Below, piece by piece: positions 1 to 64,000 of a DNA stretch of 64,000 bases. This DNA comes from Patescibacteria group bacterium (GTDB lineage: Bacteria; Patescibacteriota; Microgenomatia; Levybacterales; UBA12049), in the NCBI GenBank assembly GCA_038064195.1, contig JBBTTO010000004.1, positions 2,357 to 66,356 on the forward strand. The letters are read 5' to 3'. The notes below the pieces were generated by a model. That model was not told where the DNA came from and ran no database searches. It worked only from the letters and a program-made list of their open reading frames with translations. Both the position numbers and the translations under genes were made by a program. The stretch's first letter is position 1. Every line of letters starts with the position of its first letter.

Positions 1-281
1 AGCTGTTAGGATTCTTGTTTTATATGTTGTCATATATATTTCACCCCCTTTCTTGACTATGATTTCCCCGACTTGCGTCGGGAAGCACTTCACTCCGCTT
101 CATCTTGTCTAAGGCCTGAGCATAGACAAAAAAACGGAAGTCGCCCAATCCTATACAAAATAAGGTTGGGTGATTTCCGTTTTTAATCTTAATATCGTTG
201 TTTTGGTCATGTAAGTTTCCAAAATTATTAGATCGTTACGCAATGATCCTGCCAAAATCTTTTTTAAAACTGTGTCTCAAC

Positions 282-313
282 AAAAAAGCACCACACATAC
301 CTGTGAGGTGCTT
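282..313 (-). terminator. intrinsic terminator downstream of 399..593(-)
   Basis: minus strand GCACCTCACA..TGTGTGGTGC stem (9/10 bp) followed by T6. Confidence 0.45.
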
Positions 314-398
314 CCGTTAACGGCCAGTCGCCTTGCTAGTAAATTTCGATTATTTTTCTGTTAACCTAATCAGACTATAGTAAGCTTTTAAAACCTTG

Positions 399-593
399 TC
401 AAGACCCAATTTTCACAGTTTGTTCAGCTGCGTGATCTGAATTTGTTTTTTTGATATTTCGCTCTGTTATCTGGACCACCTTAAAGTTCTGAACATAGAT
501 CTCGACACTACCCCAACCACGAATATTTTTTAACGCATCTGCGATTTCTTCGAGTAACGCTGGGGAGGTATTTTTTGTTGAATAATCGTTCAT
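399..593 (-). CDS. small hypothetical protein (YezD/DUF2292-like)
   Basis: 64-aa ORF with GSVEIYV-type motif; weak family recall. Confidence 0.4.
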   Translation of the reverse strand: MNDYSTKNTSPALLEEIADALKNIRGWGSVEIYVQNFKVVQITERNIKKTNSDHAAEQTVKIGS

Positions 594-626
594 AAGCTCT
601 CTTCTTCTTGAATGAGAATAAAGGAA

Positions 627-1214
627 CTAGCGCAAGTTGAGCTTGATAGTTTCCTTCTTTCCTTCTAACTCACCGACGAGTAACGTGAGATTTTTATCAC
701 TTTCATTGATAGGGAAGCCAAGGCGTGTTTGTTTGGTTGAGTCTGATTGAACTTCAACCGGATCATTGTGAATATCAGCCGCTAGTTTATCACTACCGTT
801 ATTGACTGTTAAGCGGATGTAATCCCGAGCATTAATAGAAACTGTGCTTTTATAGTCATTTTTTATCTTAACGTTGACGATTAGGAAAGTCCTGCCCGCG
901 ACGGCAATTGCTCTCTTGCCTTTAACGATAATTTCATCTCTTTTCTCAACACTGTAAATTTCATACTTGAACTTACTTACTTCTTTCCCGGTTGCGTCTT
1001 TTAGAGGAAACGAGAATGATTTATCCAGGGTCTGTGACGCGCTCGGAGCTGGAAGAGTTACCTTGCCGGACGAGGTGGTAACTGTCCCTGACTGTTGTGA
1101 TTTTCTCAGAGCAAAAAAGGCAATAATGACAAGAATAATGACAATAGCCGCGAGGGGGATTGTCCATTTACTGAAGTTGACTCTTTTCTGAAAGATGCGA
1201 TTTGCTCCGTCCAT
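627..1214 (-). CDS. membrane-anchored hypothetical protein (DUF4352-like)
   Basis: N-terminal TM helix followed by a Ser/Thr linker and a beta-rich domain. Confidence 0.5.
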   Translation of the reverse strand: MDGANRIFQKRVNFSKWTIPLAAIVIILVIIAFFALRKSQQSGTVTTSSGKVTLPAPSASQTLDKSFSFPLKDATGKEVSKFKYEIYSVEKRDEIIVKGKRAIAVAGRTFLIVNVKIKNDYKSTVSINARDYIRLTVNNGSDKLAADIHNDPVEVQSDSTKQTRLGFPINESDKNLTLLVGELEGKKETIKLNLR

Positions 1215-1303
1215 AGTTATCTATACTAATCTGCGACGGGCAGCGCAGTAAGTGGGATATTAGCAAGAGGTCCAGGCAATGTCAATAGGGGATTTCGTGT
1301 AAT

Positions 1304-1657
1304 TTACTTTTTAGAATGGGGGTGTTTGAATTTGAACCGATCAGGGTACGTTAATCCCTGGAGAATGCTCCCAACGGTTGCACCTGTCGCAACCTTAAAT
1401 GTAGTCAGATGAACAATATTGTCATAAAGAAGAAGCGCGATAGCTATTAAAAGAGGTAGGGTGACCCAGTGGTGGAGGAGGATTCGCGAATTTTTGGTCA
1501 TGATACCAAAACGTGGTAGGACTTCCACCCGACCGAGCTTCATCTCAGGCAGTCTATTGGGTCTTTTCTCGCCGTTTTTAACTATGGGCGTTGTGAAATA
1601 CTTAGAGCCGTAAAAACCCAGAAGACAAGCAATAATAACAAGTATCACAGTTTGCAT
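1304..1657 (-). CDS. hypothetical integral membrane protein
   Basis: 117-aa ORF with several hydrophobic segments. Confidence 0.45.
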   Translation of the reverse strand: MQTVILVIIACLLGFYGSKYFTTPIVKNGEKRPNRLPEMKLGRVEVLPRFGIMTKNSRILLHHWVTLPLLIAIALLLYDNIVHLTTFKVATGATVGSILQGLTYPDRFKFKHPHSKK

Positions 1658-1742
1658 ACAATATAACCTCTCATGAAGCCGATACTAACTCATCGTAAAA
1701 GATCTAAAAAAAAATGTCAAGCTAAGATCACGCCGAAGAGCA

Positions 1743-2981
1743 TCATTGAAAAACCCGACTGAAAATTTCTGAATTACGATAGAGGCGCTGTAACGCTGCC
1801 TTATTTAGGCTTCTGAGGGTAAATCGTTTGCGACTCCGACGGGCTAGCGTCGCCGTATATACCGCCACCATATCCTCAGCAACTTTTTTTGGCTTGAAAT
1901 TCTCTGAAATGATCCGTTTGGAAGCCGCGCCAAATTTGTCGCGTACAGTAGCATTATCAAGAAGATAGAGGACCTTTTGAGCAAAAGCTGAAGCATTAAG
2001 AGGAACCTGATAACCATTCACATCTGTCTTAATAATATGCTTATATGCTCCGTCTTTTACTACCACAAAAGGCAGCCCTGACGAGGCAGCTTCAAGGATA
2101 ACAATCCCTTGCGTCTCAGTAAGAGAGGCAAAAACAAAGATCTCGGCATCCGCGTAGGCTAAAGGGATATTTGCCTGGTCTATTTTACCCGTGAAATGGA
2201 CTCTTTGTGAAAGACCGAGCTTGTCTGCGTAATTTTTGATTGAATTAGCTTCTTCTCCTCCTCCGACAACGACAAGGTGTACTAATTTGTCTTTTTGAGC
2301 AACAATTTGAAAGGCTTTGAGTAAAAAAAGAAAATTCTTCTCCTTGCCAAGCCTTCCTACACTGAGTAGTATCGGTGAATTCTTAGGGATCTTACACAAC
2401 TCATGAAGAAAACCTTTCTTTTCACTTTGAAATTTTTCAGGGTAAATAAAATTTGAGACGACCACCATAGGCTTTTTAATCCGGTAGGAGACCAGTTCTT
2501 TTTTCATTTTTTCTGAAGGAGTAACTACGGTATCTGAAATATTTCCCCAAATTCGTAAAGCAGTAGCAGCCATGCGGGGTGTTATGATTTTACCTTTAAA
2601 GACATAATGCATATATTCTGTGAGTTGTGTATGGAAGGTTAGTACAAAAGGGACTCCTTTCACCTTCGCGACCTGATAGCCCAGAAAAGAGAAAAATCCG
2701 TTTCCATGAGCATGGACAATATCAAAATCATGTTTTTGGATCTCCTTTACCAGTTGATGGGGGAGGGCGATCGGCATATGCACCTCAGGCTCACTTGAGA
2801 TTACCTTGAAAGCCTTGAGACGATAAACATCCTTTTCGGTATCCTGATAATTGTCAAATTTCGGTGCGAAAATATACACCGTATGACCAAGAGCGCGAAG
2901 TTCTTTGGTCAAATTGGCAATCGATACGGTAACGCCGTTGAGCATCGGGTAATAACTATCGGTGAAAATTGCTATTCTCAT
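1743..2981 (-). CDS. glycosyltransferase family 4 (GT-B)
   Basis: C-terminal ILEAASSGLPFVVVKDG (GT1/GT4 E-x7-E region) and N-terminal MRIAIFTDSYYP. Confidence 0.8.
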   Translation of the reverse strand: MRIAIFTDSYYPMLNGVTVSIANLTKELRALGHTVYIFAPKFDNYQDTEKDVYRLKAFKVISSEPEVHMPIALPHQLVKEIQKHDFDIVHAHGNGFFSFLGYQVAKVKGVPFVLTFHTQLTEYMHYVFKGKIITPRMAATALRIWGNISDTVVTPSEKMKKELVSYRIKKPMVVVSNFIYPEKFQSEKKGFLHELCKIPKNSPILLSVGRLGKEKNFLFLLKAFQIVAQKDKLVHLVVVGGGEEANSIKNYADKLGLSQRVHFTGKIDQANIPLAYADAEIFVFASLTETQGIVILEAASSGLPFVVVKDGAYKHIIKTDVNGYQVPLNASAFAQKVLYLLDNATVRDKFGAASKRIISENFKPKKVAEDMVAVYTATLARRSRKRFTLRSLNKAALQRLYRNSEIFSRVFQ

Positions 2982-3063
2982 CAGGGTATATTGAATTGTA
3001 GCAAATTACTGCTCAGATTCAAATTAATGAAGATTTTAGAGATTTAGAATCTAAAAAATTGAG

Positions 3064-3978
3064 TTATATTTTACCGGTGAGATTAAATTTGGCGAGTCTG
3101 ATTTGTTTCATGACCCAGATACCTGTCAAAACAGCTCCGGTCATAAGTGCCGGATATTTATGCTTGTAATGCTTGTTATAAAAGATTTTCATCGCGTCAC
3201 TCCCCGCGATAAGAACTTTTTTCTTTATAGCAGGATCGACCTTTACCTTAACTCCGGGCTTCTGCTCCTTGCCTTTAGCCGCTCCTTTGTAATGAAAAAT
3301 CTTAATCCTTGGCACATACATCAACTTCAATCCCAGTTCTTTTATTTTCCAGCATAAATCAATGTCCTCACCGTTTAAAAAATAATCCTCATCATACCAA
3401 TCAATTTTATCCATCACTTTTTTGGGGGTGAGGAAAAAAGCGCCTTCCAGGACATCTGCTTCTGACTCAAGGTCAGGTGAGAGATATCCGTACCAGTAGC
3501 GAGCAAAGAGTCTGGAGGTGGGGAAAAGTCGATCGAGTTTTGACATATGGGTAAAAGCTACCCAGGGAGTAGGGAAGGATCGCCTGGCATCACGATCAAG
3601 CGTACCGTCAGTCATCTCAATCTTACAGGTCATTGCCCCGACATCAGGATGTTCTTCTAAGTACTTAATTGATTCAGGCAGTGTATCGGTATCGACTCTG
3701 GTATCGGCATTAAGCATCAAAATATATTTGCCGCTGCATTTGTCGCGAACAACATTGTTCCCGGCGGCAAACCCGATATTTCCGTTGCGACGATACATCA
3801 TCTCGGGAAAATCTTTCTCCATCATTTCCTGTGTATCATCCGCACCGTTATCCGAGACTATAACTTCAAAGGTATAGCCCTCCTTTTTCATTGCGGGTTT
3901 GGCCTTTTCAAGAGAGTTGAGACAATCCCGCAAAAGTTCACGAATATTAAAAGTACTGACAATAATTGAAAGAGTCAT
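3064..3978 (-). CDS. glycosyltransferase family 2
   Basis: LSIIVSTFN...VIVSDNGADDT near the N-terminus and a D-x-D type core. Confidence 0.75.
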   Translation of the reverse strand: MTLSIIVSTFNIRELLRDCLNSLEKAKPAMKKEGYTFEVIVSDNGADDTQEMMEKDFPEMMYRRNGNIGFAAGNNVVRDKCSGKYILMLNADTRVDTDTLPESIKYLEEHPDVGAMTCKIEMTDGTLDRDARRSFPTPWVAFTHMSKLDRLFPTSRLFARYWYGYLSPDLESEADVLEGAFFLTPKKVMDKIDWYDEDYFLNGEDIDLCWKIKELGLKLMYVPRIKIFHYKGAAKGKEQKPGVKVKVDPAIKKKVLIAGSDAMKIFYNKHYKHKYPALMTGAVLTGIWVMKQIRLAKFNLTGKI

Positions 3979-4064
3979 CGTCTCTAGTATACAATGCTGT
4001 CGAGTTCAATGCAAAGAAATTTGCCGCTTGCAAAGACTTATTTTATTTGTTTGAATATCTTTAA

Positions 4065-4191
4065 GCATACAGAGAGTCCCGATATTTCGGGACCGGCAAC
4101 CGAGGTATACGGTGCCAAAGTCTTAAGACATATGCGCCCACATAGGTGAGGAAATACAGATCAGATCCTCTCTCTATGAGAGGATTTTTTT
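4065..4191 (+). promoter_or_regulatory. SAM-I/IV-family (S-box-like) riboswitch leader of metK
   Basis: UCCCGAUAUUUCGGGACCGGCAACC..GGUGCCAA core; P4-like GUCUUAAGAC; SD-sequestering hairpin CCUCUCUC/GAGAGGA and U-run before the ATG. Confidence 0.5.
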
Positions 4192-5304
4192 ATGAAAAAA
4201 ACGTGGACATTTACTTCAGAGTCAGTATGCAGTGGCCATCCTGATAAAATATGTGATCAGATAAGCGACGCCATTGTCGATGCCGTTCTGAAAAAAGATC
4301 CCCAGGGAAGAGTCGCTGTTGAGACGTTAGCGGCTAATAACCACCTCGTGCTTGCGGGTGAAGTAACAACGAGTGAGCCGATTGACTTTAGCAAGATTGC
4401 TAAGGAGCAAATTAAACGTCTGGGCTATAGTAGCCCTGATTTTAATTTTTCAGATAAGTCACCAATTGACAGTTACGTTCATTCACAATCTCCTGAGATT
4501 GCCAAAGGGGTTGATAAAAAAGGTGCCGGTGACCAGGGGATGATGTTTGGATTTGCCTGTAAGGAAACGCCGTCTTTCATGCCTATGCCTATCACCTTAG
4601 CGCACGCGTTAACGCAAGCAATTGATACCGCTCGCGAAACAAAAACTCTTGCCTATCTTCACCCTGACGGGAAAAGTCAGGTGACAGTTAAGTACCTGGA
4701 TGATCAGCCGGTAGGGGTAACTAAGGTCGTTATTGCCGTACCGCACAACGAGAATATCTCTTTAGCCCGGGTAAAAGATGATATTTATACTAAAATTGTC
4801 TTGCCTACATTGAAAAAATACAATTTTACAGTCGCTAAAGACGATCTGATCGTCAACGGAACAGGCGTTTGGCACCGTGGAGGACCTGCCTCAGACTGCG
4901 GGCTGACCGGGAGAAAAATTGTGGTTGATACCTACGGCGGGTACGCCAGAGTCGGCGGAGGAGCCTTCAGCGGGAAGGACCCGACCAAAGTGGACAGATC
5001 AGGAGCGTATGCCGCCCGTTACCTGGCAAAAAATATAGTAGCTCACGGCCTGGCTGAAAAAGCCGAAGTAAGCCTGGCCTATTTTATCGGTGCCACAAAA
5101 CCTCTTATGCAGGAGGTAGAAACCTTTAGTACTGAAACTGTCTCGCAAAAAGCAATAAAAGATTTTTGTAAAAAGATACTTGATACATCTGTCGAGGGTA
5201 TATTAGACGGGCTTATGCTACGACGACCTCTCTACCTACCTACAGCAGTATATGGTCACTTCGGCAAAAAAGATCTGCCCTGGGAAAAAATTGCCAAAAT
5301 CTAA
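4192..5304 (+). CDS. metK: S-adenosylmethionine synthetase
   Basis: FTSESVCSGHPDKICDQISDAIVDAVL N-terminus and 370-aa length match MetK. Confidence 0.9.
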   Translation: MKKTWTFTSESVCSGHPDKICDQISDAIVDAVLKKDPQGRVAVETLAANNHLVLAGEVTTSEPIDFSKIAKEQIKRLGYSSPDFNFSDKSPIDSYVHSQSPEIAKGVDKKGAGDQGMMFGFACKETPSFMPMPITLAHALTQAIDTARETKTLAYLHPDGKSQVTVKYLDDQPVGVTKVVIAVPHNENISLARVKDDIYTKIVLPTLKKYNFTVAKDDLIVNGTGVWHRGGPASDCGLTGRKIVVDTYGGYARVGGGAFSGKDPTKVDRSGAYAARYLAKNIVAHGLAEKAEVSLAYFIGATKPLMQEVETFSTETVSQKAIKDFCKKILDTSVEGILDGLMLRRPLYLPTAVYGHFGKKDLPWEKIAKI

Positions 5305-5357
5305 CCTACCCGCTACCCGCTACCCGCTACCCGCTACCCGCTACCCGCTACCCGCTA
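5305..5357. repeat. tandem heptamer (TACCCGC/ACCCGCT), about 7 copies
   Basis: ctacccg repeated head-to-tail immediately after the metK stop codon. Confidence 0.85.
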
Positions 5358-5360
5358 ATT

Positions 5361-6128
5361 TTATGGTCTCCAACCTTCATAGGCGTAATAACTTCCGAAC
5401 TTTGCAACACAGACGTTGGGAGTATCCTGCCGCATATTCTCCGCATGACCTGAGGAATTGATCCACATGGTAACAACTTGCTTATAATCGGAAGTCATCG
5501 CGATATTTTCTGTGACTTTACGATAGGAGGGATAAGGCAGCGTACGCGAATTGATGCGGTTTGAGAAACCGTCATGGTTAAAGCTACGCGTGATCTCCTC
5601 AGCTCGAGTAGCCGCAAACCCGCACGTATAACTGTCTGTTTTGACACCGGCTAGTCCTTGTGAGCTTCGATACTCATTGATCTTTTGCATGAGGTAGTCC
5701 TGGATAGCATTACCGGAAGAGGGTGTAGGCGAGACACTGACATTGACTGGCGTGGGGGTCACAGTCTGAACGGGTAAAGGCATTTTCGTTGGTGTAGGGG
5801 TATTTGTTGGCACTAGGGCTCTTGTCCGAGTAGGTGTAGGAGACTGAGTCGGTATAGCTGTTGGCGAAAAAATAGGCGTCGGCCCCGATTGAACCCCGAT
5901 AGTATCGGGGGAACTCGGGGTTGGTGTGGTCTTAATCGTCAACCTGGGAAAAGATGGTGCTGCAGGAGCTTTGGGGGCAACCGGAGCAGTGAAGGGAAGC
6001 CTAGCAGCCGCAACTTTTTTAACACCGAGAATTGAACGATGATCGGAGCGGGAATCCAGCAGGATAAATGTAATGGAGATGAGGAAGATTATTGCGAAAG
6101 GGTAGGGAAGTATGAGTAATTTTCGCAT
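5361..6128 (-). CDS. secreted CAP/SCP (YkwD-like) domain protein with Pro/Thr-rich linker
   Basis: N-terminal TM, long PTPT linker, C-terminal YKQVVTMW..GHAENM..YYAYEGW CAP-like motifs. Confidence 0.6.
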   Translation of the reverse strand: MRKLLILPYPFAIIFLISITFILLDSRSDHRSILGVKKVAAARLPFTAPVAPKAPAAPSFPRLTIKTTPTPSSPDTIGVQSGPTPIFSPTAIPTQSPTPTRTRALVPTNTPTPTKMPLPVQTVTPTPVNVSVSPTPSSGNAIQDYLMQKINEYRSSQGLAGVKTDSYTCGFAATRAEEITRSFNHDGFSNRINSRTLPYPSYRKVTENIAMTSDYKQVVTMWINSSGHAENMRQDTPNVCVAKFGSYYAYEGWRP

Positions 6129-6187
6129 TATTTACTTAACCTACTGAAATTATTTTTTAATGTCAACCTCAACTGTAAAAAGCGAAG

Positions 6188-6490
6188 TTAGTTTTTACTC
6201 CAGCGTTTGAGTCGGGGGATAAGAAGTGATGATATTTCCCGAGCTTGTACTTCCGGCATTTTAAACCCCTTTATCATGTAGGACGTAGTACTCGCGATCA
6301 TCTGATCTTGCGTTATATCCGGATCGACAAATTCTCCTTTGCGAAAACAAAACTGACAATAATCAATACTTGGAGTCCCGTCTTTGTTGGTCCCATAGAG
6401 CCCGATATTAGTCAGGGGCATTCCGCAACTCTGGCATCGTTTTTTATCTTGATCCACTTTAGTAGTATAGCAACAAACGTTACTGGGCAA
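6188..6490 (-). CDS. zinc-ribbon domain protein
   Basis: CxxC..CxxC pairs (CQSCG...CQFC) in a 100-aa ORF. Confidence 0.5.
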   Translation of the reverse strand: MPSNVCCYTTKVDQDKKRCQSCGMPLTNIGLYGTNKDGTPSIDYCQFCFRKGEFVDPDITQDQMIASTTSYMIKGFKMPEVQAREISSLLIPRLKRWSKN

Positions 6491-7382
6491 AAGGCGGTGA
6501 GGCTAAATCTGTCAGAAGCGCTTCGCCTGTTTTATAGCCCGGCCGGATACGGAAAAGAAAAAAACGATTATCTTTTGATACTTGCAGGCCTGAAATAGTC
6601 GTAACCGCAGTCCTGAAATGGGAAGCCTTGGCCAGGTCAATTGCGCTATTGTCAAAGGCCCCATACGGATAAGCAAAAGACACTACCGGCTTATGAATGA
6701 GATTTTCAAGTTGATACTTACTGTCTTTAATTTCACGCGAGGCAAAAAGCGGCGCAACGTCTTTGAGATAAACATGATGCATCGTATGTGCTCCGAGTTC
6801 AACGTAGGGACTTTTTGCAAGCTGCAAGACTTGTTTGGTTAAAAGATAATTGGTCTGGTCAAAAAATCCCGGCACAACATAGGCAACTGCTTTTATTTTT
6901 TCTTTGGATAAAATCGGGAAAACATCGGTGTAGAAATCTCTATATCCATCATCAAAGGTGAGGACAACAGGTTTTTGGGGCAGAACCTTTTTACCGTCAA
7001 TAATGTCTGCCACCTCACTCATAGTCAGGAATGTATAATAATTGTCCTTTAGCGTTCTTATCTGGGCTGTCAAAACATCCGGTGTCGTGTCAAGAGACTG
7101 TCTGATAGTATCTTTTTTATCCTTCACATACTCTACGTAGTGATACATAAGAATAGGAATTGAAAATGTGGCGGACCGTGTGGCAACGGGATGAGTTTCT
7201 TTGACTTCCTGCGGGATTTTTTTGACTTCGTTCAACCTGGTTTCATCCAGGCCGTGCTTTGGCAAAAATAGATAATAAGGGAAATATATATAAACAAGGT
7301 ACAGCCCAAGGATAGTACAAAAGACTAGCAACATATTTTTCTGCCTTTGATCCAATTGAGATTTTTTGATAGTTCTAGCCAT
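6480..7382 (-). CDS. polysaccharide deacetylase (NodB homology domain), membrane-anchored
   Basis: VVLTFDDGY and HTMHHV motifs; N-terminal TM. Confidence 0.8.
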   Translation of the reverse strand: MARTIKKSQLDQRQKNMLLVFCTILGLYLVYIYFPYYLFLPKHGLDETRLNEVKKIPQEVKETHPVATRSATFSIPILMYHYVEYVKDKKDTIRQSLDTTPDVLTAQIRTLKDNYYTFLTMSEVADIIDGKKVLPQKPVVLTFDDGYRDFYTDVFPILSKEKIKAVAYVVPGFFDQTNYLLTKQVLQLAKSPYVELGAHTMHHVYLKDVAPLFASREIKDSKYQLENLIHKPVVSFAYPYGAFDNSAIDLAKASHFRTAVTTISGLQVSKDNRFFLFRIRPGYKTGEALLTDLASPPFAQ

Positions 7383-7387
7383 AAAGT

Positions 7388-7948
7388 TTAAAGAATGGAC
7401 GTAAGCAGAATCTTACAGCCTAAGAGGATGAGGGTAAAGCCTCCGAGCATGTCTAATCTCCCCTCAAAACGTTTGTTAAGATGACTGGCGAAAAGAAACG
7501 CGGGCCAACAAAGTAAAAACGTTACTACTCCGATAACCGTCACAGAAAGCAATAAAGGCAGCTTGATGATACCCAAGGTAATTCCCACAAGGAACGCGTC
7601 AATACTGGTCGCTATAGCCAGTAGAAAGAGAGTTTTGTTGGAAAGTATGCTTCTTTTTTCTTCTTTAACTTCGTCCCTCGCTTCTTTTATCATAAAAATC
7701 CCGATTGCGACAAGCAGCGACGAAGCGATCCATGGTGCAATAATGGTAACAATTGATCGCAGCTGATTACCGACAAACCATCCCATAAGAGGCATAATCG
7801 CTTGAGCTAGGGCGAAAAAGAGGGCAACCCGGAAAGCGTGTTTGATTTTGGCCTGCTTGATCTCAATACCTCCGGCAATACTGACGCTAACAGCATCCAG
7901 TGCTAAAGACACGGCAATAATAATAATCTGTAATGCACTACCCATCAA
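7388..7948 (-). CDS. mntP: putative manganese efflux pump MntP (DUF204 repeats)
   Basis: 186-aa six-TM protein with ALDAVSVSIAGG and SIDAFLVG repeat motifs. Confidence 0.65.
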   Translation of the reverse strand: MMGSALQIIIIAVSLALDAVSVSIAGGIEIKQAKIKHAFRVALFFALAQAIMPLMGWFVGNQLRSIVTIIAPWIASSLLVAIGIFMIKEARDEVKEEKRSILSNKTLFLLAIATSIDAFLVGITLGIIKLPLLLSVTVIGVVTFLLCWPAFLFASHLNKRFEGRLDMLGGFTLILLGCKILLTSIL

Positions 7949-8027
7949 TTAAGTGTACACACTTTGCTCATTTGAGAAAAGGTGCGCAACCGTCTTTCTA
8001 TCAGGATTATAACAAACGAGGCTAAAA

Positions 8028-9302
8028 ATGCTACAATACTCAGGTATGATTCAATATATTTTTATCTTAGGTCGTTATCCTGACCTTTCAAGAAAAGAAA
8101 TTGAGGCGGTGCTCGACATGCAAAAGATTGTTTTTACTCCTATAGAAAGCACGAATTCTTTGTATCTTATTCAAACTCCGAATGAATTGTCGATTGAGAA
8201 GCTCAATCAAACGCTAGGAGGAACTGTTAAAATCGGTAGAATAATCCATACCTTGCCTTTGCCATGTACTCAGGACGCGCTTGAAAACTATTTAACCTCT
8301 GATGTTCTTTTTTCTGATATTCTCAGTCCACAAGAGGATAAGGTTAATTTCGGTATTAGTTTTTACTCTGCTTCAGAGAAGAGCCCACTGTCAATTTTAA
8401 GTCTTTTGAGAGCAATCAAAATTCACCTTGAAGCGCAAGGATTTCGTGCTCGCTTCCCTGATCACAGGGGACCCGTTCTTTCAAGCGCATCGGTTGGGAA
8501 AAACAAACTTTTGACAACAGGGGCAGAATTACTGTTGATTCAATCTAATAAAGAGTTGCTGATCGGGAAAACACTGGCTATTCAAGAATTTGAAGCTTTT
8601 AGTCAGCGAGACTACGGGAGACCGGCTCGTGATATGGATTCTGGTATCATGCCGCCTAAAATTGCACGTATGATGCTCAATCTAGCTGAAGTCCCGCATG
8701 ATCAATCCATCATCGATCCTTTCTGCGGCAGCGGAACTATGCTCCAGGAGGCAACACTTTTAGGGTACACCGATGTCACAGGAACTGATAACTCTGACAA
8801 AGCTCTTAAGGATACAAAGCAAAATCTCAAATGGCTTAATGAGAAGCAAAAAATTACTGTTCAACCCAGAATTCTTAAAGCAGATGTCACAACGCTAAGC
8901 AAAACTTTTTCAGAAAATACTTTTTCAGCTGTCATTACCGAACCATATATGGGGCCTAATCTCCAACAACGGCCTTCAATTCAACTTATTCAACAAAACC
9001 AAATCGAATTAACTACACTTTATCTTTCTGCTTTGACTGAGTTCATAAAAGTTCTTAAACCTGATGGCGTTATCGTTATGATTTTGCCTGTATTTCATCT
9101 CAACAGGCAATTTTTGTCTTTGGATATATTGAACGATGCCGAAAAACTTGGGCTAATACAGATTCCCCTGAGTAAAGAAAGAAGGCAGACAATCCTCGTT
9201 GGGAATCGCTATGACTTTGTCCTGCGGGAAATAGTGAAGTTTTCAAACCATAAGAAGGACGAAATCCTGCGAAGTTCTGCAAAACAGAACGAAGTAGGAT
9301 AA
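8028..9302 (+). CDS. putative RNA methyltransferase (UPF0020/Trm11-RlmL-like)
   Basis: DPFCGSGTMLQEA motif I and ITEPYMGP motif IV. Confidence 0.6.
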   Translation: MLQYSGMIQYIFILGRYPDLSRKEIEAVLDMQKIVFTPIESTNSLYLIQTPNELSIEKLNQTLGGTVKIGRIIHTLPLPCTQDALENYLTSDVLFSDILSPQEDKVNFGISFYSASEKSPLSILSLLRAIKIHLEAQGFRARFPDHRGPVLSSASVGKNKLLTTGAELLLIQSNKELLIGKTLAIQEFEAFSQRDYGRPARDMDSGIMPPKIARMMLNLAEVPHDQSIIDPFCGSGTMLQEATLLGYTDVTGTDNSDKALKDTKQNLKWLNEKQKITVQPRILKADVTTLSKTFSENTFSAVITEPYMGPNLQQRPSIQLIQQNQIELTTLYLSALTEFIKVLKPDGVIVMILPVFHLNRQFLSLDILNDAEKLGLIQIPLSKERRQTILVGNRYDFVLREIVKFSNHKKDEILRSSAKQNEVG

Positions 9303-9303
9303 A

Positions 9304-10092
9304 ATGGAAGAAAGGAACTCTATGAAAGACAGTCAAGTAATGATCATCGGGCGCAACATGGTGCATGATGCTATAAAGTCGAATAAAACTATCCAAACAA
9401 TTTTCATTGGAAAAAATAGCAGGACAGACCCCCGTATTCAGGAGATACTTAAATTAGCCTATCAAAAAAATATTGAGATATCCTTCGTCGCGCCCGAAAA
9501 AATCAGAGCCATGAGCGGATCTGATGATACGCAAAATGTTATAGCCTATATGCAAAAATATGAAGGTGTCTCACTTCGTGAAGTTATCCAGGCCAAGATC
9601 GACTCAGGCAAAGATCCACTCATCATGCTCTTTAATCACATGGATTATGAGCAGAATTTGGGTGCGATCATCAGAAGTGCGTGGGGAGCTGAGGTGGATG
9701 CAGTTGTCCTCTCTCCGACAGGAGTTCATGAGGTAACACCGATTGTAGCCAAAGTCTCCCAAGGAGGAGCGGCTTATGTGCCGGTATTCTCGCTCTCACT
9801 TTTCCAGGCAATTGATATCATCAAAGACTTTGGCATACCGGTCGTTGGGGTTGAGGTAGGCATGGGAAAACCCTATGATGAGATCACACTTCTCGGCCCG
9901 GTTGCTTTTCTTTTCGGTGGGGAAGTGGCCGGTATCAGTAAGCCCCTGGAAAAACACTGCGATATTTTTATCCACATCCCGATCAATAATGAACTGGCAT
10001 CTCTTAATGTCAGCGTCGCAACGGCACTCATCATCTATGAGAAGCGCCGTCAGGAGAGAGCGGCAAAAAAGCTCCGGGAAAATCCTCAATAG
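9304..10092 (+). CDS. rlmB: TrmH/SpoU-family rRNA 2'-O-methyltransferase (RlmB-like)
   Basis: IGRNMVHDAIKS N-terminal domain; LFGGEVAGIS...NELASLNVSVATALIIYE SPOUT motifs. Confidence 0.8.
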   Translation: MEERNSMKDSQVMIIGRNMVHDAIKSNKTIQTIFIGKNSRTDPRIQEILKLAYQKNIEISFVAPEKIRAMSGSDDTQNVIAYMQKYEGVSLREVIQAKIDSGKDPLIMLFNHMDYEQNLGAIIRSAWGAEVDAVVLSPTGVHEVTPIVAKVSQGGAAYVPVFSLSLFQAIDIIKDFGIPVVGVEVGMGKPYDEITLLGPVAFLFGGEVAGISKPLEKHCDIFIHIPINNELASLNVSVATALIIYEKRRQERAAKKLRENPQ

Positions 10093-10108
10093 AGCTAAAA
10101 TTCAATAA

Positions 10109-11212
10109 TTAAGGGGAGAGGAGGTCAATAAAGTTAGTGATAAATGACTTCTGTACTCCAACAACTTGTCCACTCTCAGCGGAAACAACCGCTTTAACCG
10201 GCTGAGTTACGGGGATAAATGCTAAGAACTTATATTCCTTTGTTCCATTCATCTCATAAACCGGGCTGCCATCAATAATTTGCAAGTCTACCTGCGTACC
10301 GGCACCCGAACTACCATCCGGAGTTGGCGTTGTAGATGTAGTATCAATTTGATCAACTATTTTTGTTGCTAAAAGAGCTTGAACGGCTTCATCAGGTAAG
10401 ATCGAAACAGCTTTACTTCCCGCAGCAGTCGTCACGATGAGCTGGTTAGTCCCTACATCAATAGAAAGAGGAAATTGGGTTGAGGCAACTACTCCATTTC
10501 GCCTGAGCGTTGGTTTACCGCTCTGGGAAGAAATTTCAATCCCTTCATCTTCCAACTCTTGTTCTGCTTCATTCTCCAGTTCTGATTGCTCGTCTTCATC
10601 AAGCTCAACTTCTGTACCATCCTCGTCTTCAATCTTTTTGACAACCTGTCCATTCACAACTTTATATTTAATTTTCAACTCGCCATGCTCTACCTCTATT
10701 TTTGTCGTTCCGTCATCTTCAACTTTTGTTTTGATTTTTTGACCATCAGATGTCTCAATTTCAGTCTCCTGTTTATTTTCCTCAATTTGCGTGTTGGTCT
10801 TAATAGTTCTGGTCGGAGTTACCACCCGTGATGAACCCCTATTTGAAGACTTGATGATAGAAGATTGAGCAGCGGATTTTTCTGCTTCTTTACGCTGTTC
10901 CTCAACTTTTTTCTCTCTTTCTTTTTGTTGTTCCTCAACTTTTTTCTCTTCCTCTTTTTTCTGCTCGTCTTTTTTATCTTCAGAACTATCGTCATCACCC
11001 AACACATATCCTGCTGCTCCGAGAACTTTTGTGGGGGAATCCAGACGTAACGCGGCTCTCTGAGAAAGAGTCTGAACGAGTGCTATCAGCAATAACGAAC
11101 TGAGGATAGCTCCCGAAACATAAACAATCCTTCCTGAGACAAAAAGCCCCTGAGGGTGTCTTTGAGTCTTTTTAATTGTAGAACTTCGCTTTTTGCTTTT
11201 TTTCCTACTCAT
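10109..11212 (-). CDS. hypothetical membrane-anchored protein with K/E-rich repeat region
   Basis: Basic N-terminus, one TM, EEEKKVEEQQKEREKK low-complexity repeats, C-terminal beta-rich domain. Confidence 0.55.
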   Translation of the reverse strand: MSRKKSKKRSSTIKKTQRHPQGLFVSGRIVYVSGAILSSLLLIALVQTLSQRAALRLDSPTKVLGAAGYVLGDDDSSEDKKDEQKKEEEKKVEEQQKEREKKVEEQRKEAEKSAAQSSIIKSSNRGSSRVVTPTRTIKTNTQIEENKQETEIETSDGQKIKTKVEDDGTTKIEVEHGELKIKYKVVNGQVVKKIEDEDGTEVELDEDEQSELENEAEQELEDEGIEISSQSGKPTLRRNGVVASTQFPLSIDVGTNQLIVTTAAGSKAVSILPDEAVQALLATKIVDQIDTTSTTPTPDGSSGAGTQVDLQIIDGSPVYEMNGTKEYKFLAFIPVTQPVKAVVSAESGQVVGVQKSFITNFIDLLSP

Positions 11213-11306
11213 TTATATAGTTCATCATGAATCATGTTGTTTGTCAATATCACTGGAGATTATTAGTCTTATTGACATACTTTCTAAAATCTGAGATTGT
11301 AAGGAC

Positions 11307-12047
11307 ATGGAAGACGAAAATCAACCGCCAACCGGAACTCCAACAGACTATGTACGACCTCCTGATGCTCAACCTGTAAAAAGCACAGACCTTGATGCTG
11401 ATCGCCCCCCAATAGGAAATACGGGAGGTGTTCATTTATTACCTGACTCACCAGCTGTGGCTTTTCCTACATCCGAAGAGCTCCGATCACTTTCAGCTCA
11501 AAAATCCCCTGACGCAACCCAGGTTACTCCTGAAGAAATAACGGCTCTTAATACGACTCCTGAGATACCTCCTATCCCACCAGAATCAACCCATACAGCA
11601 GCTATGCCCTCAGAACAGAGTATCGATCCGACCATTAAGCCCTTTGATCCTACTACTGCTGAAGCACCTAAGGACGACTATGAAGAGATACTTCCTAATG
11701 GAAGGGTTGCCGGGATACGAGAGTTGCTAGGACGTGTTCCTCAAGCAGTTAAAACTATAGATAACGAAATTGCTGATATCCAAGCATTTTTAAATGATCC
11801 GCGATTGAAAAAAGCTGAGGGGATGGGCTTAATTCAAATAATGCCATCGACAAATGAAAATGTATCTCAAGCAGCATTGTCTCTTATTGCAGAAAAATTA
11901 GCTGATATTAACGCGGGTATGGATAGCACTACTGCTGACCTCCTGCCACAAATTGATGCTGCTGTAGCCAACGCTTCAAGTCAGGTAGCTCAGTCTCCCA
12001 CTTCACCTTCGCAAATAGATCCAGCACCTCAAACTAAAAAAGTTTGA
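11307..12047 (+). CDS. hypothetical acidic Pro/Thr-rich protein
   Basis: 246-aa ORF with no TM and a disordered composition. Confidence 0.45.
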   Translation: MEDENQPPTGTPTDYVRPPDAQPVKSTDLDADRPPIGNTGGVHLLPDSPAVAFPTSEELRSLSAQKSPDATQVTPEEITALNTTPEIPPIPPESTHTAAMPSEQSIDPTIKPFDPTTAEAPKDDYEEILPNGRVAGIRELLGRVPQAVKTIDNEIADIQAFLNDPRLKKAEGMGLIQIMPSTNENVSQAALSLIAEKLADINAGMDSTTADLLPQIDAAVANASSQVAQSPTSPSQIDPAPQTKKV

Positions 12048-12577
12048 CAGAGACGGCAGTATCAGAAAAGACTGCTGTTTGCCAGTGTTTGGTCTTCTGA
12101 AGCGCTCGCATGTACTTGCCCCCCGTCTTATCACGTAAAAACATATTGGCAGTTATTAATAATCCACCAATTGGAAGAAGTCTCTCAAATTCCGAAAGAA
12201 ACTTCATTGACGGTGTATATCCGTCAAAAAAAAATAAGATCATACTCAGGTTTGAGTACTGGCAAAATTTCCTCAGCTTTACCAAATAGCGGATTGATGC
12301 GATCTCTGAGATCGAAATCCTCCCAATTATTTTTAGCTAGACTTAGATGAAGTTCATCCCGATCAATAGTATCTATTTCAATAGTATCTGATGCCTGAGC
12401 CAAACAAGCTGCCGTATAGCCAAGACCTGTACCAAGCTCAAGGACTTTTTTGGCTTTGACCAGCGAGACAAAAAGTCCCAGCATATCTCCATGCCGGTAG
12501 GGGTGACCACCACAATGATGTTCTTCTTGATGTTTGAGTGATCTTTCAAAAAGCAACGTTAACGTAGTATTATTCAC
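12034..12577 (-). pseudogene. class I SAM-dependent O-methyltransferase (CCoAOMT-like), frameshifted at an A9/T9 homopolymer
   Basis: VLELGTGLGYTAAC motif I in one frame; ...DLIFF then FDGYTP...LLPIGGLLI continue in the -1 frame; 9-nt homopolymer at 12226-12234. Confidence 0.6.
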
Positions 12578-12620
12578 GAGGATTATTATATAAAAATGTC
12601 AAAGAGACACTCAACCTCCG

Positions 12621-13121
12621 TTAGGCAAGGACCATTTCGTAAGCTCCTGCGCCGTCTTCATAAAGATTTTTAATGACGCGGCTTACTTCGAAGCCGAATT
12701 TGTTCTCTGCTAAGGTCTTCATGGGGTGATTATCCAGCCTGGTATTAATAATAATGCGTGATGCTTTCAACTCTTTCAGTCTTTTAACACCGAAGGTGAA
12801 GAGCTTTTCGCCAAGTCTCTTCCCGCGATAGTTTTTGTCAACGGCAATAGACCCGATTTCGCCAATTCGTTGGATCCGACTGTTACTACCGCGGACTCTA
12901 CGAATTTCGGAGTGGACATAGCCTATAACTCGACCATTGTCCCTAATCACTCTCAGGCAGTCCGGATCCATGGCCAGTTCTTCGAGAAAATCCTCTTTAA
13001 CCCAATAATCCACAGGAAAAGCCTGCTTCTCAAGCTTAACTAACGACGGCAAATCCGCCATCTGAAATGGCTCAAGAGGATAATTATCAAATATTCTGAT
13101 AAAACGAGATCGAATCGGCAT
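12621..13121 (-). CDS. GNAT family N-acetyltransferase
   Basis: RGKRLGEKLF acetyl-CoA binding motif in a 166-aa ORF. Confidence 0.8.
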   Translation of the reverse strand: MPIRSRFIRIFDNYPLEPFQMADLPSLVKLEKQAFPVDYWVKEDFLEELAMDPDCLRVIRDNGRVIGYVHSEIRRVRGSNSRIQRIGEIGSIAVDKNYRGKRLGEKLFTFGVKRLKELKASRIIINTRLDNHPMKTLAENKFGFEVSRVIKNLYEDGAGAYEMVLA

Positions 13122-13305
13122 AAAGGAGGATTATACTAAATCCTGAGCTCAATTACAACCTATAGTTGTAGACAAGTCTTGCATACAGTGATATAATTAC
13201 AGAAGTGAGGATTCTGAGTAAGAGAAAGCTCCCGTAAAGCTGGGATGCTTTTAACGACTTGGATGACTCTTGGTTATTCGTTTTGTAGCTCAACAGGAGG
13301 TTGAG

Positions 13306-13686
13306 ATGGATACACGACGTGAAAAGGCGCTTGCGGATGCGCAGTTGGTAACAGCGCTGCTATTCGGAGTGTTGGGGACTACTTTAGTCCTAAGGATTGT
13401 CAAAACCGCCTATGATGGCGAGCCGATCCGATCACTCTATGTTGGCGCGTTGCTGGTATGTCTGGTGACAGGCGCCAGCGTCTTTCTGGGCGATCGCGTA
13501 CGACGCATCGTCGGGTGGTCTTACATGGCCGTCATGGCGTTGTCGATTCCGTTGTTCATATTCGGAGCAGGACTCGGCAACACCTGGATGCAGGATCACT
13601 CCGTTGACTTTTTGTTCGCCGGTTTTCCTGCGATGATTCTTCTCTGGCCTGACAGCCAAAGAGTCAATCCAAGCACGGTCGAATAA
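13306..13686 (+). CDS. hypothetical small membrane protein on a high-GC insert
   Basis: AGGAGG 5 nt upstream of the ATG at 13306; 3-4 TM segments; local GC far above window average. Confidence 0.5.
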   Translation: MDTRREKALADAQLVTALLFGVLGTTLVLRIVKTAYDGEPIRSLYVGALLVCLVTGASVFLGDRVRRIVGWSYMAVMALSIPLFIFGAGLGNTWMQDHSVDFLFAGFPAMILLWPDSQRVNPSTVE

Positions 13687-13691
13687 CCATC

Positions 13692-13768
13692 AACGGGGGT
13701 ATAAGGACGAACGCTCACGCGTTCACGCCACGGCCTGAGGCCGAGACGTCACTACTTATACCCCGTTT
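13692..13768 (+). terminator. long hairpin (13-bp inverted repeat) closing the high-GC insert
   Basis: AACGGGGGTATAAG...CTTATACCCCGTTTTCGTTTT. Confidence 0.4.
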
Positions 13769-13810
13769 TCGTTTTAAAGAGTCAATAAGAACAAGCTTAG
13801 GAATTATTTT

Positions 13811-14818
13811 TTATGCATTGATCATGTATTGGATGAGCTTTCTATAGAGATTTTTGACAATTTCTTTTTGTTTGGCACCTGTCTCTGCATAGTAATCCAG
13901 CCCGGGGGCGGAATTGATCTCAATAACGGTGTAATCTGAAATGGGCTGATCTATAGGACCTCCTGTCATGATATCGACCCCACAAAACCTCAAACCCATA
14001 TCACGGGTTAACTTTATAGCCATTTTCTTATAATCCTCATGAAGCAAGTCTGTTACATCCTCAGCATCTCCGCCTGATGAAAGGTTGGCATTTGCCAGCA
14101 ATTCCATCGTCTTACCTGACTCCGGGATAGTATCTAATGTTGAATGAAGGTAAGTTAGAGAATGGGCGATACGCGGATCTTCAATAGTGAGTGTCGTATC
14201 CCGCCCGCGAGTTACGAACTCGGCTTGTTTGGCTTGTAATAACTGAGTAACCGTACTTTTACCGTTCCCGACAATTGCGAGTGGTGTACGTCGATACGCA
14301 CAGATGACCTCCCGATCTAACACAACTATGCGATAGTCTTTCCCCACAGCTACTTCTTGCACTATGGCTACGCGATCTTTAATATCCTCAAAAATCATAG
14401 ACATTGCGCCTTTAAGTTCGTCAACATTGTGAACCTTTACAACACCCCTGCCTTGACTTTCACTGTTAGGTTTGACTATGAGGGGGAAGCCAAGCTTTTC
14501 AGCGTACTTGACAGCGGCCATTGTATCTTTGTCTGATTTGACAATTTTGGACCAGTAATCTGAATAGAAAGAATCTCCTTCAGGGACGGGATAACCTAAT
14601 TCCTTCATGAAGTAGGAGGCAAAAGTCTTATCTTTGGCTATTTCACTGGCACCTAGTCCGTTGATATCAAAGCGTGTCGTGTGATAAAAAAGGATTTTTC
14701 CTGTCCTAGTCTTGATACGCCCGACGTAGCCGTAGCTGGGCTCAATGAGGATCTCATAGCCCAACTCGTCAGCAAATTCGGCTAAATAGGCGCTGATCTG
14801 GGGATAATGTTTATTCAT
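13811..14818 (-). CDS. ATP-grasp family ligase (RimK/cyanophycin-synthetase-like)
   Basis: KDKTFASYFMKELGYPVPEG and downstream ATP-grasp-type segments. Confidence 0.6.
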   Translation of the reverse strand: MNKHYPQISAYLAEFADELGYEILIEPSYGYVGRIKTRTGKILFYHTTRFDINGLGASEIAKDKTFASYFMKELGYPVPEGDSFYSDYWSKIVKSDKDTMAAVKYAEKLGFPLIVKPNSESQGRGVVKVHNVDELKGAMSMIFEDIKDRVAIVQEVAVGKDYRIVVLDREVICAYRRTPLAIVGNGKSTVTQLLQAKQAEFVTRGRDTTLTIEDPRIAHSLTYLHSTLDTIPESGKTMELLANANLSSGGDAEDVTDLLHEDYKKMAIKLTRDMGLRFCGVDIMTGGPIDQPISDYTVIEINSAPGLDYYAETGAKQKEIVKNLYRKLIQYMINA

Positions 14819-15345
14819 TGTGCTGAGAGGCTCGGTCTAGAATCTTCTTATCCTTATAGCATTGTATCATCTCCAGACTAAATGAGACAATATAAAAAGA
14901 GGTGTCTTATTTCCTATAATATCCCATAACAACACAACTGATAAATGATATATTTATAAAAGACAACGACAGAGCTTTATGTGTGGCAACAAGTATTTCT
15001 TCGATTTCTACAGTAGTCACCCACGCAAACATTTTCTTGTTATCAAGTCGTAATATCTTCGTGTAACCTGTTGTCTCAATAAGTCTATATGATCCTCGTT
15101 GAATAAATTGAACCACAGCAAAACTATATACCCTAATATTCTGTAAGGCATTGATTTTCGTCACTTCTAATCTTTGATATATATCACTGCATCCTGCCTT
15201 TTAAAGGAGTAAAAATAAGTCATGGAGATTGTATTGAAATCTTGGATGATCATTTTATCCACTCCAGTAGATCTGAGGGAGGAAAAGAATGTGAATTCCA
15301 TAATATTGCACAACATGATCTTGGAACGAAGGAGGTGATAATGCT

Positions 15346-15756
15346 ATGAATGATCTTTTACCAAGAAGCTTTTGGAGATTTCCGATAATTTCTTTTCCAT
15401 CGTTTATGGAAGACATCGAGGATCTCCTCCCAACATCAAATTTCTTAAACGGGTTATCTGTATTAGAAGACGATAAGAATGTCTATATTGAAGCATCAGT
15501 ACCAGGTCTTGACCCGAAAGAGGTAGATGTTACCTTTTCCAAAGGAGTGCTTACCATAAAAGGCGAGAAGAAGGAGGAAGAGAAAGGAAAGACGTTTCAC
15601 AGAAAAGCAACACGGTCTTTCTTCTATCGGGTAACACCAGGTGACGTTGACCCAAAGGCAGAGCCACAGGCAATATGTAAAAACGGAGTGATGACCGTAA
15701 CATTTGCAAAAGTGCATGAGGCAGAACCAAAAAAGATTGCAGTAAAAACTGCATGA
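15346..15756 (+). CDS. Hsp20/alpha-crystallin small heat-shock protein
   Basis: alpha-crystallin domain (VLEDDKNVYIEASVPGLDPKEVDV..GVLTIKGEK..NGVMTVTF); GGAGGTGA RBS. Confidence 0.85.
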   Translation: MNDLLPRSFWRFPIISFPSFMEDIEDLLPTSNFLNGLSVLEDDKNVYIEASVPGLDPKEVDVTFSKGVLTIKGEKKEEEKGKTFHRKATRSFFYRVTPGDVDPKAEPQAICKNGVMTVTFAKVHEAEPKKIAVKTA

Positions 15757-15878
15757 TTACAAAATGCGCTGGCAGGCTCGGGAAAAGGTAGGTGCGAAAA
15801 CGTGTCTACTGACAGTCTGCCAGCACAAAGAGCTTATCAAATTATTGTAAAAATACACTTGAAAGAAGGTGAGCATAC

Positions 15879-16283
15879 ATGAAGAAAATAAGTGTTACAA
15901 CAACAAAAGATAAAGAGGTTGTCGATATAACAGATGAGATAAATACGGTCCTTACAAAAAGCAAGACAAAAGATGGGCTTTGCCATTTATTCCTCCCTCA
16001 CTCAACAGCAGGCTTAACAACCGCGCTTATAAGTAGTGAGAATGAGCTTGATCTGATAGGCGTATTTGATATTGCTCTCCCACATATCACAAACCAACGA
16101 CATGAACATGAACATAGTCATATCATGAGCCGTTTACCCGATCATATTATTTCCTCTTTCCTTGGAACTTCTTTGGCAATTCCGATTAAAAATGGGGTAC
16201 TTGCCCTCGGAGAGTTTCAGCGAGTAGTACTGGTTGAGTTAAACGGACCGAGAAAACGTACTGTTATGTTGTATTACGATTGA
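15879..16283 (+). CDS. YjbQ/UPF0047 family protein
   Basis: HSTAGLTTALISSENE...GEFQRVVLVELNGP pattern typical of YjbQ. Confidence 0.65.
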   Translation: MKKISVTTTKDKEVVDITDEINTVLTKSKTKDGLCHLFLPHSTAGLTTALISSENELDLIGVFDIALPHITNQRHEHEHSHIMSRLPDHIISSFLGTSLAIPIKNGVLALGEFQRVVLVELNGPRKRTVMLYYD

Positions 16284-16295
16284 GAAAGAAGGATT

Positions 16296-17939
16296 ATGTA
16301 TTTTAAAGACAGAACAGAAGCAGGTCGGCTGCTTGCATACAAACTCAAAAAATATAGAGGTAAAGACGTTGTTGTTTATGCATTGCCAAGAGGTGGTGTT
16401 GTAACTGCGCTTGAAATAGCAAAGTATTTGGATGCTCCTTTAGATTTGATAATTACCCGAAAAATTGGCCACCCAGACAATCCCGAATATGCAATTGCAG
16501 CAACAGCTGAAAATGGACACCTTGTCGGGACTAAGGAAGAACTTGAGTCAGTTGATAAAGAATGGCTGAAAAAGGAAGTCTCAAAACAACGCCTTGAGGC
16601 AAGAAGAAGACGGGAACTCTATCTTGCTGGAAGAGCTGAAATCCAATCCCTTGGAAAAATAGCAATTCTCGTCGATGATGGTATCGCAACTGGGCTGACT
16701 ATGCGCAGCGGGATAAAAGAGCTCAAGCACAAAAAGCCCAAAAAAATTATTATCTCAGTCCCCATAATTCCCAAGACAACGGCCAGTATTCTAAATCAAG
16801 AAGCAAATGACGTAGTGGCGCTTGATATTCCTGAAGATTATGAATTCTTAGGTGCAGTAGGCGCGTACTATAGCGATTTTTCGCCAGTTGAAGATGAGGA
16901 GGTCATCGCAATGCTCAAGGCCTATGAAAAACAGAGAAAAGAACCAATTAAACAAAATCAGGCATTTTTCTCACAACCACTAATTGATCCTACACTCTTT
17001 ACCTTTCCCTCACATAGATACATGGTTGAGAAGTTAAAAGAAATACCCAATCTTACTATTGGAAAATTTTCCCTGGAGCGTTTCCCCAATAACGAACTCT
17101 ATATTATGCTGCATACACATGCAACTGAGCGAGAATGTATCGTTGTTGGATCAATTTCTCCTCCTGACACGAACTTGATTTCTTTCCTTCTCCTGTGCCA
17201 CACATTAAAAAAAGAGAATGCGCATAGTATAACAGCAGTACTTCCTTATCTTGCCTATTCTCGTCATGATAAAAAAGAGTATCAAAGAAGTTATGCGACT
17301 GTACTTATCGGCGAATTACTCAGTACGTCAGGGGCAGATCGTGTTGTCACTGTTGATGTCCATAGTCTGCATGTAAAGCAGCTTTTTCCAATTCCGTTGA
17401 TTTCACTCTCTCCAGCCAAATTATTTGCCGAAGAATTGAAAAAGTTAAACTTACAAAACGTAACAATTGTTGCGCCGGATGAAGGAGCAATAAAACGCGC
17501 TGAAGCGGTAAGAAGAGAGGCAGGAATCAAAAAAGAAATTGCGTATGTTGTAAAAAAACGGACAGCTGATGGAGTAAAACTGATAGAGCTTCATGGAAAA
17601 GTAAGTAAAACTGCAGTTATTGTCGATGATATTCTTGATACCGGTAAAACGCTTATTTCCTGTTGCGAAAAACTCAAGGAAAAAGGCGCTCGGGATATAT
17701 ATATCATGGTTACCCATGGACAATTTAACGGCATTGAATGGAAGCAATTATGGAAACTTGGGGTAAAACGCATGTACTGTACAGATACTATTCCTTTACC
17801 AAAACATGCCAAATCGAAAAATATTACCGTTGTTTCAATTATTCCTTTACTTGTCGATGAATTAAAAGAGGAAAACAAGGATATATTTACCGTTGATGCA
17901 AGTCAACGATACAGCTTTTATGATTATGATGAGCGATAG
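16296..17939 (+). CDS. fusion protein: type I phosphoribosyltransferase domain + ribose-phosphate pyrophosphokinase (PRPP synthetase) domain
   Basis: N-terminal half has PRTase motif ILVDDGIATGLTM; C-terminal half has Prs motifs NELYIML...AVLPYLAYSRHDKK and VIVDDILDTGKTL. Confidence 0.75.
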   Translation: MYFKDRTEAGRLLAYKLKKYRGKDVVVYALPRGGVVTALEIAKYLDAPLDLIITRKIGHPDNPEYAIAATAENGHLVGTKEELESVDKEWLKKEVSKQRLEARRRRELYLAGRAEIQSLGKIAILVDDGIATGLTMRSGIKELKHKKPKKIIISVPIIPKTTASILNQEANDVVALDIPEDYEFLGAVGAYYSDFSPVEDEEVIAMLKAYEKQRKEPIKQNQAFFSQPLIDPTLFTFPSHRYMVEKLKEIPNLTIGKFSLERFPNNELYIMLHTHATERECIVVGSISPPDTNLISFLLLCHTLKKENAHSITAVLPYLAYSRHDKKEYQRSYATVLIGELLSTSGADRVVTVDVHSLHVKQLFPIPLISLSPAKLFAEELKKLNLQNVTIVAPDEGAIKRAEAVRREAGIKKEIAYVVKKRTADGVKLIELHGKVSKTAVIVDDILDTGKTLISCCEKLKEKGARDIYIMVTHGQFNGIEWKQLWKLGVKRMYCTDTIPLPKHAKSKNITVVSIIPLLVDELKEENKDIFTVDASQRYSFYDYDER

Positions 17940-17944
17940 AAACT

Positions 17945-18583
17945 ATGGAAAATTTAGTACGCATAAAAATCAACAGTATAACACTTGAAGGGATGTTGGC
18001 TATTCCTAAAAATGCAAAAGGAATTGTGCTTTTTGCGCATGGAAGCGGCAGCAGTAGATTATCTCCGCGCAATAATTTTGTCGCAACTGTTTTACAGAAG
18101 GCAGGGATTGGAACATTGCTCATAGATTTACTCACAGAACAAGAAGATGAGATATACCAAACCCGTTTTGACATCGACCTCTTAACTGATCGTCTCGTTA
18201 CCATAATAGAATGGCTTAACAAAAATTCTGACACGAAGCATCTATCTCTAGGGCTTTTTGGAGCAAGTACGGGTGCTGCATCTGCATTAAAGGTAGCGGC
18301 AAAACTTGGAAAAAAGATAAAAGCAGTCGTGTCCCGGGGTGGACGTCCTGATCTGGCAATGGATGTATTAGATAAAGTTACCTCACCTACTCTTCTTATT
18401 GTTGGAGGTAATGATTTCGGTGTTATTGAGCTTAATGAACAAGCATTTCAGGTATTAGGATCCACAAAAAAGCTAGAGATTGTTGAGGGAGCCACCCATT
18501 TATTTGAAGAAGAGGGGGCTTTAGCAGAGGTAGCACATCTTGCAACAAGTTGGTTTAAGAAGTATTTACCTAAACAAATTTAA
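17945..18583 (+). CDS. dienelactone-hydrolase-like alpha/beta hydrolase
   Basis: GIVLFAHGSGSS and nucleophile elbow FGASTGA. Confidence 0.7.
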   Translation: MENLVRIKINSITLEGMLAIPKNAKGIVLFAHGSGSSRLSPRNNFVATVLQKAGIGTLLIDLLTEQEDEIYQTRFDIDLLTDRLVTIIEWLNKNSDTKHLSLGLFGASTGAASALKVAAKLGKKIKAVVSRGGRPDLAMDVLDKVTSPTLLIVGGNDFGVIELNEQAFQVLGSTKKLEIVEGATHLFEEEGALAEVAHLATSWFKKYLPKQI

Positions 18584-18588
18584 AGATT

Positions 18589-19590
18589 ATGAAATTAGTC
18601 TTAGTTGGTGATGTCATGTTGGGTCGATTAGTTAATGAAGAACTAAAAAGAGAAAGTCCTAAGTTGCCTTGGGGAGATACATTGCCAATCTTTAAAAATG
18701 CGGATCTGAGAATTTGCAATTTGGAATGTGTTTTGTCAGATGTAGGAGAACCTTGGCCCAACAAAACTTTTCATTTTAGAACTGATGAGAAAAATATTCA
18801 GACGCTTCTGGCAGCAGAAATTGGCATGGTTTCGCTTGCCAATAATCATGCACTTGACTATGGCCATGAAGCACTGCTTCGCATGATGAAAATTTTAGGT
18901 GAAAATGCCATTAATTATGCTGGCATCGGACCAAATTTTTTAGAAGCAGCTGAGCCAGCAATCTGTCGTGTTAATTCTCAAAAAGTAGGGCTTCTTGCAT
19001 TTACCGATAATGAGCCTGACTGGGAGGCAAAAGAAAATAAGCCAGGATTATTTTACGTACCAATTGACCCCGATTCAATCGGGGTTGATGCAAGAGACAA
19101 GAGAGCGCAATATCTTTTTGAGCTAATTCAAAAAACCCGTGATGACGTTGATCTTCTTATAGTATCAGCACACTGGGGACCAAATTGGGGATATTCCCCC
19201 CCAAAGGAGCATATCGCCTTCGCTCACCTTCTTATTGACTCTGGTGCCGATATTATCTTTGGTCATTCTCCTCATGTCTTCCGGGGTATTGAGCTCTATA
19301 AAGACAAACCAATTTTCTATAGTTGCGGGAATTTTATCGACGATTACGCCGTAGATGAAATCGAGAGAAATGATGAGTCTTTCGTTTTTCTTCTTGAGAC
19401 AAAAAAGAGTGGAGTAACAAAACTCCAACTATATCCAACGCTCATCGCAAATTTTCAGGCGAAAAAAGCTCATTCTGAGGATGCAAGACGCATTGGCCTG
19501 CTTATGCAAAAACTCTCAAGTGAACTTGGAACACCTTCGCAGTGGAACAGAGCAAAAGAAATGTTAGAGATACAGATGACTATGAATTAA
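18589..19590 (+). CDS. CapA-family metallophosphoesterase (PGA_cap)
   Basis: LVGDVMLGR N-terminus and LANNHALDYG motif. Confidence 0.8.
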   Translation: MKLVLVGDVMLGRLVNEELKRESPKLPWGDTLPIFKNADLRICNLECVLSDVGEPWPNKTFHFRTDEKNIQTLLAAEIGMVSLANNHALDYGHEALLRMMKILGENAINYAGIGPNFLEAAEPAICRVNSQKVGLLAFTDNEPDWEAKENKPGLFYVPIDPDSIGVDARDKRAQYLFELIQKTRDDVDLLIVSAHWGPNWGYSPPKEHIAFAHLLIDSGADIIFGHSPHVFRGIELYKDKPIFYSCGNFIDDYAVDEIERNDESFVFLLETKKSGVTKLQLYPTLIANFQAKKAHSEDARRIGLLMQKLSSELGTPSQWNRAKEMLEIQMTMN

Positions 19591-19607
19591 GGAATTAACA
19601 GAAGCCC

Positions 19608-21047
19608 ATGGAAATAACACATCATATAAAACAAATAAACAATACGCTCTGGAAAGTCCCGGTCTCATTTCTTGACGGAATGCAGGTGCCGGTCTTCTTC
19701 TTTTTGGATGAAAAGACTCTCGATGATGTTTTGAAAACAGAGCTCGTTGACTACTTAGCAACGATTGCCACACTCCCGGGTATAAAACAAGCGGTTATAG
19801 CTTTGCCAAACTTGAGCCGAACAGATGGTGTTCCAAGCGGGGTGGTTATTGCATCAGATGCAATTGATGGATTTATTTTCCCAGCAGCAGTTGGTTATGA
19901 TATCAACTGTGGAGTCAGGATTTTACGAGCTGATTGCACAGAGGATGAGATAAAATCATCTACCCTAAAACTAGCAAGTCAACTCTTTCGCGAGATTCAT
20001 TCCACCATTGGCCATACACCTTCAATCAAGATTGGCACGGATAAGCTTGATAAGGTCTTACAGGAAGGGGCACATCGTCTCATCAAGGATGGTTTTGGAG
20101 AGGAAGTTGATTCCCATTATGTAGAATCGTTTGGCGTGCTTGAAAATGCAGATCCGCAAGCAATTTCTCAACATGCCAAGAAGAAAGGACGCGAACAGCT
20201 GGGTACATTAGGAGACGGAAGCCACTTTATCCAAATTGACAAGATAACTGAGATTTTCGATGAAGATGCAGCAAATGCATATAACATAAACAAGGGCCAA
20301 CTGATTATTCTTATTCATTCAGACTCAAGAGATCTTGGCCATCAGGTAGCAATTGAAGAGATCCATAAGGTCAAAGAGGAAATGACAAGATACTATAAAG
20401 GATCGGTGCCTTTTGAACTCAGCGGTGTTCCTGTCTCTTCTTTGGAAGGACAGAGATGTTTCAATGCCATGGCTGCAGCTGCAAATTTTGCCTTTGCCAA
20501 CAGGCAAATACTAACACATGAGCTTCGAAAGATATGGAAAGATATTCTGGGTAAATCATGCGGGTCGCTTCACGTGCTTTATGACCATGCACATAATCTT
20601 GCCAAACTTGAGTCTCATATGATTGAAGGACGAAAAGAGAGGCTTTTAGTTCATCGCAGAGGTGCAACACGTGCATTTGGACCAGAATCTTCTGAACTCC
20701 CGGCTGATTATCAGCCAGTTGGACAACCTCTCGTGCTTCTTGGAGCAATGGGAACACCCTCATATCTTCTGAGAGGGTCAGGGCTTGAACAGACATTCGC
20801 TTCAAGTAGCCACGGAGTCGGAAGAGTCATATCATTTACTCGCGGAAGAAAAGATATACAGGGGTCAGTTACAGTAGAAAGTCTTACAACAAAAGGTGTT
20901 ACTGTAGAAGTAGAAACACTTGCAGACATAGGAGGAGATGATCCAAAAACATATAAAAACGTCAACTCAGCTCTTCATATTTTGCAAGCGTCGGGCATTG
21001 CGTATCCCGTTGCACGGCTAGAACCAATTGTCATCGATAAAGGATGA
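19608..21047 (+). CDS. rtcB: RNA-splicing ligase RtcB (paralog 1)
   Basis: GYDINCGVRIL, HRRGATRAF, GAMGT.SY and SSHGVGR motifs. Confidence 0.9.
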   Translation: MEITHHIKQINNTLWKVPVSFLDGMQVPVFFFLDEKTLDDVLKTELVDYLATIATLPGIKQAVIALPNLSRTDGVPSGVVIASDAIDGFIFPAAVGYDINCGVRILRADCTEDEIKSSTLKLASQLFREIHSTIGHTPSIKIGTDKLDKVLQEGAHRLIKDGFGEEVDSHYVESFGVLENADPQAISQHAKKKGREQLGTLGDGSHFIQIDKITEIFDEDAANAYNINKGQLIILIHSDSRDLGHQVAIEEIHKVKEEMTRYYKGSVPFELSGVPVSSLEGQRCFNAMAAAANFAFANRQILTHELRKIWKDILGKSCGSLHVLYDHAHNLAKLESHMIEGRKERLLVHRRGATRAFGPESSELPADYQPVGQPLVLLGAMGTPSYLLRGSGLEQTFASSSHGVGRVISFTRGRKDIQGSVTVESLTTKGVTVEVETLADIGGDDPKTYKNVNSALHILQASGIAYPVARLEPIVIDKG

Positions 21048-21921
21048 GGGATTGGAGAAAAGTATGGATTATTTAATATTATTCATCTCAATACTCTTTT
21101 TTGTACAAATACTTATTCCTTTTGTGCAAAAAAGTCTTCTTTGGCGAAGACGACAATCTTTAATACGCACGCTTGAGCAAAAGAGGAAATCCAGAGTGAT
21201 TACACTGATTCATAGACAAGAGACATTGAGTCTCCTTGGAATTCCAATAACACGCTATATTGATATCGAAGATTCTGAGCAAGTTCTCAATGCGATACGC
21301 ATGACTCCACCCCACAAGGCGATCGACATAATTCTTCATACGCCCGGGGGGCTCGTTCTGGCAGCAGAGCAAATTGCATTCGCATTGAAGCTGCATGAGG
21401 GAAAGATAAGGGTCATTGTTCCACACTATGCTATGTCCGGGGGGACAATGATAGCCTTGGCTTCGGACAAGATCATTATGAGTCGTGCTGCTGCTTTAGG
21501 GTCGCTCGATCCCGTGCTTGGAAGTCCAGGCATAGGATATTACCCTGCGGCTTCTATTGTTCATGCCCTAAGCGTTCCCAATAGAAATCGAGAGGATACA
21601 ACCTTAATTTTGGGAGATATAGCTAAAAAAGGGTTAGATCAAATATATAAGTCTGTTTTTAAATTACTAAGTAAGCATTTTGATGAAAAAAAAGCGTCGT
21701 CACTGGCCTTCACCTTGACACAAGGGAGATGGACGCATGACCATCCGCTTTTTTTCGAACAAGTTAAAGATTTGGGATTACCTGTTACAGACAATGTTCC
21801 TAACGAAATTTATGAACTTATGCAACTTTACTCTCAGCCAACACGGATGAGAGGTGGGGTTGAGTTTATTCCCTCACCCTATGTAGCTCCCGCCCAAAAA
21901 CCAAAGGAGAAGAAAGAATGA
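21028..21921 (+). CDS. membrane-anchored Clp-fold serine protease (SDH/S49-like)
   Basis: N-terminal TM; ILHTPGGLVLAAEQIA...HYAMSGGTMIALASDKIIM..LGSLDP motifs. Confidence 0.6.
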   Translation: MSSIKDEGLEKSMDYLILFISILFFVQILIPFVQKSLLWRRRQSLIRTLEQKRKSRVITLIHRQETLSLLGIPITRYIDIEDSEQVLNAIRMTPPHKAIDIILHTPGGLVLAAEQIAFALKLHEGKIRVIVPHYAMSGGTMIALASDKIIMSRAAALGSLDPVLGSPGIGYYPAASIVHALSVPNRNREDTTLILGDIAKKGLDQIYKSVFKLLSKHFDEKKASSLAFTLTQGRWTHDHPLFFEQVKDLGLPVTDNVPNEIYELMQLYSQPTRMRGGVEFIPSPYVAPAQKPKEKKE

Positions 21922-22334
21922 AAACATTTACGATTATTCCACATACCGCAGATGTACGATTGAGGATTGAGGCAGACTCGCTTGAGAAACTTTTTGTAAG
22001 CTCCCTGAAGGGTATGAATAGAATATTGAATAAGGAATATGAGAAATACCTAGATAAGCATCCTATTCTCGAGGAGGTTTCTGTGACATCTTATGACAAA
22101 ACATCACTTTTGATTGATTTTCTCTCTGAAATTTTGACACGTTCTCATATGCATAAAGCAATTTTTCATACCATTGACCATTTCGGGATAGAAGGTAACT
22201 CTCTTCATGCCCATCTATTAGGAGCACCGGTGGATAAATTTACAGAAGACATAAAAGCTGTTACTTACCATGAGGCAGAGGTTAAAAAAAATGACAAAGG
22301 CGAATATGAGACAACTATTGTGTTTGATATTTGA
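21918..22334 (+). CDS. archease (RtcB activator)
   Basis: MKTFTIIPHTADVRLRIEADSLEKLF N-terminus and 138-aa size; 4-nt overlaps with both neighbours. Confidence 0.7.
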   Translation: MKTFTIIPHTADVRLRIEADSLEKLFVSSLKGMNRILNKEYEKYLDKHPILEEVSVTSYDKTSLLIDFLSEILTRSHMHKAIFHTIDHFGIEGNSLHAHLLGAPVDKFTEDIKAVTYHEAEVKKNDKGEYETTIVFDI

Positions 22335-22378
22335 TTTCAGAATACTCGAAAAACTCATCGAATCAGACTGAATATATT

Positions 22379-23827
22379 ATGAGTATCGATAAAAGCAATT
22401 TCAAAAAAATAAATGCTTATACCTGGCAGATACCTCAAACATTTAGAAGTGATATGCGTGTGCCGGCAATAATTTTCGCTAGCGAGAAGATGCTTGACGA
22501 CATTTTACAAGATAGGTCAATAGAACAACTTATCAATGTCACAACGCTTCCAGGTATCCGTAAGGCAGCACTTGTGATGCCTGACGCGCATGAAGGGTAC
22601 GGATTCCCAATTGGAGGTGTTGCTGCAACAAGCTTCCCAAATGGTGCTATTTCTCCAGGCGGTATTGGCTATGATATCAACTGCGGAGTCAAACTGCTTA
22701 AATCAGACCTCGAGGCATCCTCGCTCAATCACCACCAGGGGTTGCTTGCTAGAAGATTGTACGAGGAAATTCCATCTGGCGTTGGGCATGGTGGAAGACT
22801 GACATTGATTGAAAAACGGCTCGATGAGGTATTGGTAAAAGGAGCAGCATGGATAGTTGATAACGGATATGGGGAAAAGGAAGACATCCATTTTATTGAA
22901 TCTGAAGGATGTTTAGACAATGCTGATCCACAAGCTGTCTCAGATCACGCCAAAAAAAGAGGCAAAGATCAGTTGGGAACACTGGGTGCCGGAAATCACT
23001 TTGTTGAGGTTGATGTTATTGATGAAATTTTTGATGAGACTATTGCATCTACTTTTGGTTTGTCTCTCAATCAAGTCGTGGTACTCATCCATACAGGCTC
23101 CCGGGGACTTGGCCATCAAGTCGCAACCGATTATATCCGTATCATGAATCAATCCATGACAAAATACGGTATTAATGTTCCTGATCGAGAACTTGCCTGC
23201 GCTCCCTTATCTTCTCCTGAAGGAACAGCTTACTTCAATGCGATGGCTGCTAGTGCCAACTTTGCCTTTGCAAATAGAGAGTTGATAGCGTGGGAGGTCA
23301 GAAAAGTGTTTAAGGAAATGTTTGGAGAAAGACTCTCAACGCTTTATGACGTTGCTCACAATATCGCTAAAATTGAAGAGCATGTCATTAATGAAAAAAA
23401 ACGAAGCAGAAAAAAAGTAATTGTTCACAGAAAAGGTGCAACACGTGCATTTGGGCCAAATAGTCCTGAACTTATCGACGAATATAGTCTAACCGGTCAA
23501 CCAGTACTGATCCCGGGAAGTATGGGAACAGCATCATATGTTCTTGCGGGAACTACAGAGGCAATGGAGTTATCGTTTGGATCATGTTGCCATGGAGCAG
23601 GGAGAACATTATCCCGCCATGCTGCCAAAGCACAGATTTCAGGGAAAAAATTAAAGATAGATTTAGAAGAACAAGGAATATTTATTCAGGCCGGGTCAAT
23701 TTCAGACCTTGCTGAAGAAGCACCACTGGCCTACAAGAACATCCATGATGTTGTAGATGTCGTTGATAAAGTAGGGATTGCGAAAAAGGTTGCCAGGCTG
23801 AGACCTGCTGTTGTGGTCAAAGGGTAG
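22379..23827 (+). CDS. rtcB: RNA-splicing ligase RtcB (paralog 2)
   Basis: GYDINCGVKLL, HRKGATRAFGP and SCCHGAGR motifs; ORF-track start 22331 is TTG, first ATG at 22379. Confidence 0.9.
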   Translation: MSIDKSNFKKINAYTWQIPQTFRSDMRVPAIIFASEKMLDDILQDRSIEQLINVTTLPGIRKAALVMPDAHEGYGFPIGGVAATSFPNGAISPGGIGYDINCGVKLLKSDLEASSLNHHQGLLARRLYEEIPSGVGHGGRLTLIEKRLDEVLVKGAAWIVDNGYGEKEDIHFIESEGCLDNADPQAVSDHAKKRGKDQLGTLGAGNHFVEVDVIDEIFDETIASTFGLSLNQVVVLIHTGSRGLGHQVATDYIRIMNQSMTKYGINVPDRELACAPLSSPEGTAYFNAMAASANFAFANRELIAWEVRKVFKEMFGERLSTLYDVAHNIAKIEEHVINEKKRSRKKVIVHRKGATRAFGPNSPELIDEYSLTGQPVLIPGSMGTASYVLAGTTEAMELSFGSCCHGAGRTLSRHAAKAQISGKKLKIDLEEQGIFIQAGSISDLAEEAPLAYKNIHDVVDVVDKVGIAKKVARLRPAVVVKG

Positions 23828-23881
23828 TATGAGGAATCAGAACCATCAACCAACGCAGTATAAAAATTACAAGTAGGAAAT

Positions 23882-24115
23882 ATGGGGAAAGCTAAACAAA
23901 TACAAAAATATCTGCCTTATGTTCCTTTGTGGGAGTTAGAGATAGAAGAGCTTACTGGTCATAATATAGAAATGCAAGGAAGGCAGGATGTAAATAAGCT
24001 GCTCAAAGCGGGGTGGATTTTGCTACATATTTACACGCTTCGTTATCAAGAAGACGGGGTATGGAGGGAGCGGCCAATGGCAATCTTAGGAAAACCAAAA
24101 AGGGGCAAACGTTAA
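23882..24115 (+). CDS. small hypothetical protein
   Basis: 77-aa ORF with AGGAAA RBS 4 nt upstream. Confidence 0.35.
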   Translation: MGKAKQIQKYLPYVPLWELEIEELTGHNIEMQGRQDVNKLLKAGWILLHIYTLRYQEDGVWRERPMAILGKPKRGKR

Positions 24116-24223
24116 TTTTATATTTAAACGTCTTAGAGCTTCTCCTGTATACGATGGATTAATTCTCAATCTTTAAAAGACTGGAAAAAATCTGTGACCT
24201 AAATCACTTTCATTCTTTGATTA

Positions 24224-24706
24224 TTGTCAATGCGAAATACCCTCTTCCTAACGTATTATATTATTATGCATTTTACAATTACGACAAAGCTATTCCATAT
24301 TTCAGATAAAGACTGTCAGTATATAGAAAAACTAGTAAAAAAACTTTTGCAGCTCACACCTTGGAAGGAACCAGACTACCCGCTTCTTGACATACTCCTC
24401 CGAAAGCACAGGAAGAAAAGCCTTGATCATATTGAAAAAAGGCTTATTTTGGAAGGTGCTATACAACCCAAACACGGACACGAAACAATTGATAATCCTG
24501 TATATTATGACGGCACTTTAGATCTTATTCTTCCAAAGAAACGTATTGTGGCAAATATGCTGGGTAAAACAGTACATGAGGCTCTCAAAGATGGGTTTGA
24601 CGAGTTGTTCCTGGAACTTGATAAGTATAAGGGACTACATTTTGCTAATGACAGCGAGTATTACAACCATAGGACAATTCGACAAAATAGGAAAGAAATC
24701 TTATGA
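24224..24706 (+). CDS. hypothetical protein, translationally coupled to the eRF1-like gene
   Basis: 160-aa ORF; its stop overlaps the next ATG (ATGA). Confidence 0.45.
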   Translation: MSMRNTLFLTYYIIMHFTITTKLFHISDKDCQYIEKLVKKLLQLTPWKEPDYPLLDILLRKHRKKSLDHIEKRLILEGAIQPKHGHETIDNPVYYDGTLDLILPKKRIVANMLGKTVHEALKDGFDELFLELDKYKGLHFANDSEYYNHRTIRQNRKEIL

Positions 24707-25164
24707 AAACGATGCAAAAACATAACAAATATTTAGTACTTCTAGTAGATAGAAAACGTGCTCGAATGTTTACCATGAGTAATGGCGTTGTTGAGGCAGA
24801 TGAAGAGCTGATCATTAATGACGTTCCGCAGAAGGTAAAGCACGGCGATGATACTTGGGATGCACAGAATAAAATCTTTCGCCATATCGAAGATCATTTA
24901 CACCGACACTTAACGCTTATTGCCCAAAATACGGCTTCTTACGCTAAGAAAAATAATATAAACAGAGTAATAATTGGAAGTCACAAACCGTTATTTTCAA
25001 AAATCAAAAAACATCTTCCCTATCCGCTTAATAAAAAAGTAGAAGGAACATTTGTTACAGAGCTTAAAGCACCGTTTGGTGAGATAGTCAAGCGGGCAAA
25101 AAATTGCATTGAAAGAGTTGAGGGTAGCGAGGAGGTAAAAAGATATGAAAAATACTTTGCTTAG
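24703..25164 (+). CDS. Host_attach / bacterial eRF1-like (baeRF) family protein
   Basis: YLVLLVDRKRARMF N-terminus and mid-region RHIEDHLHRHL...NRVIIGSH...IKKHLP pattern. Confidence 0.5.
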   Translation: MKTMQKHNKYLVLLVDRKRARMFTMSNGVVEADEELIINDVPQKVKHGDDTWDAQNKIFRHIEDHLHRHLTLIAQNTASYAKKNNINRVIIGSHKPLFSKIKKHLPYPLNKKVEGTFVTELKAPFGEIVKRAKNCIERVEGSEEVKRYEKYFA

Positions 25165-25528
25165 AATAGATACTATTCTTTTTTGGTTACCAAAAATTCT
25201 TGCAATATTATTTATAGGCTTTCTTGCTATCTTTGCATTTGATGTTTTTGAACCACGGGAATCTATTGTGTATGTGATCGGAGCATTTCTTATCCACCTT
25301 ATTCCAAATTTTATTCTCGCAATACTATTGTTTATCGCTTGGAAAAAAGAAAAGCTGGGAGGAGCACTTTTTATACTACTCGCGTTCGTCTTTACAATCT
25401 ATTTCCGAACCTACACACACTTCGTAAACTTTTTACTAGTCTCCTTCCCTGTATTTTTAATTGGAGCATTATTTCTCTTGCATACATATCTGATTGAAAA
25501 AAGGGGAGGAATATATGAAAAAGATTAG
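25145..25528 (+). CDS. hypothetical membrane protein
   Basis: 127 aa with four hydrophobic segments. Confidence 0.5.
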   Translation: MKNTLLRIDTILFWLPKILAILFIGFLAIFAFDVFEPRESIVYVIGAFLIHLIPNFILAILLFIAWKKEKLGGALFILLAFVFTIYFRTYTHFVNFLLVSFPVFLIGALFLLHTYLIEKRGGIYEKD

Positions 25529-25599
25529 AGGCGCTCGAACCTGCAATAAAACCCGACTTGACGGGACAAATAGCTCCTCTCGAAGCCATTAGTAAATCT

Positions 25600-25673
25600 T
25601 GGCTGCGGGACATGGATTCGAACCATGGTAAACGGATCCAAAGTCCGTTGTCCTACCTTTAGACGATCCCGCA
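25600..25673 (-). tRNA. tRNA-Gln (anticodon UUG)
   Basis: cloverleaf with U1-A72, anticodon loop CUUUGGA, T-arm CATGG-TTCGAAT-CCATG, 3' GCCA. Confidence 0.85.
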
Positions 25674-25676
25674 AAG

Positions 25677-25916
25677 TTATTTGAGCCTTCGATTAAGATA
25701 AGCTCTTCCAAAACCAGTTTTCAGCTGTTTTTCTCTGTTAATTGCAGCTGATTTCTTCAGACATGCTTCGTAATAAACAAGAGCAAAAGGTATTCTTAGT
25801 CTAGTCGAGCTGACATTCCCTAAATTATGCTCATTTATCCGAGAAACCAAGTCATCAGTCCAACCAATGTATAATTCATTATCCTTTTTACTCTTCAATA
25901 CGTATGTATAAAACAT
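25677..25916 (-). CDS. GIY-YIG nuclease family protein
   Basis: MFYTYVLKS..ELYIGWTDDLVSRINEHN GIY-YIG core; start taken at the internal ATG with AAAGG RBS. Confidence 0.7.
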   Translation of the reverse strand: MFYTYVLKSKKDNELYIGWTDDLVSRINEHNLGNVSSTRLRIPFALVYYEACLKKSAAINREKQLKTGFGRAYLNRRLK

Positions 25917-25934
25917 ACCTTTAGACGACCCGCC
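25916..25934 (-). repeat. duplicated 5' fragment of tRNA-Gln
   Basis: GCGGGTCGTCTAAAGGTA matches tRNA-Gln 5' end GCGGGATCGTCTAAAGGTA at 18/19. Confidence 0.6.
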
Positions 25935-26293
25935 TGCAGCGCTATGCAAGCGAAGCGCACCATTGCGAGCAGGTCCCGCAGTGTACCCAATATTGTAGCA
26001 TACAATAGCCTCAAAATGGAGGTTTTTAGGTATTATGGAGATCAAGTGGCTCATAAATCCACCCCATAGTTTGACCTTGATATCCCTTTTTGTTATTATC
26101 TCCCCACTCAAGATAAGTATTGATGGGCAATTGCGTTCATTTTTTGCTACTTGAGTATATTTTACATATTTCGCTCGTTTACATATTCAGTTGTTTGTAA
26201 TTAGTTCTTCAAGCTGCATCCACGAGGTCTCTCCTAAGGCTTGGTGGGTGCAGCTTGCACCGGGGTAACTTCGTCGTATCCAGGAGGATAAAC

Positions 26294-26827
26294 ATGACAC
26301 GCAGATCCAAGCCCGGTGAGAGTCAGTCTCCAACCGAAACTACGAGTCAGGATGTGGTGGAAACGCCCACAAAATCCGAGGACGACAAGGTCGCTCGTCC
26401 AAGGAGTGTAACTCACTACCGATGCTCTTTCTGCAATAAAGGCCAGGAAGAGGTCCGGCGTCTCATCGCCGGCCCGAATCGGGTCTACATCTGCGACGAA
26501 TGTGTGCAGCTCTGCCGCGAGATTATCGAAGAGGAGGAACCCGCAAAAGCGGTCATTCAAGATGCCCGCCGGCGTGCGCAGCAGAACGTGGAGAGCCTCA
26601 AAACCACACAACGTCTCCTGAGCGCTGCTCAAACCCTGCTGGAACCCGCATCGATGAATGACGGATTCGTTTCCGACGAGCTGCGTAAGCAGCTTGAGAC
26701 ACAATGCGTCCAGGCCATCCAGAAGGCCGGCGCTAGCTTCGGCCTGAAGTTGGTTCCCGTCGAAGACGCAACTCCGACAGCGGACGAGGCGGGCAGCCAG
26801 AATGGCATCGACGATACCACGGAGTAA
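26294..26827 (+). CDS. stand-alone ClpX-type C4 zinc-finger (ZBD) domain protein
   Basis: [31 protein letters not shown] almost identical in pattern to the ClpX N-terminal ZBD; AGGAGG RBS; ~60% GC. Confidence 0.7.
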
Positions 26828-26983
26828 CAGCTGATTCATGCGAGAGAAAGCACCCCACTGATTCCGAAAGGAGTCTCTCCACGAAAGTGGTATTCGAAAG
26901 AGTAGGGGTGTTTTTGCTATTTATATGCAATTGAAAATATATTACGAAAATAAGAACTTCCGACATTGCTAACTAATACTAGC

Positions 26984-28495
26984 TTAGGTTTGAGGGTTTT
27001 TCTCTCTCACAAATATCCCGCTTGAGGCGTCTTCATAGACTTTTTTCCATCTGCCCTCATACACTAATTGATTGAGACGATTGTAAAGCGGCTTGCTTGA
27101 GCTGATAAAGACAGTATCGTAGTCAGAATGATCTATATCAGTGAAATTCTGTTCGTAGTCATAATACTCTTTAAAGGCACTGTGGTCTTTGTCATCCACC
27201 CACAAATGCATCCTGCCGTCCATACTCGGCTTTATGTCCCGATAATTCCAGATCAGCCATCCCCCCCAGCCATAATAGGTATAAAGATGCCCCTTATCAG
27301 GCATTTTTTCTAAAAACCTCGCTGCTTGAGGAGAGCAGTCAGTGGCATAGCCGCAAAAATCATCCCACGTCATCTGCGTATACTCTGTGAACGGATACTT
27401 CAAGTAACTGACAAATGCGATATAAACAATAAAAAGAATAGTCGGGACGATAAAACGAACCCTTCTGGACTCAGGCTTGATAAATGCAACCAACGGCTTA
27501 AGGTAGGGAAAAGCGAAATAGTACGCCGACCAGCTATAGCGTTTAACTGCAAATGACAGAATATAAAAAACACCCCCACCAAGAGTTGTCGGTACTATTT
27601 CTGAGACTTTTTTCTTGAGGATATACCACACCAATCCGACAAGCGTGACAACCAGAATTAAAATATGATTCAGCCAAGGCATTGATAACTCAGCTGCGGG
27701 CACATATTCACTGACAGCTTTAAGTAAAGGATTGCGGAAATGAAGAAAAGCATCCGTATAGACAGCGCTCCCAAACGGGTTGAGAAGGGGAGTGAGTAGG
27801 ACAAGAATACCGACAAGGATGATCTCTCTACTTTGGCTCAAAGTCGCTTTCACTTTGTAGCCTTGCTCTCTGAAGCTAAAGAGGATTCGGGATGCAGCCC
27901 AAAAAGCAAAAACAGCTGTCCCCAAAATATACTGCCCGTGCATATTGGCCCAGATCCAAAAAAGGATAGGGACAAGATAAAGGGCCTTAGTTGACCCGCG
28001 TTCAAATTTACTGAGTAAATACACAAGCAGTCCGAGCAACATCATACTGACCAGCTGACCTCGAAATGAGACGTTATTAATAGAGCGCTCGATGTAGGCA
28101 AGGACGGGGAAAATAAAAGCCTTCTCCCAAAAATCCAGTTCCCATGCAAGAGCAAAGAAGACAAAGGTCAGCATGACAACTACTGAACCCGCAATCGTCA
28201 ACCCCCAAAATCCACCAAGCGCGAAAATCGCATAATAAAAAAGATCTATCCCCCAGGAGATATTCGCCCAGGCAAAGCCGGCCATGTCAGTTGAGAACGT
28301 ATTGGTGCGGGCGACAGAATGGGTCGCAAAGAACTCCTGACCGTATCTCAGATGCCACCCGAGATCAGCATCTACAGGACGGCTCAATGACGCAATAAAA
28401 ATAAAAATACACGGGAGGAGGATTGAAGTAAGCTTAACGATAATTTTTCCCATAAATTCTTTGCGAATTATAGAGGAGAAGAAGCCAGCACGCAA
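26984..28495 (-). CDS. polytopic membrane protein, possible GT-C-type glycosyltransferase
   Basis: More than 10 TM segments with an early-loop PVDADLGWHL acidic motif and a C-terminal soluble domain. Confidence 0.4.
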   Translation of the reverse strand: MRAGFFSSIIRKEFMGKIIVKLTSILLPCIFIFIASLSRPVDADLGWHLRYGQEFFATHSVARTNTFSTDMAGFAWANISWGIDLFYYAIFALGGFWGLTIAGSVVVMLTFVFFALAWELDFWEKAFIFPVLAYIERSINNVSFRGQLVSMMLLGLLVYLLSKFERGSTKALYLVPILFWIWANMHGQYILGTAVFAFWAASRILFSFREQGYKVKATLSQSREIILVGILVLLTPLLNPFGSAVYTDAFLHFRNPLLKAVSEYVPAAELSMPWLNHILILVVTLVGLVWYILKKKVSEIVPTTLGGGVFYILSFAVKRYSWSAYYFAFPYLKPLVAFIKPESRRVRFIVPTILFIVYIAFVSYLKYPFTEYTQMTWDDFCGYATDCSPQAARFLEKMPDKGHLYTYYGWGGWLIWNYRDIKPSMDGRMHLWVDDKDHSAFKEYYDYEQNFTDIDHSDYDTVFISSSKPLYNRLNQLVYEGRWKKVYEDASSGIFVREKNPQT

Positions 28496-28499
28496 TAAA

Positions 28500-28943
28500 C
28501 TATTTCGTCCGCTCGTAAAGACCAGTCAACTCTGCTTGGTCAAGAATATGATTTTTCATGGCTGAAGTAACTTGCTCCAAAACTGCCTTGCCGGGCAAAT
28601 CCAACAGACTGTCAAGTGCGTAGAGCTTGAAATGATAATGATGGACTCCTGACGGGGGACAGGGGCCACCGTACCCGGGCTTTCCAAAGCTTGTGATACC
28701 TTCCTGATCAGACGATAGCCTCTGACTCTCTGTAAAACCTTTTATGTGCGGATCAATGTTATACACCAACCAATGCAGCCACGTTCCGCCCGGTGCATCA
28801 GGGTCATCGACAATAAGTGTCAAACTCTCAGCAGATTGAGGAATCTCCAGGAAAGAAAGGGGAGGACTCATATTCTCTCCGTCACAGGTGTATTGCGAGG
28901 GTATTTTTTGGTTATTTAAGAAAGCCGGACTTGTAATTGTCAT
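28500..28943 (-). CDS. YbhB/YbcL family PEBP (Raf-kinase-inhibitor-like) protein
   Basis: LIVDDPDAPGGTWLHW and HHYHFKLYALD motifs. Confidence 0.8.
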   Translation of the reverse strand: MTITSPAFLNNQKIPSQYTCDGENMSPPLSFLEIPQSAESLTLIVDDPDAPGGTWLHWLVYNIDPHIKGFTESQRLSSDQEGITSFGKPGYGGPCPPSGVHHYHFKLYALDSLLDLPGKAVLEQVTSAMKNHILDQAELTGLYERTK

Positions 28944-29095
28944 TTTATGAGAGTATGAGATAGTGTATCACGACTATATAAGAAAACTGTAAGCAAAAGA
29001 ACTCCAATAGGACAATGCTACAGGAAACCATTTCATAATTAGGTGACAGCCTTTTTTCTTTAAATTGCAACAAGGCATTTCATGCGCGGGCCGCT

Positions 29096-29105
29096 TTTGC
29101 TATAA
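29096..29105 (+). promoter_or_regulatory. extended -10 promoter (TGcTATAAT) for the tRNA-Gly/Phe unit
   Basis: tgctataat lies 10 nt upstream of the tRNA-Gly 5' end. Confidence 0.45.
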
Positions 29106-29115
29106 TAGTGTAGTC

Positions 29116-29187
29116 GCGGGGGTAGTTCAGCGATAGAACGCTTCCTTGCCAAGGAAGAGGTCGCGGGTTTGATTCCCGTTCCCCGCT
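29116..29187 (+). tRNA. tRNA-Gly (anticodon GCC)
   Basis: acceptor GCGGGGG/TCCCCGC, anticodon loop TTGCCAA, T-loop TTTGATT. Confidence 0.85.
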
Positions 29188-29229
29188 CATAATCAGTTCT
29201 CCCACAAAATGTCTTAAGGACACAACTCT

Positions 29230-29302
29230 GCTGAGGTAGCCAAGGTGGTCAAGGCACCTGTCTGAAGAACAGGCCATGTCAGTTCGACTCTGACCCTCAG
29301 CA
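29230..29302 (+). tRNA. tRNA-Phe (anticodon GAA)
   Basis: acceptor GCTGAGG/CCTCAGC, anticodon loop CTGAAGA, T-arm GTCAG-TTCGACT-CTGAC; unusual 3-bp D-stem. Confidence 0.7.
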
Positions 29303-29329
29303 CCCGCTACCCGCTACCCGCTACCCGCT
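29302..29329. repeat. tandem heptamer (ACCCGCT) x4, same unit as at 5305
   Basis: acccgct repeated four times starting at the tRNA-Phe discriminator base. Confidence 0.85.
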
Positions 29330-29346
29330 TATGATATGATAGAGTC

Positions 29347-29607
29347 ATGAGCATACAGGATATCTTTTATTCTCTCGGGATTTTCTTCATGGTACTCGGG
29401 ATCACAATCCTGGTTATGATCATCGCCCTCCTCTGGACCATCAAACAAAAGATAACCTTTATCCATGATCTGGTTGAAAGACAAGTCATCAGACTTACCG
29501 GGAACTCAACCGATGTAGCCATGGAGCTGGGATCTAAAGTCGCCTCAGCCGCTGTTCGAAGAGTGAGAGACGCAATCACGAAGAAAAAGGAAGACTCCTC
29601 AATATAG
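29347..29607 (+). CDS. small hypothetical membrane protein
   Basis: 86 aa with one N-terminal TM and a basic C-terminus. Confidence 0.4.
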   Translation: MSIQDIFYSLGIFFMVLGITILVMIIALLWTIKQKITFIHDLVERQVIRLTGNSTDVAMELGSKVASAAVRRVRDAITKKKEDSSI

Positions 29608-29697
29608 CCTTTTTACGAAAATACTGACCCCTACTTTCCTAAATGTATCTTTTCTCTTATAATGAGCAGACAAATATTGCCTATAGAAGCTACGAAA

Positions 29698-29780
29698 TGC
29701 GGATGTGGTGAAATGGTATACACGCTGGCTTCAGGTGCCAGTGCCCGCAAGGGTGTGGAGGTTCAACTCCTCTCATCCGC
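29698..29780 (+). tRNA. tRNA-Leu (anticodon CAG)
   Basis: long variable arm; anticodon loop TTCAGGT; acceptor GCGGATG/CATCCGC. Confidence 0.85.
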
Positions 29781-29837
29781 ACATAGACCTACTGTAGATA
29801 GTTTCGTAGAGCGTAATTTGGTATAATCGGTGAACTC

Positions 29838-29923
29838 GCGGATGTGGTGAAATGGTATACACGCTACCTTGAGGTGGTAGTGCCCGCAAGGGTGTGGAGG
29901 TTCAACTCCTCTCATCCGCACCA
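29838..29923 (+). tRNA. tRNA-Leu (anticodon GAG)
   Basis: near-identical to the previous Leu apart from anticodon stem-loop TTGAGGT; encoded CCA; TGgTATAAT promoter upstream. Confidence 0.85.
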
Positions 29924-29997
29924 GGGCGATTAGCTCAGCTGGCTAGAGCGCTTCATTTACACTGAAGATGTCGGGGGTTCAAATCCCTCATCGCCCA
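29924..29997 (+). tRNA. tRNA-Val (anticodon UAC)
   Basis: GGGCGAT acceptor, anticodon loop TTTACAC, begins directly after the Leu CCA. Confidence 0.85.
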
Positions 29998-30059
29998 CAT
30001 TTCTTTCTCTCCTCTTGCTTGACAACAAAATGAGAATTTGACATGATGGATGATACTCC

Positions 30060-30638
30060 ATGAGGAAGTTACTTCTGCTCACAACTTTCTTTAGTCTTAC
30101 TCCTGTGATCTTAGTTATCGCACTTGTCGGGCTACTGACACTTTTCCACCATAGTAAGACCTACTTAGCCCTTAAAAGCCCCTATCAGCATACAGTCGCT
30201 TTCGCAGCACTCCCTTCAGCCCAAAATAGTTTCAGCGATACCATCAAAAGTGCTGACGCACGCAGTGAAATCCTCACTCAATTCTTTGCCAAATACAATT
30301 CACCGCTTAAGCCTTATGCCTCTGAATTCGTCAAGAAAGCAGAGGAGTATGAGCTTGACTTCAGACTCCTGCCGGCTATAGCCATGCAAGAAACCAATCT
30401 TTGTCTTAAATCTCATGAGGACTCATATAATTGTTGGGGGTTTGGTGTGCATGGGGGAAAGTATCTCTACTTTGACAGTTATCCTCAGGCTATTGATACT
30501 ATCTCAAAGGCTCTAGCGCAGCGCTACCGTGACCGGCACGGCCTGGTAACACCCGCGGAAATCCAAAAGCTTTACAATCCGACTAATACCAATGCCTGGG
30601 CCTCAAGTGTGGATCACTTCATGAATTCACTGCAATAA
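30060..30638 (+). CDS. secreted glucosaminidase-like (GH73/FlgJ-type) peptidoglycan hydrolase
   Basis: N-terminal TM; LPAIAMQETNL region with catalytic-Glu context, YNCWGFG. Confidence 0.55.
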   Translation: MRKLLLLTTFFSLTPVILVIALVGLLTLFHHSKTYLALKSPYQHTVAFAALPSAQNSFSDTIKSADARSEILTQFFAKYNSPLKPYASEFVKKAEEYELDFRLLPAIAMQETNLCLKSHEDSYNCWGFGVHGGKYLYFDSYPQAIDTISKALAQRYRDRHGLVTPAEIQKLYNPTNTNAWASSVDHFMNSLQ

Positions 30639-30732
30639 TACTTTTTAGCACATAATTTGTGTTCAATCCTCGTTAAATTATTTAGCCTCATATCGAGGCT
30701 AAATAACTTTCTTACAATTTAGTGATAAATAC

Positions 30733-30761
30733 TTGACAAACCTATAGTCATTTGCTATAAT
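30733..30761 (+). promoter_or_regulatory. consensus sigma70-type promoter (TTGACA-17-TGcTATAAT)
   Basis: perfect -35 TTGACA, 17-bp spacer, TATAAT with extended TG. Confidence 0.6.
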
Positions 30762-30816
30762 CCTCGCAGGTCCTGAGGTCAGATATCCAACATCCGACGT
30801 CGGGATCCTTAAGAAT

Positions 30817-30847
30817 CCTAATACAGCAATGTATTAGGTTTTTTTTT
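30817..30847 (+). terminator. intrinsic terminator ending an ~80-nt leader
   Basis: CCTAATAC-AGCAAT-GTATTAGG followed by T9. Confidence 0.65.
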
Positions 30848-30947
30848 GGAATAACAATCTATTCTTTATAGGTCGTCATTCGACTCAATTCACATGAGAA
30901 AAAAGGCTCAGCCAGTTCTTATGCGAATTAAGACGAAGGGAAAACTT

Positions 30948-31511
30948 ATGAAAAATAAAACTATACTTATTCCAATCATCGCAGGACTTCTCCTGACGAT
31001 TTTATCTCCCCAAAAAGCACAAGCTGACGACAAAATTGCTGCTTCTTCTGCTGCTTTTATTCAAACGGCTACCTTATCAGAGAGAACCGATAACCGTGCC
31101 CAGATCCTTAAAGATTACCTGAATCAATATAATTCTCCTTTGTCAGGATCCGCTCAAACCTTTATTAATGAGGCTGATAGATACAATCTGGACTGGAAAT
31201 TCGTTGCCGCTATTTCAGGACTTGAATCAAGCTATGGAAAGCACATCCCTCCTAACTCATATAACGGATGGGGATGGGGGATCTATGGTGACAATGTCAA
31301 ATACTTCACGTCCTGGAATGAGGCTATCGCGACTATCTCAAAAGGCCTTCGTGAACAATATATGGATAAATGGGGAGCTCAAGACGTCTACAGTATCGGT
31401 CATATCTATGCCGCCAGCCCTACTTGGGCAGAACGTGTAAGCGGTATCATGGCTAATATGGAAAAATTCCAGCTCAACTGGACTGATACCTCTCTTTCCC
31501 TTTCACTATAA
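30948..31511 (+). CDS. secreted glucosaminidase-like peptidoglycan hydrolase (paralog of 30060..30638)
   Basis: signal-peptide start MKNKTILIPIIAG with AAGGGAAAA RBS (ORF track starts at 30894); AAISGLESSYGK, YNGWGWG. Confidence 0.55.
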   Translation: MKNKTILIPIIAGLLLTILSPQKAQADDKIAASSAAFIQTATLSERTDNRAQILKDYLNQYNSPLSGSAQTFINEADRYNLDWKFVAAISGLESSYGKHIPPNSYNGWGWGIYGDNVKYFTSWNEAIATISKGLREQYMDKWGAQDVYSIGHIYAASPTWAERVSGIMANMEKFQLNWTDTSLSLSL

Positions 31512-31613
31512 TTACCTTATAATAGCTTCCACACCTCTTAACCCTCTCGGTAGGAGAGGGGGGACTACCTTTTGGTAGTGGATGAGGTATTACATTCGTA
31601 AACGTTTTGACGA

Positions 31614-31696
31614 GCCCAGGTGGTGAAATGGTAGACACGATAGGTTTAGGACCTATTGCTCGTAAGAGTATGGGGGTTCAAGTCCTCTCCTGGGCA
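31614..31696 (+). tRNA. tRNA-Leu (anticodon UAG)
   Basis: acceptor GCCCAGG/CCTGGGC, anticodon loop TTTAGGA, long variable arm. Confidence 0.85.
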
Positions 31697-31700
31697 CAAT

Positions 31701-31825
31701 TCATTGGTGGTGAAATGGAGCGGAGGCAGCAGGCCGAGCTCGCCTGCTTGACAGGCGCGGAATGACACGCTGGCTTTAGGAGCCAGTGCCTAAAAAGCAT
31801 GGGGGTTCGAGTCCCTTCATCCGCA
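31701..31825 (+). pseudogene. aberrant tRNA-Leu(UAG)-like element with a ~45-nt GC-rich hairpin insertion and no proper 5' acceptor strand
   Basis: 3' two-thirds (anticodon arm CTGGC-TTTAGGA-GCCAG, variable arm, T-arm, CATCCGC-A) is tRNA-Leu-like; D-loop interrupted by GCAGGC-CGAGCTC-GCCTGC hairpin; 5' TCATTGG cannot pair. Confidence 0.5.
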
Positions 31826-31897
31826 CTAGATAGGACGTTCTCTTCAAATGAATGAATAGCTTGATAGGTAGAGCCAATGTGGCATGTTGTAGAGGAT

Positions 31898-32398
31898 TTA
31901 TGTTGTAGATAGATTGCTCACGGATGATCTCCCCAGACGCTTTAGAGTCCTTTTTTGCGTATCATTAAATTGGTCTACAATAGTTCTGTTTAATGCTCCG
32001 TTAATATACCCATCAGAATTTCCGCCCAATTTTCGTCTTCTATTAGGCGTTGTATTTGCTGATCCATCAAGTTCTGCCTTAATATTTCTCCAAGCGTCAT
32101 CTTCATAATCTGATCCTGGCAGAAGATCCGGCGTATATAGAGTGACTGTAGTTATAGCTTGAGGCGATACTTTTCTATTCACGGATTCTGAGGGAGCATC
32201 ATGACCATTATTACCCAAGGTCGGGAGGATTACCCGGAGTTCCTTAATAATTTCATTCGCTCTGTTAATAGCTTGCTCACGATTCATCCAATGATTGTAT
32301 CCTATAATATTCAACCTGTCAAGAAGAAACATAGGAGTTACAAATAGAGAGAAAAAGAAAAAAATAAAATAACACTCTAAATCTTGACATATTAGCAT
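31898..32398 (-). CDS. hypothetical secreted/membrane-anchored protein
   Basis: 166 aa with an N-terminal hydrophobic segment. Confidence 0.4.
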   Translation of the reverse strand: MLICQDLECYFIFFFFSLFVTPMFLLDRLNIIGYNHWMNREQAINRANEIIKELRVILPTLGNNGHDAPSESVNRKVSPQAITTVTLYTPDLLPGSDYEDDAWRNIKAELDGSANTTPNRRRKLGGNSDGYINGALNRTIVDQFNDTQKRTLKRLGRSSVSNLSTT

Positions 32399-32435
32399 TT
32401 TATAGATATACTTTAGATATTAAATAGGTATATTT

Positions 32436-32696
32436 ATGAGTACACAACAAGTACAACTAAAGGTTAGTCTCTCCGATCAGCTTAACGACTTGCTACAGTC
32501 TAAGGCACAACGTCTTGGTATTCCTGTGACTCAATTTGTCAAACATCTTATTATCAAAGAAGTAGAGACTGAAGAATATCCTACTTTTCCCATGTCAAAG
32601 AGGACAGAGACGAAGGCAAGAGAAGCTTTACAAGAGTATGAGTTAGGCAAAGCAGTTGACACATCAGACTTCTTCAAAAAACTGAATGAGAGCTAA
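32436..32696 (+). CDS. RelB/DinJ-family antitoxin
   Basis: N-terminal RHH-like KVSLSDQLNDLLQSKAQRLGIPVTQFVKHLI; C-terminal DTSDFFKKL like DinJ. Confidence 0.6.
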   Translation: MSTQQVQLKVSLSDQLNDLLQSKAQRLGIPVTQFVKHLIIKEVETEEYPTFPMSKRTETKAREALQEYELGKAVDTSDFFKKLNES

Positions 32697-32958
32697 ACTT
32701 TCTCCTTTTATCCAGAAAGAAATTGCCCGGATCTATAAAAAGGACAAGAAATTAGCCACTAAAATAGAAAAACAGATACTTCTTCTTGAAACAAACCCAA
32801 AGCATCCTTCTCTCAGGCTACATAAACTTTCAGGTAGATTAAATAACTTATGGAGTATTTCTATCACAACGTCAATTTGAATGATATATCGTCTTATTGA
32901 TCAAGAAAATGCCTATTTTATTGACATAGGCACACATGACGAGGTCTATAATAAGTAG
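32686..32958 (+). pseudogene. RelE/YafQ-family toxin interrupted by an in-frame TGA
   Basis: ...HPSLRLHKLSGRLNNLWSISITTSI-TGA-MIYRLIDQENAYFIDIGTHDEVYNK is contiguous in one frame; 11-nt overlap with the antitoxin. Confidence 0.55.
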
Positions 32959-33049
32959 TTCTTTCTTCATTCCTCAAGGCTTGATATAGCTCCATCCTTC
33001 CGCACATTTTCTTCTCGACTCCTCGATCTAAGCGTGCTATAATAGCCTC

Positions 33050-33877
33050 ATGGCAACTACCATTAACAGACTCCCAGACGGCACTATTGAACTGAAAGTC
33101 ACTATCCCCGCAACCCTTATCAAAAAAACTCGCGAAGAGGTCATGGCTCAGGTGGCCAGTACCGCCAAAGTCGCCGGCTTCAGACCAGGTAAAGCTCCCA
33201 AAAAAGTCGTTGAAGAGACGGCTGATAAAGCAAAGGTACGAGAGGAAGTCCTCAGAGTACTTATCCCCCAGACCTACATCGAAGCAGTCCAGGAGCATAG
33301 CCTCAAACCCATAGTCAATCCTAAAATTCACGTCGATGAGCTTGAAGATGATAAAGACTGGTCTTTTAGCGCAACCACCTGTGAGATGCCTAAAGTAGAC
33401 TTAGGTAACTACAAAGATGCCGTAAAAGGTGTCACAGCCAAAAGTAAAATAGTCGTACCAGGCAAAGAACAGACCAAGCCTGACCTGGATACGATTGTCA
33501 AAGAATTAGTCGGTGCAGTCACTGTCACCATTCCGTCAATCCTTACAGACTATGAGGCAGATCGTCTTTTATCCCAGACTTTAGACGAAATCAAGAAATT
33601 AGGTCTCTCACTTGATCAATATCTGTCATCAACAGGCAAAACTCCCGAACAATTACGTGAAGAATATGTCGCTAAAGCGACCATGGATATGAAGCTCGAG
33701 TTTGCTCTGCAGCAAATTGCAGATAGCGAAAAAATAATTGTTGATCAAAAAGAAATCGAGGAAGCTGTCAGTCGCGCCAAAGATCCCGCTGAGAAAACCC
33801 ATTTAGAATCCAATAAATATCTCCTGGCTAATATTATAAGACAACAAAAAACGCTTGATTTCCTGCAAAATCTGTGA
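33050..33877 (+). CDS. tig: trigger factor, short form
   Basis: N-terminal ribosome-binding domain with the GFRPGKAPKKVVE signature; only 275 aa (no PPIase-sized middle domain). Confidence 0.7.
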   Translation: MATTINRLPDGTIELKVTIPATLIKKTREEVMAQVASTAKVAGFRPGKAPKKVVEETADKAKVREEVLRVLIPQTYIEAVQEHSLKPIVNPKIHVDELEDDKDWSFSATTCEMPKVDLGNYKDAVKGVTAKSKIVVPGKEQTKPDLDTIVKELVGAVTVTIPSILTDYEADRLLSQTLDEIKKLGLSLDQYLSSTGKTPEQLREEYVAKATMDMKLEFALQQIADSEKIIVDQKEIEEAVSRAKDPAEKTHLESNKYLLANIIRQQKTLDFLQNL

Positions 33878-33892
33878 TAGAGTCACGCCAAG

Positions 33893-34570
33893 ATGGCTAA
33901 TTCTAAGCTCACTACACAGCAACGCACGCGGATTGCGTCCTCTAATACCGTTGAAACGGGTAAGTCCTCAGTTGGTAATTTCACACGGGAGTTCGGTGAT
34001 GCCGTCAAACAGAGCGTAGCACCCATCCCCGATACATTTCTCAATCAGTTACTGGGGATGGATTCTCCCGACACCCGGTCTCATCAATCGGGCCAACCTA
34101 TTGACATGAAAGCGGGGGAGGAGTTCACCCTCCCTAAGGCGCAGAAAAAAGAACTGCACCAGATCGAACACCGACCGCATATTGAGGCAGGCATCAGTTA
34201 TCACAGGGATATCGTCCACAACCGTGAGCGCATGAGCGGGCAGGAGTCACAGGAAACCAAATATCAAATCCAGCAGATCATGGAGGAATTACAGCGCCTG
34301 GTCTCAAGCTCAGACAAGATCATCCAGATGACCTTTGGTGACATCAGTGTCGCCTCGGCTCCGACTGTGGTCGGGAAATATCACACCAATTTTTTCTCCT
34401 GGATGTTAACAGTTATCCGTACTGCCAGACAAAAAGTGGAGGAGTCAGGGGCATGGCTTTCTGTTGCTAAAAGCAAAGGAAGCAGGAAAGGCTATCAAAA
34501 TATGTCCAAGAAGCATGGCACATCATTTAGCATGTCCAACGAACGAACTACAGCTACGCAGTCAGGATAA
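33893..34570 (+). CDS. hypothetical protein
   Basis: 225-aa ORF with no recognisable motifs. Confidence 0.45.
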   Translation: MANSKLTTQQRTRIASSNTVETGKSSVGNFTREFGDAVKQSVAPIPDTFLNQLLGMDSPDTRSHQSGQPIDMKAGEEFTLPKAQKKELHQIEHRPHIEAGISYHRDIVHNRERMSGQESQETKYQIQQIMEELQRLVSSSDKIIQMTFGDISVASAPTVVGKYHTNFFSWMLTVIRTARQKVEESGAWLSVAKSKGSRKGYQNMSKKHGTSFSMSNERTTATQSG

Positions 34571-34712
34571 TCTTGACAGAAAATAAAAGGGTCGTTACAA
34601 TCTAAATACATGTACAGTCGAAATCTTATTCTTAATGTCGTTATTGTCCTCCTTAGCGAGGGCGGTAACGGTGTGGTAAGAAAGTAAGACTTACAATTTA
34701 AAGACACCCGAA

Positions 34713-34742
34713 ACCGCCTCCTCACAAGGGAGGTTTTTTTTG
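34713..34742 (+). terminator. intrinsic terminator
   Basis: CCTCC-TCACAA-GGGAGG followed by T8. Confidence 0.65.
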
Positions 34743-34752
34743 TGAAAAAAAT

Positions 34753-35553
34753 ATGAAAGAATTTATACAACAAAAATTTTGGGTACACACACGCGGAATT
34801 GAGATGCTTCTACCACCATCATTCCCTCACGCAGAAAATGAAAGTGAACGTTTAAGACAGATCACAAACGACGGCACACTCAGAAGACGCTATCCCGACC
34901 CTGATGAAGGAAGGGATTTTATGGACGAAATTGACTTTGATCGTAGGAATAAACTTCTAGGTATGGCTCAAGAAGCTAACCATAAAATAATTGAGGAATG
35001 GAAAGGAATTAACCCTGACAAGAATATAGCAGTTATCCTCTTCGGCTCTGTAGCAAAAGGACTTGTAAAAAAATCCGATCATAAAGACCCAAGCAATATT
35101 GATATGGCGGTGATAGGAGATATAACAGATAACGAATCTGAGAGATTATTCGATGCGATTAGACCCTATAGAACAGCTATTCAAGAGAAAATTCTGAGTG
35201 ATTGTGATAAGGTCGAGAGTGATGATACAAATCCTGGCAATTTAGGAATACTTATACAGCATACCGATAAATTGACAAACGGACACTATTCAGGTGCTGC
35301 TGCGCATATCATGGCCGGAGCTTTTTCACTTTATGACCCACAGGATATCTGGACGGAAATCGAACAGTATGCATTGGAAAAGATGGCGGAAGAACAAAAG
35401 CACAAACGTCAACACAGACAAACTTCTGTAATCCCGGAATGGAAAAGCTTTGAACGAAGAATTAGATATGCGGAGAAACGAGGAGTGGAGAAGCCAATTC
35501 TTGAGCCGCAAGGAGTTATTTTTGAACAACTACCCTTGACTGATTTGCAGTAA
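34753..35553 (+). CDS. nucleotidyltransferase (Pol-beta superfamily) domain protein
   Basis: ILFGSVAKG...SNIDMAVIGD (GS...DxD-type NTase motif). Confidence 0.5.
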   Translation: MKEFIQQKFWVHTRGIEMLLPPSFPHAENESERLRQITNDGTLRRRYPDPDEGRDFMDEIDFDRRNKLLGMAQEANHKIIEEWKGINPDKNIAVILFGSVAKGLVKKSDHKDPSNIDMAVIGDITDNESERLFDAIRPYRTAIQEKILSDCDKVESDDTNPGNLGILIQHTDKLTNGHYSGAAAHIMAGAFSLYDPQDIWTEIEQYALEKMAEEQKHKRQHRQTSVIPEWKSFERRIRYAEKRGVEKPILEPQGVIFEQLPLTDLQ

Positions 35554-36012
35554 TTCCCTTAATCTGGCTGCCTGAATATCCAAATCTTCACGATCAACTG
35601 TAGCCAACCTTTGAAAACGAACACGATTGTCCTGATTAAATCGTGGCATAACATGAGTATGGACATGAGGTATTTCCTGTCCGGCCGCTGTTCCAAGATT
35701 GGTCACTAAATTAACACTATCGGTAGCAAAAGCTTCATATACCAATGGTACAAGACTCAAAGCTACTTTGTTCACTTCAGCTAAGAGATCGGTGTTATGA
35801 GCTAAACTATCGGGTGTGCTATCTACATGCTCAATAGGACAGACTAACGGATAGCCTTGTAAATCCATAAATGATATAACGCCCTTTTCATCATCTCTTA
35901 GTATAACGCTGGCTTCAGCCTGACCTCTTATAATTTTACAAAAAACACACTCCTTAGGGGAATTCTCATGATCAAATCCCATAGATGTAACTCGATCTCT
36001 TTCTGTAGTCAT
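35530..36012 (-). CDS. HIT-family (histidine triad) hydrolase
   Basis: HVHTHVMPR histidine-triad motif and CVFCKII N-terminus. Confidence 0.8.
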   Translation of the reverse strand: MTTERDRVTSMGFDHENSPKECVFCKIIRGQAEASVILRDDEKGVISFMDLQGYPLVCPIEHVDSTPDSLAHNTDLLAEVNKVALSLVPLVYEAFATDSVNLVTNLGTAAGQEIPHVHTHVMPRFNQDNRVRFQRLATVDREDLDIQAARLRELLQISQG

Positions 36013-36094
36013 AGTAAGATATTATATCACACCCTATAATATTTATTGCTGGGTTGTGTGTGATTCAAGAATTTGCTAAAATGAACGAGGATTT

Positions 36095-36168
36095 GGGCTC
36101 GTAGCTCAGTTGGTTAGAGCGCGTCATTGACATTGACGAGGTCAGAGATTCGAGTTCTCTCGGGCCCA
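36095..36168 (+). tRNA. tRNA-Val (anticodon GAC)
   Basis: GGGCTCG acceptor, anticodon loop TTGACAT, T-arm AGAGA-TTCGAGT-TCTCT; TGcTAAAAT promoter upstream. Confidence 0.85.
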
Positions 36169-36197
36169 CCCAAAGTACGCTGTGCTATCATAGTTTT

Positions 36198-36818
36198 ATG
36201 GATAAGCCGCAAGTCTCCCAAACCCCGTATGTTTTTAACCGCGATGAGGCCTACAAAATCCTCATTAAATACCTCAAAAATCCCAATCTGATCAAACACT
36301 GCCTCGCAGCTGAGGTAGTCATGCGCGCACTCTATCGCAGGTTTTATAAGAACTCACCGGAATACTCTCAAGCAGGGGAGGATACCTGGGGCATAACAGG
36401 ACTCCTGCATGACGCAGATTACGATCTCTGTAAAGGCAATCCTGAAATCCACGGTGTCCTCTTGATAGACAAGGAAGGGGATAAGATCCCGTCAGATATC
36501 GCCTATGCCATCAAAGCTCATAATTATGAACGGACTCTTGTGCTCCCGAAATCACTCCTTGATTGGTCTATCGCATGCTGTGACCAACTGACAGGCCTTA
36601 TCGTCGCGGCAACTCTGATAAGCCCTGATAAAAAAATCTCTCTTATAACAGTCGACTTTCTCATGAATCGCTATAAAGAAAAGTCCTTTGCCCGTGGAGC
36701 GGATAGAAAATCGATAGAAAAATGTGAAGAAAAACTCAATATCCCTCTGACTGAATTTCTAGCCCTGACACTGACTGCTATGCAAAGTATTGGTAAAGAG
36801 TTAGACTTAGAGAAATGA
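36198..36818 (+). CDS. HD-domain phosphohydrolase
   Basis: H...GLLHDADYD motif. Confidence 0.6.
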   Translation: MDKPQVSQTPYVFNRDEAYKILIKYLKNPNLIKHCLAAEVVMRALYRRFYKNSPEYSQAGEDTWGITGLLHDADYDLCKGNPEIHGVLLIDKEGDKIPSDIAYAIKAHNYERTLVLPKSLLDWSIACCDQLTGLIVAATLISPDKKISLITVDFLMNRYKEKSFARGADRKSIEKCEEKLNIPLTEFLALTLTAMQSIGKELDLEK

Positions 36819-37057
36819 CAGAAAATACTCAGCCATTTGAAAAGGGCACTCATCGCTACACAAAGCGCCAGATTATTACCAATAATTTCCTGGGAGGGAT
36901 TTTTTGGGCAGTTGGTGTAACCATCGGCTTTTCACTCCTTGTCGCACTTCTGACTCTTTTTTCCAAATATATCAATCTTGTACCGATTATCGGAGTTTTT
37001 GTCTCCGATATCCTGGACTTTGTCCTGTCCTATAATCAGCATTTCCCCAAACCTTGA
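36815..37057 (+). CDS. small membrane protein coupled to the HD gene
   Basis: 80 aa with two TM segments; ATGA overlap with the upstream stop. Confidence 0.45.
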   Translation: MTENTQPFEKGTHRYTKRQIITNNFLGGIFWAVGVTIGFSLLVALLTLFSKYINLVPIIGVFVSDILDFVLSYNQHFPKP

Positions 37058-37185
37058 CGCTACGAGAGCGGACGCTAGCTGCTTTATTGACACTGCATCA
37101 AGAGTTTGTTAGAGTGGATGTATGAAAAGATATTACGTCATGTCTATTAAGACCACCACTTCCTAACGGAGGTTGTAGTTTTTGT

Positions 37186-37222
37186 GGACAAAAACCAACC
37201 TCCTGAAAGGGAGGTTTTTTTG
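37186..37222 (+). terminator. intrinsic terminator with an alternative upstream hairpin sharing CCTCC
   Basis: GGAGGTTG...CAACCTCC stem competes with CCTCC-TGAAA-GGGAGG-T7. Confidence 0.55.
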
Positions 37223-37270
37223 TATACCTTGACTATTTTTAAATCTAGAAGTATACAATCCGCCAAAGAC

Positions 37271-37380
37271 CCCTGCCCGCAATGCTCTCGCATAAGCGAG
37301 GCAGGTGGGGCTCTTTGAGCCGCGCTACGAATAGTAGGCCTGCCCGCATTGCTTTGCAAAGCTTATGCAGGCGGGTAAGG
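37271..37380. repeat. two related GC-rich structured elements (CCTGCCCGCAWTGCT...)
   Basis: cccctgcccgcaatgctctcgcataagcgaggcaggtgggg and ggcctgcccgcattgctttgcaaagcttatgcaggcgggtaagg; both fold into hairpins. Confidence 0.5.
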
Positions 37381-37402
37381 CGAAAAGGAAGATCTGGCGG
37401 AT

Positions 37403-38068
37403 GTGGCTGTAGCTAATGAATCTATGAAAGCCAAATTTGATGTTATTTGTTTTGATGTCGACAGTACGCTGGTAACCTGCGAGGGCGTGGACTGGCTGGC
37501 CAAGCAAAAGGGAGTAGGGGAGCAAGTTAAAAGGCTCACCGAGCTTGCTATGACCGGTAAGGTTCCAATGGAGGAAGTCTTTTGTCAAAAAATAGACATA
37601 CTTAAGCCTAGCCAAAAAGAAATGCAAGCTTTGGGAGAATATTATTGCTCCAAACTGACTAAAGGGGCCTTGGATGTAATCAAAGATCTCAGAAAAGTGG
37701 GAGTTGAAATATTCTTGGTGACGGGAGGTTTTTTACCGGCTATCTTACCACTGGCTGCGAAATTGAAAATCCCACCGGCGAGGGTTCATGCAAATGATGT
37801 TTATACGAACAAAAATGGACACTATAAAGGAATTAATCGGGAATGCTCACTCACGACATCAAATGGTAAAGCGATCTGTGCAAAAAATATCGCCCAGGGA
37901 AGAAAGATCGCTTTTGTCGGTGATAGCGTGACTGATTTGGCGACCCAACCCGTCGTGACGACTTTTATCGGCTTTGGTGGAGTAGTAACGCGGAAGAAAG
38001 TAAAGGAAGAAGCTGATTATTTTATCAAAACTGAAAGCCTTGAGCCTTTACTATGGCTTGTGGTCTAG
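37403..38068 (+). CDS. HAD-IB family phosphatase (SerB-like)
   Basis: FDVDSTL (DxDxT) and FVGDSVTD motifs; alternative start at 37424. Confidence 0.7.
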   Translation: MAVANESMKAKFDVICFDVDSTLVTCEGVDWLAKQKGVGEQVKRLTELAMTGKVPMEEVFCQKIDILKPSQKEMQALGEYYCSKLTKGALDVIKDLRKVGVEIFLVTGGFLPAILPLAAKLKIPPARVHANDVYTNKNGHYKGINRECSLTTSNGKAICAKNIAQGRKIAFVGDSVTDLATQPVVTTFIGFGGVVTRKKVKEEADYFIKTESLEPLLWLVV

Positions 38069-38172
38069 CTATCTTTATTCACGAGTTCATTTCTGATATA
38101 GTAAGGCAGTGATATAAGGGGTGAATCCCCTAGAAACAAATTGATATTAGGGGTTTCTCCCCTGAAGAGAAT

Positions 38173-40044
38173 ATGGAAAATAAAGAACAATTAGAGCGCC
38201 TTCGTCATTCGACAGCGCATCTCCTGGCTGCTGCAGTACTTAGGCTGTGGCCTGATACCAAATTAACGATAGGTCCGGCTATTGAAAACGGCTTTTACTA
38301 CGACTTTGACTTTACCAGTCCCATCAGTGAGGCTGATTTGCCAAAAATCGAGAAAAAGATGTCAGATACACTCAAGGACTGGAACGAATTTACTCACCGC
38401 GAAGTAACAGAGACAGAAGCAAAAGAATTCTACAAAGATAATCCCTACAAGCTTGAACTTATTGATGAAATAGTCGCTAAAGGCGAAAAAATTACCTTTT
38501 ATAAAGTCGGCCGATTTGAAGATCTTTGTCGAGGAGGACACAGTGAGCACCCCAATCAGGATATCGGTGCATTCAAACTTCTTTCTCTTGCCGGGGCTTA
38601 CTGGCGGGGAAGTGAAAAAAATAAAATGCTTACCCGTATTTACGGAACATCTTTTCCAACGCAAGAAGAACTTGATGATCATCTCAACATGCTTGAAGAG
38701 GCAAAAAAACGTGATCACCGGAAATTGGGGCAAGAACTCGATTTCTTTTCTACTAATCCATTAACCGGTCAAGGGTTAATTCTTTGGCACCCTAAGCTAA
38801 GTATTACCCGTAATGAGGTTGAGAAATTTTGGAAAGACGTACACTACCAAAGAGGCTACCAACTAGTCTATACGCCTCATATTGCGACCATGGAAATGTT
38901 TGTCAAAAGCCGCCACTTAAGTAAGTATATTAACTCAATGTTCCCAGTCATGCTTCACCAATATATTGAGGGTGAAAGCGCTCCCGACTACCAAACCGAT
39001 GAAGTCCTCAAACCAATGAACTGTCCTAATCATATTCAGATCTTTAAAGCGAGATTAAGAAGTTATAAAGAACTTCCTCTTCGTATTGGTGAGCTTGGGA
39101 CAGTCTACCGCTATGAACGCGCTGGCGTACTTCACGGTATGACCAGAGTTCGTGGCTTTACCCAAGATGACTCGCATATTTTCTGTACCACCTCACAGGT
39201 GATTGATGAGGTGAAAAATGTTTTGGATTTAACTAAGTACTTCTACGATATCTTCGGCTTTAATGATTTTCAAGCCTATATCTCAACTCGTCCGGAGAAA
39301 TATCTGGGAACTATAGCGATGTGGGATTTCGCCCAGGAGAGCCTAAAAAAAGCTTTAGAGGACAAGAATATCAGTTACAAGATTGATGAAGGAGAAGGAG
39401 TATTCTATGGACCTAAAATTGATATCAAAGTTAAGGATTCACTTGGTCGAGAATGGCAGCTAGGAACAGTTCAATTTGATTTTAATCAACCTGCAAAAGA
39501 AGAAACTACTGAAGAGGAGATAGATGAGTTCTGGAAACTAAAAACTTTTAAAGAGAAGTTCAAAACAAGAGAGAAACTCGCTGATTACCTAAAAAAATTG
39601 GGACGCGGGTTTGATGTAACATTTATTAATAGTGAGGGTAAAGAAGAGCGAGTTGTCATGATTCATCGAGTTGTTTTAGGCTCGATTGAAAGGTTCTTTG
39701 GCATTTTGATAGAGCACTACGCCGGAGCCTTTCCCGTATGGCTAGCACCGGTTCAAGTCGCCCTTTTGCCAATTGCTGATCGACACCAAGAGTATGCTGA
39801 GAAAGTAGCTCAAGAGCTACGCCAAACCGGCATCCGTGTCGAAGTCAACAGCAAAGCAGAAACTCTTCAGAACAAAATCCGCGAGGCTACTTTACAAAAA
39901 GTACCCTTTATGGGTATAATAGGGGACAAAGAAATAGCAGATAATGCTATTTCTGTTCGTTTGCGGACAGGAGAGGATCAGGGAAGCCTGACACTCTCTG
40001 AGTTCCGGCAAAGGTTAAAAGAAGACATTGATAAAAAGAAATAG
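38173..40044 (+). CDS. thrS: threonyl-tRNA synthetase
   Basis: HSTAHLLAAAV editing-domain motif, class II catalytic core and C-terminal anticodon-binding domain; 623 aa. Confidence 0.9.
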   Translation: MENKEQLERLRHSTAHLLAAAVLRLWPDTKLTIGPAIENGFYYDFDFTSPISEADLPKIEKKMSDTLKDWNEFTHREVTETEAKEFYKDNPYKLELIDEIVAKGEKITFYKVGRFEDLCRGGHSEHPNQDIGAFKLLSLAGAYWRGSEKNKMLTRIYGTSFPTQEELDDHLNMLEEAKKRDHRKLGQELDFFSTNPLTGQGLILWHPKLSITRNEVEKFWKDVHYQRGYQLVYTPHIATMEMFVKSRHLSKYINSMFPVMLHQYIEGESAPDYQTDEVLKPMNCPNHIQIFKARLRSYKELPLRIGELGTVYRYERAGVLHGMTRVRGFTQDDSHIFCTTSQVIDEVKNVLDLTKYFYDIFGFNDFQAYISTRPEKYLGTIAMWDFAQESLKKALEDKNISYKIDEGEGVFYGPKIDIKVKDSLGREWQLGTVQFDFNQPAKEETTEEEIDEFWKLKTFKEKFKTREKLADYLKKLGRGFDVTFINSEGKEERVVMIHRVVLGSIERFFGILIEHYAGAFPVWLAPVQVALLPIADRHQEYAEKVAQELRQTGIRVEVNSKAETLQNKIREATLQKVPFMGIIGDKEIADNAISVRLRTGEDQGSLTLSEFRQRLKEDIDKKK

Positions 40045-40609
40045 ATTTCAACAAAACCCAAGGTATCAATACCGAATTAATGAGCGTATAACTGCTCCGC
40101 AGCTTCGTGTTTTGGATACTGAAGGCAAGCAAATTGGCATTCTGACCCGCCAAGAAGCACTTACGCAGGCACGTGAACAAGGACTGGACCTCGTTGAGAT
40201 TGCAGGGATGGCCAAGCCGGTTGTAGCAAAAATTATTGATTTTAATAAATTTCTTTATCAGCAAGCCAAGAAAAAACAGGAAGAAAAACGGAAAGCTAAG
40301 GTCTCAGAGACAAAAGAGATACGACTTGGACCATTTATGTCAGATAATGATCTGATGGTCAGTGTCAAACGAGCTCGCGAATTTCTGGAAGACGGTAATA
40401 AAATCAGATTTGTTCTCAAATTCAGAGGACGGCAAATTACCCATCCTGAATTCGGACATGCTATAATACGCAAAGTCGTAGAGAGTCTTGCAGATATTTC
40501 AAAAGTTGAGAGAGAAGCACATTTGGAAGGAAAGCAACTCTTAGCTTTAATATCACCAGAAAGGAAAAAAACTCATCCACAGGATGATCAGCCTCTGGCT
40601 GAAAAATAA
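40028..40609 (+). CDS. infC: translation initiation factor IF-3
   Basis: RINERITAPQLRVLDTEGKQIGILTRQEALTQAREQGLDLVEIA aligns with IF3; non-ATG start overlapping the thrS stop. Confidence 0.85.
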   Translation: MIKRNRFQQNPRYQYRINERITAPQLRVLDTEGKQIGILTRQEALTQAREQGLDLVEIAGMAKPVVAKIIDFNKFLYQQAKKKQEEKRKAKVSETKEIRLGPFMSDNDLMVSVKRAREFLEDGNKIRFVLKFRGRQITHPEFGHAIIRKVVESLADISKVEREAHLEGKQLLALISPERKKTHPQDDQPLAEK

Positions 40610-40612
40610 ATT

Positions 40613-40810
40613 ATGCCGAAGAAAAAAGTCAAACACTCAGTATCGAAACGCTTTAAGGTTACCAAAACCGGAAAAGTGTTATTTGCCCATCAGTACGGAA
40701 GTCATAAAAAACTTCTGAAGACCAAACGCCGCATTCGTCGTCAAAAAGAAACAGGAGTACTCGAGGGAGCATTTGCTAAAAAAATCAAACAGATGCTGGG
40801 TGCAGCATAG
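40613..40810 (+). CDS. rpmI: 50S ribosomal protein L35
   Basis: MPKKKVKHSVSKRFKVTKTGKV... Confidence 0.9.
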   Translation: MPKKKVKHSVSKRFKVTKTGKVLFAHQYGSHKKLLKTKRRIRRQKETGVLEGAFAKKIKQMLGAA

Positions 40811-40912
40811 CTCACAAAACTCGAAGTACGAATTTCGAAACTCGAAACAGACACAAAATATTTCGGATTTCGATATTTGAATTTCGGATTTCTTTTCTGA
40901 AAGGAAAGTTAT

Positions 40913-41263
40913 ATGGCTAGAATTAAACGAGGCGTCGTCTCACGCAGAAAACATAATAAATTACTCGGCCTGACCAAGGGCTATCGCGGTACACGCTCAC
41001 GCCTAATTAAAGTCGGTCATGAGTCAGTCCTGCATGCAAATGCCTACGCATTTCACGGCCGTAAGCTGCGCAAAAGAGATTTCCGTACACTCTGGATCAC
41101 CCGTATCAGTCAAGCAGCTAGTCTGCAAGGTATATCATATAGTGCATTCATGAATAAAATGAAAAAAACTAATATGGAACTGGATCGTAAGATCCTCAGC
41201 GACTTGGTCGTCAATGATCCGACAGTCTTCAAACAATTAGTTGACAAAGTAAAATCCGTATAG
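40913..41263 (+). CDS. rplT: 50S ribosomal protein L20
   Basis: MARIKRGVVSRRKHNKLL...RDFRTLWITRI. Confidence 0.9.
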   Translation: MARIKRGVVSRRKHNKLLGLTKGYRGTRSRLIKVGHESVLHANAYAFHGRKLRKRDFRTLWITRISQAASLQGISYSAFMNKMKKTNMELDRKILSDLVVNDPTVFKQLVDKVKSV

Positions 41264-41305
41264 TATTCTCACAACATGCATAAGACAGCACAATCATTTT
41301 TCTTT

Positions 41306-41395
41306 TTTGCCTTCGCTTAAGCGGAGGTAAATTGCGTTAAATATATACCTCCGCATCCCAGATGGCTGGGATGAAGCGGGGGTTTTTTATTATTT
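41306..41395 (+). terminator. tandem hairpins and terminator after rplT
   Basis: GCGGAGGTA...TACCTCCGC then CATCCCAG-ATGG-CTGGGATG followed by GGGGG TTTTTT. Confidence 0.55.
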
Positions 41396-41400
41396 ACAAT

Positions 41401-41850
41401 ATGTCAACAGAAAACGAACATAGAGAGGTAAAAGATCCGTTAAAAACGGCTGGATTAACTGATATTTCAGGTGCAATCCTACAAAGAGTAGAGATGGAGA
41501 CAGGTGAGTCTGAAGTACAGATCCTTCATCCGCTTAATACTTACGAGGGTTATAGTGAGGCAGAGAATCACAAATACAGTTATCAGACTCTAGTTGAAGA
41601 AAGTGCGCTAAGGCTTAACGACAATCATTTAACTGAGCCTCAACTTGTCAAAACACTGACGGATATACAGGGCAGTCTTCAGGCAATCGGTACTCAGGAA
41701 AAACTCTCAGACGTTCATGCAGCTCTTGGAGTAGGGCTTGGACTACTCAGTTTTCAACTGCAAGAACATCGTCTTCAACTAGCTCTTAGACGAACTCAGA
41801 GCGAATCGATAACAAAAGCTATTTCAACCCATGTCCCAGGGCTTTATTAA
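41401..41850 (+). CDS. hypothetical protein
   Basis: start trimmed to MSTENEH because the ORF-track start lies inside the terminator hairpin. Confidence 0.4.
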   Translation: MSTENEHREVKDPLKTAGLTDISGAILQRVEMETGESEVQILHPLNTYEGYSEAENHKYSYQTLVEESALRLNDNHLTEPQLVKTLTDIQGSLQAIGTQEKLSDVHAALGVGLGLLSFQLQEHRLQLALRRTQSESITKAISTHVPGLY

Positions 41851-41895
41851 GAGATATAGCTTCCTCTGGAAGCAATTCTATGCTAGAGTAATCTT

Positions 41896-42927
41896 ATGGA
41901 AAATGAATTAATGAACATCAAAAATAATGCGGTTTCGCTTATTTTGGATGCCGGATCAGAAAAAGAGTTAGAAGAAATCAAACTGCAATTCCTTGGGAAA
42001 AGCGGTAGCTTTACCTTGCTAGTCAAAGAAATTGCTAAGCTGCCACTTGAAAAACGGCCAGAGATAGGAGTTCTCGCAAATGAAGTAAAGAAAATTATTG
42101 AAGAAGCCATCGACAATGCTACAACGCAATTCACAAGTAAAAAAATTGAACGGATTAAGAAAATCGATGTCACAGAACCGGGGATCAAACCGCCTCTCGG
42201 GCATCTGCATTTAGTTACGCAAGCAATTGAAGAGATTACGGCAATTTTTGAAAAGATCGGCTTTACCCGAGTCCGTTATCCCGAAATTGAATTTGACTGG
42301 TATGCTTTTGAGGCTCTCAATTTCCCTGAAAATCACCCGGCTCGAGATGACTGGGAGACATTTTTTATCGACCAGGAACCTGATCCTAAAAAAGGCCCTG
42401 TATTACTCACGCCTCACACCTCAAGCGGCCAGATCAGGGAGATGGAAAAAGGTAAGTTGCCTATTAAAATGCTTAATATCGCCAAAACATATCGCAGGCA
42501 GTCCGATGCGTCACACGTCCCGATGTTCCATCAATTTGAGACGTTAGTCGTTGGTGAAAATATTTCAATTACTCACCTTAAAGGAGTCCTGGACTACTTC
42601 GTCAAATCATATTTCGGCGAGGAGAGAAAATCACGTATCAGGCCCTACCATTTTCAATTCACCGAACCGTCATTTGAGACAGATGTCTCCTGTGGAGTAT
42701 GCAACGGAAAGGGATGCAAACTTTGCAAGGAAGGCTGGTTGGAACTTGGTGGAGCCGGTATGGTTCATCCTAATGTCCTCAGAAATTGCGGGCTTGATCC
42801 GCAAAAATACTCCGGCTTTGCCTCAGGTTGGGGAGTAGAGAGGGTTCTGACTATGAAGGAAGGACTTGAAATAGATGATATCAGACTTTTGTACTCTAAC
42901 AAATTAGAGTTTTTGGAACAGTTTTAA
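41896..42927 (+). CDS. pheS: phenylalanyl-tRNA synthetase alpha subunit
   Basis: class II core with FQFTEPSFETD motif 2/3 region; 343 aa. Confidence 0.9.
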   Translation: MENELMNIKNNAVSLILDAGSEKELEEIKLQFLGKSGSFTLLVKEIAKLPLEKRPEIGVLANEVKKIIEEAIDNATTQFTSKKIERIKKIDVTEPGIKPPLGHLHLVTQAIEEITAIFEKIGFTRVRYPEIEFDWYAFEALNFPENHPARDDWETFFIDQEPDPKKGPVLLTPHTSSGQIREMEKGKLPIKMLNIAKTYRRQSDASHVPMFHQFETLVVGENISITHLKGVLDYFVKSYFGEERKSRIRPYHFQFTEPSFETDVSCGVCNGKGCKLCKEGWLELGGAGMVHPNVLRNCGLDPQKYSGFASGWGVERVLTMKEGLEIDDIRLLYSNKLEFLEQF

Positions 42928-42989
42928 GGTAATGGGGGGGGTGTCTCCCCGCCATACAAACTGATGCGGGGTGACTCCCCTGGACAAAT

Positions 42990-44939
42990 ATGAACATAAA
43001 AATACTTGATAGTTGGCTCAAAGACTATCTCAAAACTAAAGCTAAAGCTCGCGATATTGCCCGTGAAATGTCTTTGACCAGTATCTCAATTGAACGGGTC
43101 GAGCCACATAAGGATGATTTCCTCTACGATATTGAGGTCACGACCAACCGACCTGACCTGATGTCTGTTGTCGGCTTAGCACGAGAGGCAGCAGCAGTCC
43201 TGCCGCAAGCTGGAGTCGAGGCCACGTTTGCCCCCCCAAAACTTGAAGAACCAAACAAACCGACAGATAAAACTCCTTTGACAATTATTAATGATGATAA
43301 GCTGGTTTATCGTATCTGTGCGGCTGTCATGGAAGTAACGGTCAAAAAATCCCCTCAAGAGATTACCGAGAGACTGGAAACCTCAGATATCCGCAGCCTT
43401 AACAATGTGATTGATATTACCAACTACATCATGCGCACGATCGGTCACCCGGCGCATGTTTTTGATTATGATCGACTACAAAACCACACCATTCGAGTAA
43501 GGGAATCGAAAAAAGGCGAGATGATCACAACACTTGATAATAAAACTTATGCGCTTTTAGGTGGAGACATCGTGGCAGATGACGGTGAGGGCACTATCAT
43601 CGACCTCCTCGGTGTCATGGGACTTGCAAATAGTGTGGTCACGGACGATACAAAGCGAATTATTCTCTTCATCGACAATATTGATCAACATAAGATTCGC
43701 AAAACATCCATGGGGCTCGGAATCCGGACTGAAGCTGCGCAAATGAATGAAAAGGGGATTGACCCTGAGCTGGCAATGGATGCATTACTCTTTGGCATAG
43801 GACTATACGAGAAATATGCAGATGGTAAACTGATAGCCCCCATCATCGATATTTATCCTAAGCCATATAAACCCAATACGGTGAGTGTCAGTCTGACTAA
43901 AATTCAGCAAGTACTCGGAGTTCCCGTTACTCTCAAAGAGTCAGTACGCATTCTTGAGAAATTAGGTTTTGCAGTGACAGTAATAGATGACCTCATTGAG
44001 GCAGTTGTGCCGTCATTTCGTGCATCAGATATCTCCATTCCTGAAGATTTAGTCGAAGAAATAGCCCGCATTTATGGCTATCACAATCTCCCAAGTGAGC
44101 TTCCAGGAGTAACCACCAGTAGCATTACCCAGTTTGGGACAAATCCTTATTACTGGGAAACTCGCGCCAAAAATGCTTTCAAATACTGGGGATTTACGGA
44201 AGTGTATAGCTACCCTATGGTCAGTGAAGAAATGTATGAGGGTCCCACGGATGAGGCTGTCAAACTCGCCAATCCGCTGGGGGAGGAGTTCGTCTATATG
44301 CGACGAACGTTGGTCCCAAGCTTACTTAAAGTCATGCAGGATAATAAACAAAGTGAAGAATTTCAAATTTTTGAAATTGCGAATGTTTATGAAAAAGACG
44401 GCAAAAACTTGCCTAAAGAGACACGTATGCTCGGGGGGCTTGTCAAAAACCCGCATTCGAACTTCTTTAAAATCAAAGGACTTCTTGAACAACTCGCGAC
44501 TGAGTTCGGCATTACCAACCTCGGATTTAAGACAACAGGAAGCGGGTTGGAAACTGATATTTTACTCAACAAAAAAACAATCGGCACAGTCGAGGTTCTT
44601 GATGAGGATCTCGTTAATTTTGAATTGAATTTTGAGGAATTAATCGAACATGCTTCATTGCATAAAACATACAAGCAGTTGGCAAAACATCCGCCTGTTG
44701 TAGAAGACCTGTCTATAATTGTTTCGGAGACTATAACAACCAGGGATATTATTGAACATATCCAAAAAATCAGTCCACTTATCAGCTCTGTTTCGCTCAT
44801 AGATAAATACGATAACTCTCGAACGTACCATATTGAATATCAGGATCCAAATCAAAATCTTACTACAGTAGAGACAGCAAAACTCCACGACAAAATCGTA
44901 AAAAGCCTCAAAGAGAAATTTAATATTACAGAACGCTAG
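42990..44939 (+). CDS. pheT: phenylalanyl-tRNA synthetase beta subunit (short form)
   Basis: position after pheS; B3/B4 and B5 style regions; 649 aa, lacking the N-terminal tRNA-binding domain. Confidence 0.8.
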   Translation: MNIKILDSWLKDYLKTKAKARDIAREMSLTSISIERVEPHKDDFLYDIEVTTNRPDLMSVVGLAREAAAVLPQAGVEATFAPPKLEEPNKPTDKTPLTIINDDKLVYRICAAVMEVTVKKSPQEITERLETSDIRSLNNVIDITNYIMRTIGHPAHVFDYDRLQNHTIRVRESKKGEMITTLDNKTYALLGGDIVADDGEGTIIDLLGVMGLANSVVTDDTKRIILFIDNIDQHKIRKTSMGLGIRTEAAQMNEKGIDPELAMDALLFGIGLYEKYADGKLIAPIIDIYPKPYKPNTVSVSLTKIQQVLGVPVTLKESVRILEKLGFAVTVIDDLIEAVVPSFRASDISIPEDLVEEIARIYGYHNLPSELPGVTTSSITQFGTNPYYWETRAKNAFKYWGFTEVYSYPMVSEEMYEGPTDEAVKLANPLGEEFVYMRRTLVPSLLKVMQDNKQSEEFQIFEIANVYEKDGKNLPKETRMLGGLVKNPHSNFFKIKGLLEQLATEFGITNLGFKTTGSGLETDILLNKKTIGTVEVLDEDLVNFELNFEELIEHASLHKTYKQLAKHPPVVEDLSIIVSETITTRDIIEHIQKISPLISSVSLIDKYDNSRTYHIEYQDPNQNLTTVETAKLHDKIVKSLKEKFNITER

Positions 44940-44948
44940 AAGTCACTT

Positions 44949-47222
44949 TCATGGAGTAGGTGTCGGGGTATCAGTCGGTGAACCCTCTTGATTTTTATTT
45001 TTGAGCTCCCCGGGTGGATTATACCTTTCCTCATCTTTGTGATACTGCGCAATCCACGCATCAATTCCTGCCTGCCAACGGTTCTGACCGTCAGTTGAAA
45101 CAGGATCTTTTTCTGTAAGTACCCAATAATCCTTGCCGTCTTTACTCTGATAAATAGGGGAGATGGTTGTGGGCTCTGTACCTTTAATAAAAAATTCAGA
45201 ACGAGTCGGCTGTCCATCTCTTGGCAATCCTCCCGTCAGAGGATCTATTTGTAAAGCAATCACATTGCTTGGCTGCTTAAACTCCACATCACTTTTTCCC
45301 TTAAGCGCCATCACCATCAGTGCATGCCAGATCGGAGCAGCTCCCGTGATACCTGAGGCAAGAGAGGGATTCATCGGGCTATTGTCGTTATTCCCGACCC
45401 ATGTTCCGACCACAACAGTCGGGGTATACCCATAAGTCCAGTTGTCACGCTTTTCGTCCGTTGTTCCTGTCTTTGCGGCAACTGTTTTACCCAGTATACG
45501 AAGCGCTGAGTTGGCACCGAATTCGTCTATACGCGCATTGTTATCAAGTAGGATATGGGAAATAAGGAAAGCCACCTCCTCAGGCATTACTCTTTTACCT
45601 TCATGAGGTTTGTATTCGTAAAGCTTGTGACCCTGGCTATCAGTAACTTTCAAAATCGCCACAGGGTCTTGCTTGACACCCGCATTCGCAAAGGTGCTGT
45701 ATGCAGTCATCTCATCAATCATATGTACCTCTTTGCCCCCTAAGACAAGCGACAGGCCGACATTCTTCAGATTTTCATCCGTTGGCTCCCAGGATTTGAC
45801 ACCCATATCATAGGCCAGCTGCATACTGTCTTTTATACCGACCAACGCGACCATCTTGACTGCAGGAATATTAAAGGAATTGCCTAAAGCAAATCGGATT
45901 TGGACAGGGCCCCTGAATTTACCGTCATAGTTGACAGGCGTATAGGTAGGATTACTCAAATCACCGGTCGGGAACTCAGTCTTCACATCCATGAGCATGG
46001 TTGATGGCGTATAGCCTTTTTCAAAAGCTTTGGCATAGATAATAGGTTTCATCGACGATCCGGGCTGCCGACTACCTTGTGTCGTGACATTGAAATTACC
46101 ATCAATATCCGTACTGAAATAATCTTTGCTGCCGACCATCGTCAGAATCTCGCCTGTTTTGGGATCTTCGATCATAGCCGCCCCGTTACTGACATCATAT
46201 TTTTTGAGGCCGTCAACTTGATCTTTAACAATTTTTTCAGCCTTTTCCTGCATTTTGTAATCAAGAGTCGTGGTAACCTGTAACCCTCCCGTTTGGACGG
46301 CCTGATCTCCGAATTGATCTGCTAAAAGCTGCCTGACATACATCACAAAGTGACCTGCTTTCAAATTGGCTGCGTGCTGGGTAAATTGATAGTTCTTGAT
46401 CTCAATCAGAGCTTTGTCTGCCTGGGCTTTGGTGATGTATTTGTCAGCTACCATTCGTTTGAGGACGGCGTCAGTTCGGGCAATATAATACTTATTGCCG
46501 CTAAATGGCGTGTAAAGTGAAGGAAGCTGGGGGAGACCTGAAAGAAAAGCAGACTGTGCAAGATCCAAATCTTTAACACTCTTACCGAAATACTGTTCGG
46601 CTGCTGCTTCGACACCGATGGCTGTCCCGCCGTAGGGGATATTATTCAAATACATTTCCAGAATCTGGTCTTTAGAAAAACGATTATCCACCTGTATTGA
46701 GAGAATCAATTCTTTAATTTTACGTGAGAGAATTTGTTGATTGGTTAGAAGAACATTTTTAACAAGCTGCTGCGTAATCGTCGAACCCCCGCCCGCAATC
46801 CGCCCTGCAAGAATCGAACGTGCGAAGGCTCTGACTATACCTAAGAGTGAAAATCCGTTATTTTTGTAAAAATCCTTATCTTCAATTGCTATTGTTCCCT
46901 CACGCAAATACTTAGGAATATCATTAATCTTCGTATAGGTTCGATTTTCGTCTTGAAAAACCGAATAGAGAAGATCACCGTTCCTGTCATAAATTCGTGT
47001 GGCGTCTTTGTATTTTGAGGTCACTAATTTACCGGGCGTTGGCAGATCCCGGCTATACCATAAAAAAAGAAGAGGAACTGCAATAATACCTACAATAAAG
47101 GCATAAAGCATAAGGCGAGTGACTCTACTCCAAAAGGAAACGTTAGTAAAGGAAAGAAACCCCGGCAGCGATAGACCCTGATGCAGTCTACTGCGACGAC
47201 GTCTGGGACGGTAGTCGACCAT
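44949..47222 (-). CDS. class A penicillin-binding protein (PBP1a: GT51 transglycosylase + transpeptidase)
   Basis: GGSTITQQLVKN GT51 motif, SRQPGSSMKP (SxxK) transpeptidase motif; N-terminal TM. Confidence 0.85.
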   Translation of the reverse strand: MVDYRPRRRRSRLHQGLSLPGFLSFTNVSFWSRVTRLMLYAFIVGIIAVPLLFLWYSRDLPTPGKLVTSKYKDATRIYDRNGDLLYSVFQDENRTYTKINDIPKYLREGTIAIEDKDFYKNNGFSLLGIVRAFARSILAGRIAGGGSTITQQLVKNVLLTNQQILSRKIKELILSIQVDNRFSKDQILEMYLNNIPYGGTAIGVEAAAEQYFGKSVKDLDLAQSAFLSGLPQLPSLYTPFSGNKYYIARTDAVLKRMVADKYITKAQADKALIEIKNYQFTQHAANLKAGHFVMYVRQLLADQFGDQAVQTGGLQVTTTLDYKMQEKAEKIVKDQVDGLKKYDVSNGAAMIEDPKTGEILTMVGSKDYFSTDIDGNFNVTTQGSRQPGSSMKPIIYAKAFEKGYTPSTMLMDVKTEFPTGDLSNPTYTPVNYDGKFRGPVQIRFALGNSFNIPAVKMVALVGIKDSMQLAYDMGVKSWEPTDENLKNVGLSLVLGGKEVHMIDEMTAYSTFANAGVKQDPVAILKVTDSQGHKLYEYKPHEGKRVMPEEVAFLISHILLDNNARIDEFGANSALRILGKTVAAKTGTTDEKRDNWTYGYTPTVVVGTWVGNNDNSPMNPSLASGITGAAPIWHALMVMALKGKSDVEFKQPSNVIALQIDPLTGGLPRDGQPTRSEFFIKGTEPTTISPIYQSKDGKDYWVLTEKDPVSTDGQNRWQAGIDAWIAQYHKDEERYNPPGELKNKNQEGSPTDTPTPTP

Positions 47223-47253
47223 AAGCTAAGTTATTATAGCAAATGGCAAATCA

Positions 47254-48474
47254 ATGAGTAAAATATGCTATACTTTGGCTATGGATCAGATTGATGACAT
47301 ACTGGCTAGGGGTGTAGCTAACATTATTCCGGGTAAGACCGAACTCCTCAAAGTCCTCTCTTCAGACAAAAAATTAAATGTTTACCTAGGAATTGATCCA
47401 ACCGCCACCAAAATTCATGTCGGACACGCTGTCCCACTTCGCAAACTCCAAGCATTAGCCGATCTCGGACATCATATTACTTTTCTCATAGGCGATTTTA
47501 CGGCTCTCATTGGAGACACATCGGATAAAGATTCGGAACGTCCTATTTTAACTAAAGAAGAAATAGAAGCCAACTTTCAGACCTATAAACGCCAGGCTGA
47601 GAAAGTCCTTGATTTTTCAAAAGTAACCGTGCGACATAACAGCGAATGGTTAGCTAAACTTACCTTTGAAGATATTGTAAAACTATCACAACATTTTTCA
47701 GTAGGTGATTTCACGAGTAGGGAACTAATACGTCGACGACTTGATGAAGGCAAACATGTTCGACTTGATGAAATGCTTTATCCTGTAATGCAAGGCTATG
47801 ACAGTTACTTCATGGACACTGATCTTCAGCTTGGTGGGACGGATCAAACATTTAATATGCAAGCAGGACGCACTTTGCAAAAAAACCTGCGTAATAAAGA
47901 ATCTTTTGTCATGTCGAATATATTTCTTGAAGGAACAGACGGGGAAAAAATGAGTAAAACCGGTGGCAACGCTATTTGGCTGGAAGATACTCCCGAAGAC
48001 ATGTATGCAAAGGTGATGGCAATTCATGATGATTTCATCATCAACTATTTCACCCTTGCAACAGATACACCACTACGGGAGATTGAAGAGATTAAAAAAG
48101 AACTATCCAGCTCATCTAATCCAATGAGTATCAAAAAACGACTGGCTCTTAAAATTGTTGAAGAATTACATGGAGTAGAGCCATCGAAATCAGCAGAAGA
48201 GGCATTTGCACGAACAGTTCAAAACAAAGAGTTACCTCAAGAAATCACGGGATTTCATATAACTTCTGCCTTAACTTCTGTAGGAACGGTTTCAGACGCA
48301 TTAGTAGAACTACAATTAGCAGAAAGCAGATCTGAGGCAAAAAGACTTATTACTCAAGGGGGTACTGTCGTTTATGGGGAAGTTGTCCGTGACCCAAATC
48401 AAGCCTTTGTTCCCCAAGAAGACGGAATTATTAGAGTCGGCAAACGTAAAATTGTCAAACTCCTCAAGCCCTAG
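47254..48474 (+). CDS. tyrS: tyrosyl-tRNA synthetase
   Basis: GIDPTATKIHVGH (HIGH), KMSKT (KMSKS) and a C-terminal S4-like domain; 406 aa. Confidence 0.85.
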   Translation: MSKICYTLAMDQIDDILARGVANIIPGKTELLKVLSSDKKLNVYLGIDPTATKIHVGHAVPLRKLQALADLGHHITFLIGDFTALIGDTSDKDSERPILTKEEIEANFQTYKRQAEKVLDFSKVTVRHNSEWLAKLTFEDIVKLSQHFSVGDFTSRELIRRRLDEGKHVRLDEMLYPVMQGYDSYFMDTDLQLGGTDQTFNMQAGRTLQKNLRNKESFVMSNIFLEGTDGEKMSKTGGNAIWLEDTPEDMYAKVMAIHDDFIINYFTLATDTPLREIEEIKKELSSSSNPMSIKKRLALKIVEELHGVEPSKSAEEAFARTVQNKELPQEITGFHITSALTSVGTVSDALVELQLAESRSEAKRLITQGGTVVYGEVVRDPNQAFVPQEDGIIRVGKRKIVKLLKP

Positions 48475-48603
48475 TATAATGACCTTATGAATTATATGCG
48501 GGGGCATGAAAAAATCTTTAAGATCGTCGTTGTCGTCGCACTCGTTGCCTTAATTGTTTCATCTTTTCTGCCGTTTCTGGTTTACCTCTTTCAGTAGTTA
48601 ATT

Positions 48604-50676
48604 ATGGATTTGGACGCACCTCTCACAACGGGCAACCGCAGTCTCAAAATGTACGCAAAGCGTCTAACCAAGCTTGATATTTACACCTTTCGTGATCTGC
48701 TTTACCATCTCCCGTCCCGCTATGAAGACTACTCCCTTGTCTCCAAAATTGCTCAGCTCCAGGAAGGTGAAAAGGTCACAGTAAGGGGAGAAGTCCTTGA
48801 AGCAAAAACGAGTTATACACGATCTCGTAAAAGCATACAGAAGGTCAATATTAAAGACGAAACCGGGATACTAACCCTGCATTGGTTTAACCAGCCCTAT
48901 ATTGTTCAAAATCTCAACAGAGGGGACATCCTTTCGGTATCGGGAAGAGTAGATCTTTTCTCACGAAAAATTTCTATGATTGCTCCCGATTTTGAAATAG
49001 TCCGTGACGGCCAGCTTATCCATACTGGAAGGATAGTACCTGTCTATCCTGAAACTGCAGGAGTCTCATCAAAGTGGCTCAGACGCCAAATCATACTGCT
49101 TTTAACCGATGCTCTGCCTCATCTCACAGATTATCTCCCGAACACAATACAAAAAGACTACCAACTTCTCCCGCTCAGAGACGCGCTCCAAACTATTCAT
49201 TTTCCGCCATCAATTGAATCAACGATCAAAGCACGCCACCGCCTAGCATTTGATGAGGTTTTTCTCATTCAAATCATGACTCTCGTTCGTAAACAGCAAT
49301 GGCGCTCGCTGAAAAAAGGTCATAGCATGACAATTTCTGAAAAATCTAAAAAGGAATTCCTGACGTCACTTCCTTTTATGCTGACACCCTCACAATTAAG
49401 GGTGTGTCAAGAACTCCAACATGATATGAGTCTTACCAGACCTATGAACAGACTCTTACAAGGCGACGTAGGCAGCGGGAAAACGGTAATTGCAGCATTG
49501 GGAAGCTTCATTGCCTACAAAAACGGATTTCAGTCAGCGATTATGGCTCCGACTGAAATCCTGGCCCAGCAACACTACAACACTCTTACAAGCCTTTTAT
49601 CTCCATTTGGAATTAAGGTTGGCTTAGTAACAAGCAGTAGCAAGTATGATGCATCAGGTAGTAAGGGTAAAAACCAAAAAGAGAAAAAAATACTTAATAC
49701 AAAATACAAGACACATGATACTGACGTAATCGTCGGAACACATGCGCTTGTTGCAGCTGCTCTTGATTTCCAAAGACTCGGTTTTATCGCAATTGACGAA
49801 CAACAGCGCTTCGGTGTGGCACAACGGGGGATTTTACGTGAGAAAGGACTCAACCCGCATCTTTTGACCATGACTGCGACGCCTATCCCGCGTACTATGG
49901 CACTGACTCTTTATGGAGAACTCGATGCCTCCTATCTGACCGATATGCCTACGGGTCGAAAATCTGTCAAAACCTGGCTGGTGCCGGCTGTAAAAAGAGA
50001 CGGAGCCTATGACTGGATACATAAACAAATTAATCAGACTCATTCACAGGTCTTTATTATTTGTCCGTTCATTGAAAACTCTGAGAATATGCAGACAGTA
50101 AAAGCTGCCAGTTCGGAATTTGAGAGGCTTAAGAGAGAGGTATTCCCTGACGTAAGGCTTGGATTATTACATGGCAAGCTTAAGTCCAAAGAAAAAGACA
50201 CGATCCTCAGCGCCTTTCGGAGTAATGATTACGACATCTTAGTCGCAACACCTGTTGTTGAAGTCGGCATTGATATACCTAATGCGACTATTATTCTTAT
50301 TGAAGGTAGTGAGCGCTTTGGCCTCTCACAACTCCATCAACTCAGAGGCAGGGTAGGGAGGGGAGACCAGCAATCATATTGTCTGTTATTTACAACTGCC
50401 GAGTCACCGACAAGTCTTAAAAGGCTCGCTGCCATGGAGACAATGTCCCAAGGTGCAGCCCTGGCGGAATTTGATCTCAACCTCCGCGGTCCGGGGGAGC
50501 TCTACGGACAAAAACAATCAGGTGCGAGAATGCTCAAAATTGCTTCTTTCTCAGACATTGAGCTGCTCAGTGAGGCCAAGCAAGCTGCTGCTACTATATT
50601 CCCAATGCTCAATTCCTATCATGAGCTCAAAGAAATAATCTTAAAAATCGGCTCCGACACCGTAGTCCCGGATTAG
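48604..50676 (+). CDS. recG: ATP-dependent DNA helicase RecG
   Basis: wedge/OB N-terminal domain, DVGSGKT Walker A, QLHQLRGRVGRG motif VI. Confidence 0.85.
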   Translation: MDLDAPLTTGNRSLKMYAKRLTKLDIYTFRDLLYHLPSRYEDYSLVSKIAQLQEGEKVTVRGEVLEAKTSYTRSRKSIQKVNIKDETGILTLHWFNQPYIVQNLNRGDILSVSGRVDLFSRKISMIAPDFEIVRDGQLIHTGRIVPVYPETAGVSSKWLRRQIILLLTDALPHLTDYLPNTIQKDYQLLPLRDALQTIHFPPSIESTIKARHRLAFDEVFLIQIMTLVRKQQWRSLKKGHSMTISEKSKKEFLTSLPFMLTPSQLRVCQELQHDMSLTRPMNRLLQGDVGSGKTVIAALGSFIAYKNGFQSAIMAPTEILAQQHYNTLTSLLSPFGIKVGLVTSSSKYDASGSKGKNQKEKKILNTKYKTHDTDVIVGTHALVAAALDFQRLGFIAIDEQQRFGVAQRGILREKGLNPHLLTMTATPIPRTMALTLYGELDASYLTDMPTGRKSVKTWLVPAVKRDGAYDWIHKQINQTHSQVFIICPFIENSENMQTVKAASSEFERLKREVFPDVRLGLLHGKLKSKEKDTILSAFRSNDYDILVATPVVEVGIDIPNATIILIEGSERFGLSQLHQLRGRVGRGDQQSYCLLFTTAESPTSLKRLAAMETMSQGAALAEFDLNLRGPGELYGQKQSGARMLKIASFSDIELLSEAKQAAATIFPMLNSYHELKEIILKIGSDTVVPD

Positions 50677-50713
50677 AATTGACAAGTCACAAGCTTCTTC
50701 TTACACTAAGATT

Positions 50714-51850
50714 ATGCCCGAACAATATGTACTGCAACAAAAGCCTCTTCCACCAATGCCCGATGAAGTCGAAACGAAAAAAATCTCCCGTCCTTTGCTC
50801 ATCGGAGGAGTTTTAGTCGTTCTATTAATCGTATTTCTACTCGGCCTTTTTTTAGGCCGCACACCTCAAAATAAAAAGCCCTCTCAAGTTGTCTCAATAT
50901 CTCCGACCACTGCACCTAGCGAGACAGTTGATGGGGAGTCATCACTGACTCCGACACCGGTATCTGAGGTACCACATGTGCAATTCTTGCCAAACAAACA
51001 ATACTTTGACGATACCTATGTCGCAATCCAGCAGGATTCTCCGCATGCGGCAATTGTCGTTTCAACTTCGCGGGTCGAGCAACAACAGAATTTTGTGGAG
51101 TATACAAAAGTTAACTACTTTGATGGGCAGCTCTGGAATCGTAAAACAGTAACCACTACGATCCCCTCATCAGACATTAAAACTAATTCATTACTCAGAT
51201 CATGGACTAACGGCCTCAATGTAAAACAAAGTCAGTATTCTCTTCCTCTTGCAAAAGTACAGCTGCCAACAGGCCCTATTACGTTCACATCAGCCAATCT
51301 CCAAAACGAAATAAGCCTGCAAAGTCTTCCCGGCTCAACTAAATTTATTTATCAAGGCTTGGGAACCATAACTATCAAAGATGACACAACTCCTGCGTAT
51401 GTTTTTTATAGCAGGACGTATTCGTTCAACGCGATTGACCTAGCATTTTTAGCCCACCCTGAAAATTTGACCTCAAATTGGTTTTTGTTCTGGGATAAAG
51501 AGAATACTTTTTATTACTTAGATAATCATAGCGTACCCGGATCAGAAAATCCGATCCAAAACTTCCAGATCGGCGTAAGAGAAAGCTTTGATCACAGCGT
51601 CGTACGTACTCCCGAGGTAAATACGAGCTTTCAGAAAGATAACCAGCTCAGTAGTTACGAAGCTACTTTCAATACTCCTGTTAACGAAAGAGTCCTCCTA
51701 CCGGAACAAAACGTAGTTAATAAAGCGAATAGCAAAGCATATCAATGGATTATGGGGCTTGGGGAAGGAAAAGTTATTAAACGGGAGGGAAGAAGTGTCT
51801 CAGGGGTAGGACTTGTGGAGTACATAAGACAGGGATCACTCAAACAGTAA
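50714..51850 (+). CDS. hypothetical membrane-anchored protein
   Basis: single N-terminal TM and a large extracytoplasmic domain. Confidence 0.45.
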   Translation: MPEQYVLQQKPLPPMPDEVETKKISRPLLIGGVLVVLLIVFLLGLFLGRTPQNKKPSQVVSISPTTAPSETVDGESSLTPTPVSEVPHVQFLPNKQYFDDTYVAIQQDSPHAAIVVSTSRVEQQQNFVEYTKVNYFDGQLWNRKTVTTTIPSSDIKTNSLLRSWTNGLNVKQSQYSLPLAKVQLPTGPITFTSANLQNEISLQSLPGSTKFIYQGLGTITIKDDTTPAYVFYSRTYSFNAIDLAFLAHPENLTSNWFLFWDKENTFYYLDNHSVPGSENPIQNFQIGVRESFDHSVVRTPEVNTSFQKDNQLSSYEATFNTPVNERVLLPEQNVVNKANSKAYQWIMGLGEGKVIKREGRSVSGVGLVEYIRQGSLKQ

Positions 51851-52634
51851 TGTCAATCCTAAGCCCGAAATGATCCGAAAGATCAGGGCTATCAACTAAC
51901 ATAAAATTTTCGGCTACTAAGAGTGGACTTGTATAAATATAATCGACTGCGTGTCCGGACGGAAAAAGTTCTTTAGCTCTATGCAGATGGGGATTTAGGG
52001 TATTGGTAAGTCCCGCATTGACACTATGATTGACGGCTAGGCCGTCAATCATCTTCACTACCCGGGATTCACTTGTAACATTAAAATCTCCTGAAAGTAA
52101 AAAGGGGGAATCAAGCTCTCGTAGGAAGTTGTAAAGAATCCTCCCCTGGTCAACTTTATATGGCTCGTCTTTAGGATTTGGGCCCCAGCTCAAATGAGTA
52201 TTAACAAACCACACACTCTTTTCATCAAGAAGAAATTTCAGCGCCAGAGCATTACGGGGAAGACTCTTGATAAAAGCACTATCTTCAGTATTATAACGCG
52301 CCACCTCCCTAAATGGTTTAAGCCAAATTATCTTCTCATCAGTTTTACTCAATGAAGGCTTGAAAAAAGTCGCGTTACCGAAATATGAATCAGGCTGATT
52401 GGTAATATGCCAGGTCTTGGTAAGTGAAGCTGAGTACCCCAGTCGCTCCTGTAATTTTATGAGATTGTCTATTCCTTGATCCTTACTAAAATAACCGCCT
52501 GCCACTTCCTGTAAATGGATAATATCAAAGTCGTTTTCTAACACATAGGCAATAACATCGTCTAATTTGCGACCGCCTTCAATATTGAGATGAAAAAACT
52601 TTATTTGCATGAGACGATTATAACAAATGGTCAT
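51840..52634 (-). CDS. endonuclease/exonuclease/phosphatase (EEP) family protein
   Basis: DIIHLQEV motif and C-terminal SDH catalytic context. Confidence 0.65.
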   Translation of the reverse strand: MTICYNRLMQIKFFHLNIEGGRKLDDVIAYVLENDFDIIHLQEVAGGYFSKDQGIDNLIKLQERLGYSASLTKTWHITNQPDSYFGNATFFKPSLSKTDEKIIWLKPFREVARYNTEDSAFIKSLPRNALALKFLLDEKSVWFVNTHLSWGPNPKDEPYKVDQGRILYNFLRELDSPFLLSGDFNVTSESRVVKMIDGLAVNHSVNAGLTNTLNPHLHRAKELFPSGHAVDYIYTSPLLVAENFMLVDSPDLSDHFGLRIDITV

Positions 52635-52674
52635 CAGTCTTGCGATTGAATGTCAAATAAGATACAATACACCC

Positions 52675-52875
52675 ATGGCACAAGAACCGAAAAAACGTCA
52701 TTCCAGGCAACGTCAGGGGAAAAGAAGAGCTGCTCTATCCTTAGCAGTTCCGCGTACTGTACGTTGTGATAACTGCGGCAATCAACACATTCCTCATCTG
52801 GTTTGTCCGCACTGCGGCTATTACCGCGGAGTAGACATAGTCAGCAAATCAACAACTACCAAAGACATTCAGTAA
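52675..52875 (+). CDS. rpmF: 50S ribosomal protein L32
   Basis: MAQEPKKRHSRQRQGKRR...CDNCG...CPHCGYYRG zinc ribbon. Confidence 0.8.
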   Translation: MAQEPKKRHSRQRQGKRRAALSLAVPRTVRCDNCGNQHIPHLVCPHCGYYRGVDIVSKSTTTKDIQ

Positions 52876-52881
52876 TCCACC

Positions 52882-53247
52882 ATGAAGACGTCGCAAGACC
52901 CCCGTCATATAAAACGTCAGCACGTCGTGCAGGAATTATTTAAAATCCAGTTCCACATTCAACCGGTCTCTGAAAGAGCTCAAGAGATAGTAAGTAATCT
53001 GGAATCAATTGACGAAAGAATACACCGGGCCGCACCCGAATTCCCGGTTGATAAAATCAATCGGATCGATCTCTCAATTTTACGGCTGGCTGTCTTTGAA
53101 TTAGTGATTGAAAAAAAAGAGCCCGTGAATGTTATAATAGACGAAGCGGTGGAACTCGGTAAGGAGTTCGGCGGTGAAGCGAGCCCAAGCTTTATTAACG
53201 GGGCATTAGGTAATATCATTTCTCATGAGCAATCTTCCAAAAATTAA
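52882..53247 (+). CDS. nusB: transcription antitermination factor NusB
   Basis: LAVFELVIEKKEPVNVIIDEAVELGKEFGGEASPSFINGALGNI. Confidence 0.8.
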   Translation: MKTSQDPRHIKRQHVVQELFKIQFHIQPVSERAQEIVSNLESIDERIHRAAPEFPVDKINRIDLSILRLAVFELVIEKKEPVNVIIDEAVELGKEFGGEASPSFINGALGNIISHEQSSKN

Positions 53248-53908
53248 CAATCAAGCACTTTTTGAACAGGCTTTTACCCATAGGTCTTATCTTAATGAAG
53301 CAAAAAAAGAACTCGAATCCAATGAGCGACTTGAGTTTCTGGGTGACAGTATTCTTTCCTTTGTAGTCTCTGAGCATCTTTACAAAAATTTCCCTGACTT
53401 TGATGAAGGAATTCTTACTAATTTACGATCACTCCTTGTCAATACAAAAAGTATCGCTCTGGCAGCCAAAACACTTGATTTCGGAAAATACCTCAAGCTT
53501 TCACGCGGAGAGGAAGAGTCAAAAGGACGGGAAAACGAGTCACTTTTAGCTAATTCTTTTGAAGCCTTTATCGGCGCACTCTACCTGGATCAGGGGATTG
53601 AACAAGCCAGAGAATTTATAGGAGGAATGCTTTTTGCACAAATTGACGACATTGTTGCCAATAAAGCATTTAAAGACCCCAAAAGTCTCCTGCAGGAATT
53701 TGTTCAGGCACGCAAACAAAACTCACCGGTTTATAAAGTACTCCACGAGGAAGGTCCGCCACACGCAAAGACATTCACCATCGGTGCTTTTGTTAATTCA
53801 TCTCAGATAGGCGAGGGAGTCGGCCGGTCTAAGCAGGAAGCCGAGGAACAAGCGGCGCAAAAAGCACTTGCATTTCTCCAAACTCAGGCTATCCCGTCCC
53901 AGGAGTAA
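53225..53908 (+). CDS. rnc: ribonuclease III
   Basis: ERLEFLGDSILSFVVSEHLY signature and C-terminal dsRBD. Confidence 0.9.
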   Translation: MSNLPKINNQALFEQAFTHRSYLNEAKKELESNERLEFLGDSILSFVVSEHLYKNFPDFDEGILTNLRSLLVNTKSIALAAKTLDFGKYLKLSRGEEESKGRENESLLANSFEAFIGALYLDQGIEQAREFIGGMLFAQIDDIVANKAFKDPKSLLQEFVQARKQNSPVYKVLHEEGPPHAKTFTIGAFVNSSQIGEGVGRSKQEAEEQAAQKALAFLQTQAIPSQE

Positions 53909-53964
53909 ATGTTACCCGCGGGCAGGCTTGAGAATCTGGTGAATTCATGATACAATGAACCTCT

Positions 53965-54192
53965 ATGGCAGTTGTAATACGTCTTAGCCGAACCGGTAAA
54001 AAAGGTGAACGGAAATTCCGTATCGTCGTTAAAGAAAAACGCAGTCGTCGTGACGGTGATTCCATTGAAAGCTTAGGCTGGTACGAAAAAGGCAAAAACG
54101 GCGGTAAAAAAGAATTGAATATGGAGAGATATAACTACTGGCTCTCCCAGGGCGCTCTCCCATCCCCGACAGTAGCGAAGCTCGCGAAATAA
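53965..54192 (+). CDS. rpsP: 30S ribosomal protein S16
   Basis: MAVVIRLSRTGKKGERKFRIVV. Confidence 0.9.
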   Translation: MAVVIRLSRTGKKGERKFRIVVKEKRSRRDGDSIESLGWYEKGKNGGKKELNMERYNYWLSQGALPSPTVAKLAK

Positions 54193-54193
54193 C

Positions 54194-54436
54194 ATGAAAG
54201 ATACACTCCACTTTATTGTTTCATCTATTGTTGAAAAAACCGATGCGGTAGCTATTGATGAAATTGAGGAAAATGGAGTTATCAATCTCGTCATTCATGT
54301 GGATCCGACAGAAATCGGCAAGGTCATAGGTAAAGAAGGCAAAGTCATTCGAAGTATCCGTAACCTCATGAAAGTAAAGGCGATGAAGCATGATGTACGA
54401 ATTATGGTCTCCCTCGCTGAAATCCCCCAAGAGTAA
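54194..54436 (+). CDS. KH-domain RNA-binding protein (YlqC/UPF0109-like)
   Basis: IGKVIGKEGKVIRSIRNLMKV KH motif; conserved position between rpsP and trmD. Confidence 0.75.
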   Translation: MKDTLHFIVSSIVEKTDAVAIDEIEENGVINLVIHVDPTEIGKVIGKEGKVIRSIRNLMKVKAMKHDVRIMVSLAEIPQE

Positions 54437-54454
54437 TAATCAATATAAATACGA

Positions 54455-54572
54455 ATACCAAAGCACGAAATCCGAACCAATATCTAATTTCACAATCTAA
54501 CAATTTAAACTATTGAGCTTTAAACATTTGAATTTGTTTCGAATTTCGATATTCGTATTTCGAATTTAATAT
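54455..54572. repeat. intergenic TTTCGA-type repeat cluster (related to 40811-40912)
   Basis: cacgaaatccgaa ... tttgaatttgtttcgaatttcgatattcgtatttcgaattt. Confidence 0.6.
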
Positions 54573-54574
54573 TT

Positions 54575-55279
54575 ATGAAGATTTCTATTCTTACACTTTT
54601 CCCGCAGATGTTCCAGGGCCCATTCAGTCAATCAATAATCAAACAGGCTGTTGCGAAACAGGCAGCCACTATCAATTTTATTAACATTCGGGATTTCGGT
54701 ATAGGCAGACACCGGGTAGTCGATGATACCCCATACGGAGGCGGTATCGGCATGGTAATGCGTGTTGATGTCTTAAAGAGCGCGCTTGATGCTACTCGCG
54801 ATCATAATCTGAAACCGCAGGAAGAGAAAGTCATCCTGATGACAGCTGACGGAAAAACTTATAATCAGCGTATCGCGGAAAGCTATACGAAAGTAAAGCA
54901 CCTTATTATTATTTGCGGTCACTATGAAGGAGTCGATGAGAGGATGCGGACATTTGTTGATGAGGAAATATCACTTGGGGACTTTGTCTTGACAGGCGGT
55001 GAAATTCCGGCAATGCTTATCGTAGATTCTGTTATCAGACTAATACCTGGAGTTCTCAAACCCGGCGTAACTTCTGCCGAGTCATTCTCACACAAAAAGG
55101 ACGGCTCGTACCTGCTTGAATACCCGCTTTATACCAAACCGCAAAGCTTTGTGGGGATGGATGTGCCTGACATATTATTATCAGGCAATCACAAAAAAAT
55201 TGATGAGTGGAGGGAAGCCCAGACACTGAAGCGGACCGGAACACGACGTCCTGACTTGATTAAAGATCAGAACCGGTAA
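54575..55279 (+). CDS. trmD: tRNA (guanine37-N1)-methyltransferase
   Basis: MKISILTLFPQMF N-terminus; SPOUT fold; 234 aa. Confidence 0.9.
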   Translation: MKISILTLFPQMFQGPFSQSIIKQAVAKQAATINFINIRDFGIGRHRVVDDTPYGGGIGMVMRVDVLKSALDATRDHNLKPQEEKVILMTADGKTYNQRIAESYTKVKHLIIICGHYEGVDERMRTFVDEEISLGDFVLTGGEIPAMLIVDSVIRLIPGVLKPGVTSAESFSHKKDGSYLLEYPLYTKPQSFVGMDVPDILLSGNHKKIDEWREAQTLKRTGTRRPDLIKDQNR

Positions 55280-56012
55280 CTGCAGATCCGCTGGCCTGAG
55301 GTATCTCCGGAGTTGTAGGGATCTCCATAAGTGATTGCTGCTTCCATGTCCCCAAAGTCTTAAGTAAAGTAATTTGTGGCTGATTCAATGTCTTAACAGG
55401 ACGTGTATAAAGAATCTGCAAATTATCAGGTAAGAATTTATAGAAATAGATAAGACCGATAGTCGCTCCGTCGTTACCAAATGATACCGTCACCACCTCA
55501 GATAATGGTAACTTTTTGTTGATATCATGTAAGAAATGCTGCATTTGTCCGACTGTACCTTTAAGAGAGATTTTGACCGGAAGTGATGTCTCAGACGCAA
55601 GTTGAGCCGATTTTGTTGATAAATCGCCTATTTGGAGTGAGTAGTCATCACGCCGCACGCCTGCCAGAATAGTCGCGTCATCAATACTGCTGATAATACC
55701 GGCATAATCTTTAGCGTAGGGAAGGGCTGTCGTGGCAACGGCAAATTGATCTTCAAGCTGGCTATCATTTAATCCTGCCAAAATCGTCTGGTTGGCTTTA
55801 AGCAAACTAATGTTCTCATTGGTTTTTTTAACCTCTTCTTGAAGAGAAAACCAGCTCCCTACCTGAGGAAGAACAGCTTTCCAGAGAAGAAGTATTGCTA
55901 TGAGTCCGACAATACAAACTACCGCCAAAGAAAAATATGGCGTATCTTTATACTTAAAATAGAGAAGTCGAATATCTCCCAAGGTGCGAACCGAATTTAA
56001 TTCGTTCATCAT
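55260..56012 (-). CDS. pilO: type IV pilus assembly protein PilO-like
   Basis: N-terminal TM, coiled-coil, position after pilN. Confidence 0.55.
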   Translation of the reverse strand: MMNELNSVRTLGDIRLLYFKYKDTPYFSLAVVCIVGLIAILLLWKAVLPQVGSWFSLQEEVKKTNENISLLKANQTILAGLNDSQLEDQFAVATTALPYAKDYAGIISSIDDATILAGVRRDDYSLQIGDLSTKSAQLASETSLPVKISLKGTVGQMQHFLHDINKKLPLSEVVTVSFGNDGATIGLIYFYKFLPDNLQILYTRPVKTLNQPQITLLKTLGTWKQQSLMEIPTTPEIPQASGSAVTGSDL

Positions 56013-56016
56013 AGCG

Positions 56017-56568
56017 TTATAAAAGTGTTAGCAAAACAACAGCTTCAAAATGAGTAGTAACATTTTTATCATTCACTTTTGCCTCAAGGGAAGTCAGATA
56101 AACCCGTGACAGTACTTTCTTACTCTGTGTAAGTTTTTTTAGTTTATCAAAATAGGTTTCTAAATCCTGCAAGCTTTGAGAAGTTACGGTAATACTCATG
56201 TCTTTTTTTTCAACCGAAAACGCGGTTATCTCAGAGCCTGAAGGCAACTCATTACGCAACATCTCCAGATCATCACCATAATGAGATCTTTTTGCAGTAA
56301 TTAATGCTATGTCACTTAAACGCCCGGAAAGAAGCGTTTGTTTAAGCAACTTTTCATGTGACTGAGCTAGGGATCCGGTCAGACTTTTCTCGGTACTCTT
56401 AAGCTGAGGAAGCGGGGAGGCAATAAGCAATAAAAAAAGAATTATAGAGACTCCTCCGACAAGAAAGAGCGCCCCGAGAGCAACCCATCTGAAAAGCTTG
56501 ACACGAACTGTCAGCTCATTAAGACTCTGTTGTTTTTTACTGTAGAGAAGGTTGATATCTTTATTCAT
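56017..56568 (-). CDS. pilN: type IV pilus assembly protein PilN-like
   Basis: short cytoplasmic N-terminus, TM, periplasmic domain; follows pilM. Confidence 0.55.
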   Translation of the reverse strand: MNKDINLLYSKKQQSLNELTVRVKLFRWVALGALFLVGGVSIILFLLLIASPLPQLKSTEKSLTGSLAQSHEKLLKQTLLSGRLSDIALITAKRSHYGDDLEMLRNELPSGSEITAFSVEKKDMSITVTSQSLQDLETYFDKLKKLTQSKKVLSRVYLTSLEAKVNDKNVTTHFEAVVLLTLL

Positions 56569-57589
56569 CTGAACGCATCGCCAATCCTATGGCAACTGCA
56601 AAACGAGGCCCCTGGTCCATTAAATCAGGCGTAACACCGGTAATAGAGAAGGTTTTCCATGGATTGCCGATGAGGGTTTCAATACCGGCATTTTTGACAA
56701 AGAACAAATCAATCCCAGGAAGAAGCGACGATCCTCCGGTAAGAAGAATCTGTGAGATAGGAGCATCATTTTTGTATTTATCCACGTAGTAGGCTATTGC
56801 TTTCTTAACTTCAGTCAAAATACTCATAAGAATTGGCTGAAGAGTCAGGCTGATTTTACCTCCCAAACTCTGATCATTAATACCGTACGTTTTTTTATAT
56901 TCTTCTGCCTGCTGCGGTGTAAATCCGAAATTAGAGGCGATAGCCCGATCCATCGCCGCACCCCCCAGGGGTATTGAATAGGTGAAAATAATAGTACCCC
57001 CTTGAACAATTGCGAGGGAAGTGCTGAGAGCGCCAATTGTAATAATCAAAATAACCGCAGTTGAGTTCGCGGGGACAAGTGACCGTACTATTGAGATAAC
57101 CTCTGTCTCGACCGCGGCAATAGACAGTCCGGTCATTTCCAGAATTTGCTGATAGCGATGGACAAGGACTGTCGGAGCCCCAACCAGGAGAACCTGCATC
57201 TTTGGACTGACTTCATTATTAATATTTCGTCTCACCACTTTATAGTCAATGGCCATCGTATTCAGGGGAGCGGGGATATGTTGCTCTGCCTCCCAATAAA
57301 TAGCACTGGAAAGTTCTTTGTCTGAGAGATCAGGCATTTCAATAACTTTAGTAAAAACCTGATTCTCAGGAAGAGCGACATTGATATTTTTGGTCGTGAC
57401 TTTTGCGTCCACTACTAATCGCTGGATTGCCTGAGCCATAGCTTGCTGGTCAAAAGGTGACTCTGAAAACATACCTTTGGCGGGAGTAACTGTCATCAAA
57501 GAGGATTTAAGCACAAAACCTGTTTTGGCCTTTTGTAACCAGACCAGTTTCATTGAGGTAGCGCCAATATCAAGACCGAATGTAATCAT
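56561..57589 (-). CDS. pilM: type IV pilus assembly ATPase-fold protein PilM
   Basis: MITFGLDIGATSMKLV actin-like N-terminus; start trimmed from the ORF track. Confidence 0.8.
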   Translation of the reverse strand: MITFGLDIGATSMKLVWLQKAKTGFVLKSSLMTVTPAKGMFSESPFDQQAMAQAIQRLVVDAKVTTKNINVALPENQVFTKVIEMPDLSDKELSSAIYWEAEQHIPAPLNTMAIDYKVVRRNINNEVSPKMQVLLVGAPTVLVHRYQQILEMTGLSIAAVETEVISIVRSLVPANSTAVILIITIGALSTSLAIVQGGTIIFTYSIPLGGAAMDRAIASNFGFTPQQAEEYKKTYGINDQSLGGKISLTLQPILMSILTEVKKAIAYYVDKYKNDAPISQILLTGGSSLLPGIDLFFVKNAGIETLIGNPWKTFSITGVTPDLMDQGPRFAVAIGLAMRSDE

Positions 57590-57590
57590 G

Positions 57591-58400
57591 TCAGTGTGAG
57601 AATATAAGAGACGGGTAAAGCTCAACGGGTAACCGCGGAAATCCTTTAAATACTGAAACTTTTCGTTTGGTCTGACCCGATGTCCCGGTCGACTCAATTA
57701 CCTGCCCCTGAGCCGGAAGCGCAGTACCATTACCCGATACGCCTATAATTGAGGAATGATAAAGAGGGATAACACGCATCAAAAGACCGTTGGTCATACC
57801 GTTAATCGTGAATCGATGCGCAAAAGTAACCCCATTTAATGTTGCACTTCCTTGCATTGATGTAGAGAAATTATTAGCACTTGCCCGCGCCGCGCAAGGA
57901 TCGAGGTTATAATGAGTAATAACCGGAGCGCTGACAAGCCCGGTTATAGTAACAATTTCGATTGCTACCTGAGTGTTGGTCGATCCCGCGGCGCAAACCT
58001 CATTTGGCTGTCCCCAATAAACAGTAATATTGCCATTAAAAGGGGAGGCATAGCTGGGGTATGTCGACAACCATACATCCGCTCCGTCATCCTGAGAAAC
58101 AGCATTACCGTTATTAATTAAAAAAACAGATCCCGGAGAGGCTAATGCAGTAATTGAGGTGGTATAGCTTGCATTATTGGTGAGCGTACCGGAAATTGAA
58201 CTATTAATGGAACTGATTATTTTCTCGACTCCCGCTTCAGCCGCTGAAAAAGCAAGCTGGGAAGTCTGATCTTCCTTGCTTGTACGCAGACTGGTAATTG
58301 AATGAGATACTACAGACAATCCGACGGTAATAGTAACTACCATCACTAAAATCACAATTAAGAGGACCTGACCCTTTTGAGCTTGATGAGGAACCGGCAT
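57591..58400 (-). CDS. PilX-like minor pilin / pilus-associated protein
   Basis: QKGQVLLIVILVMVVTITVGLS N-terminal segment like PilX_N; start uncertain. Confidence 0.45.
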   Translation of the reverse strand: MPVPHQAQKGQVLLIVILVMVVTITVGLSVVSHSITSLRTSKEDQTSQLAFSAAEAGVEKIISSINSSISGTLTNNASYTTSITALASPGSVFLINNGNAVSQDDGADVWLSTYPSYASPFNGNITVYWGQPNEVCAAGSTNTQVAIEIVTITGLVSAPVITHYNLDPCAARASANNFSTSMQGSATLNGVTFAHRFTINGMTNGLLMRVIPLYHSSIIGVSGNGTALPAQGQVIESTGTSGQTKRKVSVFKGFPRLPVELYPSLIFSH

Positions 58401-58445
58401 AGTACATCTATCGTAACAATCCAGGAATACCCGTGTCAACCAAGG

Positions 58446-58985
58446 CTATCTGATATTACGTAAGGTGATACTGGTCTGAAACTGTTGGGATGAGTTGTTT
58501 TCTACCAGATTGTTACTATTCTTCTTGCCTAAGGTAAATGATACTGTCATCGTAGGTTGATCGTATGGGGTAAGTTGAGTACAGCTGAACGAACACGCCG
58601 TGACTTTTACATCGTTTGGATCAAGGAGCGCTGCGCCATTTGAGGCAATGGTACCCGCCCCCAAATCGCAACTGAAGGTCGTTATATTATTATCTACATT
58701 CAGAATGCTGATACTTGACTGCTGGACCGGAGTAGGTGTCGGAGCCGTATAACAGGTTGTGGGATCCAGAATATCTGTTGAATATCTCACCATCTTTGTT
58801 ATCTGACCGAGAGCAAAATTGCCATTCTGCTGAATAATCCCGAGTGATTCGGACTTGTTGGCACCTTGCAGAGTTGAAAATAAAATACCAAACATCATTG
58901 ACCCTACAACCCCTGTAATAGCTATAACCGCCAATAGTTCGATAAGAGTAAATCCGGAGAATTGTGAAAATTTACTATGTTTCAT
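58446..58985 (-). CDS. prepilin-type N-terminal cleavage/methylation domain pseudopilin
   Basis: FSGFTLIELLAVIAITGVVG class III signal. Confidence 0.65.
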   Translation of the reverse strand: MKHSKFSQFSGFTLIELLAVIAITGVVGSMMFGILFSTLQGANKSESLGIIQQNGNFALGQITKMVRYSTDILDPTTCYTAPTPTPVQQSSISILNVDNNITTFSCDLGAGTIASNGAALLDPNDVKVTACSFSCTQLTPYDQPTMTVSFTLGKKNSNNLVENNSSQQFQTSITLRNIR

Positions 58986-59482
58986 GGTGTAGGTCTGGCT
59001 GTGTAATTTGAGAGACATGACTCAATTTGTAAACTATGACAATTAGTTAACGAGCTTACGCATTTGCTGTCTGTCCAGGCAACGGTAAGGGTAGCTTTTG
59101 TATAACGGGCACCTGCTACGGGAGTTGAGGGTCTGCAGGAGCTGTCATTTTGAGAGATTGCTACTTCGCGCGAAAATTTACTGGCTACATTGGCTCCACA
59201 GGCACTGTTTTTAGGTCCACATGATCCTGACTGTGACGTTACTACTGAGCATGTATCCGCCAGGCAATAGTTGCCCGAGAGTGCTGAAAAGGCAGTAAAA
59301 TCACTGTCTCTGGTATGCCTGACGATCTCAAGTCCTGACTGGGCAGTATCAGTCCCCGAGTTGATAGCCGCTCCCTGTTGTGAATTAGTAAGTGAGGTAA
59401 TGATAATCAACGTGCTCGCAGTCAGGATAATCACTCCTATTCCTAACGCGACCGCGACCTCAACAATTGTTTGACCTTTCAT
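58982..59482 (-). CDS. pseudopilin-like protein
   Basis: MKGQTIVEVAVALGIGVIIL prepilin-like N-terminus. Confidence 0.5.
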   Translation of the reverse strand: MKGQTIVEVAVALGIGVIILTASTLIIITSLTNSQQGAAINSGTDTAQSGLEIVRHTRDSDFTAFSALSGNYCLADTCSVVTSQSGSCGPKNSACGANVASKFSREVAISQNDSSCRPSTPVAGARYTKATLTVAWTDSKCVSSLTNCHSLQIESCLSNYTARPTP

Positions 59483-59486
59483 AGCT

Positions 59487-60017
59487 TTAATGTACCGTCA
59501 CAGAACCCGATTGACCGACTGTAATAGTGACCGGAGGTGGCGTATTACCGTTTTTCATCCCGACAACCACATCACCATCCCCGATCACTCCATTCGTCAG
59601 AACTTTAAAAGTAAAGCCGACCGATGTCGTACCACTTTGTCGAAAGGAGGCGGTTGAGGGAAGTTTTTTAGTTACAAGCACTGTTCGTGTCGAAGAGCAG
59701 ACCATTGATAGGGTATAGGTGTCCTGGGTGGCACACGTTGACCCAGTTAGTCCACAGATATCAACTCTATACCCATCAAGCGTCCCTGAACAATTTGAGG
59801 GCTTGACTTGAGAGAGGGTACGGGATTTTGCGTCACGCAAAAGATTGCCAACATCTGAGGAACCCTGCTTAAGAGTCGAACTCTGACTATACGAAACAAA
59901 TGAGGCAACTGTTACCGTTGAGACGATCGCAATAACAGACATTACCACGAGTAATTCAATCAGCGTAAAACCTCTAACAGCTCTAAAAGTAAGGCAGTAA
60001 TAGAAAAGACCTTTCAT
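59487..60017 (-). CDS. prepilin-type pseudopilin
   Basis: RGFTLIELLVVMSVIAIV. Confidence 0.65.
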   Translation of the reverse strand: MKGLFYYCLTFRAVRGFTLIELLVVMSVIAIVSTVTVASFVSYSQSSTLKQGSSDVGNLLRDAKSRTLSQVKPSNCSGTLDGYRVDICGLTGSTCATQDTYTLSMVCSSTRTVLVTKKLPSTASFRQSGTTSVGFTFKVLTNGVIGDGDVVVGMKNGNTPPPVTITVGQSGSVTVH

Positions 60018-60493
60018 GGATTGGTAACGACATAATACTTCCCTGATGAACAGGTCCCACCTGAAGGAGAAGGAGCTGATTGAGTAGTATTGGTATCGCT
60101 ATCGTTCCCGTTCTCAAGGCAGGTAGCCAACGTATATGTCGTACCCGTAGCATCTGTATAGAAATAATAGTTACCCGAGTTATAGCCTGATGTTCCCAAA
60201 GGGTCACAAGGAACTTTTTTCGCATAGGTCGTATTGTTATAAGTAAAAGCCTGTGAGGTCGTACACGCTGACGTATCATTGAGTCTATAGGTGCTTTGAC
60301 GGACAGGATACACCCCGTTATCTGACCGGTAAAGCTCGAGTGCGGACTGAATTTGTCTGATATCTGATTTGCGTTGCGCGTCCCGGGCACGCTGCCTCAC
60401 GCCGACAAAGTTAGCCGTCAGTAAAGCAGTCAGAATCCCGATAATTGAGATAACTATGAGAAGCTCAATGAGGGTAAACCCTCCCCGCCTCAA
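60014..60493 (-). CDS. type IV pilin, GspG/PulG-like
   Basis: TTG-initiated MRRGGFTLIELLIVISIIGIL...RKSDIRQIQSALELY; ORF-track extension runs through the repeat tract. Confidence 0.65.
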   Translation of the reverse strand: MRRGGFTLIELLIVISIIGILTALLTANFVGVRQRARDAQRKSDIRQIQSALELYRSDNGVYPVRQSTYRLNDTSACTTSQAFTYNNTTYAKKVPCDPLGTSGYNSGNYYFYTDATGTTYTLATCLENGNDSDTNTTQSAPSPSGGTCSSGKYYVVTNP

Positions 60494-60590
60494 GCAGGAA
60501 TTTTCAATTTTCAATTTCCAATTTCCAAAAAAAGTTGAACTACCTAAAATTTGACATTTTAGATTTGACATTTGACATTTATCAGGGGGT
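60494..60590. repeat. short tandem repeats (TTTTCAA)n/(TTTCCAA)n and (TTTGACA)x3
   Basis: aattttcaattttcaatttccaatttccaa ... atttgacattttagatttgacatttgacattt. Confidence 0.8.
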
Positions 60591-61079
60591 AATATCCGGG
60601 CTGGCAATTCCATAATTACAAGTGGTTCCGCAAGCTGTTTGGGTAACAGAATAGGTACTCAACGATGTACAGGCATTCCCTCCGTTACACGCTTGCGGAT
60701 CTTTACCTCCTCTCTCCAGACTAGCATAGAGAATATAACTTTGTCCATCGGCTGAAGCATAGTAAACATAGTTGTGTGTGGACACCGGATCCTTAGGCAA
60801 AACATTCATGTACGGTTGCCACGAAGTACCCCAATTAATACTTGAGGTGGTAAAGATTTTATTGGCTGATGCAGTCGGATAACGGCCGTTATCCTGATAA
60901 TATGCCTCGAGAGCTCTCTGTATTTGACCGAGATCAGATTTACGCCTGACGTCATTAGCTTTGAGAACCTGCTGCCCGGGGCTGAGAACAGCCAGAACTC
61001 CCGCCGCAAAAATACCGATAACTCCGGTCACAAGGATAAGCTCAATCAGGGTAAAGCCCCGCGAACGTACAAAAGTCAT
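60582..61079 (-). CDS. type IV pilin, GspG/PulG-like
   Basis: RSRGFTLIELILVTGV...RRKSDLGQIQRALEAYYQDNGRYP. Confidence 0.75.
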   Translation of the reverse strand: MTFVRSRGFTLIELILVTGVIGIFAAGVLAVLSPGQQVLKANDVRRKSDLGQIQRALEAYYQDNGRYPTASANKIFTTSSINWGTSWQPYMNVLPKDPVSTHNYVYYASADGQSYILYASLERGGKDPQACNGGNACTSLSTYSVTQTACGTTCNYGIASPDITP

Positions 61080-61120
61080 ACACTCATGATAGATCGTTAT
61101 CCTTATCTTTTACAAGTAGC

Positions 61121-61822
61121 TCAACATGCGCCGCCGCAGGCAGGAGTACAGTACTGTCCGGTACCTGCCGGCACGACATTACAGCGTGACGGACTCCCGC
61201 TACACGAATAGTCAGGTGATGCACAAGGAGGAGTAGGGGTAGGGGTTGGAGACTGCGGGACAGGTGACGTACTGGGGGTAGGTGATGGGCTGGGAGTCGC
61301 GGTTGGAGCAGTTACAATAGTGGTTGATGAAATAAAACTGCAATCAACTGCCCCCGAGACTGTACACGCCCAACTGGAGCTGAAATCTGCCGGCACACAA
61401 CCTGACAACGAACTCAACTGGCAAGCACCCGAATCACTTTTAGATAATTGAGAGAAAACTACATTCCACTGCGGACAAGCACTGGTAGCCAAATTTTTAT
61501 AGGTATAACAACTTCCGGGTGTTGATGAACAGGTAGGGTCCTGCGGAACTTTTCGCATATACACCGTTCCGTTTTCCGTCCATGGAGAGCCAAAAGGCAG
61601 CGTCTGAGGATAACAACTGTGATCGTTATAATAAAGGTCAAGCGCTGTCTTTATCTCCTGAAGATCTGATTTACGCTCTGCGTCATCAACTTTATTGAGC
61701 TGGGCGACAGGATTAATAAAAAGCAAACTGAGTGACAACAGCGTTGCCAGAATTCCAATAACCACCAGGAGCTCGACTAAAGTAAAGCCCGCGCTAAGCA
61801 CGTAGTTGGATTTTGTTTTCAT
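61121..61822 (-). CDS. type IV pilin, GspG/PulG-like with Pro/Thr/Cys-rich C-terminus
   Basis: SAGFTLVELLVVIGIL...ERKSDLQEIKTALDLYYNDHSCYP then TPSPSPTPSTSP tail. Confidence 0.75.
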   Translation of the reverse strand: MKTKSNYVLSAGFTLVELLVVIGILATLLSLSLLFINPVAQLNKVDDAERKSDLQEIKTALDLYYNDHSCYPQTLPFGSPWTENGTVYMRKVPQDPTCSSTPGSCYTYKNLATSACPQWNVVFSQLSKSDSGACQLSSLSGCVPADFSSSWACTVSGAVDCSFISSTTIVTAPTATPSPSPTPSTSPVPQSPTPTPTPPCASPDYSCSGSPSRCNVVPAGTGQYCTPACGGAC

Positions 61823-62634
61823 GGTCTTCCTAACAGTAACTTCAAAGCAACATTCATCAGCTTATCTCCCCACATTATCATAGTAAAAGTCCCAAGGACA
61901 AGAAAAGGACCAAATGGTATAGTGCCGCCATGCAGCTTCTTTTTCTTCAGCAAAACCAGCCCCAGGGCAACTATCGCTCCTGTTATAAACGCTATATAAA
62001 TACCCAGAATAATCTTAGGAAATCCGAGGAGTACTCCCATACAGAAAGCGTAGATCACATCGCCAAATCCCATCCCGCGACCTTTTGTTAAAAAAAAGAT
62101 AGCAAAGAAAAAAAACGCTACGCCAAAACCACTCAAAATTGCCAGAGGCAAGAGAGTGGGGGAGGTGATTACCAGGAGAATTAGTGATGCTATTGTAACA
62201 ACAGCTACAACAGGAAAAGGTATTATTTCATATTTTAAATCTGAAAAAACGATGATCAGCAGACAACAGCTAATAAAGAGCAGCAAAAAAAGTACTTCCA
62301 AAGGTTGTGAAATAAAACTGAGAGTCACTAGAGACAACATAAGCCCGGCTATAAGCTCAGAAAGCGGATAAAACCTGGATAGGTGATGGTGACAATGCCG
62401 GCATTTCCCCTGCTGGAGTAAATACGATACCACCGGTATAAGCTCGTACCAGCTTAGTTCTTTTTTACAATGGTCACAGTGAGATCTCCCTAAAAGAAAT
62501 GACTCGTGTCTTTGGAGTCTATCAGCAATCACATTCAGAAAACTTCCTATAAAAAGCCCTCCGAAGAAAACCAGCAAAGCGATGAGCAGCATATATCTAT
62601 TATAACCAGTTAGAGGCTGAGTTGAGAAGAGCAA
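61819..62634 (-). CDS. pilD: prepilin peptidase (A24 family)
   Basis: CDHCKKELSWYELIPVVSYLLQQGKCRHC zinc-binding region, multi-TM, MGFGDV catalytic motif. Confidence 0.85.
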   Translation of the reverse strand: MLFSTQPLTGYNRYMLLIALLVFFGGLFIGSFLNVIADRLQRHESFLLGRSHCDHCKKELSWYELIPVVSYLLQQGKCRHCHHHLSRFYPLSELIAGLMLSLVTLSFISQPLEVLFLLLFISCCLLIIVFSDLKYEIIPFPVVAVVTIASLILLVITSPTLLPLAILSGFGVAFFFFAIFFLTKGRGMGFGDVIYAFCMGVLLGFPKIILGIYIAFITGAIVALGLVLLKKKKLHGGTIPFGPFLVLGTFTMIMWGDKLMNVALKLLLGRP

Positions 62635-62642
62635 TATTAGGC

Positions 62643-64000
62643 TTATTTATCTTTTATATCCTTCAGGAGATCAGTGTTGAATCGCTCCTTATAGGCATCG
62701 CGAAGGCTTTTTTGCTGCTTCTCTGGAGCCTTACAGCTTTTCAGCGCTATGTAGAGAACTTGATAAAATCTGGCTTGGGTAGGATTAAGATCAATTGCTT
62801 TACTGATGGTTTTAATCCCGAGGTCGCAATTATTTTGCTTTGACCAATACATCGCGCCCAGCGCAAAATAAGCATTCTCATAGTCAGGTTGAACAGCGAT
62901 CGACTTTTTATAGTATTCTTCCGCAGTCTTTTGATCATTATATTTGTCTACCAGGTAATTACCTAGACGCAACAGGCCATTAGCATAGTTATTCGGAATA
63001 TCAGCAATAGTTAAATTACCCTCGGCAATAGTCGCATTCCTTTTTATCGGAACATGTAAATTCGCCCATAGAGAGGAAGAATCATTTTTAAAGGAAGTCA
63101 AAGTCGGCAGAGCTGTTTTATCCCGAATCAAACGTGATGTAAGACCACTGGGGACCCAATTGAAAGTTACTTTGTGACCTTTCATCTCAATATCGGAATA
63201 AATATCATATGTTTTGGCTAAATCCCAAATGTTTTGCTTCATCGCAATTATCCCTTCGTTAAAAGACAAGGCTTGTCGTATACCCTTAAATCGTTGACTC
63301 AGGATCTTATTTGACTGCAGGGGGTCAAGGCTGTTAAGAACTGTCACATCGGGTCTGATATTGAGTGCGTAATTGACATACCATGTATTAAAAAGACTTG
63401 TATCTCCTGAGAGAAAAATGATCGAGTCTTCTGGCAAGAAATTTATATAGTCACTCCCGAAATTATCTCCTGTCCAGACATTGGACAGGTTGGTTTTAGG
63501 AAAATTATGAACAAATAATATCATCGGGATAATAAGAAAAACTCCCATGACAAGCGGGAGGAACTCACGTCTGACAACTTTTGCGATCAATTCTTTAAAG
63601 AAAGAAAGGCCAAGGGGGAAGAGGAGCATGAGCATAATAGCTGAGAGTGAGATGAATCTCTCAGAAATACCAAAGCGAAAAACACTTAAGAGAGGAAACC
63701 CGGCATAAGCAATAAAAAAAGGACCAGTGAACACAAAAGCAAGGACTACCGCGAGCGCAAAGGTACTATTTTTCCTTATAGACTGAATCAAGCCTAACAA
63801 ACATACTGCAATCACCGGTAAGGTTAATTGCAATCCGACTGTAGTAGCGTAGTACTTTAAAATGATCAGCCTTTCAGTCATATTAGGAGGATCAAAAGCT
63901 CCGGCTTGAAAAGTTCCGTATCTTTTACGCAGAATAAGATCAGAAAAAGCTTGAAAATCCCACACATTCTTTAGATTCGCCCAGTCAAAAACCGGATGGA
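62643..64000 (-). CDS. polytopic membrane protein with C-terminal TPR repeats (TMTC/PMT-like?), 5'-partial at the window edge
   Basis: many TM segments then YENAYFALGAMYW..AIDLNP TPR-like repeats; the reading frame stays open to position 64000. Confidence 0.5.
   Translation of the reverse strand, partial: HPVFDWANLKNVWDFQAFSDLILRKRYGTFQAGAFDPPNMTERLIILKYYATTVGLQLTLPVIAVCLLGLIQSIRKNSTFALAVVLAFVFTGPFFIAYAGFPLLSVFRFGISERFISLSAIMLMLLFPLGLSFFKELIAKVVRREFLPLVMGVFLIIPMILFVHNFPKTNLSNVWTGDNFGSDYINFLPEDSIIFLSGDTSLFNTWYVNYALNIRPDVTVLNSLDPLQSNKILSQRFKGIRQALSFNEGIIAMKQNIWDLAKTYDIYSDIEMKGHKVTFNWVPSGLTSRLIRDKTALPTLTSFKNDSSSLWANLHVPIKRNATIAEGNLTIADIPNNYANGLLRLGNYLVDKYNDQKTAEEYYKKSIAVQPDYENAYFALGAMYWSKQNNCDLGIKTISKAIDLNPTQARFYQVLYIALKSCKAPEKQQKSLRDAYKERFNTDLLKDIKDK

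Follow-up and report, generated by a model that had tools for sequence, protein, structure and literature searches.

The tRNA-Gln(UUG) locus described here, which lies in a window of 64 kb (the whole stretch of DNA analysed), on balance appears to represent a selfish element that is widespread in Patescibacteria and made of two parts, a small GIY-YIG nuclease gene and a GC-rich palindrome; we infer the mobility of this element from comparison of related loci. The order of its parts is recurrent, having a copy of the tRNA 5' end that starts at +1 and is split by the palindrome, followed by the GIY-YIG open reading frame (ORF) and an intact tRNA. Among the loci where it can be tested, 43 of 47 carry an upstream split copy of their own tRNA, involving 12 tRNA specificities. 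The initial annotation of this DNA had read the duplicated tRNA segment before the nuclease gene as the footprint of a tRNA-targeted insertion, and this reading is supported, because the local tRNA is the source of the footprint each time.

Organization of the tRNA-Gln Locus

The tRNA-Gln(UUG) on the minus strand is confirmed by both ARAGORN and Rfam (Table 1), and a gene with a GIY-YIG domain lies directly 5' of it on the same strand, as previously annotated, although its product has 79 amino acids and not 80. The ORF runs from an ATG at 25916-25914 to a TAA at 25679-25677, this start being chosen because the family alignment fixes it, and only three nucleotides (CTT) separate its end from position +1 of tRNA-Gln. 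As the complete tRNA lies behind the element and it is the original 5' end that has been displaced, the tRNA gene remains functional. The whole unit is 100% identical in L151, assembled independently from the same population, so that it is not an assembly artefact. The remaining neighbours scanned encode a DUF7670 protein, a baeRF-family protein and a ClpX-zinc-finger protein, and a search of the 64-kb window found no further copy of the nuclease ORF.

The copy of the tRNA 5' end before the nuclease gene holds as described, with 19-20/20 identity and a single split, but its alignment had to be redrawn. It had been given as an 18/19 repeat with an indel, in which the first five bases, GCGGG, are in fact the palindrome terminus (..GCAGGCGGG) and not tRNA. 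The corrected repeat contains tRNA positions 1-7, the palindrome of 45 nt and positions 8-19, with the A of the ATG also fitting position 20, so that the only interruption is one clean 45-nt insertion; by blastn-short, Gln 8-20 matches 25928-25916. Chance recurrence of the tRNA-like 18-mer, which the initial annotation had proposed to check, is not seen: within three mismatches, the sole other site in the window of GCGGGTCGTCTAAAGGTA (25916-25933) is tRNA-Gln itself, with 0.01 expected. The high-GC islet, previously noted as lying next to the locus, is present, but it is an integral and highly conserved part of the element and not a mere neighbour.

Table 1. Features of the tRNA-Gln unit and of the related sequences in the 64-kb window.
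Feature	Position	Strand	Evidence or remark
Intact tRNA-Gln(UUG), CCA encoded, working copy	25600..25673	-	ARAGORN; Rfam RF00005, 63.5 bits, full length
GIY-YIG (UPF0213/Slx1-like) nuclease gene, 79 aa, single-domain	25677..25916	-	PF01541, family alignment, AF2, Foldseek
Displaced tRNA-Gln 5' copy, second piece TCGTCTAAAGGT, tRNA positions 8-19	25917..25928	-	12/12
GC-rich imperfect palindrome, 45 nt (GC islet)	25929..25973	.	Plus strand reads CCCGCCTGCAGCGC..ATTGCGAGCAGG
Displaced tRNA-Gln 5' copy, first piece TGCGGGA, tRNA positions 1-7	25974..25980	-	7/7
Extended -10-like box TGCTACAAT	25992..26000	-	Read by eye; 11 nt upstream of displaced copy
Disrupted tRNA-Leu(UAG) remnant, native-type	31706..31826	+	46-nt GC-rich insert at 31719-31764 in D-loop
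Palindrome family copy, no ORF, right terminus degenerate	37272..37310	+	Fold -12.5 kcal/mol, z=-3.9
Palindrome family copy, no ORF, CCTGCCCGCATTGC…ATGCAGGCGGG	37339..37375	+	Family alignment, folding

Regarding expression, the extended -10-like box is a putative native tRNA promoter, which would now drive the displaced copy, the hairpin, the ORF and the tRNA as one transcript. A two-hexamer scan returned no -35/-10 pair on the minus strand; among 43 related loci, 21 have a -10-like box no more than 45 nt before the displaced copy, compared to 7.7% of random windows. The D-loop AAAGG had been taken as the Shine-Dalgarno sequence of the nuclease gene, an assignment that is not supported, as the end of this motif is 1 nt away from the ATG, and as a Shine-Dalgarno core at usable spacing occurs in only 3/43 related elements. 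Such a core is present in 5 of the 21 window genes sampled, and these counts are weak evidence both ways on a Shine-Dalgarno role.

A second disrupted-and-replaced tRNA of the window is the tRNA-Leu(UAG) locus. The tRNA-Leu(UAG) at 31614-31697, which is intact although divergent, is followed after 8 nt by the remnant, which has positions 7-18, the 46-nt insert and positions 22-85, in this case without an ORF.

The GIY-YIG Nuclease

The protein matches PF01541 with E=1.4e-15 and 57.7 bits (curated Pfam cut-off, 22.6 bits), its residues 1-70 spanning profile positions 1-73 of 78. Residues Y3, Y5, Y16, G18, R26, H30, E50, R61 and E62 are invariant among 34 family sequences, and the spacing of Y5-Y16-R26-H30 equals that of the I-TevI residues, which we take to be Y6-Y17-R27-H31; a conserved Asn was not identified in the family alignment. 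The AF2 model (pLDDT 96.7) possesses a three-stranded sheet and helices, and Foldseek matches it to 1zg2, Slx1 and the I-TevI catalytic domain, the closest solved structures being UPF0213 proteins and Slx1 (TM 0.64-0.73), with I-TevI behind. In a profile search against the PDB, BH0048 (1zg2) is found with E=1.9e-7 and EF2693 (1ywl) with E=1.3e-4. By its profile, catalytic residues and alpha/beta fold, the nuclease belongs to the GIY-YIG superfamily, and by its similarity to the solved members, its length of 79 aa and the lack of an extra domain it fits UPF0213/YhbQ (COG2827). The catalytic core makes up the protein throughout, leaving no separate DNA-binding domain.

No NCBIfam model matches the nuclease, PADLOC gives no defence-family match, and the PHROGs matches are marginal, one of them being to a GIY-YIG homing endonuclease family (E=0.0095). 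Meanwhile, the family itself is large: clustering at 50% identity gives at least 3,342 groups, and over 590 coding stretches come from species-representative genomes; the ORF is conserved at about 70% identity, with invariant catalytic residues, in hundreds of species.

Recurrence and Geometry of the Unit

Most of the 80 related loci have a same-strand tRNA, of varied identity, 0-15 nt after the nuclease ORF. The detailed order is: native upstream region, tRNA bases 1 to x, palindrome, about 10 further tRNA bases, filler, ORF, 0-12 bases and the complete tRNA. A copy score of at least 18 is reached in 32/47 loci, compared to 5/188 pairings with the tRNA of another amino acid, and the displaced copies are identical to the local tRNA at 934 of 948 bases. 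They extend to tRNA position 1 in 36/43 loci, homology seldom continuing upstream of +1, and they end 10.0±2.6 nt beyond the palindrome, whatever its position; the geometry correlations are r(x,y)=0.84 and r(x,arm)=-0.04. The nuclease phylogeny has no global link with tRNA type (p=0.54), while nearest-neighbour nucleases share the tRNA type above expectation (18/43, against 14%). Remnants of a 3' tRNA part behind the intact tRNA are found only in L006, L022 and L057, and none lies behind the tRNA-Gln of the window.

Besides this common design, several variants are seen. In L033, L040 and L071 the ORF is located between the palindrome arms, and in L046, L047 and L049 a complete, sequence-divergent replacement tRNA occupies that place, inside the resident tRNA. 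Tandem units occur in L015 and L048. In NAD-epimerase genes, the same conserved site is struck and the gene is restarted downstream. Palindromes without an ORF are present at 37272-37375 of the window and in L007, L022, L034 and L050, one palindrome is located in frame within a TsaD-like gene, and nested palindromes also occur; conversely, 9 of 86 ORFs have no detectable palindrome in the flanks scanned. At an orthologous Leu(UAA) locus, already disrupted in both L046 and L047, the ORF is present in one and absent in the other, and these different states of the same tRNA locus in two related genomes may reflect turnover.

The Palindrome Family

The palindromes share the termini CCYGCCYGC…GCRGGCRGG, conserved over 37 aligned copies (the window copy and 36 members; in this alignment the window row is 25930-25974, one base off). 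Their length is about 36-45 nt and both orientations occur. One 36-mer is identical in four genomes and found as its exact reverse complement in three others, with neighbouring ORFs that are only about 60% identical in nucleotides. Around the ORFs, 78 copies are counted in 355 kb, compared to none in 564 kb of control loci and none in shuffled sequences; three copies are located in the 64-kb window, and single 5-kb loci hold up to four.

The window copy is a somewhat degenerate member of the family, with an expanded loop. It is inserted between tRNA-Gln positions 7 and 8, with no target duplication. Its termini, as those of the family, form terminal inverted repeats, and a fixed-length target-site duplication is absent from the flanks, which are contiguous tRNA except for an ambiguity of 1-2 nt at GG sites. 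The window palindrome folds at -11.3 kcal/mol (z=-1.9) and is marginal overall, with z values of -0.7 and -1.9, while canonical copies are clearly structured (z of -3.2 and -4.0). A stable RNA hairpin in the window copy was considered and rejected, since the whole 5' region folds no better than shuffled sequences (z=-0.18). The same applies to a known RNA family or intron, as Rfam searches of the window, of the locus (E≤1) and of seven related loci returned tRNAs only, the best match of the palindrome being a CRISPR repeat model with E=0.62, far under its cut-off.

Palindrome class and nuclease subclade vary together. Of the 13 loci whose palindromes have CCCGCCCGC termini, 9 encode a nuclease with YF or FF at residues 64-65, as does 1 of the 25 loci with another palindrome class (Fisher p=3.8e-5, a value that ignores shared ancestry); this co-variation may stem from shared descent and not from recognition.

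Proposed Mode of Spread

In the selfish-element model, the ORF would lack its own promoter and form the 5' leader of a pre-tRNA made from the tRNA promoter; RNase P would then free the tRNA. Once extruded to form a hairpin or cruciform, the palindrome would be the DNA structure recognised by the Slx1-like nuclease, which would cut approximately one helical turn from it. Repair of the break by homology, provided by the tRNA sequence on either side, could then install or copy the ORF and rebuild the full gene, a spread that would resemble the homing of a free-standing endonuclease gene. Support for homing is indirect, coming from the architecture and from the different states of orthologous loci. 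Once in place, recombination from repeat to repeat beyond the palindrome would trap the palindrome within the tRNA, with loss of gene function, and viable loss would be possible only via a crossover in the first x bases, thereby stabilising the element.

A broader reading, which we regard as possible but rather doubtful, is that of a new class of prokaryotic mobile element, where the palindrome does the recognising for a bare nuclease and spread among essential genes proceeds by breaking and rebuilding them. In that case, the palindrome of about 36 nt would be the recognition module, the hairpin structure designating targets with neither a protein nor an RNA guide, and the targets would include tRNAs, possibly an SRP-like RNA, and Rossmann-fold enzymes. 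In a speculative version of this, to which we lend little credence, the gene would be rebuilt from its own transcript, which would account for the copy starting at or near tRNA +1. Neither this starting point nor the change of tRNA type follows from the selfish-element model itself. Moreover, the ORF lies outside the palindrome in most loci, and hairpin excision is therefore unable to move it; the rebuilt tRNA keeps the presumed target sequence, so the model leaves the immunity of occupied sites unexplained.

Persistence is also relevant here. Two more distant relatives (L156 and L164) carry an element at the same tRNA-Gln position, 7|8, with nucleases 67-76% identical, which makes it probable that the window copy came by vertical descent long ago and did not arrive recently. 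No empty site or excised form was found at any locus. A metagenome scan through the RtcB neighbour gave 70 loci, none with the neighbouring genes, tRNA-Gln or the nuclease, the identity being at most 55% over most of the RtcB length (one short partial match, 63%). Among DUF7670 homologues, L151 is identical to the window, and the more distant relatives have no tRNA-Gln at that position. Recent transposition was also examined with two nuclease proteins, each found in dozens of contigs, and rejected: the upstream neighbours are constant for both, only the DNA downstream of the tRNA differing among contigs, which gives no indication of a very recent jump. A purely selfish homing gene would not usually persist so long by vertical descent with its ORF intact, and a benefit to the host may be the reason.

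Alternative Explanations

The closest competitor, in our view unlikely, holds that two independent selfish entities meet at these loci: a homing endonuclease gene lodged in the tRNA leader, and an unrelated MITE- or REP-like palindrome moved by another enzyme and persisting solely at sites where it does no damage, the dead 5' copy being an example. The ORF-free palindromes, the in-frame copy in the TsaD-like gene, the nested palindromes and the 9/86 ORFs without one are all in agreement with it. Random landing, in turn, would hardly place a palindrome in 43 of 47 dead copies of 14-33 nt, nor would it keep the copy end constant at about 10 nt past the palindrome; the co-variation of a nuclease subclade with a palindrome class, the 564 kb of control loci free of palindromes and the loci with an ORF between the arms also speak for linkage. 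More clearly improbable is a fixed operon beneficial to the host, where the nuclease would have a role at tRNA genes, for instance in processing or repairing tDNA, which is heavily transcribed and prone to form structures, or in protecting tRNA genes, as common sites of integration, from integrating elements, and the hairpin would limit expression from the 5' UTR. The strong conservation of the ORF across hundreds of species, the stable tRNA-Gln position among relatives and the stable genomic context within populations would suit this explanation, as would the serine-recombinase element integrated beside such a tRNA in some strains and the known control of translation by hairpins before endonuclease genes (PMC2677866). 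However, a regulatory RNA hairpin is not expected in both orientations or away from the ORF, and the explanation does not account for the displaced gene fragments, the tandem units, the divergent tRNA replacements or the same architecture in epimerase genes; the differing states of orthologous loci between related genomes and the failure of defence families to match also weigh against it.

The attachment site of an integrative element, which the initial annotation had put forward, would mean that a classical element with an integrase had targeted the tRNA gene and left the repeats as attL and attR. As in tRNA-targeting islands, direct tRNA repeats do flank the insert and the tRNA is restored, but these repeats bound only a 240-bp ORF and a few bases, with no integrase or other recombinase inside or among the neighbours scanned, and the related loci are likewise devoid of integrase. 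Since, in addition, the repeat varies in length and is located at the 5' end of the gene, we consider this origin scarcely credible. Chance resemblance or an assembly artefact would draw on nothing but the short length of the window repeat and has a negligible probability, given the expected count of the 18-mer, the split match of 19-20 nt that abuts the palindrome exactly, the identical unit in L151 and the recurrence of the design in more than 40 genomes.

Relation to Known Systems

The element returns no description in Rfam, Pfam, NCBIfam or PADLOC, and no arrangement of GIY-YIG gene, palindrome and tRNA was found in the openly searchable full-text literature, the nearest cases being T4 SegB and a paper on 'fractured genes'. 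The segB gene of T4 is a free-standing GIY-YIG homing endonuclease gene in a phage tRNA gene cluster (PMC2330249). The selfish element resembles it in placing an intronless GIY-YIG gene among or beside tRNA genes, in an intergenic or leader position, and presumably in spreading by a break that the nuclease makes and that is repaired on the occupied allele as template, whereby flanking tRNA sequence is co-converted. In contrast, SegB-type enzymes carry DNA-binding domains and exceed 200 aa, while the present nuclease is a bare catalytic domain of 79 aa, and the hosts are not phages but cellular Patescibacteria genomes, where cleavage and homing are putative. SegB systems are not known to include a palindrome as conserved partner, a target fragment that is duplicated and split, or a rebuilt copy of the gene.

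Among palindromic repeats, REP/REPIN-RAYT systems and Rickettsia palindromic elements (RPEs) comprise short GC-rich imperfect palindromes, multicopy and in either orientation, linked to one dedicated enzyme gene, and RPEs insert in frame into genes. Unlike REP-RAYT, the enzyme linked here is GIY-YIG and not an HUH/Y1 transposase, and the termini differ; unlike REP-type elements, essential RNA genes are entered, with the working copy restored adjacent and with an ORF or tRNA sometimes carried between the arms. GC clusters of yeast mitochondria and PstI palindromes of Neurospora are likewise GC-rich repeats spread in AT-rich compact genomes, and fungal mitochondrial GC palindromes often adjoin tRNA genes and endonuclease ORFs. 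Those are organellar, however, and unrelated in sequence, and to our knowledge a fixed unit of nuclease, palindrome and rebuilt gene has not been described in fungal mitochondria.

Islands in tRNA genes and dusA-specific elements, which target a gene at its 3' or 5' end, become harmless by providing a replacement gene end and are flanked by direct repeats of the target. The present locus is similar in that tRNA positions 1-19/20 are repeated and the target tRNA is intact, and it differs in lacking a tyrosine or serine recombinase, in an insert of about 0.3 kb, in the palindrome that splits the repeat and in variable boundaries. Regarding the enzyme, the closest relatives in sequence and fold are Slx1 and UPF0213/YhbQ (COG2827), with E=2e-7 for 1zg2, sharing a single GIY-YIG core with conserved Tyr, Arg, His and Glu. 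Slx1 cuts branched and stem-loop DNA directed by structure and not by sequence, an activity that is hypothetical for the present nuclease family; Slx1 also differs in requiring Slx4 and in bearing a RING/zinc domain. For UPF0213 proteins, we know of no described genomic partner or mobility. Finally, L046, L047 and L049, where the insertion destroys an essential tRNA and supplies a replacement, may be compared, purely by analogy, to 'cleave and rescue' gene drives, and the tRNA-Leu(UAG) of the window resembles their design; unlike the synthetic drives, this is a natural system, with a hypothetical link between cutting and rescue.

Implications for tRNA Genes and Annotation

If the selfish-element model is correct, many tRNA genes of Patescibacteria would be second-hand copies rebuilt behind a 0.3-kb parasite. 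A parasite of essential genes that duplicates the 5' end or imports a replacement tRNA would also imply horizontal replacement of tRNA genes. For the UPF0213/YhbQ-like family, which is large and without a known function, the palindrome as DNA partner is a testable hypothesis. A nuclease without a DNA-binding domain could draw its specificity from DNA structure, which would be relevant to the evolution of mobile elements and would be of interest as a very small targeting module. On a practical level, tRNA finders miss the disrupted tRNA copies, and many database entries of the nuclease are over-extended N-terminally through the tRNA fragment and the hairpin, including that of the window protein, at 125 aa.

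Organization of the tRNA-Gln unit

In many lineages, tRNA genes very probably harbour in their 5′ part a unit consisting of a GIY-YIG nuclease gene and a GC-rich palindrome, as judged by comparing sequences. The same comparison of loci shows a unit that leaves a displaced, palindrome-interrupted 5′ fragment together with an intact gene, its parts co-varying, its geometry fixed and its state differing between related genomes.

In the window, the features reported by the initial annotation at tRNA-Gln(UUG), namely an adjoining GIY-YIG gene and a duplicated tRNA 5′ fragment, were borne out, the 18-mer of the repeat being found elsewhere in the window only in the tRNA-Gln itself, with 0.01 occurrences expected by chance. 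As relatives show the palindrome splitting the tRNA 5′ copy, the repeat was re-aligned: the 18/19 match proposed before had counted as tRNA a GCGGG that is the conserved palindrome end, and the split copy matches tRNA-Gln at 19-20 of 20 positions with one clean insertion. The start codon was placed by family alignment, where 34 relatives open with M-[FY]-Y-T-Y-V-L, and a Shine-Dalgarno role for the D-loop AAAGG, also suggested earlier, is not supported. The whole unit is identical in L151, an independent assembly. The window palindrome, with one arm reading GCGAGCAGG, an expanded loop and a marginal fold, is by its sequence a slightly decayed family member.

Features of the tRNA-Gln unit and of further sites in the window
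Feature	Position	Strand	Basis
Intact tRNA-Gln(UUG)	25600-25673	-	ARAGORN, Rfam
GIY-YIG ORF, 79 codons, ending 3 bases upstream of tRNA-Gln	25916-25677	-	Pfam E=1.4e-15
Displaced copy, piece 2, TCGTCTAAAGGT (tRNA positions 8-19), followed by ATG	25928-25917	-	Alignment with relatives
GC-rich imperfect palindrome, 45 nt, between tRNA positions 7 and 8 of the displaced copy	25973-25929
Displaced copy, piece 1, TGCGGGA (tRNA positions 1-7)	25980-25974	-	Alignment with relatives
-10-like box TGCTACAAT	11 nt upstream of the displaced copy	-	Read from sequence
Intact, divergent tRNA-Leu(UAG), GCCCAGG-type acceptor	31614-31697	+
Native-type tRNA-Leu(UAG) remnant, starting 8 nt behind the intact tRNA-Leu(UAG)	to 31826	+	No ARAGORN call
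Palindrome copies in a short GC-rich stretch (37255-37405)	37272-37310, 37339-37375	+

The ORF encodes a complete GIY-YIG catalytic domain alone, and Y3, Y5, Y16, G18, R26, H30, E50, R61 and E62 are invariant among the 34 aligned relatives. The AlphaFold model of the 79-aa protein has a confident GIY-YIG fold (pLDDT 96.7). The closest solved structures by sequence are the UPF0213 proteins BH0048 and EF2693, and by fold the first of these (BH0048, 1zg2) followed by Slx1 (TM 0.64-0.73, rmsd 2.2-4.3 Å), the I-TevI catalytic domain matching more poorly than these. Slx1 is a structure-specific nuclease that cleaves flaps, junctions and stem-loops. The family comprises 3,342 clusters at 50% identity (E≤1e-10), and no model for it was found in NCBIfam or PADLOC. 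Regarding the public annotation, the database entry of this exact nuclease (P0001, 25677-26051, minus strand) has 125 aa with a start upstream of the family-aligned ATG, and many homologues are listed with 86-125 aa, although the conserved core has 78-80 aa; what is added at the N-terminus is due to the tRNA fragment and palindrome lacking stop codons and being read through.

Recurrence at other tRNA genes

Scanning one genome per species for ORF relatives gave more than 590 coding stretches, of which the best 80 loci were kept. In most of these 80, a same-strand tRNA lies 0-15 nt behind the ORF, specific for Gln, Lys, Leu, Asn, Val, Ile, His, Thr, Met, Glu, Phe, Ala or Asp, and the ORF stop codon falls within the tRNA at several loci. 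The upstream sequences follow a constant order: tRNA positions 1 to x, palindrome (termini CCYGCCYGC…GCRGGCRGG), tRNA positions x+1 to y, 0-29 nt of AT-rich filler and the ORF ATG. Measurements were made on the 47 loci, window included, in which a tRNA lies no more than 40 nt away and the upstream sequence is long enough. A split copy of the own tRNA was present in 43 of them, with x ranging from 5 to 21 and palindromes of 32-78 nt (median 39); the copy score reached ≥18 in 32/47 with the own tRNA versus 5/188 with the tRNA of another amino acid, and copy and tRNA are 98.5% identical (934/948).

The displaced copy extends to tRNA position 1 in 36/43 loci, and upstream of +1 the two copies have in general nothing in common: identity continues for 0-2 nt in 26 of 36 loci and for 3-6 nt in 8, reaching 11 nt in L017 and 12 nt in L015, where it belongs to a tandem duplication of the whole unit. 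At the other end, y lies 10.0±2.6 nt past the palindrome (median 9) and follows x (r=0.84), the arm from palindrome to y being independent of x (r=-0.04). Thus, one fragment boundary is tied to the gene start and the other to the palindrome, approximately one helical turn off.

Variant arrangements were also seen. Tandem units occur in L015 and L048, and 3′-side tRNA remnants with T-loop inserts in L006, L022 and L057. In L033, L040 and L071 the ORF is enclosed by the palindrome arms, similar to a small inverted-repeat transposon. In L029, L033 and L041 a protein gene takes the place of the tRNA as target, namely an NAD-dependent epimerase gene at its start, where GGAGFIGS is encoded, with the first ~35 nt of the gene, the palindrome, 7-9 further nt, filler or ORF, and then the complete gene restarted. 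In L046, L047 and L049 the arms hold a complete tRNA of the same anticodon and clearly different sequence, with compensatory stem changes, placed within the resident tRNA at its D-loop or anticodon loop; three different tRNA-Val versions are nested at a single locus of L049. Another hairpin family, unrelated to the first and consisting of two mini-hairpins (TCGCCTCTTCGGCGA and CCTGCCGATGAGGCAGG), lies in the equivalent place, within the displaced tRNA-Gln copy at 21|22, ahead of a more divergent GIY-YIG ORF (L023:2745-2810 and L036:2840-2905); thus, it is the design that recurs rather than the particular palindrome.

The palindrome as a DNA element

The palindrome represents a conserved DNA element rather than a relic. 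The 36-mer CCCGCCTGCAACGCTATGCGTAGCATTGCGGGCAGG is identical in 4 genomes and present as its exact reverse complement in 3 others, the ORFs beside these copies having only ~60% nucleotide identity; the palindrome is found in either orientation relative to the ORF. With the element pattern, the 355 kb surrounding the ORFs gave 78 copies; unrelated control loci (564 kb) and shuffled sequence gave none. The target sequence continues directly from one side of the palindrome to the other, so no target duplication is present. Canonical palindromes fold well as single-stranded DNA (z -3.2 and -4.0), two or three positions staying mismatched in a fixed asymmetric pattern, and no Rfam family matches the palindrome. 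Palindromes of the class with symmetric CCCGCCCGC termini accompany the YF/FF nuclease subclade (residues 64-65, mostly REKYFK…GRRF) in 9/13 loci, compared to 1/25 for the other classes (Fisher p=3.8e-5, uncorrected for shared ancestry). As a separate occurrence, a 30-nt family palindrome (CCCGCCCGAACGATCGTTCGGTCGGGCGGG, L015:3623-3652) lies in frame in a 402-codon TsaD/Kae1-like ORF, adding 10 codons, in likeness to Rickettsia palindromic elements.

Proposed mechanism and alternatives

In the proposed scheme, the tRNA promoter would drive the ORF, which would be transcribed as a pre-tRNA leader and from which RNase P would free the tRNA; of 43 loci, 21 have a -10-like box ahead of the displaced copy, compared to 7.7% of random windows. 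Like Slx1, the bare catalytic domain would be specific for a DNA structure, here the palindrome folded into a hairpin or cruciform, and cut ~10 bp from it, which would explain the constant arm. The break would then be repaired via tRNA homology on both sides, in the style of free-standing homing endonucleases, installing the ORF and a complete gene. The palindrome of the upstream copy would protect the element from loss, since recombination between the tRNA copies beyond it would leave a palindrome in the tRNA. Taken together, this package of transcription, recognition, cutting, repair and stabilisation is judged somewhat favoured over its being wrong.

The tRNA-targeted insertion suggested by the initial annotation holds as a nuclease cassette targeted to tRNA, not as an integrase attachment site. 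Restoration of the target gene is common to tRNA-targeting integrative elements and this unit, which lacks a recombinase. Close relatives (L151, L156 and L164) do share the arrangement, which the initial annotation had named as evidence against an insertion, and searches of related loci found no empty site or circle. The insertion reading nevertheless stands because insertions occurred independently at many tRNAs and related genomes differ in state. Between L046 and L047 the tRNA-Leu(UAA) genes are identical; L046 has positions 1-10, palindrome, 11-18, ORF and tRNA, whereas the order in L047 is positions 1-7, a palindrome that is nested and oppositely oriented, 8-12, 54 nt of filler whose end resembles an ORF 3′ end, and the tRNA. 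The Leu(CAG) locus has the ORF form in one of these genomes and the tRNA-cargo form in the other, and therefore the loci have been hit repeatedly.

Other observations agree less well with mobility by this route. Identical nuclease proteins are always in one genomic context, the ORF is mostly outside the palindrome, and the rebuilt tRNA still has the presumed target sequence. The mechanism accounts for neither the rebuilt-copy start at ~+1 nor the change of tRNA type, and the nuclease tree tracks tRNA type only locally (nearest neighbour 18/43 versus 14% expected; overall p=0.54). The window copy is probably old, as the elements of L156 and L164, with nucleases of only 67-76% identity, occupy tRNA-Gln at the same position, 7|8. 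That the ORF has stayed intact for so long could reflect a host benefit. Displaced fragments are nearly perfect in identity despite their age, which suggests that gene conversion is ongoing or that some constraint acts on them.

Among known systems, free-standing GIY-YIG homing genes, such as T4 SegB in a tRNA cluster (PMC2330249), work most like the element; here the nuclease has no DNA-binding domain, and a palindrome and a rebuilt gene come in addition. Palindromic miniature elements, REP-RAYT included, share the repeat-plus-enzyme logic but differ in enzyme class. No prior description was found in Rfam, Pfam, NCBIfam, PADLOC or the full-text literature outside subscription journals. The element is thus filed as a combination of known kinds, a homing endonuclease gene and a palindromic miniature element; should guidance by the hairpin prove true, it would count as a new class.

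Other sites in the window and relatives

The tRNA-Leu(UAG) locus is a second case in the window. Its remnant lacks positions 1-6, resembles the Leu(CAG) and Leu(GAG) genes of the window, and carries a 46-nt GC-rich D-loop insert (31719-31764) with a junction-to-insert arm of 12-13 nt. By sequence it looks as if a foreign copy had replaced the tRNA gene, with no nuclease ORF present.

The GC-rich stretch with two palindrome copies lies directly behind a promoter-like site, TTGACT…TATACAAT. With both palindromes removed, the remaining 67 nt form a closed hairpin (-25.4 kcal/mol) including AGGUAAGGCGAAAAGGAAG, similar to domain IV of SRP (4.5S) RNA (AGGUCAGGUCCGGAAGGAAG); it may be an SRP-like RNA gene with two inserts and no intact copy nearby. 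Rfam gave no match to the stretch with the inserts in place.

Next to the tRNA-Gln unit, in divergent orientation, lies a gene of 54-60% GC in a ~38% GC genome (26255-26827, plus strand), kept in the identical relative L151. Its product of ~190 aa has a ClpX-type C4 zinc finger (PF06689, E=9e-20) but lacks an ATPase domain. The gene is possibly foreign DNA, and no link with the element was seen in other loci.

Directly behind the nuclease ORF in L157, L158 and L161 (2749-4305, minus strand), a large serine recombinase was called (Resolvase/Recombinase/Zn_ribbon, 518 aa), whose reading overlaps tRNA-Gln as well as the DNA that follows; L156, L159 and L160 have no such call. The first ~300 nt of this stretch are near-identical in L156, L157 and L160, and the L156-L161 strains have different genes further downstream, the nuclease side being invariant. 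L156, a Gottesmanbacteria-like contig, also has an ARAGORN tRNA with a CUA anticodon (773-847, minus strand; labelled tRNA-Pyl), which would read UAG.

In the window, a microsatellite, (ACCCGCT)x4, lies directly behind tRNA-Phe(GAA) and overlaps the tRNA end (29292-29329, plus strand). A baeRF-family-10 release-factor-like gene (24703-25164) stands beside RtcB and an archease-like gene, the latter identified solely via the identical relative L151.

Follow-up and report, generated by a model that had tools for sequence, protein, structure and literature searches.

A stand-alone ClpX-type zinc ribbon in an accessory cassette of a Patescibacteria genome, a candidate decoy for ClpX ligands

The N-terminal zinc-ribbon domain of ClpX (ZBD) carries a patch shared by adaptors, trigger factor and lambda-O as their docking site (PMC7804408), and the isolated E. 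coli domain supplied in trans inhibits the breakdown of sigma-S by ClpXP that RssB mediates (PMC7226468). Small stand-alone ZBD proteins also occur, among them tandem double-ZBD forms of ~100-118 aa; the ZBDs are mostly Chloroflexota-like. ZBD proteins are further carried by 57 phage records, and the ZBD in the 110-aa protein of the Escherichia phages PhiR44_2 and P88 is ~80% identical to that of E. coli ClpX; these phage proteins could plausibly act as decoys or in hijacking. In the literature searched, we found no characterised case of a natural free-ZBD inhibitor of ClpXP. ClpX is itself among the COGs reported as lost on the CPR stem (bioRxiv 10.1101/2020.07.15.205187). The locus described here encodes a 177-aa ZBD-only protein and lies in a 64-kb stretch of DNA, the whole of which was analysed and is called the window. 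The DNA comes from a groundwater CPR bacterium. The genome being of the Patescibacteria/CPR type, its owner is likely an epibiont, in line with what the preliminary description had considered possible.

The cassette and its ZBD-only protein

The composition of the locus agrees with the GC-rich islet announced by the preliminary description for a genome of ~40% GC. The stretch 26215-26880 has a GC content of 0.571 and the coding sequence one of 0.578, against 0.425 for the window; with sliding windows of 600 nt over the 64 kb (mean 0.425, sd 0.033), the top value is 0.578, starting at 26213, a deviation of ~4.7 sd and the sole peak above 0.52. The GC-rich stretch has sharp borders at ~26205 and ~26895 (57% GC for 26205-26895 versus 42.5% for the window). 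Codon usage points the same way, the GC3 of the ZBD-only gene being 0.652 versus 0.394±0.047 (maximum 0.482) for the 30 ORFs of at least 250 aa in the window, and its synonymous-codon log-likelihood lying 2.8 sd under the mean.

This stretch is part of an accessory cassette (Table 1), located ~0.4-0.6 kb from a tRNA-Gln gene which forms a common anchor across lineages. An orthologous cassette is found at the same site in lineage A (locus L011), and lineages B (the sister) and C (more distant) are devoid of it; in lineage B, nothing separates the upstream element of tRNA-Gln from the final codons of the gene for the membrane protein. In the window lineage (W), imperfect direct repeats of 11-13 bp flank the cassette (CTCATAAATCC at 26050-26060 and CTCACAAATATCC at 27006-27018), and lineage B has one copy similar to them; such an imperfect repeat could equally mark a deletion in lineage B. 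The locus thus combines a composition and codon usage that deviate from the resident genome (GC 0.57 vs 0.425) with a patchy presence among close relatives, a tRNA gene nearby and a donor lineage found for the ZBD block only. No integrase was found at the cassette locus, PADLOC returned no meaningful defence-system match, and the GIY-YIG gene adjoining the cassette is a separate insertion, missing from lineage A.

Table 1. Features of the cassette locus (window coordinates)
Feature	Position	Strand	Remarks
tRNA-Gln(UUG), anchor of the variable locus	25600..25673	-	100% identical in lineage B
Accessory cassette, ~0.95 kb	26064..27000	+	in W (window lineage) and lineage A (L011), not in B (L175-177) or C (L178-180)
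Sigma-70-like promoter: TTGACC, 17 nt, TG-extended TATTAT	26071..26099	+	10/12 consensus matches; predicted only
Long 5'-leader hairpin, start of the GC-rich stretch	26210..26257	+	21-nt arms, 81% complementary
Antisense ORF, 201 aa	26234..26839	-	no Pfam family; not kept in L011
AGGAGG RBS	26282..26287	+	6 nt 5' of ATG; CAGGAGGA kept in L011
ZBD-only protein CDS, 177 aa, acidic (pI 5.0), soluble	26294..26827, stop included	+	exact protein (P0001) on at least 20 contigs, several assemblies
N-terminal 40 aa, S/T/E/P-rich, predicted disordered, orphan	26294..26413	+	55% DNA identity to lineage A
clpX-derived block, aa 41-83 (C4 zinc ribbon and start of the ClpX linker)	26414..26542	+	Thermomicrobiales ClpX 42/43 identical
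C-terminal 94 aa: two predicted helices, then disordered acidic tail; orphan	26543..26824	+	23% identity to lineage A, collinear
3' structured element	26846..26915	+	GCACCCC/GGGGTG closing stem around three short hairpins, then U5

The promoter-like site lies within the low-GC part of the cassette and its counterpart in L011 is TTGACC-17-TAATAT. Both the perfect AGGAGG and the hairpin reported earlier were recovered. The arms of the latter (26210-26230 and 26237-26257) fold with an MFE of -41.4 kcal/mol and a z of -4.96, and the equivalent in L011, 81% identical at the DNA level, has a z of -4.84. The 3' element is terminator-like and cloverleaf-shaped, with a GAAA tetraloop in each of its three hairpins (MFE -33.1, z -4.7); its architecture is identical in L011 with pair-preserving changes, and it is the best-conserved part of the cassette between W and A (90% DNA identity). 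Rfam holds no family for the leader or the 3' element at E<=1. The islet had also been described as bounded by GAGGTCTCTCC / GGAGTCTCTCCAC repeats, which did not withstand scrutiny: their common 8-mer occurs three times in the window versus 1.7 expected, 24 of 100 shuffles reach three copies, it is not kept in the ortholog, and its second copy belongs to the 3' RNA structure. The GTCTCTCC direct repeats, attributable to chance in the shuffle test, were discarded as island ends, and instead of att-like sites the hairpin and the 3' element represent structures of the transcript. Each cassette end occurs only once in the window and IMG/VR has no match to the 3' element, and the ends were accordingly not taken for repeated or mobile elements. 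The long antisense ORF is an artefact of high GC and no gene, as initially suspected, the longest antisense ORF at the orthologous locus being 85 aa.

The ZBD peptide quoted in the preliminary description is found exactly in the protein. PF06689 (zf-C4_ClpX) matches aa 43-80 over profile positions 2-39 of 39 (E 7.7e-20, 70.9 bits for a gathering score of 27), the zinc-ligand cysteines C44, C47, C66 and C69 stand in CSFC...CDEC, which fits CxxC-(18-22)-CxxC, and the domain aligns to 1OVX and 2DS5. By its Cys pattern and score, the protein is assigned to zf-C4_ClpX, with putative zinc binding and dimerisation. The view that this ZBD stands alone is confirmed: the protein is devoid of an AAA+ module, since the NCBIfam ClpX models (TIGR00382 / PRK05342) score 45.8 and 49 bits versus cut-offs of 370.75 and 359, with a match limited to model positions 4-65. 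No AAA Pfam domain was matched, and the protein, which stops 94 residues past the ZBD, contains no Walker A (GPTGxGKT), IGF loop or C-terminal small domain. The 64-kb window likewise contains no clpX AAA+ module: tblastn with a ClpX aligned only 26411-26680, corresponding to ClpX residues 8-106 (the ZBD and the next stretch), apart from two insignificant matches in the AAA+ part (E 0.22 and 1.9). ClpX adaptor families of the SspB/RssB type gave no match in Pfam or NCBIfam.

The protein had been described as a ZBD followed by an acidic tail. The tail is present, with seven D/E and without any K/R among the last 22 residues, but it does not directly follow the ZBD: a predicted helical stretch of ~70 residues comes in between. 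The helices are predicted at 68-120 and 128-148 (pLDDT ~70), the first extending the ZBD helix, in a single-sequence AF2 model that is of low confidence as a whole (pLDDT 63) and too weak for annotating the C-terminus by structure. A hydrophobic segment is absent from the N-terminal 40 aa.

Donor, mosaic structure and age

The block of aa 41-83 is identical at 42 of 43 positions (98% aa) to the N-terminus of full-length ClpX from Thermomicrobiales (Chloroflexota), and the E. coli ZBD is ~70% identical to that of the 177-aa protein. All of the best 80 loci among GTDB species representatives fall in Thermomicrobiales, Sphaerobacteraceae, Nitrolancea or Chloroflexia, and 79 of the best 80 metagenome loci are Chloroflexota clpX; these clpX matches have 54-70% GC. 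At the nucleotide level, blastn of 26417-26538 gave 88-89% identity to Thermomicrobiales clpX, and the homology is limited to these ~125 nt, even with the ±10 kb flanks of the clpX loci included. Sequence comparison therefore identifies the 5' end of a Thermomicrobiales-type clpX as the donor of the ZBD block, in place of the actinobacterial donor envisaged at first. The deviating GC and GC3, together with this donor, substantiate the initial proposal of a horizontally derived, compositionally foreign islet. The islet does not represent one intact foreign gene, a donor being detectable for the ~125-nt ZBD block alone.

No donor was found for the other two thirds of the protein, and HMMER detected no homolog of its C-terminal 94 aa among 1.84 billion representative proteins. 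Searches of 5.8e9 clustered proteins (by words), 1.84e9 representatives, GTDB genomes, JGI metagenomes and IMG/VR returned no family members other than this gene and a single ortholog (P0003); on this basis, the transfer of a whole gene from a Thermomicrobiales ZBD paralog was rejected. The single weak extra match, P0141, is a repeat-rich, unrelated protein. An origin of the non-ZBD parts from another frame of clpX or from its flanks was also rejected, as neither blastn nor tblastx supported it in 160 Chloroflexota loci ±10 kb, and the Chloroflexota 'stand-alone' ZBD proteins of 95-98% identity are clpX genes split by frameshifts or contig ends. The ORF is a three-part mosaic, in which a captured 43-residue ClpX N-domain lies between an orphan disordered N-terminus and an orphan helical, acidic C-terminus. 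It provides a clean example of gene birth, with a domain fragment of ~125 nt captured into an orphan frame.

The acquisition had been presented as recent. The cassette is common to two CPR lineages whose overall divergence corresponds to a dS of ~0.9-1.3 (0.85-1.19 for the two flanking genes), and W and A share the derived state PNR where ClpX has PNQ. For the ZBD, dN is 0.036 and dS 1.29, i.e. a dN/dS of ~0.03, figures that represent one pairwise comparison over 42 codons because only two alleles exist in ~5.8 billion clustered proteins. Capture of the ZBD predates the W/A split at a dS of ~1, and for this reason the acquisition is not considered recent. This is consistent with the GC3 of the gene (0.65), which lies below that of donor-type clpX genes (0.71-0.83) and indicates an old, partly ameliorated gene. 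Outside the ZBD, the W and A copies share 48-55% DNA identity, and both ORFs are intact with the same architecture. The ZBD is thus under strong purifying selection, and the rest of the protein drifts yet has stayed open, helical and acidic. The ZBD is nearly invariant across Thermomicrobiales families as well; its conservation could therefore partly reflect constraints of fold or dimer, not retained partners.

A possible decoy role and its alternatives

We tentatively propose that the ZBD-only protein is a trans-acting decoy for ligands of the ClpX N-domain. It would act via the surfaces canonical for a ZBD, those of zinc-ribbon dimerisation and the peptide-binding patch on which adaptors and certain degrons dock. 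The free ZBD would compete with the ClpX hexamer for these ligands, or pair with ClpX N-domains, so that ZBD-dependent proteolysis would be dampened and the AAA+ motor left untouched. Such a decoy or anti-adaptor role is plausible at the biochemical level, by analogy, because the isolated E. coli ZBD inhibits adaptor-mediated degradation by ClpXP (PMC7226468). Since the domain has stayed identical to that of Thermomicrobiales ClpX and the CPR stem is reported to have lost ClpX, the favoured target would be the ClpXP of a Chloroflexota host or neighbour; the main alternative would be a clpX residing elsewhere in this genome. Neither a signal peptide nor a transmembrane segment nor a recognisable secretion signal was found in the protein, the hydropathy of which peaks at 0.89 over 15 residues, and this was counted against a decoy acting across cells. 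Chloroflexota were not among the co-occurring partners that the Hainich study reported (PMC8672522) and none of the Thermomicrobiales clpX contigs examined came from Hainich samples, so that no co-occurrence support for a Thermomicrobiales host was found in these sources.

A more specific hypothesis, which we regard as improbable, is that of a host-mimicking effector: the CPR episymbiont would keep an exact copy of the ClpX recognition domain of its Thermomicrobiales host in order to jam or redirect the regulated proteolysis of that host, and the acidic termini, which evolve fast, would have functions in delivery or in an arms race. To our knowledge, hardly any hosts or effectors of CPR/Patescibacteria are known. 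If the hypothesis were true, sequence alone would, through this gene, identify the lineage that hosts an uncultured CPR clade, and the gene would be the first predicted CPR effector against a host AAA+ protease. The ZBD-only gene is a concrete and cheaply testable candidate for interference with the proteolysis of a partner, and gives a sequence-based hint at that partner.

The genome could also possess a ClpX of its own outside the window, possibly from Chloroflexota, whose substrate choice would be tuned by the ZBD-only protein as an adaptor or anti-adaptor, in the way the preliminary description suggested, or as a heterodimerising N-domain. This would fit with the cytoplasmic appearance of the protein, with the modulation of ClpXP by a ZBD in trans (PMC7226468), with the Clp protease gene predicted in at least one Saccharibacterium (PMC10768705) and with the stand-alone or tandem ZBD proteins that many ordinary genomes encode without any deviation in GC and, as is to be expected, beside a ClpX of their own. 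However, ClpX is reported as lost on the CPR stem (bioRxiv 10.1101/2020.07.15.205187), the 64-kb window has no clpX, the cassette is dispensable since sister lineages live without it, and a Thermomicrobiales-type ZBD is not expected in a native CPR ClpX. We hold this in-cell regulation to be rather unlikely; were the genome nevertheless to hold its own clpX, the finding would reduce to an accessory regulator of an ordinary kind, acquired from a foreign source.

Somewhat less probable still is a zinc ribbon co-opted for a role unrelated to Clp, as a dimerising or peptide-binding Zn module (e.g. in a regulator or a scaffold) conserved by fold constraints only. The ZBD is indeed promiscuous, as it is seen joined to HTH regions, RidA, PDZ and Clp_N, and also in cyanobacterial sigma factors (PMC11119718), and the orphan helical C-terminus could hold the real activity. 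Yet only one or two of the 43 positions differ from the donor ClpX after a dS of at least 1.3, the conserved positions including surface residues and the 'EEEEP' linker start, whereas drift would be expected at exposed positions once the module was freed from its original partners; moreover, conservation is lowest in the C-terminus that would be the functional part (23% identity).

That the gene is a decaying, functionless relic of random foreign DNA uptake seems very improbable. CPR cells scavenge DNA, the donor accounts for the ~125-nt fragment only and close relatives do without the cassette, but the dN/dS of ~0.03 in the ZBD and the maintenance of the ORF, the RBS, the promoter-like site and both RNA structures in two lineages at saturating synonymous divergence argue against decay, and a random stretch of 95 codons at such GC is estimated to stay open with a probability of only ~3%. 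A chimeric assembly or contaminating DNA of a high-GC organism, to which the abrupt jump in composition might point and which the preliminary description had named as a possible refutation, has a negligible chance, because the region 26101-27000 (900 bp, both junctions) is identical in at least 10 loci from independent ENA and Logan assemblies of different runs, including a 1,075,823-bp contig (a ~1.08-Mb CPR chromosome), amid housekeeping genes, with a low-GC, native-like cassette promoter and outer flanks and a diverged orthologous copy at the same site in lineage A.

Comparison with known ClpX-related systems

The closest counterpart of the captured domain is the ClpX N-domain itself (PF06689; E. 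coli 1OVX, 2DS5-2DS8), with which it shares the CxxC...CxxC ribbon at 42/43 identity to Thermomicrobiales and ~70% to E. coli; the dimer and the adaptor/degron patch are presumably the same. Unlike ClpX, the ZBD-only protein has no AAA+ ring, its flanks are orphan and it belongs to a phylum reported to have lost ClpX. The proteins annotated as stand-alone 'ClpX C4-type zinc finger proteins' resemble it in being small, made of one or more ZBD modules without ATPase, and uncharacterised. However, the GC of those examined matches that of their own genome and they have no similarity to the N- or C-terminus of the 177-aa protein, in which the ZBD is foreign to the genome and matches the ClpX of another phylum.

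With the small phage ZBD proteins (PHROG phrog_6797, phrog_12435 and phrog_5259), the likeness is that of a genetic parasite encoding a short protein with a host-ClpX-like ZBD. The match of phrog_6797 (E 4.5e-15) covers only profile positions 64-105 of 107, i.e. the ZBD, and not the full length; in the phage proteins the ZBD is C-terminal, the acidic helical extension is missing and no relationship exists beyond the ZBD, and they are carried by viruses instead of a cellular epibiont. The free ZBD as a natural ClpX decoy is nevertheless a testable general hypothesis for the uncharacterised ZBD-only proteins of bacteria and phages.

Adaptors of the SspB/RssB type differ in that they bring a ZBD-binding peptide, whereas the ZBD-only protein holds the docking site, the ZBD itself. 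The Ira proteins have the adaptor as their binding partner and show no sequence relationship to the ZBD-only protein. It is with these anti-adaptors and competitive inhibitors of ClpXP (the isolated ZBD in vitro; IraD, IraM and IraP on RssB) that the ZBD-only protein would share its proposed logic, which is to compete for docking while the motor is not inhibited.

A free ClpX zinc-binding domain in a GC-rich islet

The 177-aa protein (P0001) is a free Thermomicrobiales-type ClpX N-domain, encoded by a dispensable cassette of a CPR genome. Its sole Pfam domain, zf-C4_ClpX (PF06689; residues 43-80, E 7.7e-20), makes it a member of that family, and the NCBIfam ClpX equivalog models match it over their first ~60 positions only, with 46-49 bits against cut-offs of ~360-370. 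The lone domain and the confined match establish a zinc-binding domain (ZBD) without the AAA+ motor; identity as ClpX is ruled out, since tests for the AAA+ features found none of them. The AF2 prediction from the single sequence, of low confidence (pLDDT 63), comprises in order a disordered N-terminus, the ZBD, a long helix (68-120) continuing the ZBD helix, one more helix (128-148) and, at the end, an acidic tail that is disordered. With a pI of 5.0 the protein as a whole is acidic; it has no hydrophobic segment and no secretion signal.

The gene lies in the only compositional islet of the window, whose GC content is 42.5%. In 600-nt sliding windows (mean 0.425, sd 0.033), GC peaks at 0.578 from position 26213, the sole stretch above 0.52 in 64 kb; at 60-nt resolution it rises at ~26205 and falls at ~26895. 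Codon usage shows the anomaly too, with a GC3 of 0.652 against 0.394±0.047 (maximum 0.482) in the 30 ORFs of the window that have 250 aa or more, and a synonymous-codon likelihood under window usage that is 2.8 sd low. The observation made in the preliminary description, a GC jump around a stand-alone ZBD gene with a perfect AGGAGG, is confirmed, as are the 5' hairpin (fold z -5) and the artefactual antisense ORF (201 aa), a by-product of high GC with no family match and no conservation in the ortholog. The interpretation given there proved partly right. The GAGGTCTCTCC / GGAGTCTCTCCAC repeat said to bound the islet has no significance: the 8-mer that its two copies share is found 3 times in the window against 1.7 expected, and the ortholog does not preserve it.

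An assembly artefact was rejected as wholly improbable, the junctions being identical across loci of separate assemblies: 26101-27000, both junctions included, is the same in 10/10 fetched P0001 loci. The exact protein is found on at least 20 contigs, among them one of 1,075,823 bp from Hainich groundwater (0.1 µm fraction) and others from another ENA assembly and from several Logan assemblies made from different runs. The neighbours are ordinary chromosomal genes (ThrRS, PheT, TyrRS, RecG, class A PBP) whose products NCBI labels 'Patescibacteria group bacterium', and the flanking membrane protein has relatives whose annotations name Daviesbacteria, Gottesmanbacteria and Woesebacteria, all Microgenomates-like CPR.

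Features of the cassette and its surroundings (window positions; W, window lineage; A, lineage with the ortholog P0003)
Feature	Position	Strand	Description	DNA identity W vs A
RNA-repair-type island	14826-25600		~10.8 kb, in W, absent from A and B
tRNA-Gln	25600-25673	-
GIY-YIG gene	within 25677-25990	-	79 aa, ATG at 25916
Second tRNA 5'-end copy	25918-25937		GCGGGTCGTCTAAAGGT
Leader	25990-26205			85%
Promoter-like site	26071-26099		TTGACC-17-TGnTATTAT, good consensus match, predicted
5' hairpin				81%
Antisense ORF	26234-26839	-	by-product of high GC
Ribosome-binding site			AGGAGG, 6 nt 5' of ATG
ZBD gene	26294-26827	+	177-aa ORF
N-terminal coding				55%
ZBD block				84%
C-terminal coding				48%
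3' element	26846-26915 (L011 1831-1900)		closing stem around three GAAA-tetraloop hairpins, then U5; cloverleaf-shaped	90%
Five tRNA genes	29116-29998		Gly, Phe, Leu, Leu, Val, within 0.9 kb

Donor lineage, mosaic make-up and age of the gene

By similarity of sequence, the donor lineage is Thermomicrobiales-like Chloroflexota and not Actinobacteria, as had been suggested. Residues 41-83 carry one substitution (R for Q; 42/43 identical) relative to the N-terminus of the full-length ClpX in many Thermomicrobiales, and the E. coli ZBD is only ~70% identical. With one genome per GTDB species, the best 80 loci all belong to Chloroflexota (Thermomicrobiales, Sphaerobacteraceae, Nitrolancea or Chloroflexia), and the 14 translated all encode clpX, full-length unless the contig ends. 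In JGI/ENA metagenomes, 79/80 best loci are the same kind of Chloroflexota clpX, the remaining one being the Hainich gene itself. Locus GC over all fetched loci spans 57-69% (5th-95th percentile). Candidate 'stand-alone' ZBD proteins among the Chloroflexota matches proved to be clpX broken by frameshifts or contig ends. Many database 'ZBD-only' proteins 95-98% identical to the query (L012, L187, L188 and others) are frameshift-split clpX from long-read metagenome assemblies, inside tig-clpP-clpX operons, and such entries inflate the apparent count of stand-alone ZBD proteins.

The gene as a whole is, from the distribution of its matches, a mosaic. In a comparison with 160 clpX loci of Chloroflexota, flanks of up to 10 kb included, positions 26417-26538 are the sole homologous part (88-89% nucleotide identity to clpX); neither the first 120 nt of the coding sequence nor its C-terminal 285 nt nor the non-coding ends match anything there in any frame. 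When the C-terminal 94 residues were run with HMMER against all of 1.84 billion representative proteins, nothing came back except the protein itself and a spurious hit to a repeat protein.

Another allele, the 190-aa P0003 at locus L011 of an unrelated run, occupies the same site in a related low-GC genome, in the order tRNA-Gln, conserved leader, hairpin, RBS, ORF and 3' structure, its ORF having 55-61% GC and its flanks ~36-49%. Both alleles carry PNR where every ClpX compared has PNQ, which points to a single capture of the ZBD before they parted ways. Synonymous divergence of the ZBD between W and A (dS 1.29, dN 0.036; Nei-Gojobori, 42 codons) equals that of the genome, two flanking genes giving dS 0.85-1.19 and dN 0.08-0.13 among W, A and the cassette-free lineage B, and fits vertical inheritance from the W/A ancestor onwards. 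Judged from these rates, the ZBD protein sequence has been held almost fixed under strong purifying selection, against which the reading of the gene as junk is very improbable. The recent acquisition proposed earlier is unsupported, given that the ZBD has diverged like the genome and that GC3 is 0.65 versus 0.71-0.83 in donor-type clpX, which fits partial amelioration. At nucleotide level W is no less identical to Thermomicrobiales clpX (up to 87%) than to A; with synonymous saturation, such identity is uninformative on recency. The remaining parts of the protein, ~23% identical between W and A, are collinear (pairwise E 4e-4) and in both alleles open, helical and acidic. The estimated chance that 95 random codons of this GC remain free of stops is ~3%, and the termini therefore appear to be translated under loose constraint or diversifying pressure, the pattern of the two alleles fitting both.

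A variable cassette beside tRNA-Gln

In lineage B (L175-177), whose flanking genes are ~82% identical, the cassette is absent and the upstream element of tRNA-Gln passes without a break into the final codons of the gene for the membrane protein; the cassette is also absent in the more distant lineage C (L178-180; 67%). The indel corresponds to W ~26064-27000, flanked in W by the imperfect repeats CTCATAAATCC and CTCACAAATATCC, which fit insertion in W or deletion in B alike. The best-conserved cassette piece is the unusual 3' element, with pair-preserving changes between W and A; it matches no Rfam family, occurs just once in the window, and could be more than a terminator, e.g. an mRNA-stabilising or processing signal.

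The island at 14826-25600 contains two RtcB ligases, archease, an SDH/NfeD protease, a baeRF family-10 protein, DUF7670 and a PRPP-synthase fusion; in A and B, a Ddl-like gene directly abuts tRNA-Gln instead. This makes tRNA-Gln a hot spot, with variable DNA at either side. The stand-alone GIY-YIG gene (Pfam E 7e-15), missing in A, B and C, lies between tRNA-Gln and its conserved upstream element, and 5' of it are the second tRNA 5'-end copy, a lone TGCGGGA and a GC-rich insert of 41 nt. The arrangement resembles a small GIY-YIG element that entered tRNA-Gln in its 5' part and, in doing so, restored the tRNA; the 125-aa ORF of the gene caller overruns the tRNA remnant and its start is probably wrong. 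In the five-tRNA cluster, the last tRNA-Leu and tRNA-Val directly abut (29923/29924), and parts of the cluster are 95-100% identical in lineage B versus ~82% for protein-coding genes.

Possible targets and known relatives

The ZBD is a dimer on which one hydrophobic patch serves to dock adaptors (SspB, RssB) as well as trigger factor and substrates, for instance lambda-O (PMC7804408), and the isolated domain in trans inhibits the RssB-mediated breakdown of sigma-S by ClpXP (PMC7226468). We propose that the protein would compete for ZBD ligands or pair with ClpX N-domains, and action as a decoy on some ClpX system is the probable outcome. The favoured target would be a ClpXP of Thermomicrobiales type that belongs not to the CPR cell but to a host or neighbour, because the ZBD block, exposed and first linker residues included, is kept as in the donor and because the phylum generally lacks ClpX, one of the COGs whose loss has been placed by inference on the CPR stem (bioRxiv 10.1101/2020.07.15.205187). 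This location is weakened by the missing secretion signal, by the search for host evidence of a Thermomicrobiales-type partner, which found none, and by the scope of the clpX search, which covered the 64-kb window and found none there; a decoy with its target in the host is accordingly a tentative proposal. A target inside the CPR cell itself is a similarly tentative proposal, against which stand the general lack of ClpX in the phylum and its absence from the window. That the protein mimics a host ZBD is unlikely, though of high interest if true, and co-option of the domain for a role unrelated to Clp is likewise improbable.

Free ZBD proteins are a known, uncharacterised kind, with many single- and double-ZBD examples of ~100-190 aa, and those examined reside in genomes of matching GC. 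Tandem two-ZBD proteins of ~100-118 aa are widespread and uncharacterised (P0004, P0005, P0007, P0022, P0039, P0048, P0051, P0054, P0071, P0077; loci L182, L183), the members examined again being in matching-GC genomes; a further uncharacterised set has four ZBDs and an HTH-like N-terminus (P0020, P0034). Phages too carry small ZBD proteins (phrog_6797, 12435, 5259), the domain occurring in 57 phage records, 21 of them Pseudomonas phages. In E. coli phages PhiR44_2 and P88, a 110-aa protein of unknown function has a C-terminal ZBD ~80% identical to that of E. coli ClpX; the gene lies at L186 1309-1641 in PhiR44_2 and is misannotated 'carboxylate-amine ligase' in P88. The phage case parallels the notion that a parasite carries a ZBD like that of its host. 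What is new here is a cross-phylum, near-identical ZBD in a CPR genome, the mosaic origin of its gene, and an unusual cassette architecture with variable presence among close relatives.

Follow-up and report, generated by a model that had tools for sequence, protein, structure and literature searches.

We found that h2, a gene for a secreted peptidoglycan hydrolase, lies behind a conserved structured leader in the 64-kb stretch of DNA analysed here (64,000 nucleotides, the window). The region is probably a cis-acting 5′ leader of the h2 mRNA in which a promoter-proximal attenuator is combined with a mask over translation initiation, a reading to which we give a probability of roughly 65%. The leader is an unannotated regulatory element conserved across Microgenomates (CPR), and the module is not a chance feature. 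Its effect is apparently the default repression of a potentially lytic enzyme.

The h2 locus

The locus contains the following features, given by position in the window:

30060..30638, + strand: h1, the upstream hydrolase paralogue, 192 amino acids (open reading frame list)
30678..30706, + strand: hairpin TTATTTAGCCTC-ATATC-GAGGCTAAATAA after h1, 12 pairs (terminator scan)
30733..30761, + strand: consensus sigma-70-type promoter, with -35 TTGACA at 30733-30738, extended TG at 30753-30754, -10 TATAAT at 30756-30761 and a 17-nt spacer
30739..30748, no strand assigned: invariant block AACCTATAGT of the promoter spacer, which may be a protein-binding DNA site (operator or antiterminator-loading)
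30768, + strand: predicted transcription start, the A of AGGTCC, at the base of hairpin 1
30769..30807, + strand: hairpin 1, GGUCCUGA-G-GUC..loop AUCCAAC..GAC-G-UCGGGAUC, -17.8 kcal/mol
30817..30847, + strand: hairpin 2, CCUAAUAC-AGCA-AUGUAUUAGG + U9, a predicted intrinsic terminator/attenuator (terminator scan)
30860..30957, + strand: hairpin 3, a long imperfect hairpin, -30.8 kcal/mol, z -6.1
30948..31511, + strand: h2, a secreted GH73/LytB-like peptidoglycan hydrolase, 187 amino acids including a signal peptide (Pfam, PDB and NCBIfam matches; 56 orthologous loci)
31614..31697, + strand: tRNA-Leu(UAG), downstream neighbour of h2 (ARAGORN and Rfam), listed as context and not as a gene shown to be co-regulated

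Judged by its database matches, the h2 product is a distant GH73/LytB-like glucosaminidase: it matches Pfam Glucosaminidase just below the cut-off (E 3e-6), the LytB-type PDB entries 7pj3/4q2w (E 1.4e-5) and an NCBIfam peptidoglycan hydrolase (E 3.6e-5). With h1 it shares 35% identity, and across the candidate phyla that carry the module the h2 proteins are 36-63% identical. In relatives, h1 and h2 likewise stand in tandem, as part of the conserved synteny h1-h2-tRNA-Leu-tig-DUF5660, which contains no DNA-binding gene, and a tRNA directly follows h2 in every locus scanned. The start of h1 is near-leaderless and lies downstream of a promoter at 30019-30047 (promoter scan). The hairpin at 30678-30706 is likely to be the h1 terminator, and its TAGCCTC..GAGGCTA motif recurs among relatives.

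A consensus promoter with an invariant spacer block

The h2 promoter matches the consensus at 12 of 12 positions and is the sole perfect TTGACA-17-TATAAT in the window, where 0.02 would be expected from shuffles. Between 30848 and the h2 start at 30948, a promoter scan found no second site that matches at 9 or more of the 12 positions. Among relatives, the -35 is TTGACA in 71 of 74, the spacer is 17 nt long in 65 of 74, and the -10 varies only as TAnnnT. The predicted start, an A found 6-8 nt past the -10 in 73 of 74 species, falls 0-2 nt before the first hairpin.

Within the spacer, the block AACCTATAGT sits at about -29..-20 relative to the predicted start. The 16-mer TTGACAAACCTATAGT is exact in 30 of 56 loci, with one copy per locus and one in the window. 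Most relatives have a second CCYATAGT copy 23-25 bp upstream, which is absent from the window clade, and the upstream and spacer copies shift together between clades. The motif pair is specific to the h2 promoter within 610 kb; neither TTGACAAACCTATAGT nor the paired CCYATAG is a general promoter motif, as both were found only there. Scanning the window with the looser CYYATAR gave no useful information. On inspection, the consensus of the block fits neither an ECF-sigma nor a sigma-54 promoter. The invariance of the block suggests, at the level of sequence, a DNA-bound factor, possibly a Q/AlpA-like antiterminator.

Linkage and covariation of the leader

Promoter and hairpin 1 lie directly upstream of an h2 orthologue in 53 of 56 related genome loci (nhmmer and regular expressions). 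A metagenome scan by DNA pattern alone was too loose, most of its 120 hits being due to chance; after filtering for the presence of the promoter and an AGATCC context, all 24 true elements lay immediately 5′ of an h2 homologue. The covariance model R1 found exactly one copy per locus in 610 kb, and its sole extra match was the platform of the metK leader described below.

In an alignment of 47 sequences, 88% of cells were paired, and 8 pairs and 78 cells had changed on both sides. This level of covariation was reached by none of 500 shuffles, a control that is blind to kinship, and slid registers paired at most 53% of cells. RNAalifold predicts the same helix as the hairpin 1 alignment. At the N of CCUNAGG, changes are matched in the 3′ arm to give A-U, U-A or G-C pairs, and the lower stem AGAUCCUNAGG / UN'AGGAU is kept, together with its structure, across Levybacteria, Gottesmanbacteria and other Microgenomates. 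The upper stem and loop are free to differ from one clade to the next, and the apical loop is unconserved outside Levybacteria.

A U-run of at least 5 nt follows the stem in 65 of 74 species, and in 61 of 74 it is a pure run of 6-9 nt. The tract persists in leaders whose AUG now lies 25-140 nt away, and the window clade keeps it on hairpin 2, which is followed by no start codon in most members. Termination at hairpin 1 is not universal, because nine Gottesman-type leaders have UUAUUAAU in place of the U-run.

Three hairpins in the window leader

Hairpin 1 is followed by hairpin 2, whose stem (30817-30838, CCTAATAC..GTATTAGG; -11.5 kcal/mol, z -4.65) leads into T9 at 30839-30847. The whole 83-nt unit folds at -31.6 kcal/mol (z -5.9), and deleting the 5′ arm of hairpin 1 does not stop hairpin 2 from folding. 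Nine two-hairpin species keep hairpin 2, with four pairs changed on both sides and U6-U9 tracts. The h2 start codon at 30948 lies 100 nt past the U-tract and is paired in hairpin 3, whose basal helix joins 30865-30873 to 30944-30952 and so takes in the AUG (30948-30950); an SD-like AAGGG at 30936-30940 is partly paired within the same hairpin. An equivalent basal helix that takes in the AUG was found independently in five window-clade relatives (L011, L006, L007, L008 and L021), where changes on one side are compensated on the other, for example AUUCAU/AUGAAU versus GUUCAUA/UAUGAAC. With the AUG paired in this way, and the SD paired in the leaders of other relatives, the h2 leaders have the layout of an SD- or AUG-masking translational operator.

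These results bear out the architecture given by the first-pass annotation, which had described a perfect TTGACA-17-TGcTATAAT promoter, several hairpins ending about 80 nt on at a strong terminator with T9, a distance of about 100 nt from there to a second GH73-like hydrolase gene, and no other obvious promoter before that gene. Hairpin 3 and its pairing with the h2 AUG were absent from that annotation.

Tests of alternative folds found no mutually exclusive antiterminator fold in the leader. Two cis antiterminators, one pairing the 3′ arm of hairpin 1 with the 5′ arm of hairpin 2 and the other pairing the upstream spacer (present in RNA that reads through from h1) with the 5′ arm, were rejected as weak, unconserved and lacking covariation. 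A pseudoknot between the UCCAA loop and the UGG after the U-tract was also rejected: where h2 begins at the AUG just past the U-tract, the GG is not retained, and lineages other than Levybacteria have a different loop. A tRNA-like or anticodon-mimic reading of the loop was set aside, its likeness to a Trp anticodon loop being only superficial.

Evolution of the leader

In most relatives the leader contains just one hairpin, GAUCCUAAGG...UUAGGAUU, which leads into U7 and then a start codon. In 12 species, the AUG that lies 7 nt after AGGA is the signal-peptide start of h2 itself. In these species, therefore, the 3′ arm of the hairpin carries the ribosome-binding site and the h2 mRNA must pass through the hairpin, so that one hairpin resembles both a terminator and an SD mask. 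The weight of the SD reading is uncertain, because leaderless-looking genes are numerous in the source genome.

The single-hairpin form is probably ancestral. The window lineage duplicated it, and the leaders form a series from the single hairpin through the intermediate L101 to the duplicated hairpins of the window. Hairpin 1 (38 bits, E 3.5e-5 by the covariance model) descended from the ancestral terminator/SD hairpin and kept its apical part, with the Levybacteria-specific G.G mismatch and UCCAA loop, and lost the U-tract. Hairpin 2 kept the lower stem (CCUAA/UUAGG) with the SD-like UAGG-U7-UUG arrangement, and the tract, here U9. Hairpin 3, in the modelled folds, is a new long hairpin that pairs the relocated h2 AUG.

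The site that is masked differs among the leaders: the SD sits in the 3′ arm of hairpin 1 in one-hairpin species and in the last helix in Gottesman-type leaders, and masking of the start codon recurs in the window clade and in Gottesman-type leaders. Among one-hairpin species with 24-125-nt leaders, 35 of 36 have no local SD, and their inserted spacers are tightly folded (mean z -4.0). Upstream open reading frames (uORFs) that start past the U-tract range from 2 to 88 codons, a variation on which we rejected a conserved leader peptide. They stop near the h2 AUG in 13 species, five times as ATGA, which may be due to chance because second codons are A-rich.

Known RNA families and the metK leader

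The first-pass annotation had pointed to an Rfam scan as a check, and no family was matched: at the gathering score, Rfam 15 reported only tRNAs in the window, and none of 4227 Rfam families matched the leader in sequence or structure. The best sub-threshold match was a terminator-only similarity to SdsR (22 bits versus 38). The leaders of 11 relatives and the long Gottesman-type leader of L044 gave nothing relevant at E<=10.

A related platform occurs in the same window, where the metK leader contains a SAM-I/IV aptamer (40.6 bits, E 1.6e-5) that feeds into AGAUCC..GGAU-U7-AUG. As in the h2 leaders, a stem and U-tract lie between promoter and open reading frame, the 3′ arm contains the SD, and U7 leads directly to the start codon: the metK platform, AGAUCCUCUCUC..GAGAGGAU-U7-AUG (4163-4194), compares with GAUCCUAAGG..UUAGGAU-U7-AUG of the h2 leaders. 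By contrast, the h2 hairpin has no preceding aptamer or sensor, its transcript begins at the base of the hairpin, and there is no competing antiterminator fold.

Proposed mechanism

The first-pass annotation had left the choice between a small ncRNA and a riboswitch/attenuator leader, with homologous, covarying leaders in relatives as the test. Such leaders were found and clearly favour function; the attenuator leader is upheld by the linkage to h2 and by the 12 species with the h2 start directly after the hairpin, whereas the independent sRNA is not favoured and the riboswitch is not supported.

In the mechanism that we propose, most transcripts would end near 30847 as an RNA of about 80 nt, and the fraction that reads through would carry a start codon locked in hairpin 3; transcription start, termination and read-through are all predicted from the sequence. 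Termination and a locked AUG would act as two separate brakes, so that the default state of the lytic enzyme is off or low even though the promoter is strong. The leader has the stable stem and U-tract of an attenuator and lies between the only promoter and the open reading frame, but it lacks an antiterminator fold. Without such a fold in cis, release must come from a trans-acting factor, or else the leader is a fixed dampener. A trans-acting factor could target the invariant promoter-spacer DNA block or the invariant stem, or could work through RNA processing or unwinding. A Pfam scan of 40 open reading frames showed that the window encodes RNase III and KhpA, as well as NusB. It would be odd to place a constitutively silent module behind a consensus promoter, and we count this against the attenuator reading.

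Promoter-loaded processive antitermination is carried out by lambdoid Q and by AlpA of Pseudomonas aeruginosa (PMC9371919, PMC7969949, PMC6606751). Their loci share with h2 a strong promoter, a conserved DNA element between -35 and -10 (at -25..-20 for AlpA; CCTATAGT at about -27..-20 in the h2 promoter), and an intrinsic terminator just downstream that gives a short default transcript, with lysis-type genes beyond. A protein that recognizes the CCTATAGT repeats of the promoter might load onto RNA polymerase and carry it through the terminator that starts at +1, exposing the SD hidden there; in this way, ultra-small CPR bacteria would time when a cell-separation hydrolase is released. The h2 locus also differs from those of Q and AlpA. 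The Pfam scan of the 40 window open reading frames found no Q-like or HTH antiterminator and no candidate transcription factor, and the gene immediately upstream of h2 is its paralogue h1. The h2 terminator begins at +1, whereas theirs lie tens of nucleotides downstream, and h2 belongs to a conserved stretch of the chromosome and not to a prophage. In the window, the initial transcribed region also lacks a sigma-dependent pause element TAnnnT: the -10-like TAAGGT of most relatives (about +8..+13) is TGAGGT in the window clade and TTAGGT in L014 and L094, and the change is compensated in the 3′ arm, so that the position covaries as RNA. We regard it as doubtful that the module is a lineage-wide chromosomal switch of the Q/AlpA type, or one that uses another dedicated trans-acting factor. 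If it were, it would be the first described case of promoter-loaded antitermination as a core, vertically inherited cell-wall circuit and not a phage or prophage device.

Alternative explanations

It is unlikely that the leader acts on translation and stability only, its 5′-terminal hairpin protecting the mRNA end and masking the SD, with the U-tract as an SD-AUG spacer or S1/standby site without useful termination. The transcript starts at the hairpin base, as in 5′ stabilizing stem-loops, and AGGA-U7-AUG has the canonical geometry of a ribosome-binding site, with the real h2 start in 12 species. Gottesman-type leaders retain the hairpin without the U-run, and folded spacers that lack a local SD are compatible with use of the old SD across the hairpin or through a short uORF. 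However, U6-U9 runs after a stable stem are kept even where the AUG has moved or is absent, the same hairpin-U7 design is the platform of the SAM riboswitch in this genome, and hairpin-U7 is the only terminator available to h1 in 26 of 64 loci. Stabilizers such as the E. coli ompA and B. subtilis aprE leaders likewise pair the first transcribed nucleotides in a stable hairpin but need no conserved sequence, U-tract or SD in the stem. RNA thermometers (fourU, ROSE) are hairpins that mask an SD or AUG. They resemble the h2 leaders in burying the SD (relatives) or AUG (window) in a helix with a conserved internal mismatch, whereas the h2 stems, at -16 to -31 kcal/mol, have much greater stability and lead into terminator-type U-tracts.

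An independent trans-acting sRNA of about 80 nt, with h2 expressed by leaky read-through or from another start, would account for a strong promoter and strong terminator of its own, which by prediction delimit a discrete short RNA; the terminated product would be abundant, and the Levybacteria UCCAA loop and G.G mismatch are features that the leader model leaves unexplained. We consider such an sRNA very unlikely, as the element is never found away from h2 and hence is not conserved independently of one downstream open reading frame, the apical loop is unconserved outside Levybacteria, and the scan of 30848-30948 found no second h2 promoter. Where the open reading frame begins 7 nt after the stem, as in the 12 species, the 'sRNA' is simply the 5′ UTR.

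c-di-AMP (ydaO) riboswitches occur upstream of cell-wall hydrolase genes (PMC9960051), and by this precedent the h2 leader could bind a metabolite or second messenger. The context is a common one for riboswitches: like ydaO and orphan leader motifs, this is a conserved structured 5′ leader before a secreted peptidoglycan-remodelling enzyme, and its terminator and SD mask resemble the platforms of true riboswitches such as the metK leader. Yet the h2 leader is far simpler than those motifs, with a taxonomic range of Microgenomates. It consists of simple hairpins only, with freely variable upper parts, no mutually exclusive fold, no conserved aptamer and, in the window and in relatives, no Rfam match to a described family. 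With the predicted start only 0-2 nt ahead of the first hairpin, an aptamer would have no space, and a riboswitch is highly improbable.

Equally far-fetched is the view that the hairpin and U-tract merely terminate h1 and have no role for h2, a possibility that the first-pass annotation had raised and that holds in part for relatives (the h1 stop is at most 15 nt from the -35 in 18 relatives and at most 40 nt in 26 of 64 loci, hairpin-U7 is the first terminator for h1 transcripts in the close-spaced species, and hairpin 1 forms in 70 of 72 upstream read-through contexts), but not for the window, where h1 is followed by a separate hairpin (30678-30706); every h2 transcript contains the hairpins, because the promoter lies upstream of them, and all 8 members of the window clade keep hairpin 2 and its U-tract despite a separate h1 spacer of 59-109 nt. 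An h1-terminator role in the 26 of 64 relatives could by itself explain part of the U-tract conservation.

Discussion

How peptidoglycan hydrolases, a dangerous class of enzyme, are kept in check is an old question. To our knowledge, almost nothing is known of gene control in the uncultivated, regulator-poor Patescibacteria, and we found no paper in the literature that links Microgenomates or Levybacteria to such a motif. The covariance model could seed a new Rfam family and improve the annotation of Microgenomates. The module, conserved at the nucleotide level, offers a concrete regulatory unit that is open to testing and has three components: a consensus promoter with an invariant DNA block, a terminator that doubles as a ribosome-binding site, and lineage-specific hairpins that mask the start codon. 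The series of leaders shows how a leader can be rebuilt with its logic kept.

Conservation of the h2 promoter and leader

The following features, all on the plus strand, surround the leader of h2, the second of two tandem paralogous hydrolase genes (h1 and h2).

Features of the h1–h2 region
30060-30638, +, h1, the paralogue 5' of h2, 35% identical to it
30678-30706, +, h1's own downstream hairpin (terminator scan)
30769-30807, +, hairpin 1 of the h2 leader, -17.8 kcal/mol
30817-30838, +, hairpin 2, -11.5 kcal/mol, z -4.65
30839-30847, +, U9 tract directly 3' of hairpin 2
30860-30957, +, hairpin 3, long, -30.8 kcal/mol, z -6.1
30948-31511, +, h2, whose secreted product is a distant relative of GH73/LytB-type glucosaminidases

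As the first-pass annotation had claimed, h2 is preceded by a perfect promoter, TTGACA-17 nt-TATAAT with a TG extension (30733-30761; 12/12 match). It is the only such match in the 64-kb window (0.02 in shuffles), and the promoter scan found no further promoter-like site between the U-tract and the h2 start. Among the h2 promoters of relatives, the -35 is TTGACA in 71/74, the spacer is 17 nt in 65/74 and variation in the -10 is confined to TAnnnT. The A of AGAUCC lies 6-8 nt past the -10 in 73/74 relatives, and the predicted transcription start in the window is A30768, 7 nt past the -10. These promoter statistics from 74 species place the RNA 5' end at the base of the hairpin 1 stem, which leaves no space for an aptamer. 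Folding agreed with a structured leader ending in a strong predicted terminator (hairpins 1 and 2, separated by a short linker, and U9). Hairpin 3 had been missed; in its predicted fold, the h2 AUG lies within the basal helix (30865-30873 paired with 30944-30952).

We found h2 orthologues in 56 species-representative genomes, all from the Microgenomates group of Patescibacteria (Levybacteria, Gottesmanbacteria and relatives), with 33-63% identity to the window protein; only the most distant, L056, falls below 41%. The order h1, h2, tRNA-Leu, tig (trigger factor) and DUF5660 is conserved across these loci, and the non-coding DNA 5' of h2 is more conserved than the h2 protein. Homologous leaders do occur in relatives: the promoter and hairpin 1 were found directly 5' of h2 in ~32 loci by nhmmer and in 53/56 by a structure-aware search. 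Thirty loci carry the 16-mer TTGACAAACCTATAGT without mismatch, as a single copy in each, as in the window. Forty-seven non-identical hairpins went into a covariance model, which found a single copy at each locus in 610 kb; beyond these, it gave one weak match in the window at 4161-4194, weak reverse-strand echoes of the same hairpins and a few hits at E ~1 or above. As an independent check, metagenome contigs were scanned with a DNA pattern derived from the hairpin arms alone, which gave loose, mostly noise matches; all 24 of the 24 matches with the promoter had an h2-type gene immediately downstream, often with h1 upstream. The module, which is not described in Rfam or the searchable literature, is thus a deeply conserved promoter-plus-leader of Microgenomates.

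Several other elements lie near these genes. Five tRNA genes (Gly, Phe, Leu, Leu, Val) are clustered at 29116-29998, directly 5' of h1, and the h1 promoter (30019-30047) begins 20 nt past tRNA-Val. The window carries an extra ~1.3-kb insert between tRNA-Leu and tig (31614-33050 region), with divergent near-consensus promoters (32322-32294, minus strand; 32384-32412, plus strand), a DUF6290/RHH-like ORF (32436-32696) and a 166-aa ORF without known function; it may be a small toxin–antitoxin or mobile insertion beside the tRNA. The palindrome TAGCCTC-N3-8-GAGGCTA, found in the window at 30678-30706, recurs in the h1–h2 spacers of L024, L026, L037, L048, L051 and L053 and sits inside leader hairpin 2 in L050 and L052. 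Its half-sites are ~2-fold enriched in the loci (68 versus ~33 expected); in appearance the repeat is REP-like or terminator-like.

Covariation in the leader hairpin

In a MAFFT alignment, 88% of the cells in the proposed 17-pair helix were paired, falling to <=53% when the partner was shifted by 1-3 columns. Eight pairs change on both sides (78 cells), 0/500 shuffles matched the pairing and covariation values, and RNAalifold predicted the same helix. The covariation proposed as a check is therefore present, and the helix is genuine at the RNA level. Upper stems and loops are entirely different from one clade to the next (UAUGC/GCAUA, UUUGGA/UCCAGG, UUUUUC/GAAAAG, UGAUU/AAUCU). Position N of the nearly invariant lower stem, GAUCCUNAGG / UN'AGGAUU, covaries as A-U, U-A or G-C.

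Probable ancestral form and elaborated leaders

The majority of relatives have a single hairpin followed by U5-U8 (57/66) and then AUG, GUG or UUG. In 12 species from several clades, this codon is the h2 start, where the signal peptide begins; the 3' arm AGGA, U7 and AUG form a canonical ribosome-binding site. A stem of -16 to -20 kcal/mol encloses this site and also has the anatomy of an intrinsic terminator. When one-hairpin species have leaders of 24-125 nt, 35/36 lack a local SD and the spacers inserted there fold strongly, with a mean z of -4.0 and 27/36 below -2. Such leaders could still rely on the old SD, reached across a bridging hairpin or by way of a short uORF past the U-tract; in 13 species a uORF beginning after the U-tract stops <=12 nt from the h2 AUG. 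Both ideas are indistinguishable from chance, because many genes in this genome look leaderless. SD-like motifs occur at a minority of window gene starts, and many genes have a TATAAT-like box just 6-10 nt 5' of ATG, for example 33038-33052 (tig), 62592(-), 47222(-) and 3978(-), which suggests widespread leaderless mRNAs in this Levybacteria genome.

Nine species, the window included, have two hairpins. In their hairpin 1, the Levybacteria-specific apical part, a G.G mismatch and a UCCAA loop persist, the U-tract is gone and the lower stem drifts freely, most extremely in L032 (CCGGAUU/AGUCCGG). Hairpin 2 retains CCUAA/UUAGG, the lower stem of the ancestral form, with a tract of U6-U9 behind it and compensating changes in its upper pairs. 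One contig (L101) is intermediate, with a window-type hairpin 1 followed directly by U7-AUGG. In the window clade, h2 begins ~25 nt past the U-tract in L001 and L002 and ~100 nt past it in the other six species, the window among them. In these long-leader species, a new long hairpin takes the h2 start into the pairing of its basal helix; the helix sequence varies while complementarity to the start-codon region is kept (AUUCAU/AUGAAU versus GUUCAUA/UAUGAAC). Gottesman-type leaders are ~215 nt long, with four conserved hairpins including GCCUCUCCCACAAUAGAGGC (L044 5797-6006; L041, L042, L045, L049, L050, L052, L054) and no Rfam match even at E<=10. Their hairpin 1 lacks a U-run, and in the final helix UCUUaCUUCACCUUG pairs with CAAyGUGAGGnAAGA, the SD region just 5' of AUG. 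As the window and Gottesman-type helices both pair the initiation region, masking of h2 initiation appears common to all versions.

A proposed default-off leader

The best-supported reading is a cis-acting leader whose default would be little or no h2 expression, enforced at two levels: transcription would terminate prematurely at hairpin 2 and U9, and the start codon would be masked in read-through transcripts. A pure U-tract is retained in relatives in which the AUG has moved away, and in the window clade although h1 has its own spacer and hairpin, which argues that termination, not spacing alone, is under selection. This pattern weakens the case for a pure translation or stability element, which we consider unlikely. 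The first-pass annotation had offered an ncRNA or a riboswitch/attenuator leader, and of these the attenuator leader stands. An independent sRNA is improbable, since the element is always linked to h2 and overlaps the h2 ribosome-binding site. Still less credible is a riboswitch, as there is no aptamer, alternative fold or Rfam match (the Rfam scan of the window returned tRNAs only). That the hairpin and U-tract are only the terminator of h1, the annotation's own refutation scenario, is equally hard to sustain: the h1 stop lies <=40 nt from the -35 in 26/64 relatives, in which the hairpin is also the first terminator past h1, a dual use that partly bears the scenario out, but not for the window, with its separate hairpin after h1.

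Hairpin 2 folds irrespective of hairpin 1, hairpin 1 folds in 70/72 upstream read-through contexts, and no cis antiterminator was found among alternative folds of the leader with upstream contexts. Relief of the default-off state, if regulated, thus needs a trans-acting factor. A regulatory input to the h2 leader is hypothetical, and RNase III and KhpA are conceivable trans-acting partners of its hairpins. A cluster at 52882-54436 encodes NusB (52882-53247), RNase III (53225-53908) and a KhpA-type KH-domain RNA-binding protein (54194-54436).

A similar design is found upstream of metK (4192-5304), in a genuine riboswitch. Its SAM-I/IV aptamer in 4060-4194 scores 40.6 bits (E 1.6e-5), below the Rfam gathering score of 41.1, and was hence missed at default thresholds. 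The expression platform past it, AGAUCCUCUCUC-UAU-GAGAGGAU-U7-AUG, has the same design as the h2 hairpin, suggesting that the organism uses such hairpins as off-state terminator/SD masks. Elsewhere, in region 34573-34755, a near-consensus promoter (TTGACA-17-TACAAT, 34573-34601) precedes a leaderless-looking 25-codon hydrophobic ORF (34610-34687), a hairpin CCUCC..GGGAGG with U8 (34717-34741) and a 4-codon GUG uORF at 34742, whose TGA overlaps the ATG (34753) of a nucleotidyltransferase-like gene. An ORF at 24703-25164 has a bacterial archaeo-eukaryotic release-factor-like domain (baeRF family 10, E 1.6e-15) and adjoins a DUF7670 ORF.

An invariant block in the promoter spacer

The spacer block AACCTATAGT (30739-30748) is invariant in >45 species. 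In most relatives, CCYATAGT recurs 23-25 bp further upstream, immediately before the -35; both copies shift jointly by ~6 bp between Levybacteria and Gottesmanbacteria, and the pair occurs at no other site in 610 kb. Such behaviour is more in keeping with a protein-binding site than with a contact made by RNA polymerase. In Pseudomonas aeruginosa, a 6-bp element at -25..-20 of the alpB promoter is the binding site of AlpA, which loads onto sigma-paused polymerase and takes it past a downstream terminator into lysis genes (PMC9371919, PMC7969949), and phage Q proteins act in the same mode (PMC6606751). The parallel is formal and incomplete: the -10-like pause element is TAAGGT in most relatives but TGAGGT in the window, with a position that covaries as RNA; the h2 locus lacks an adjacent antiterminator gene; and the conserved h1–h2–tRNA-Leu–tig–DUF5660 synteny holds no regulator. 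Among 40 window ORFs scanned with Pfam, RNase III, NusB and the KhpA-type KH protein were present and no obvious transcription factor was found. Promoter-loaded antitermination of the Q/AlpA kind at h2 is therefore not our main claim, and we regard it as a long shot. The architecture and evolution of the leader are instructive.
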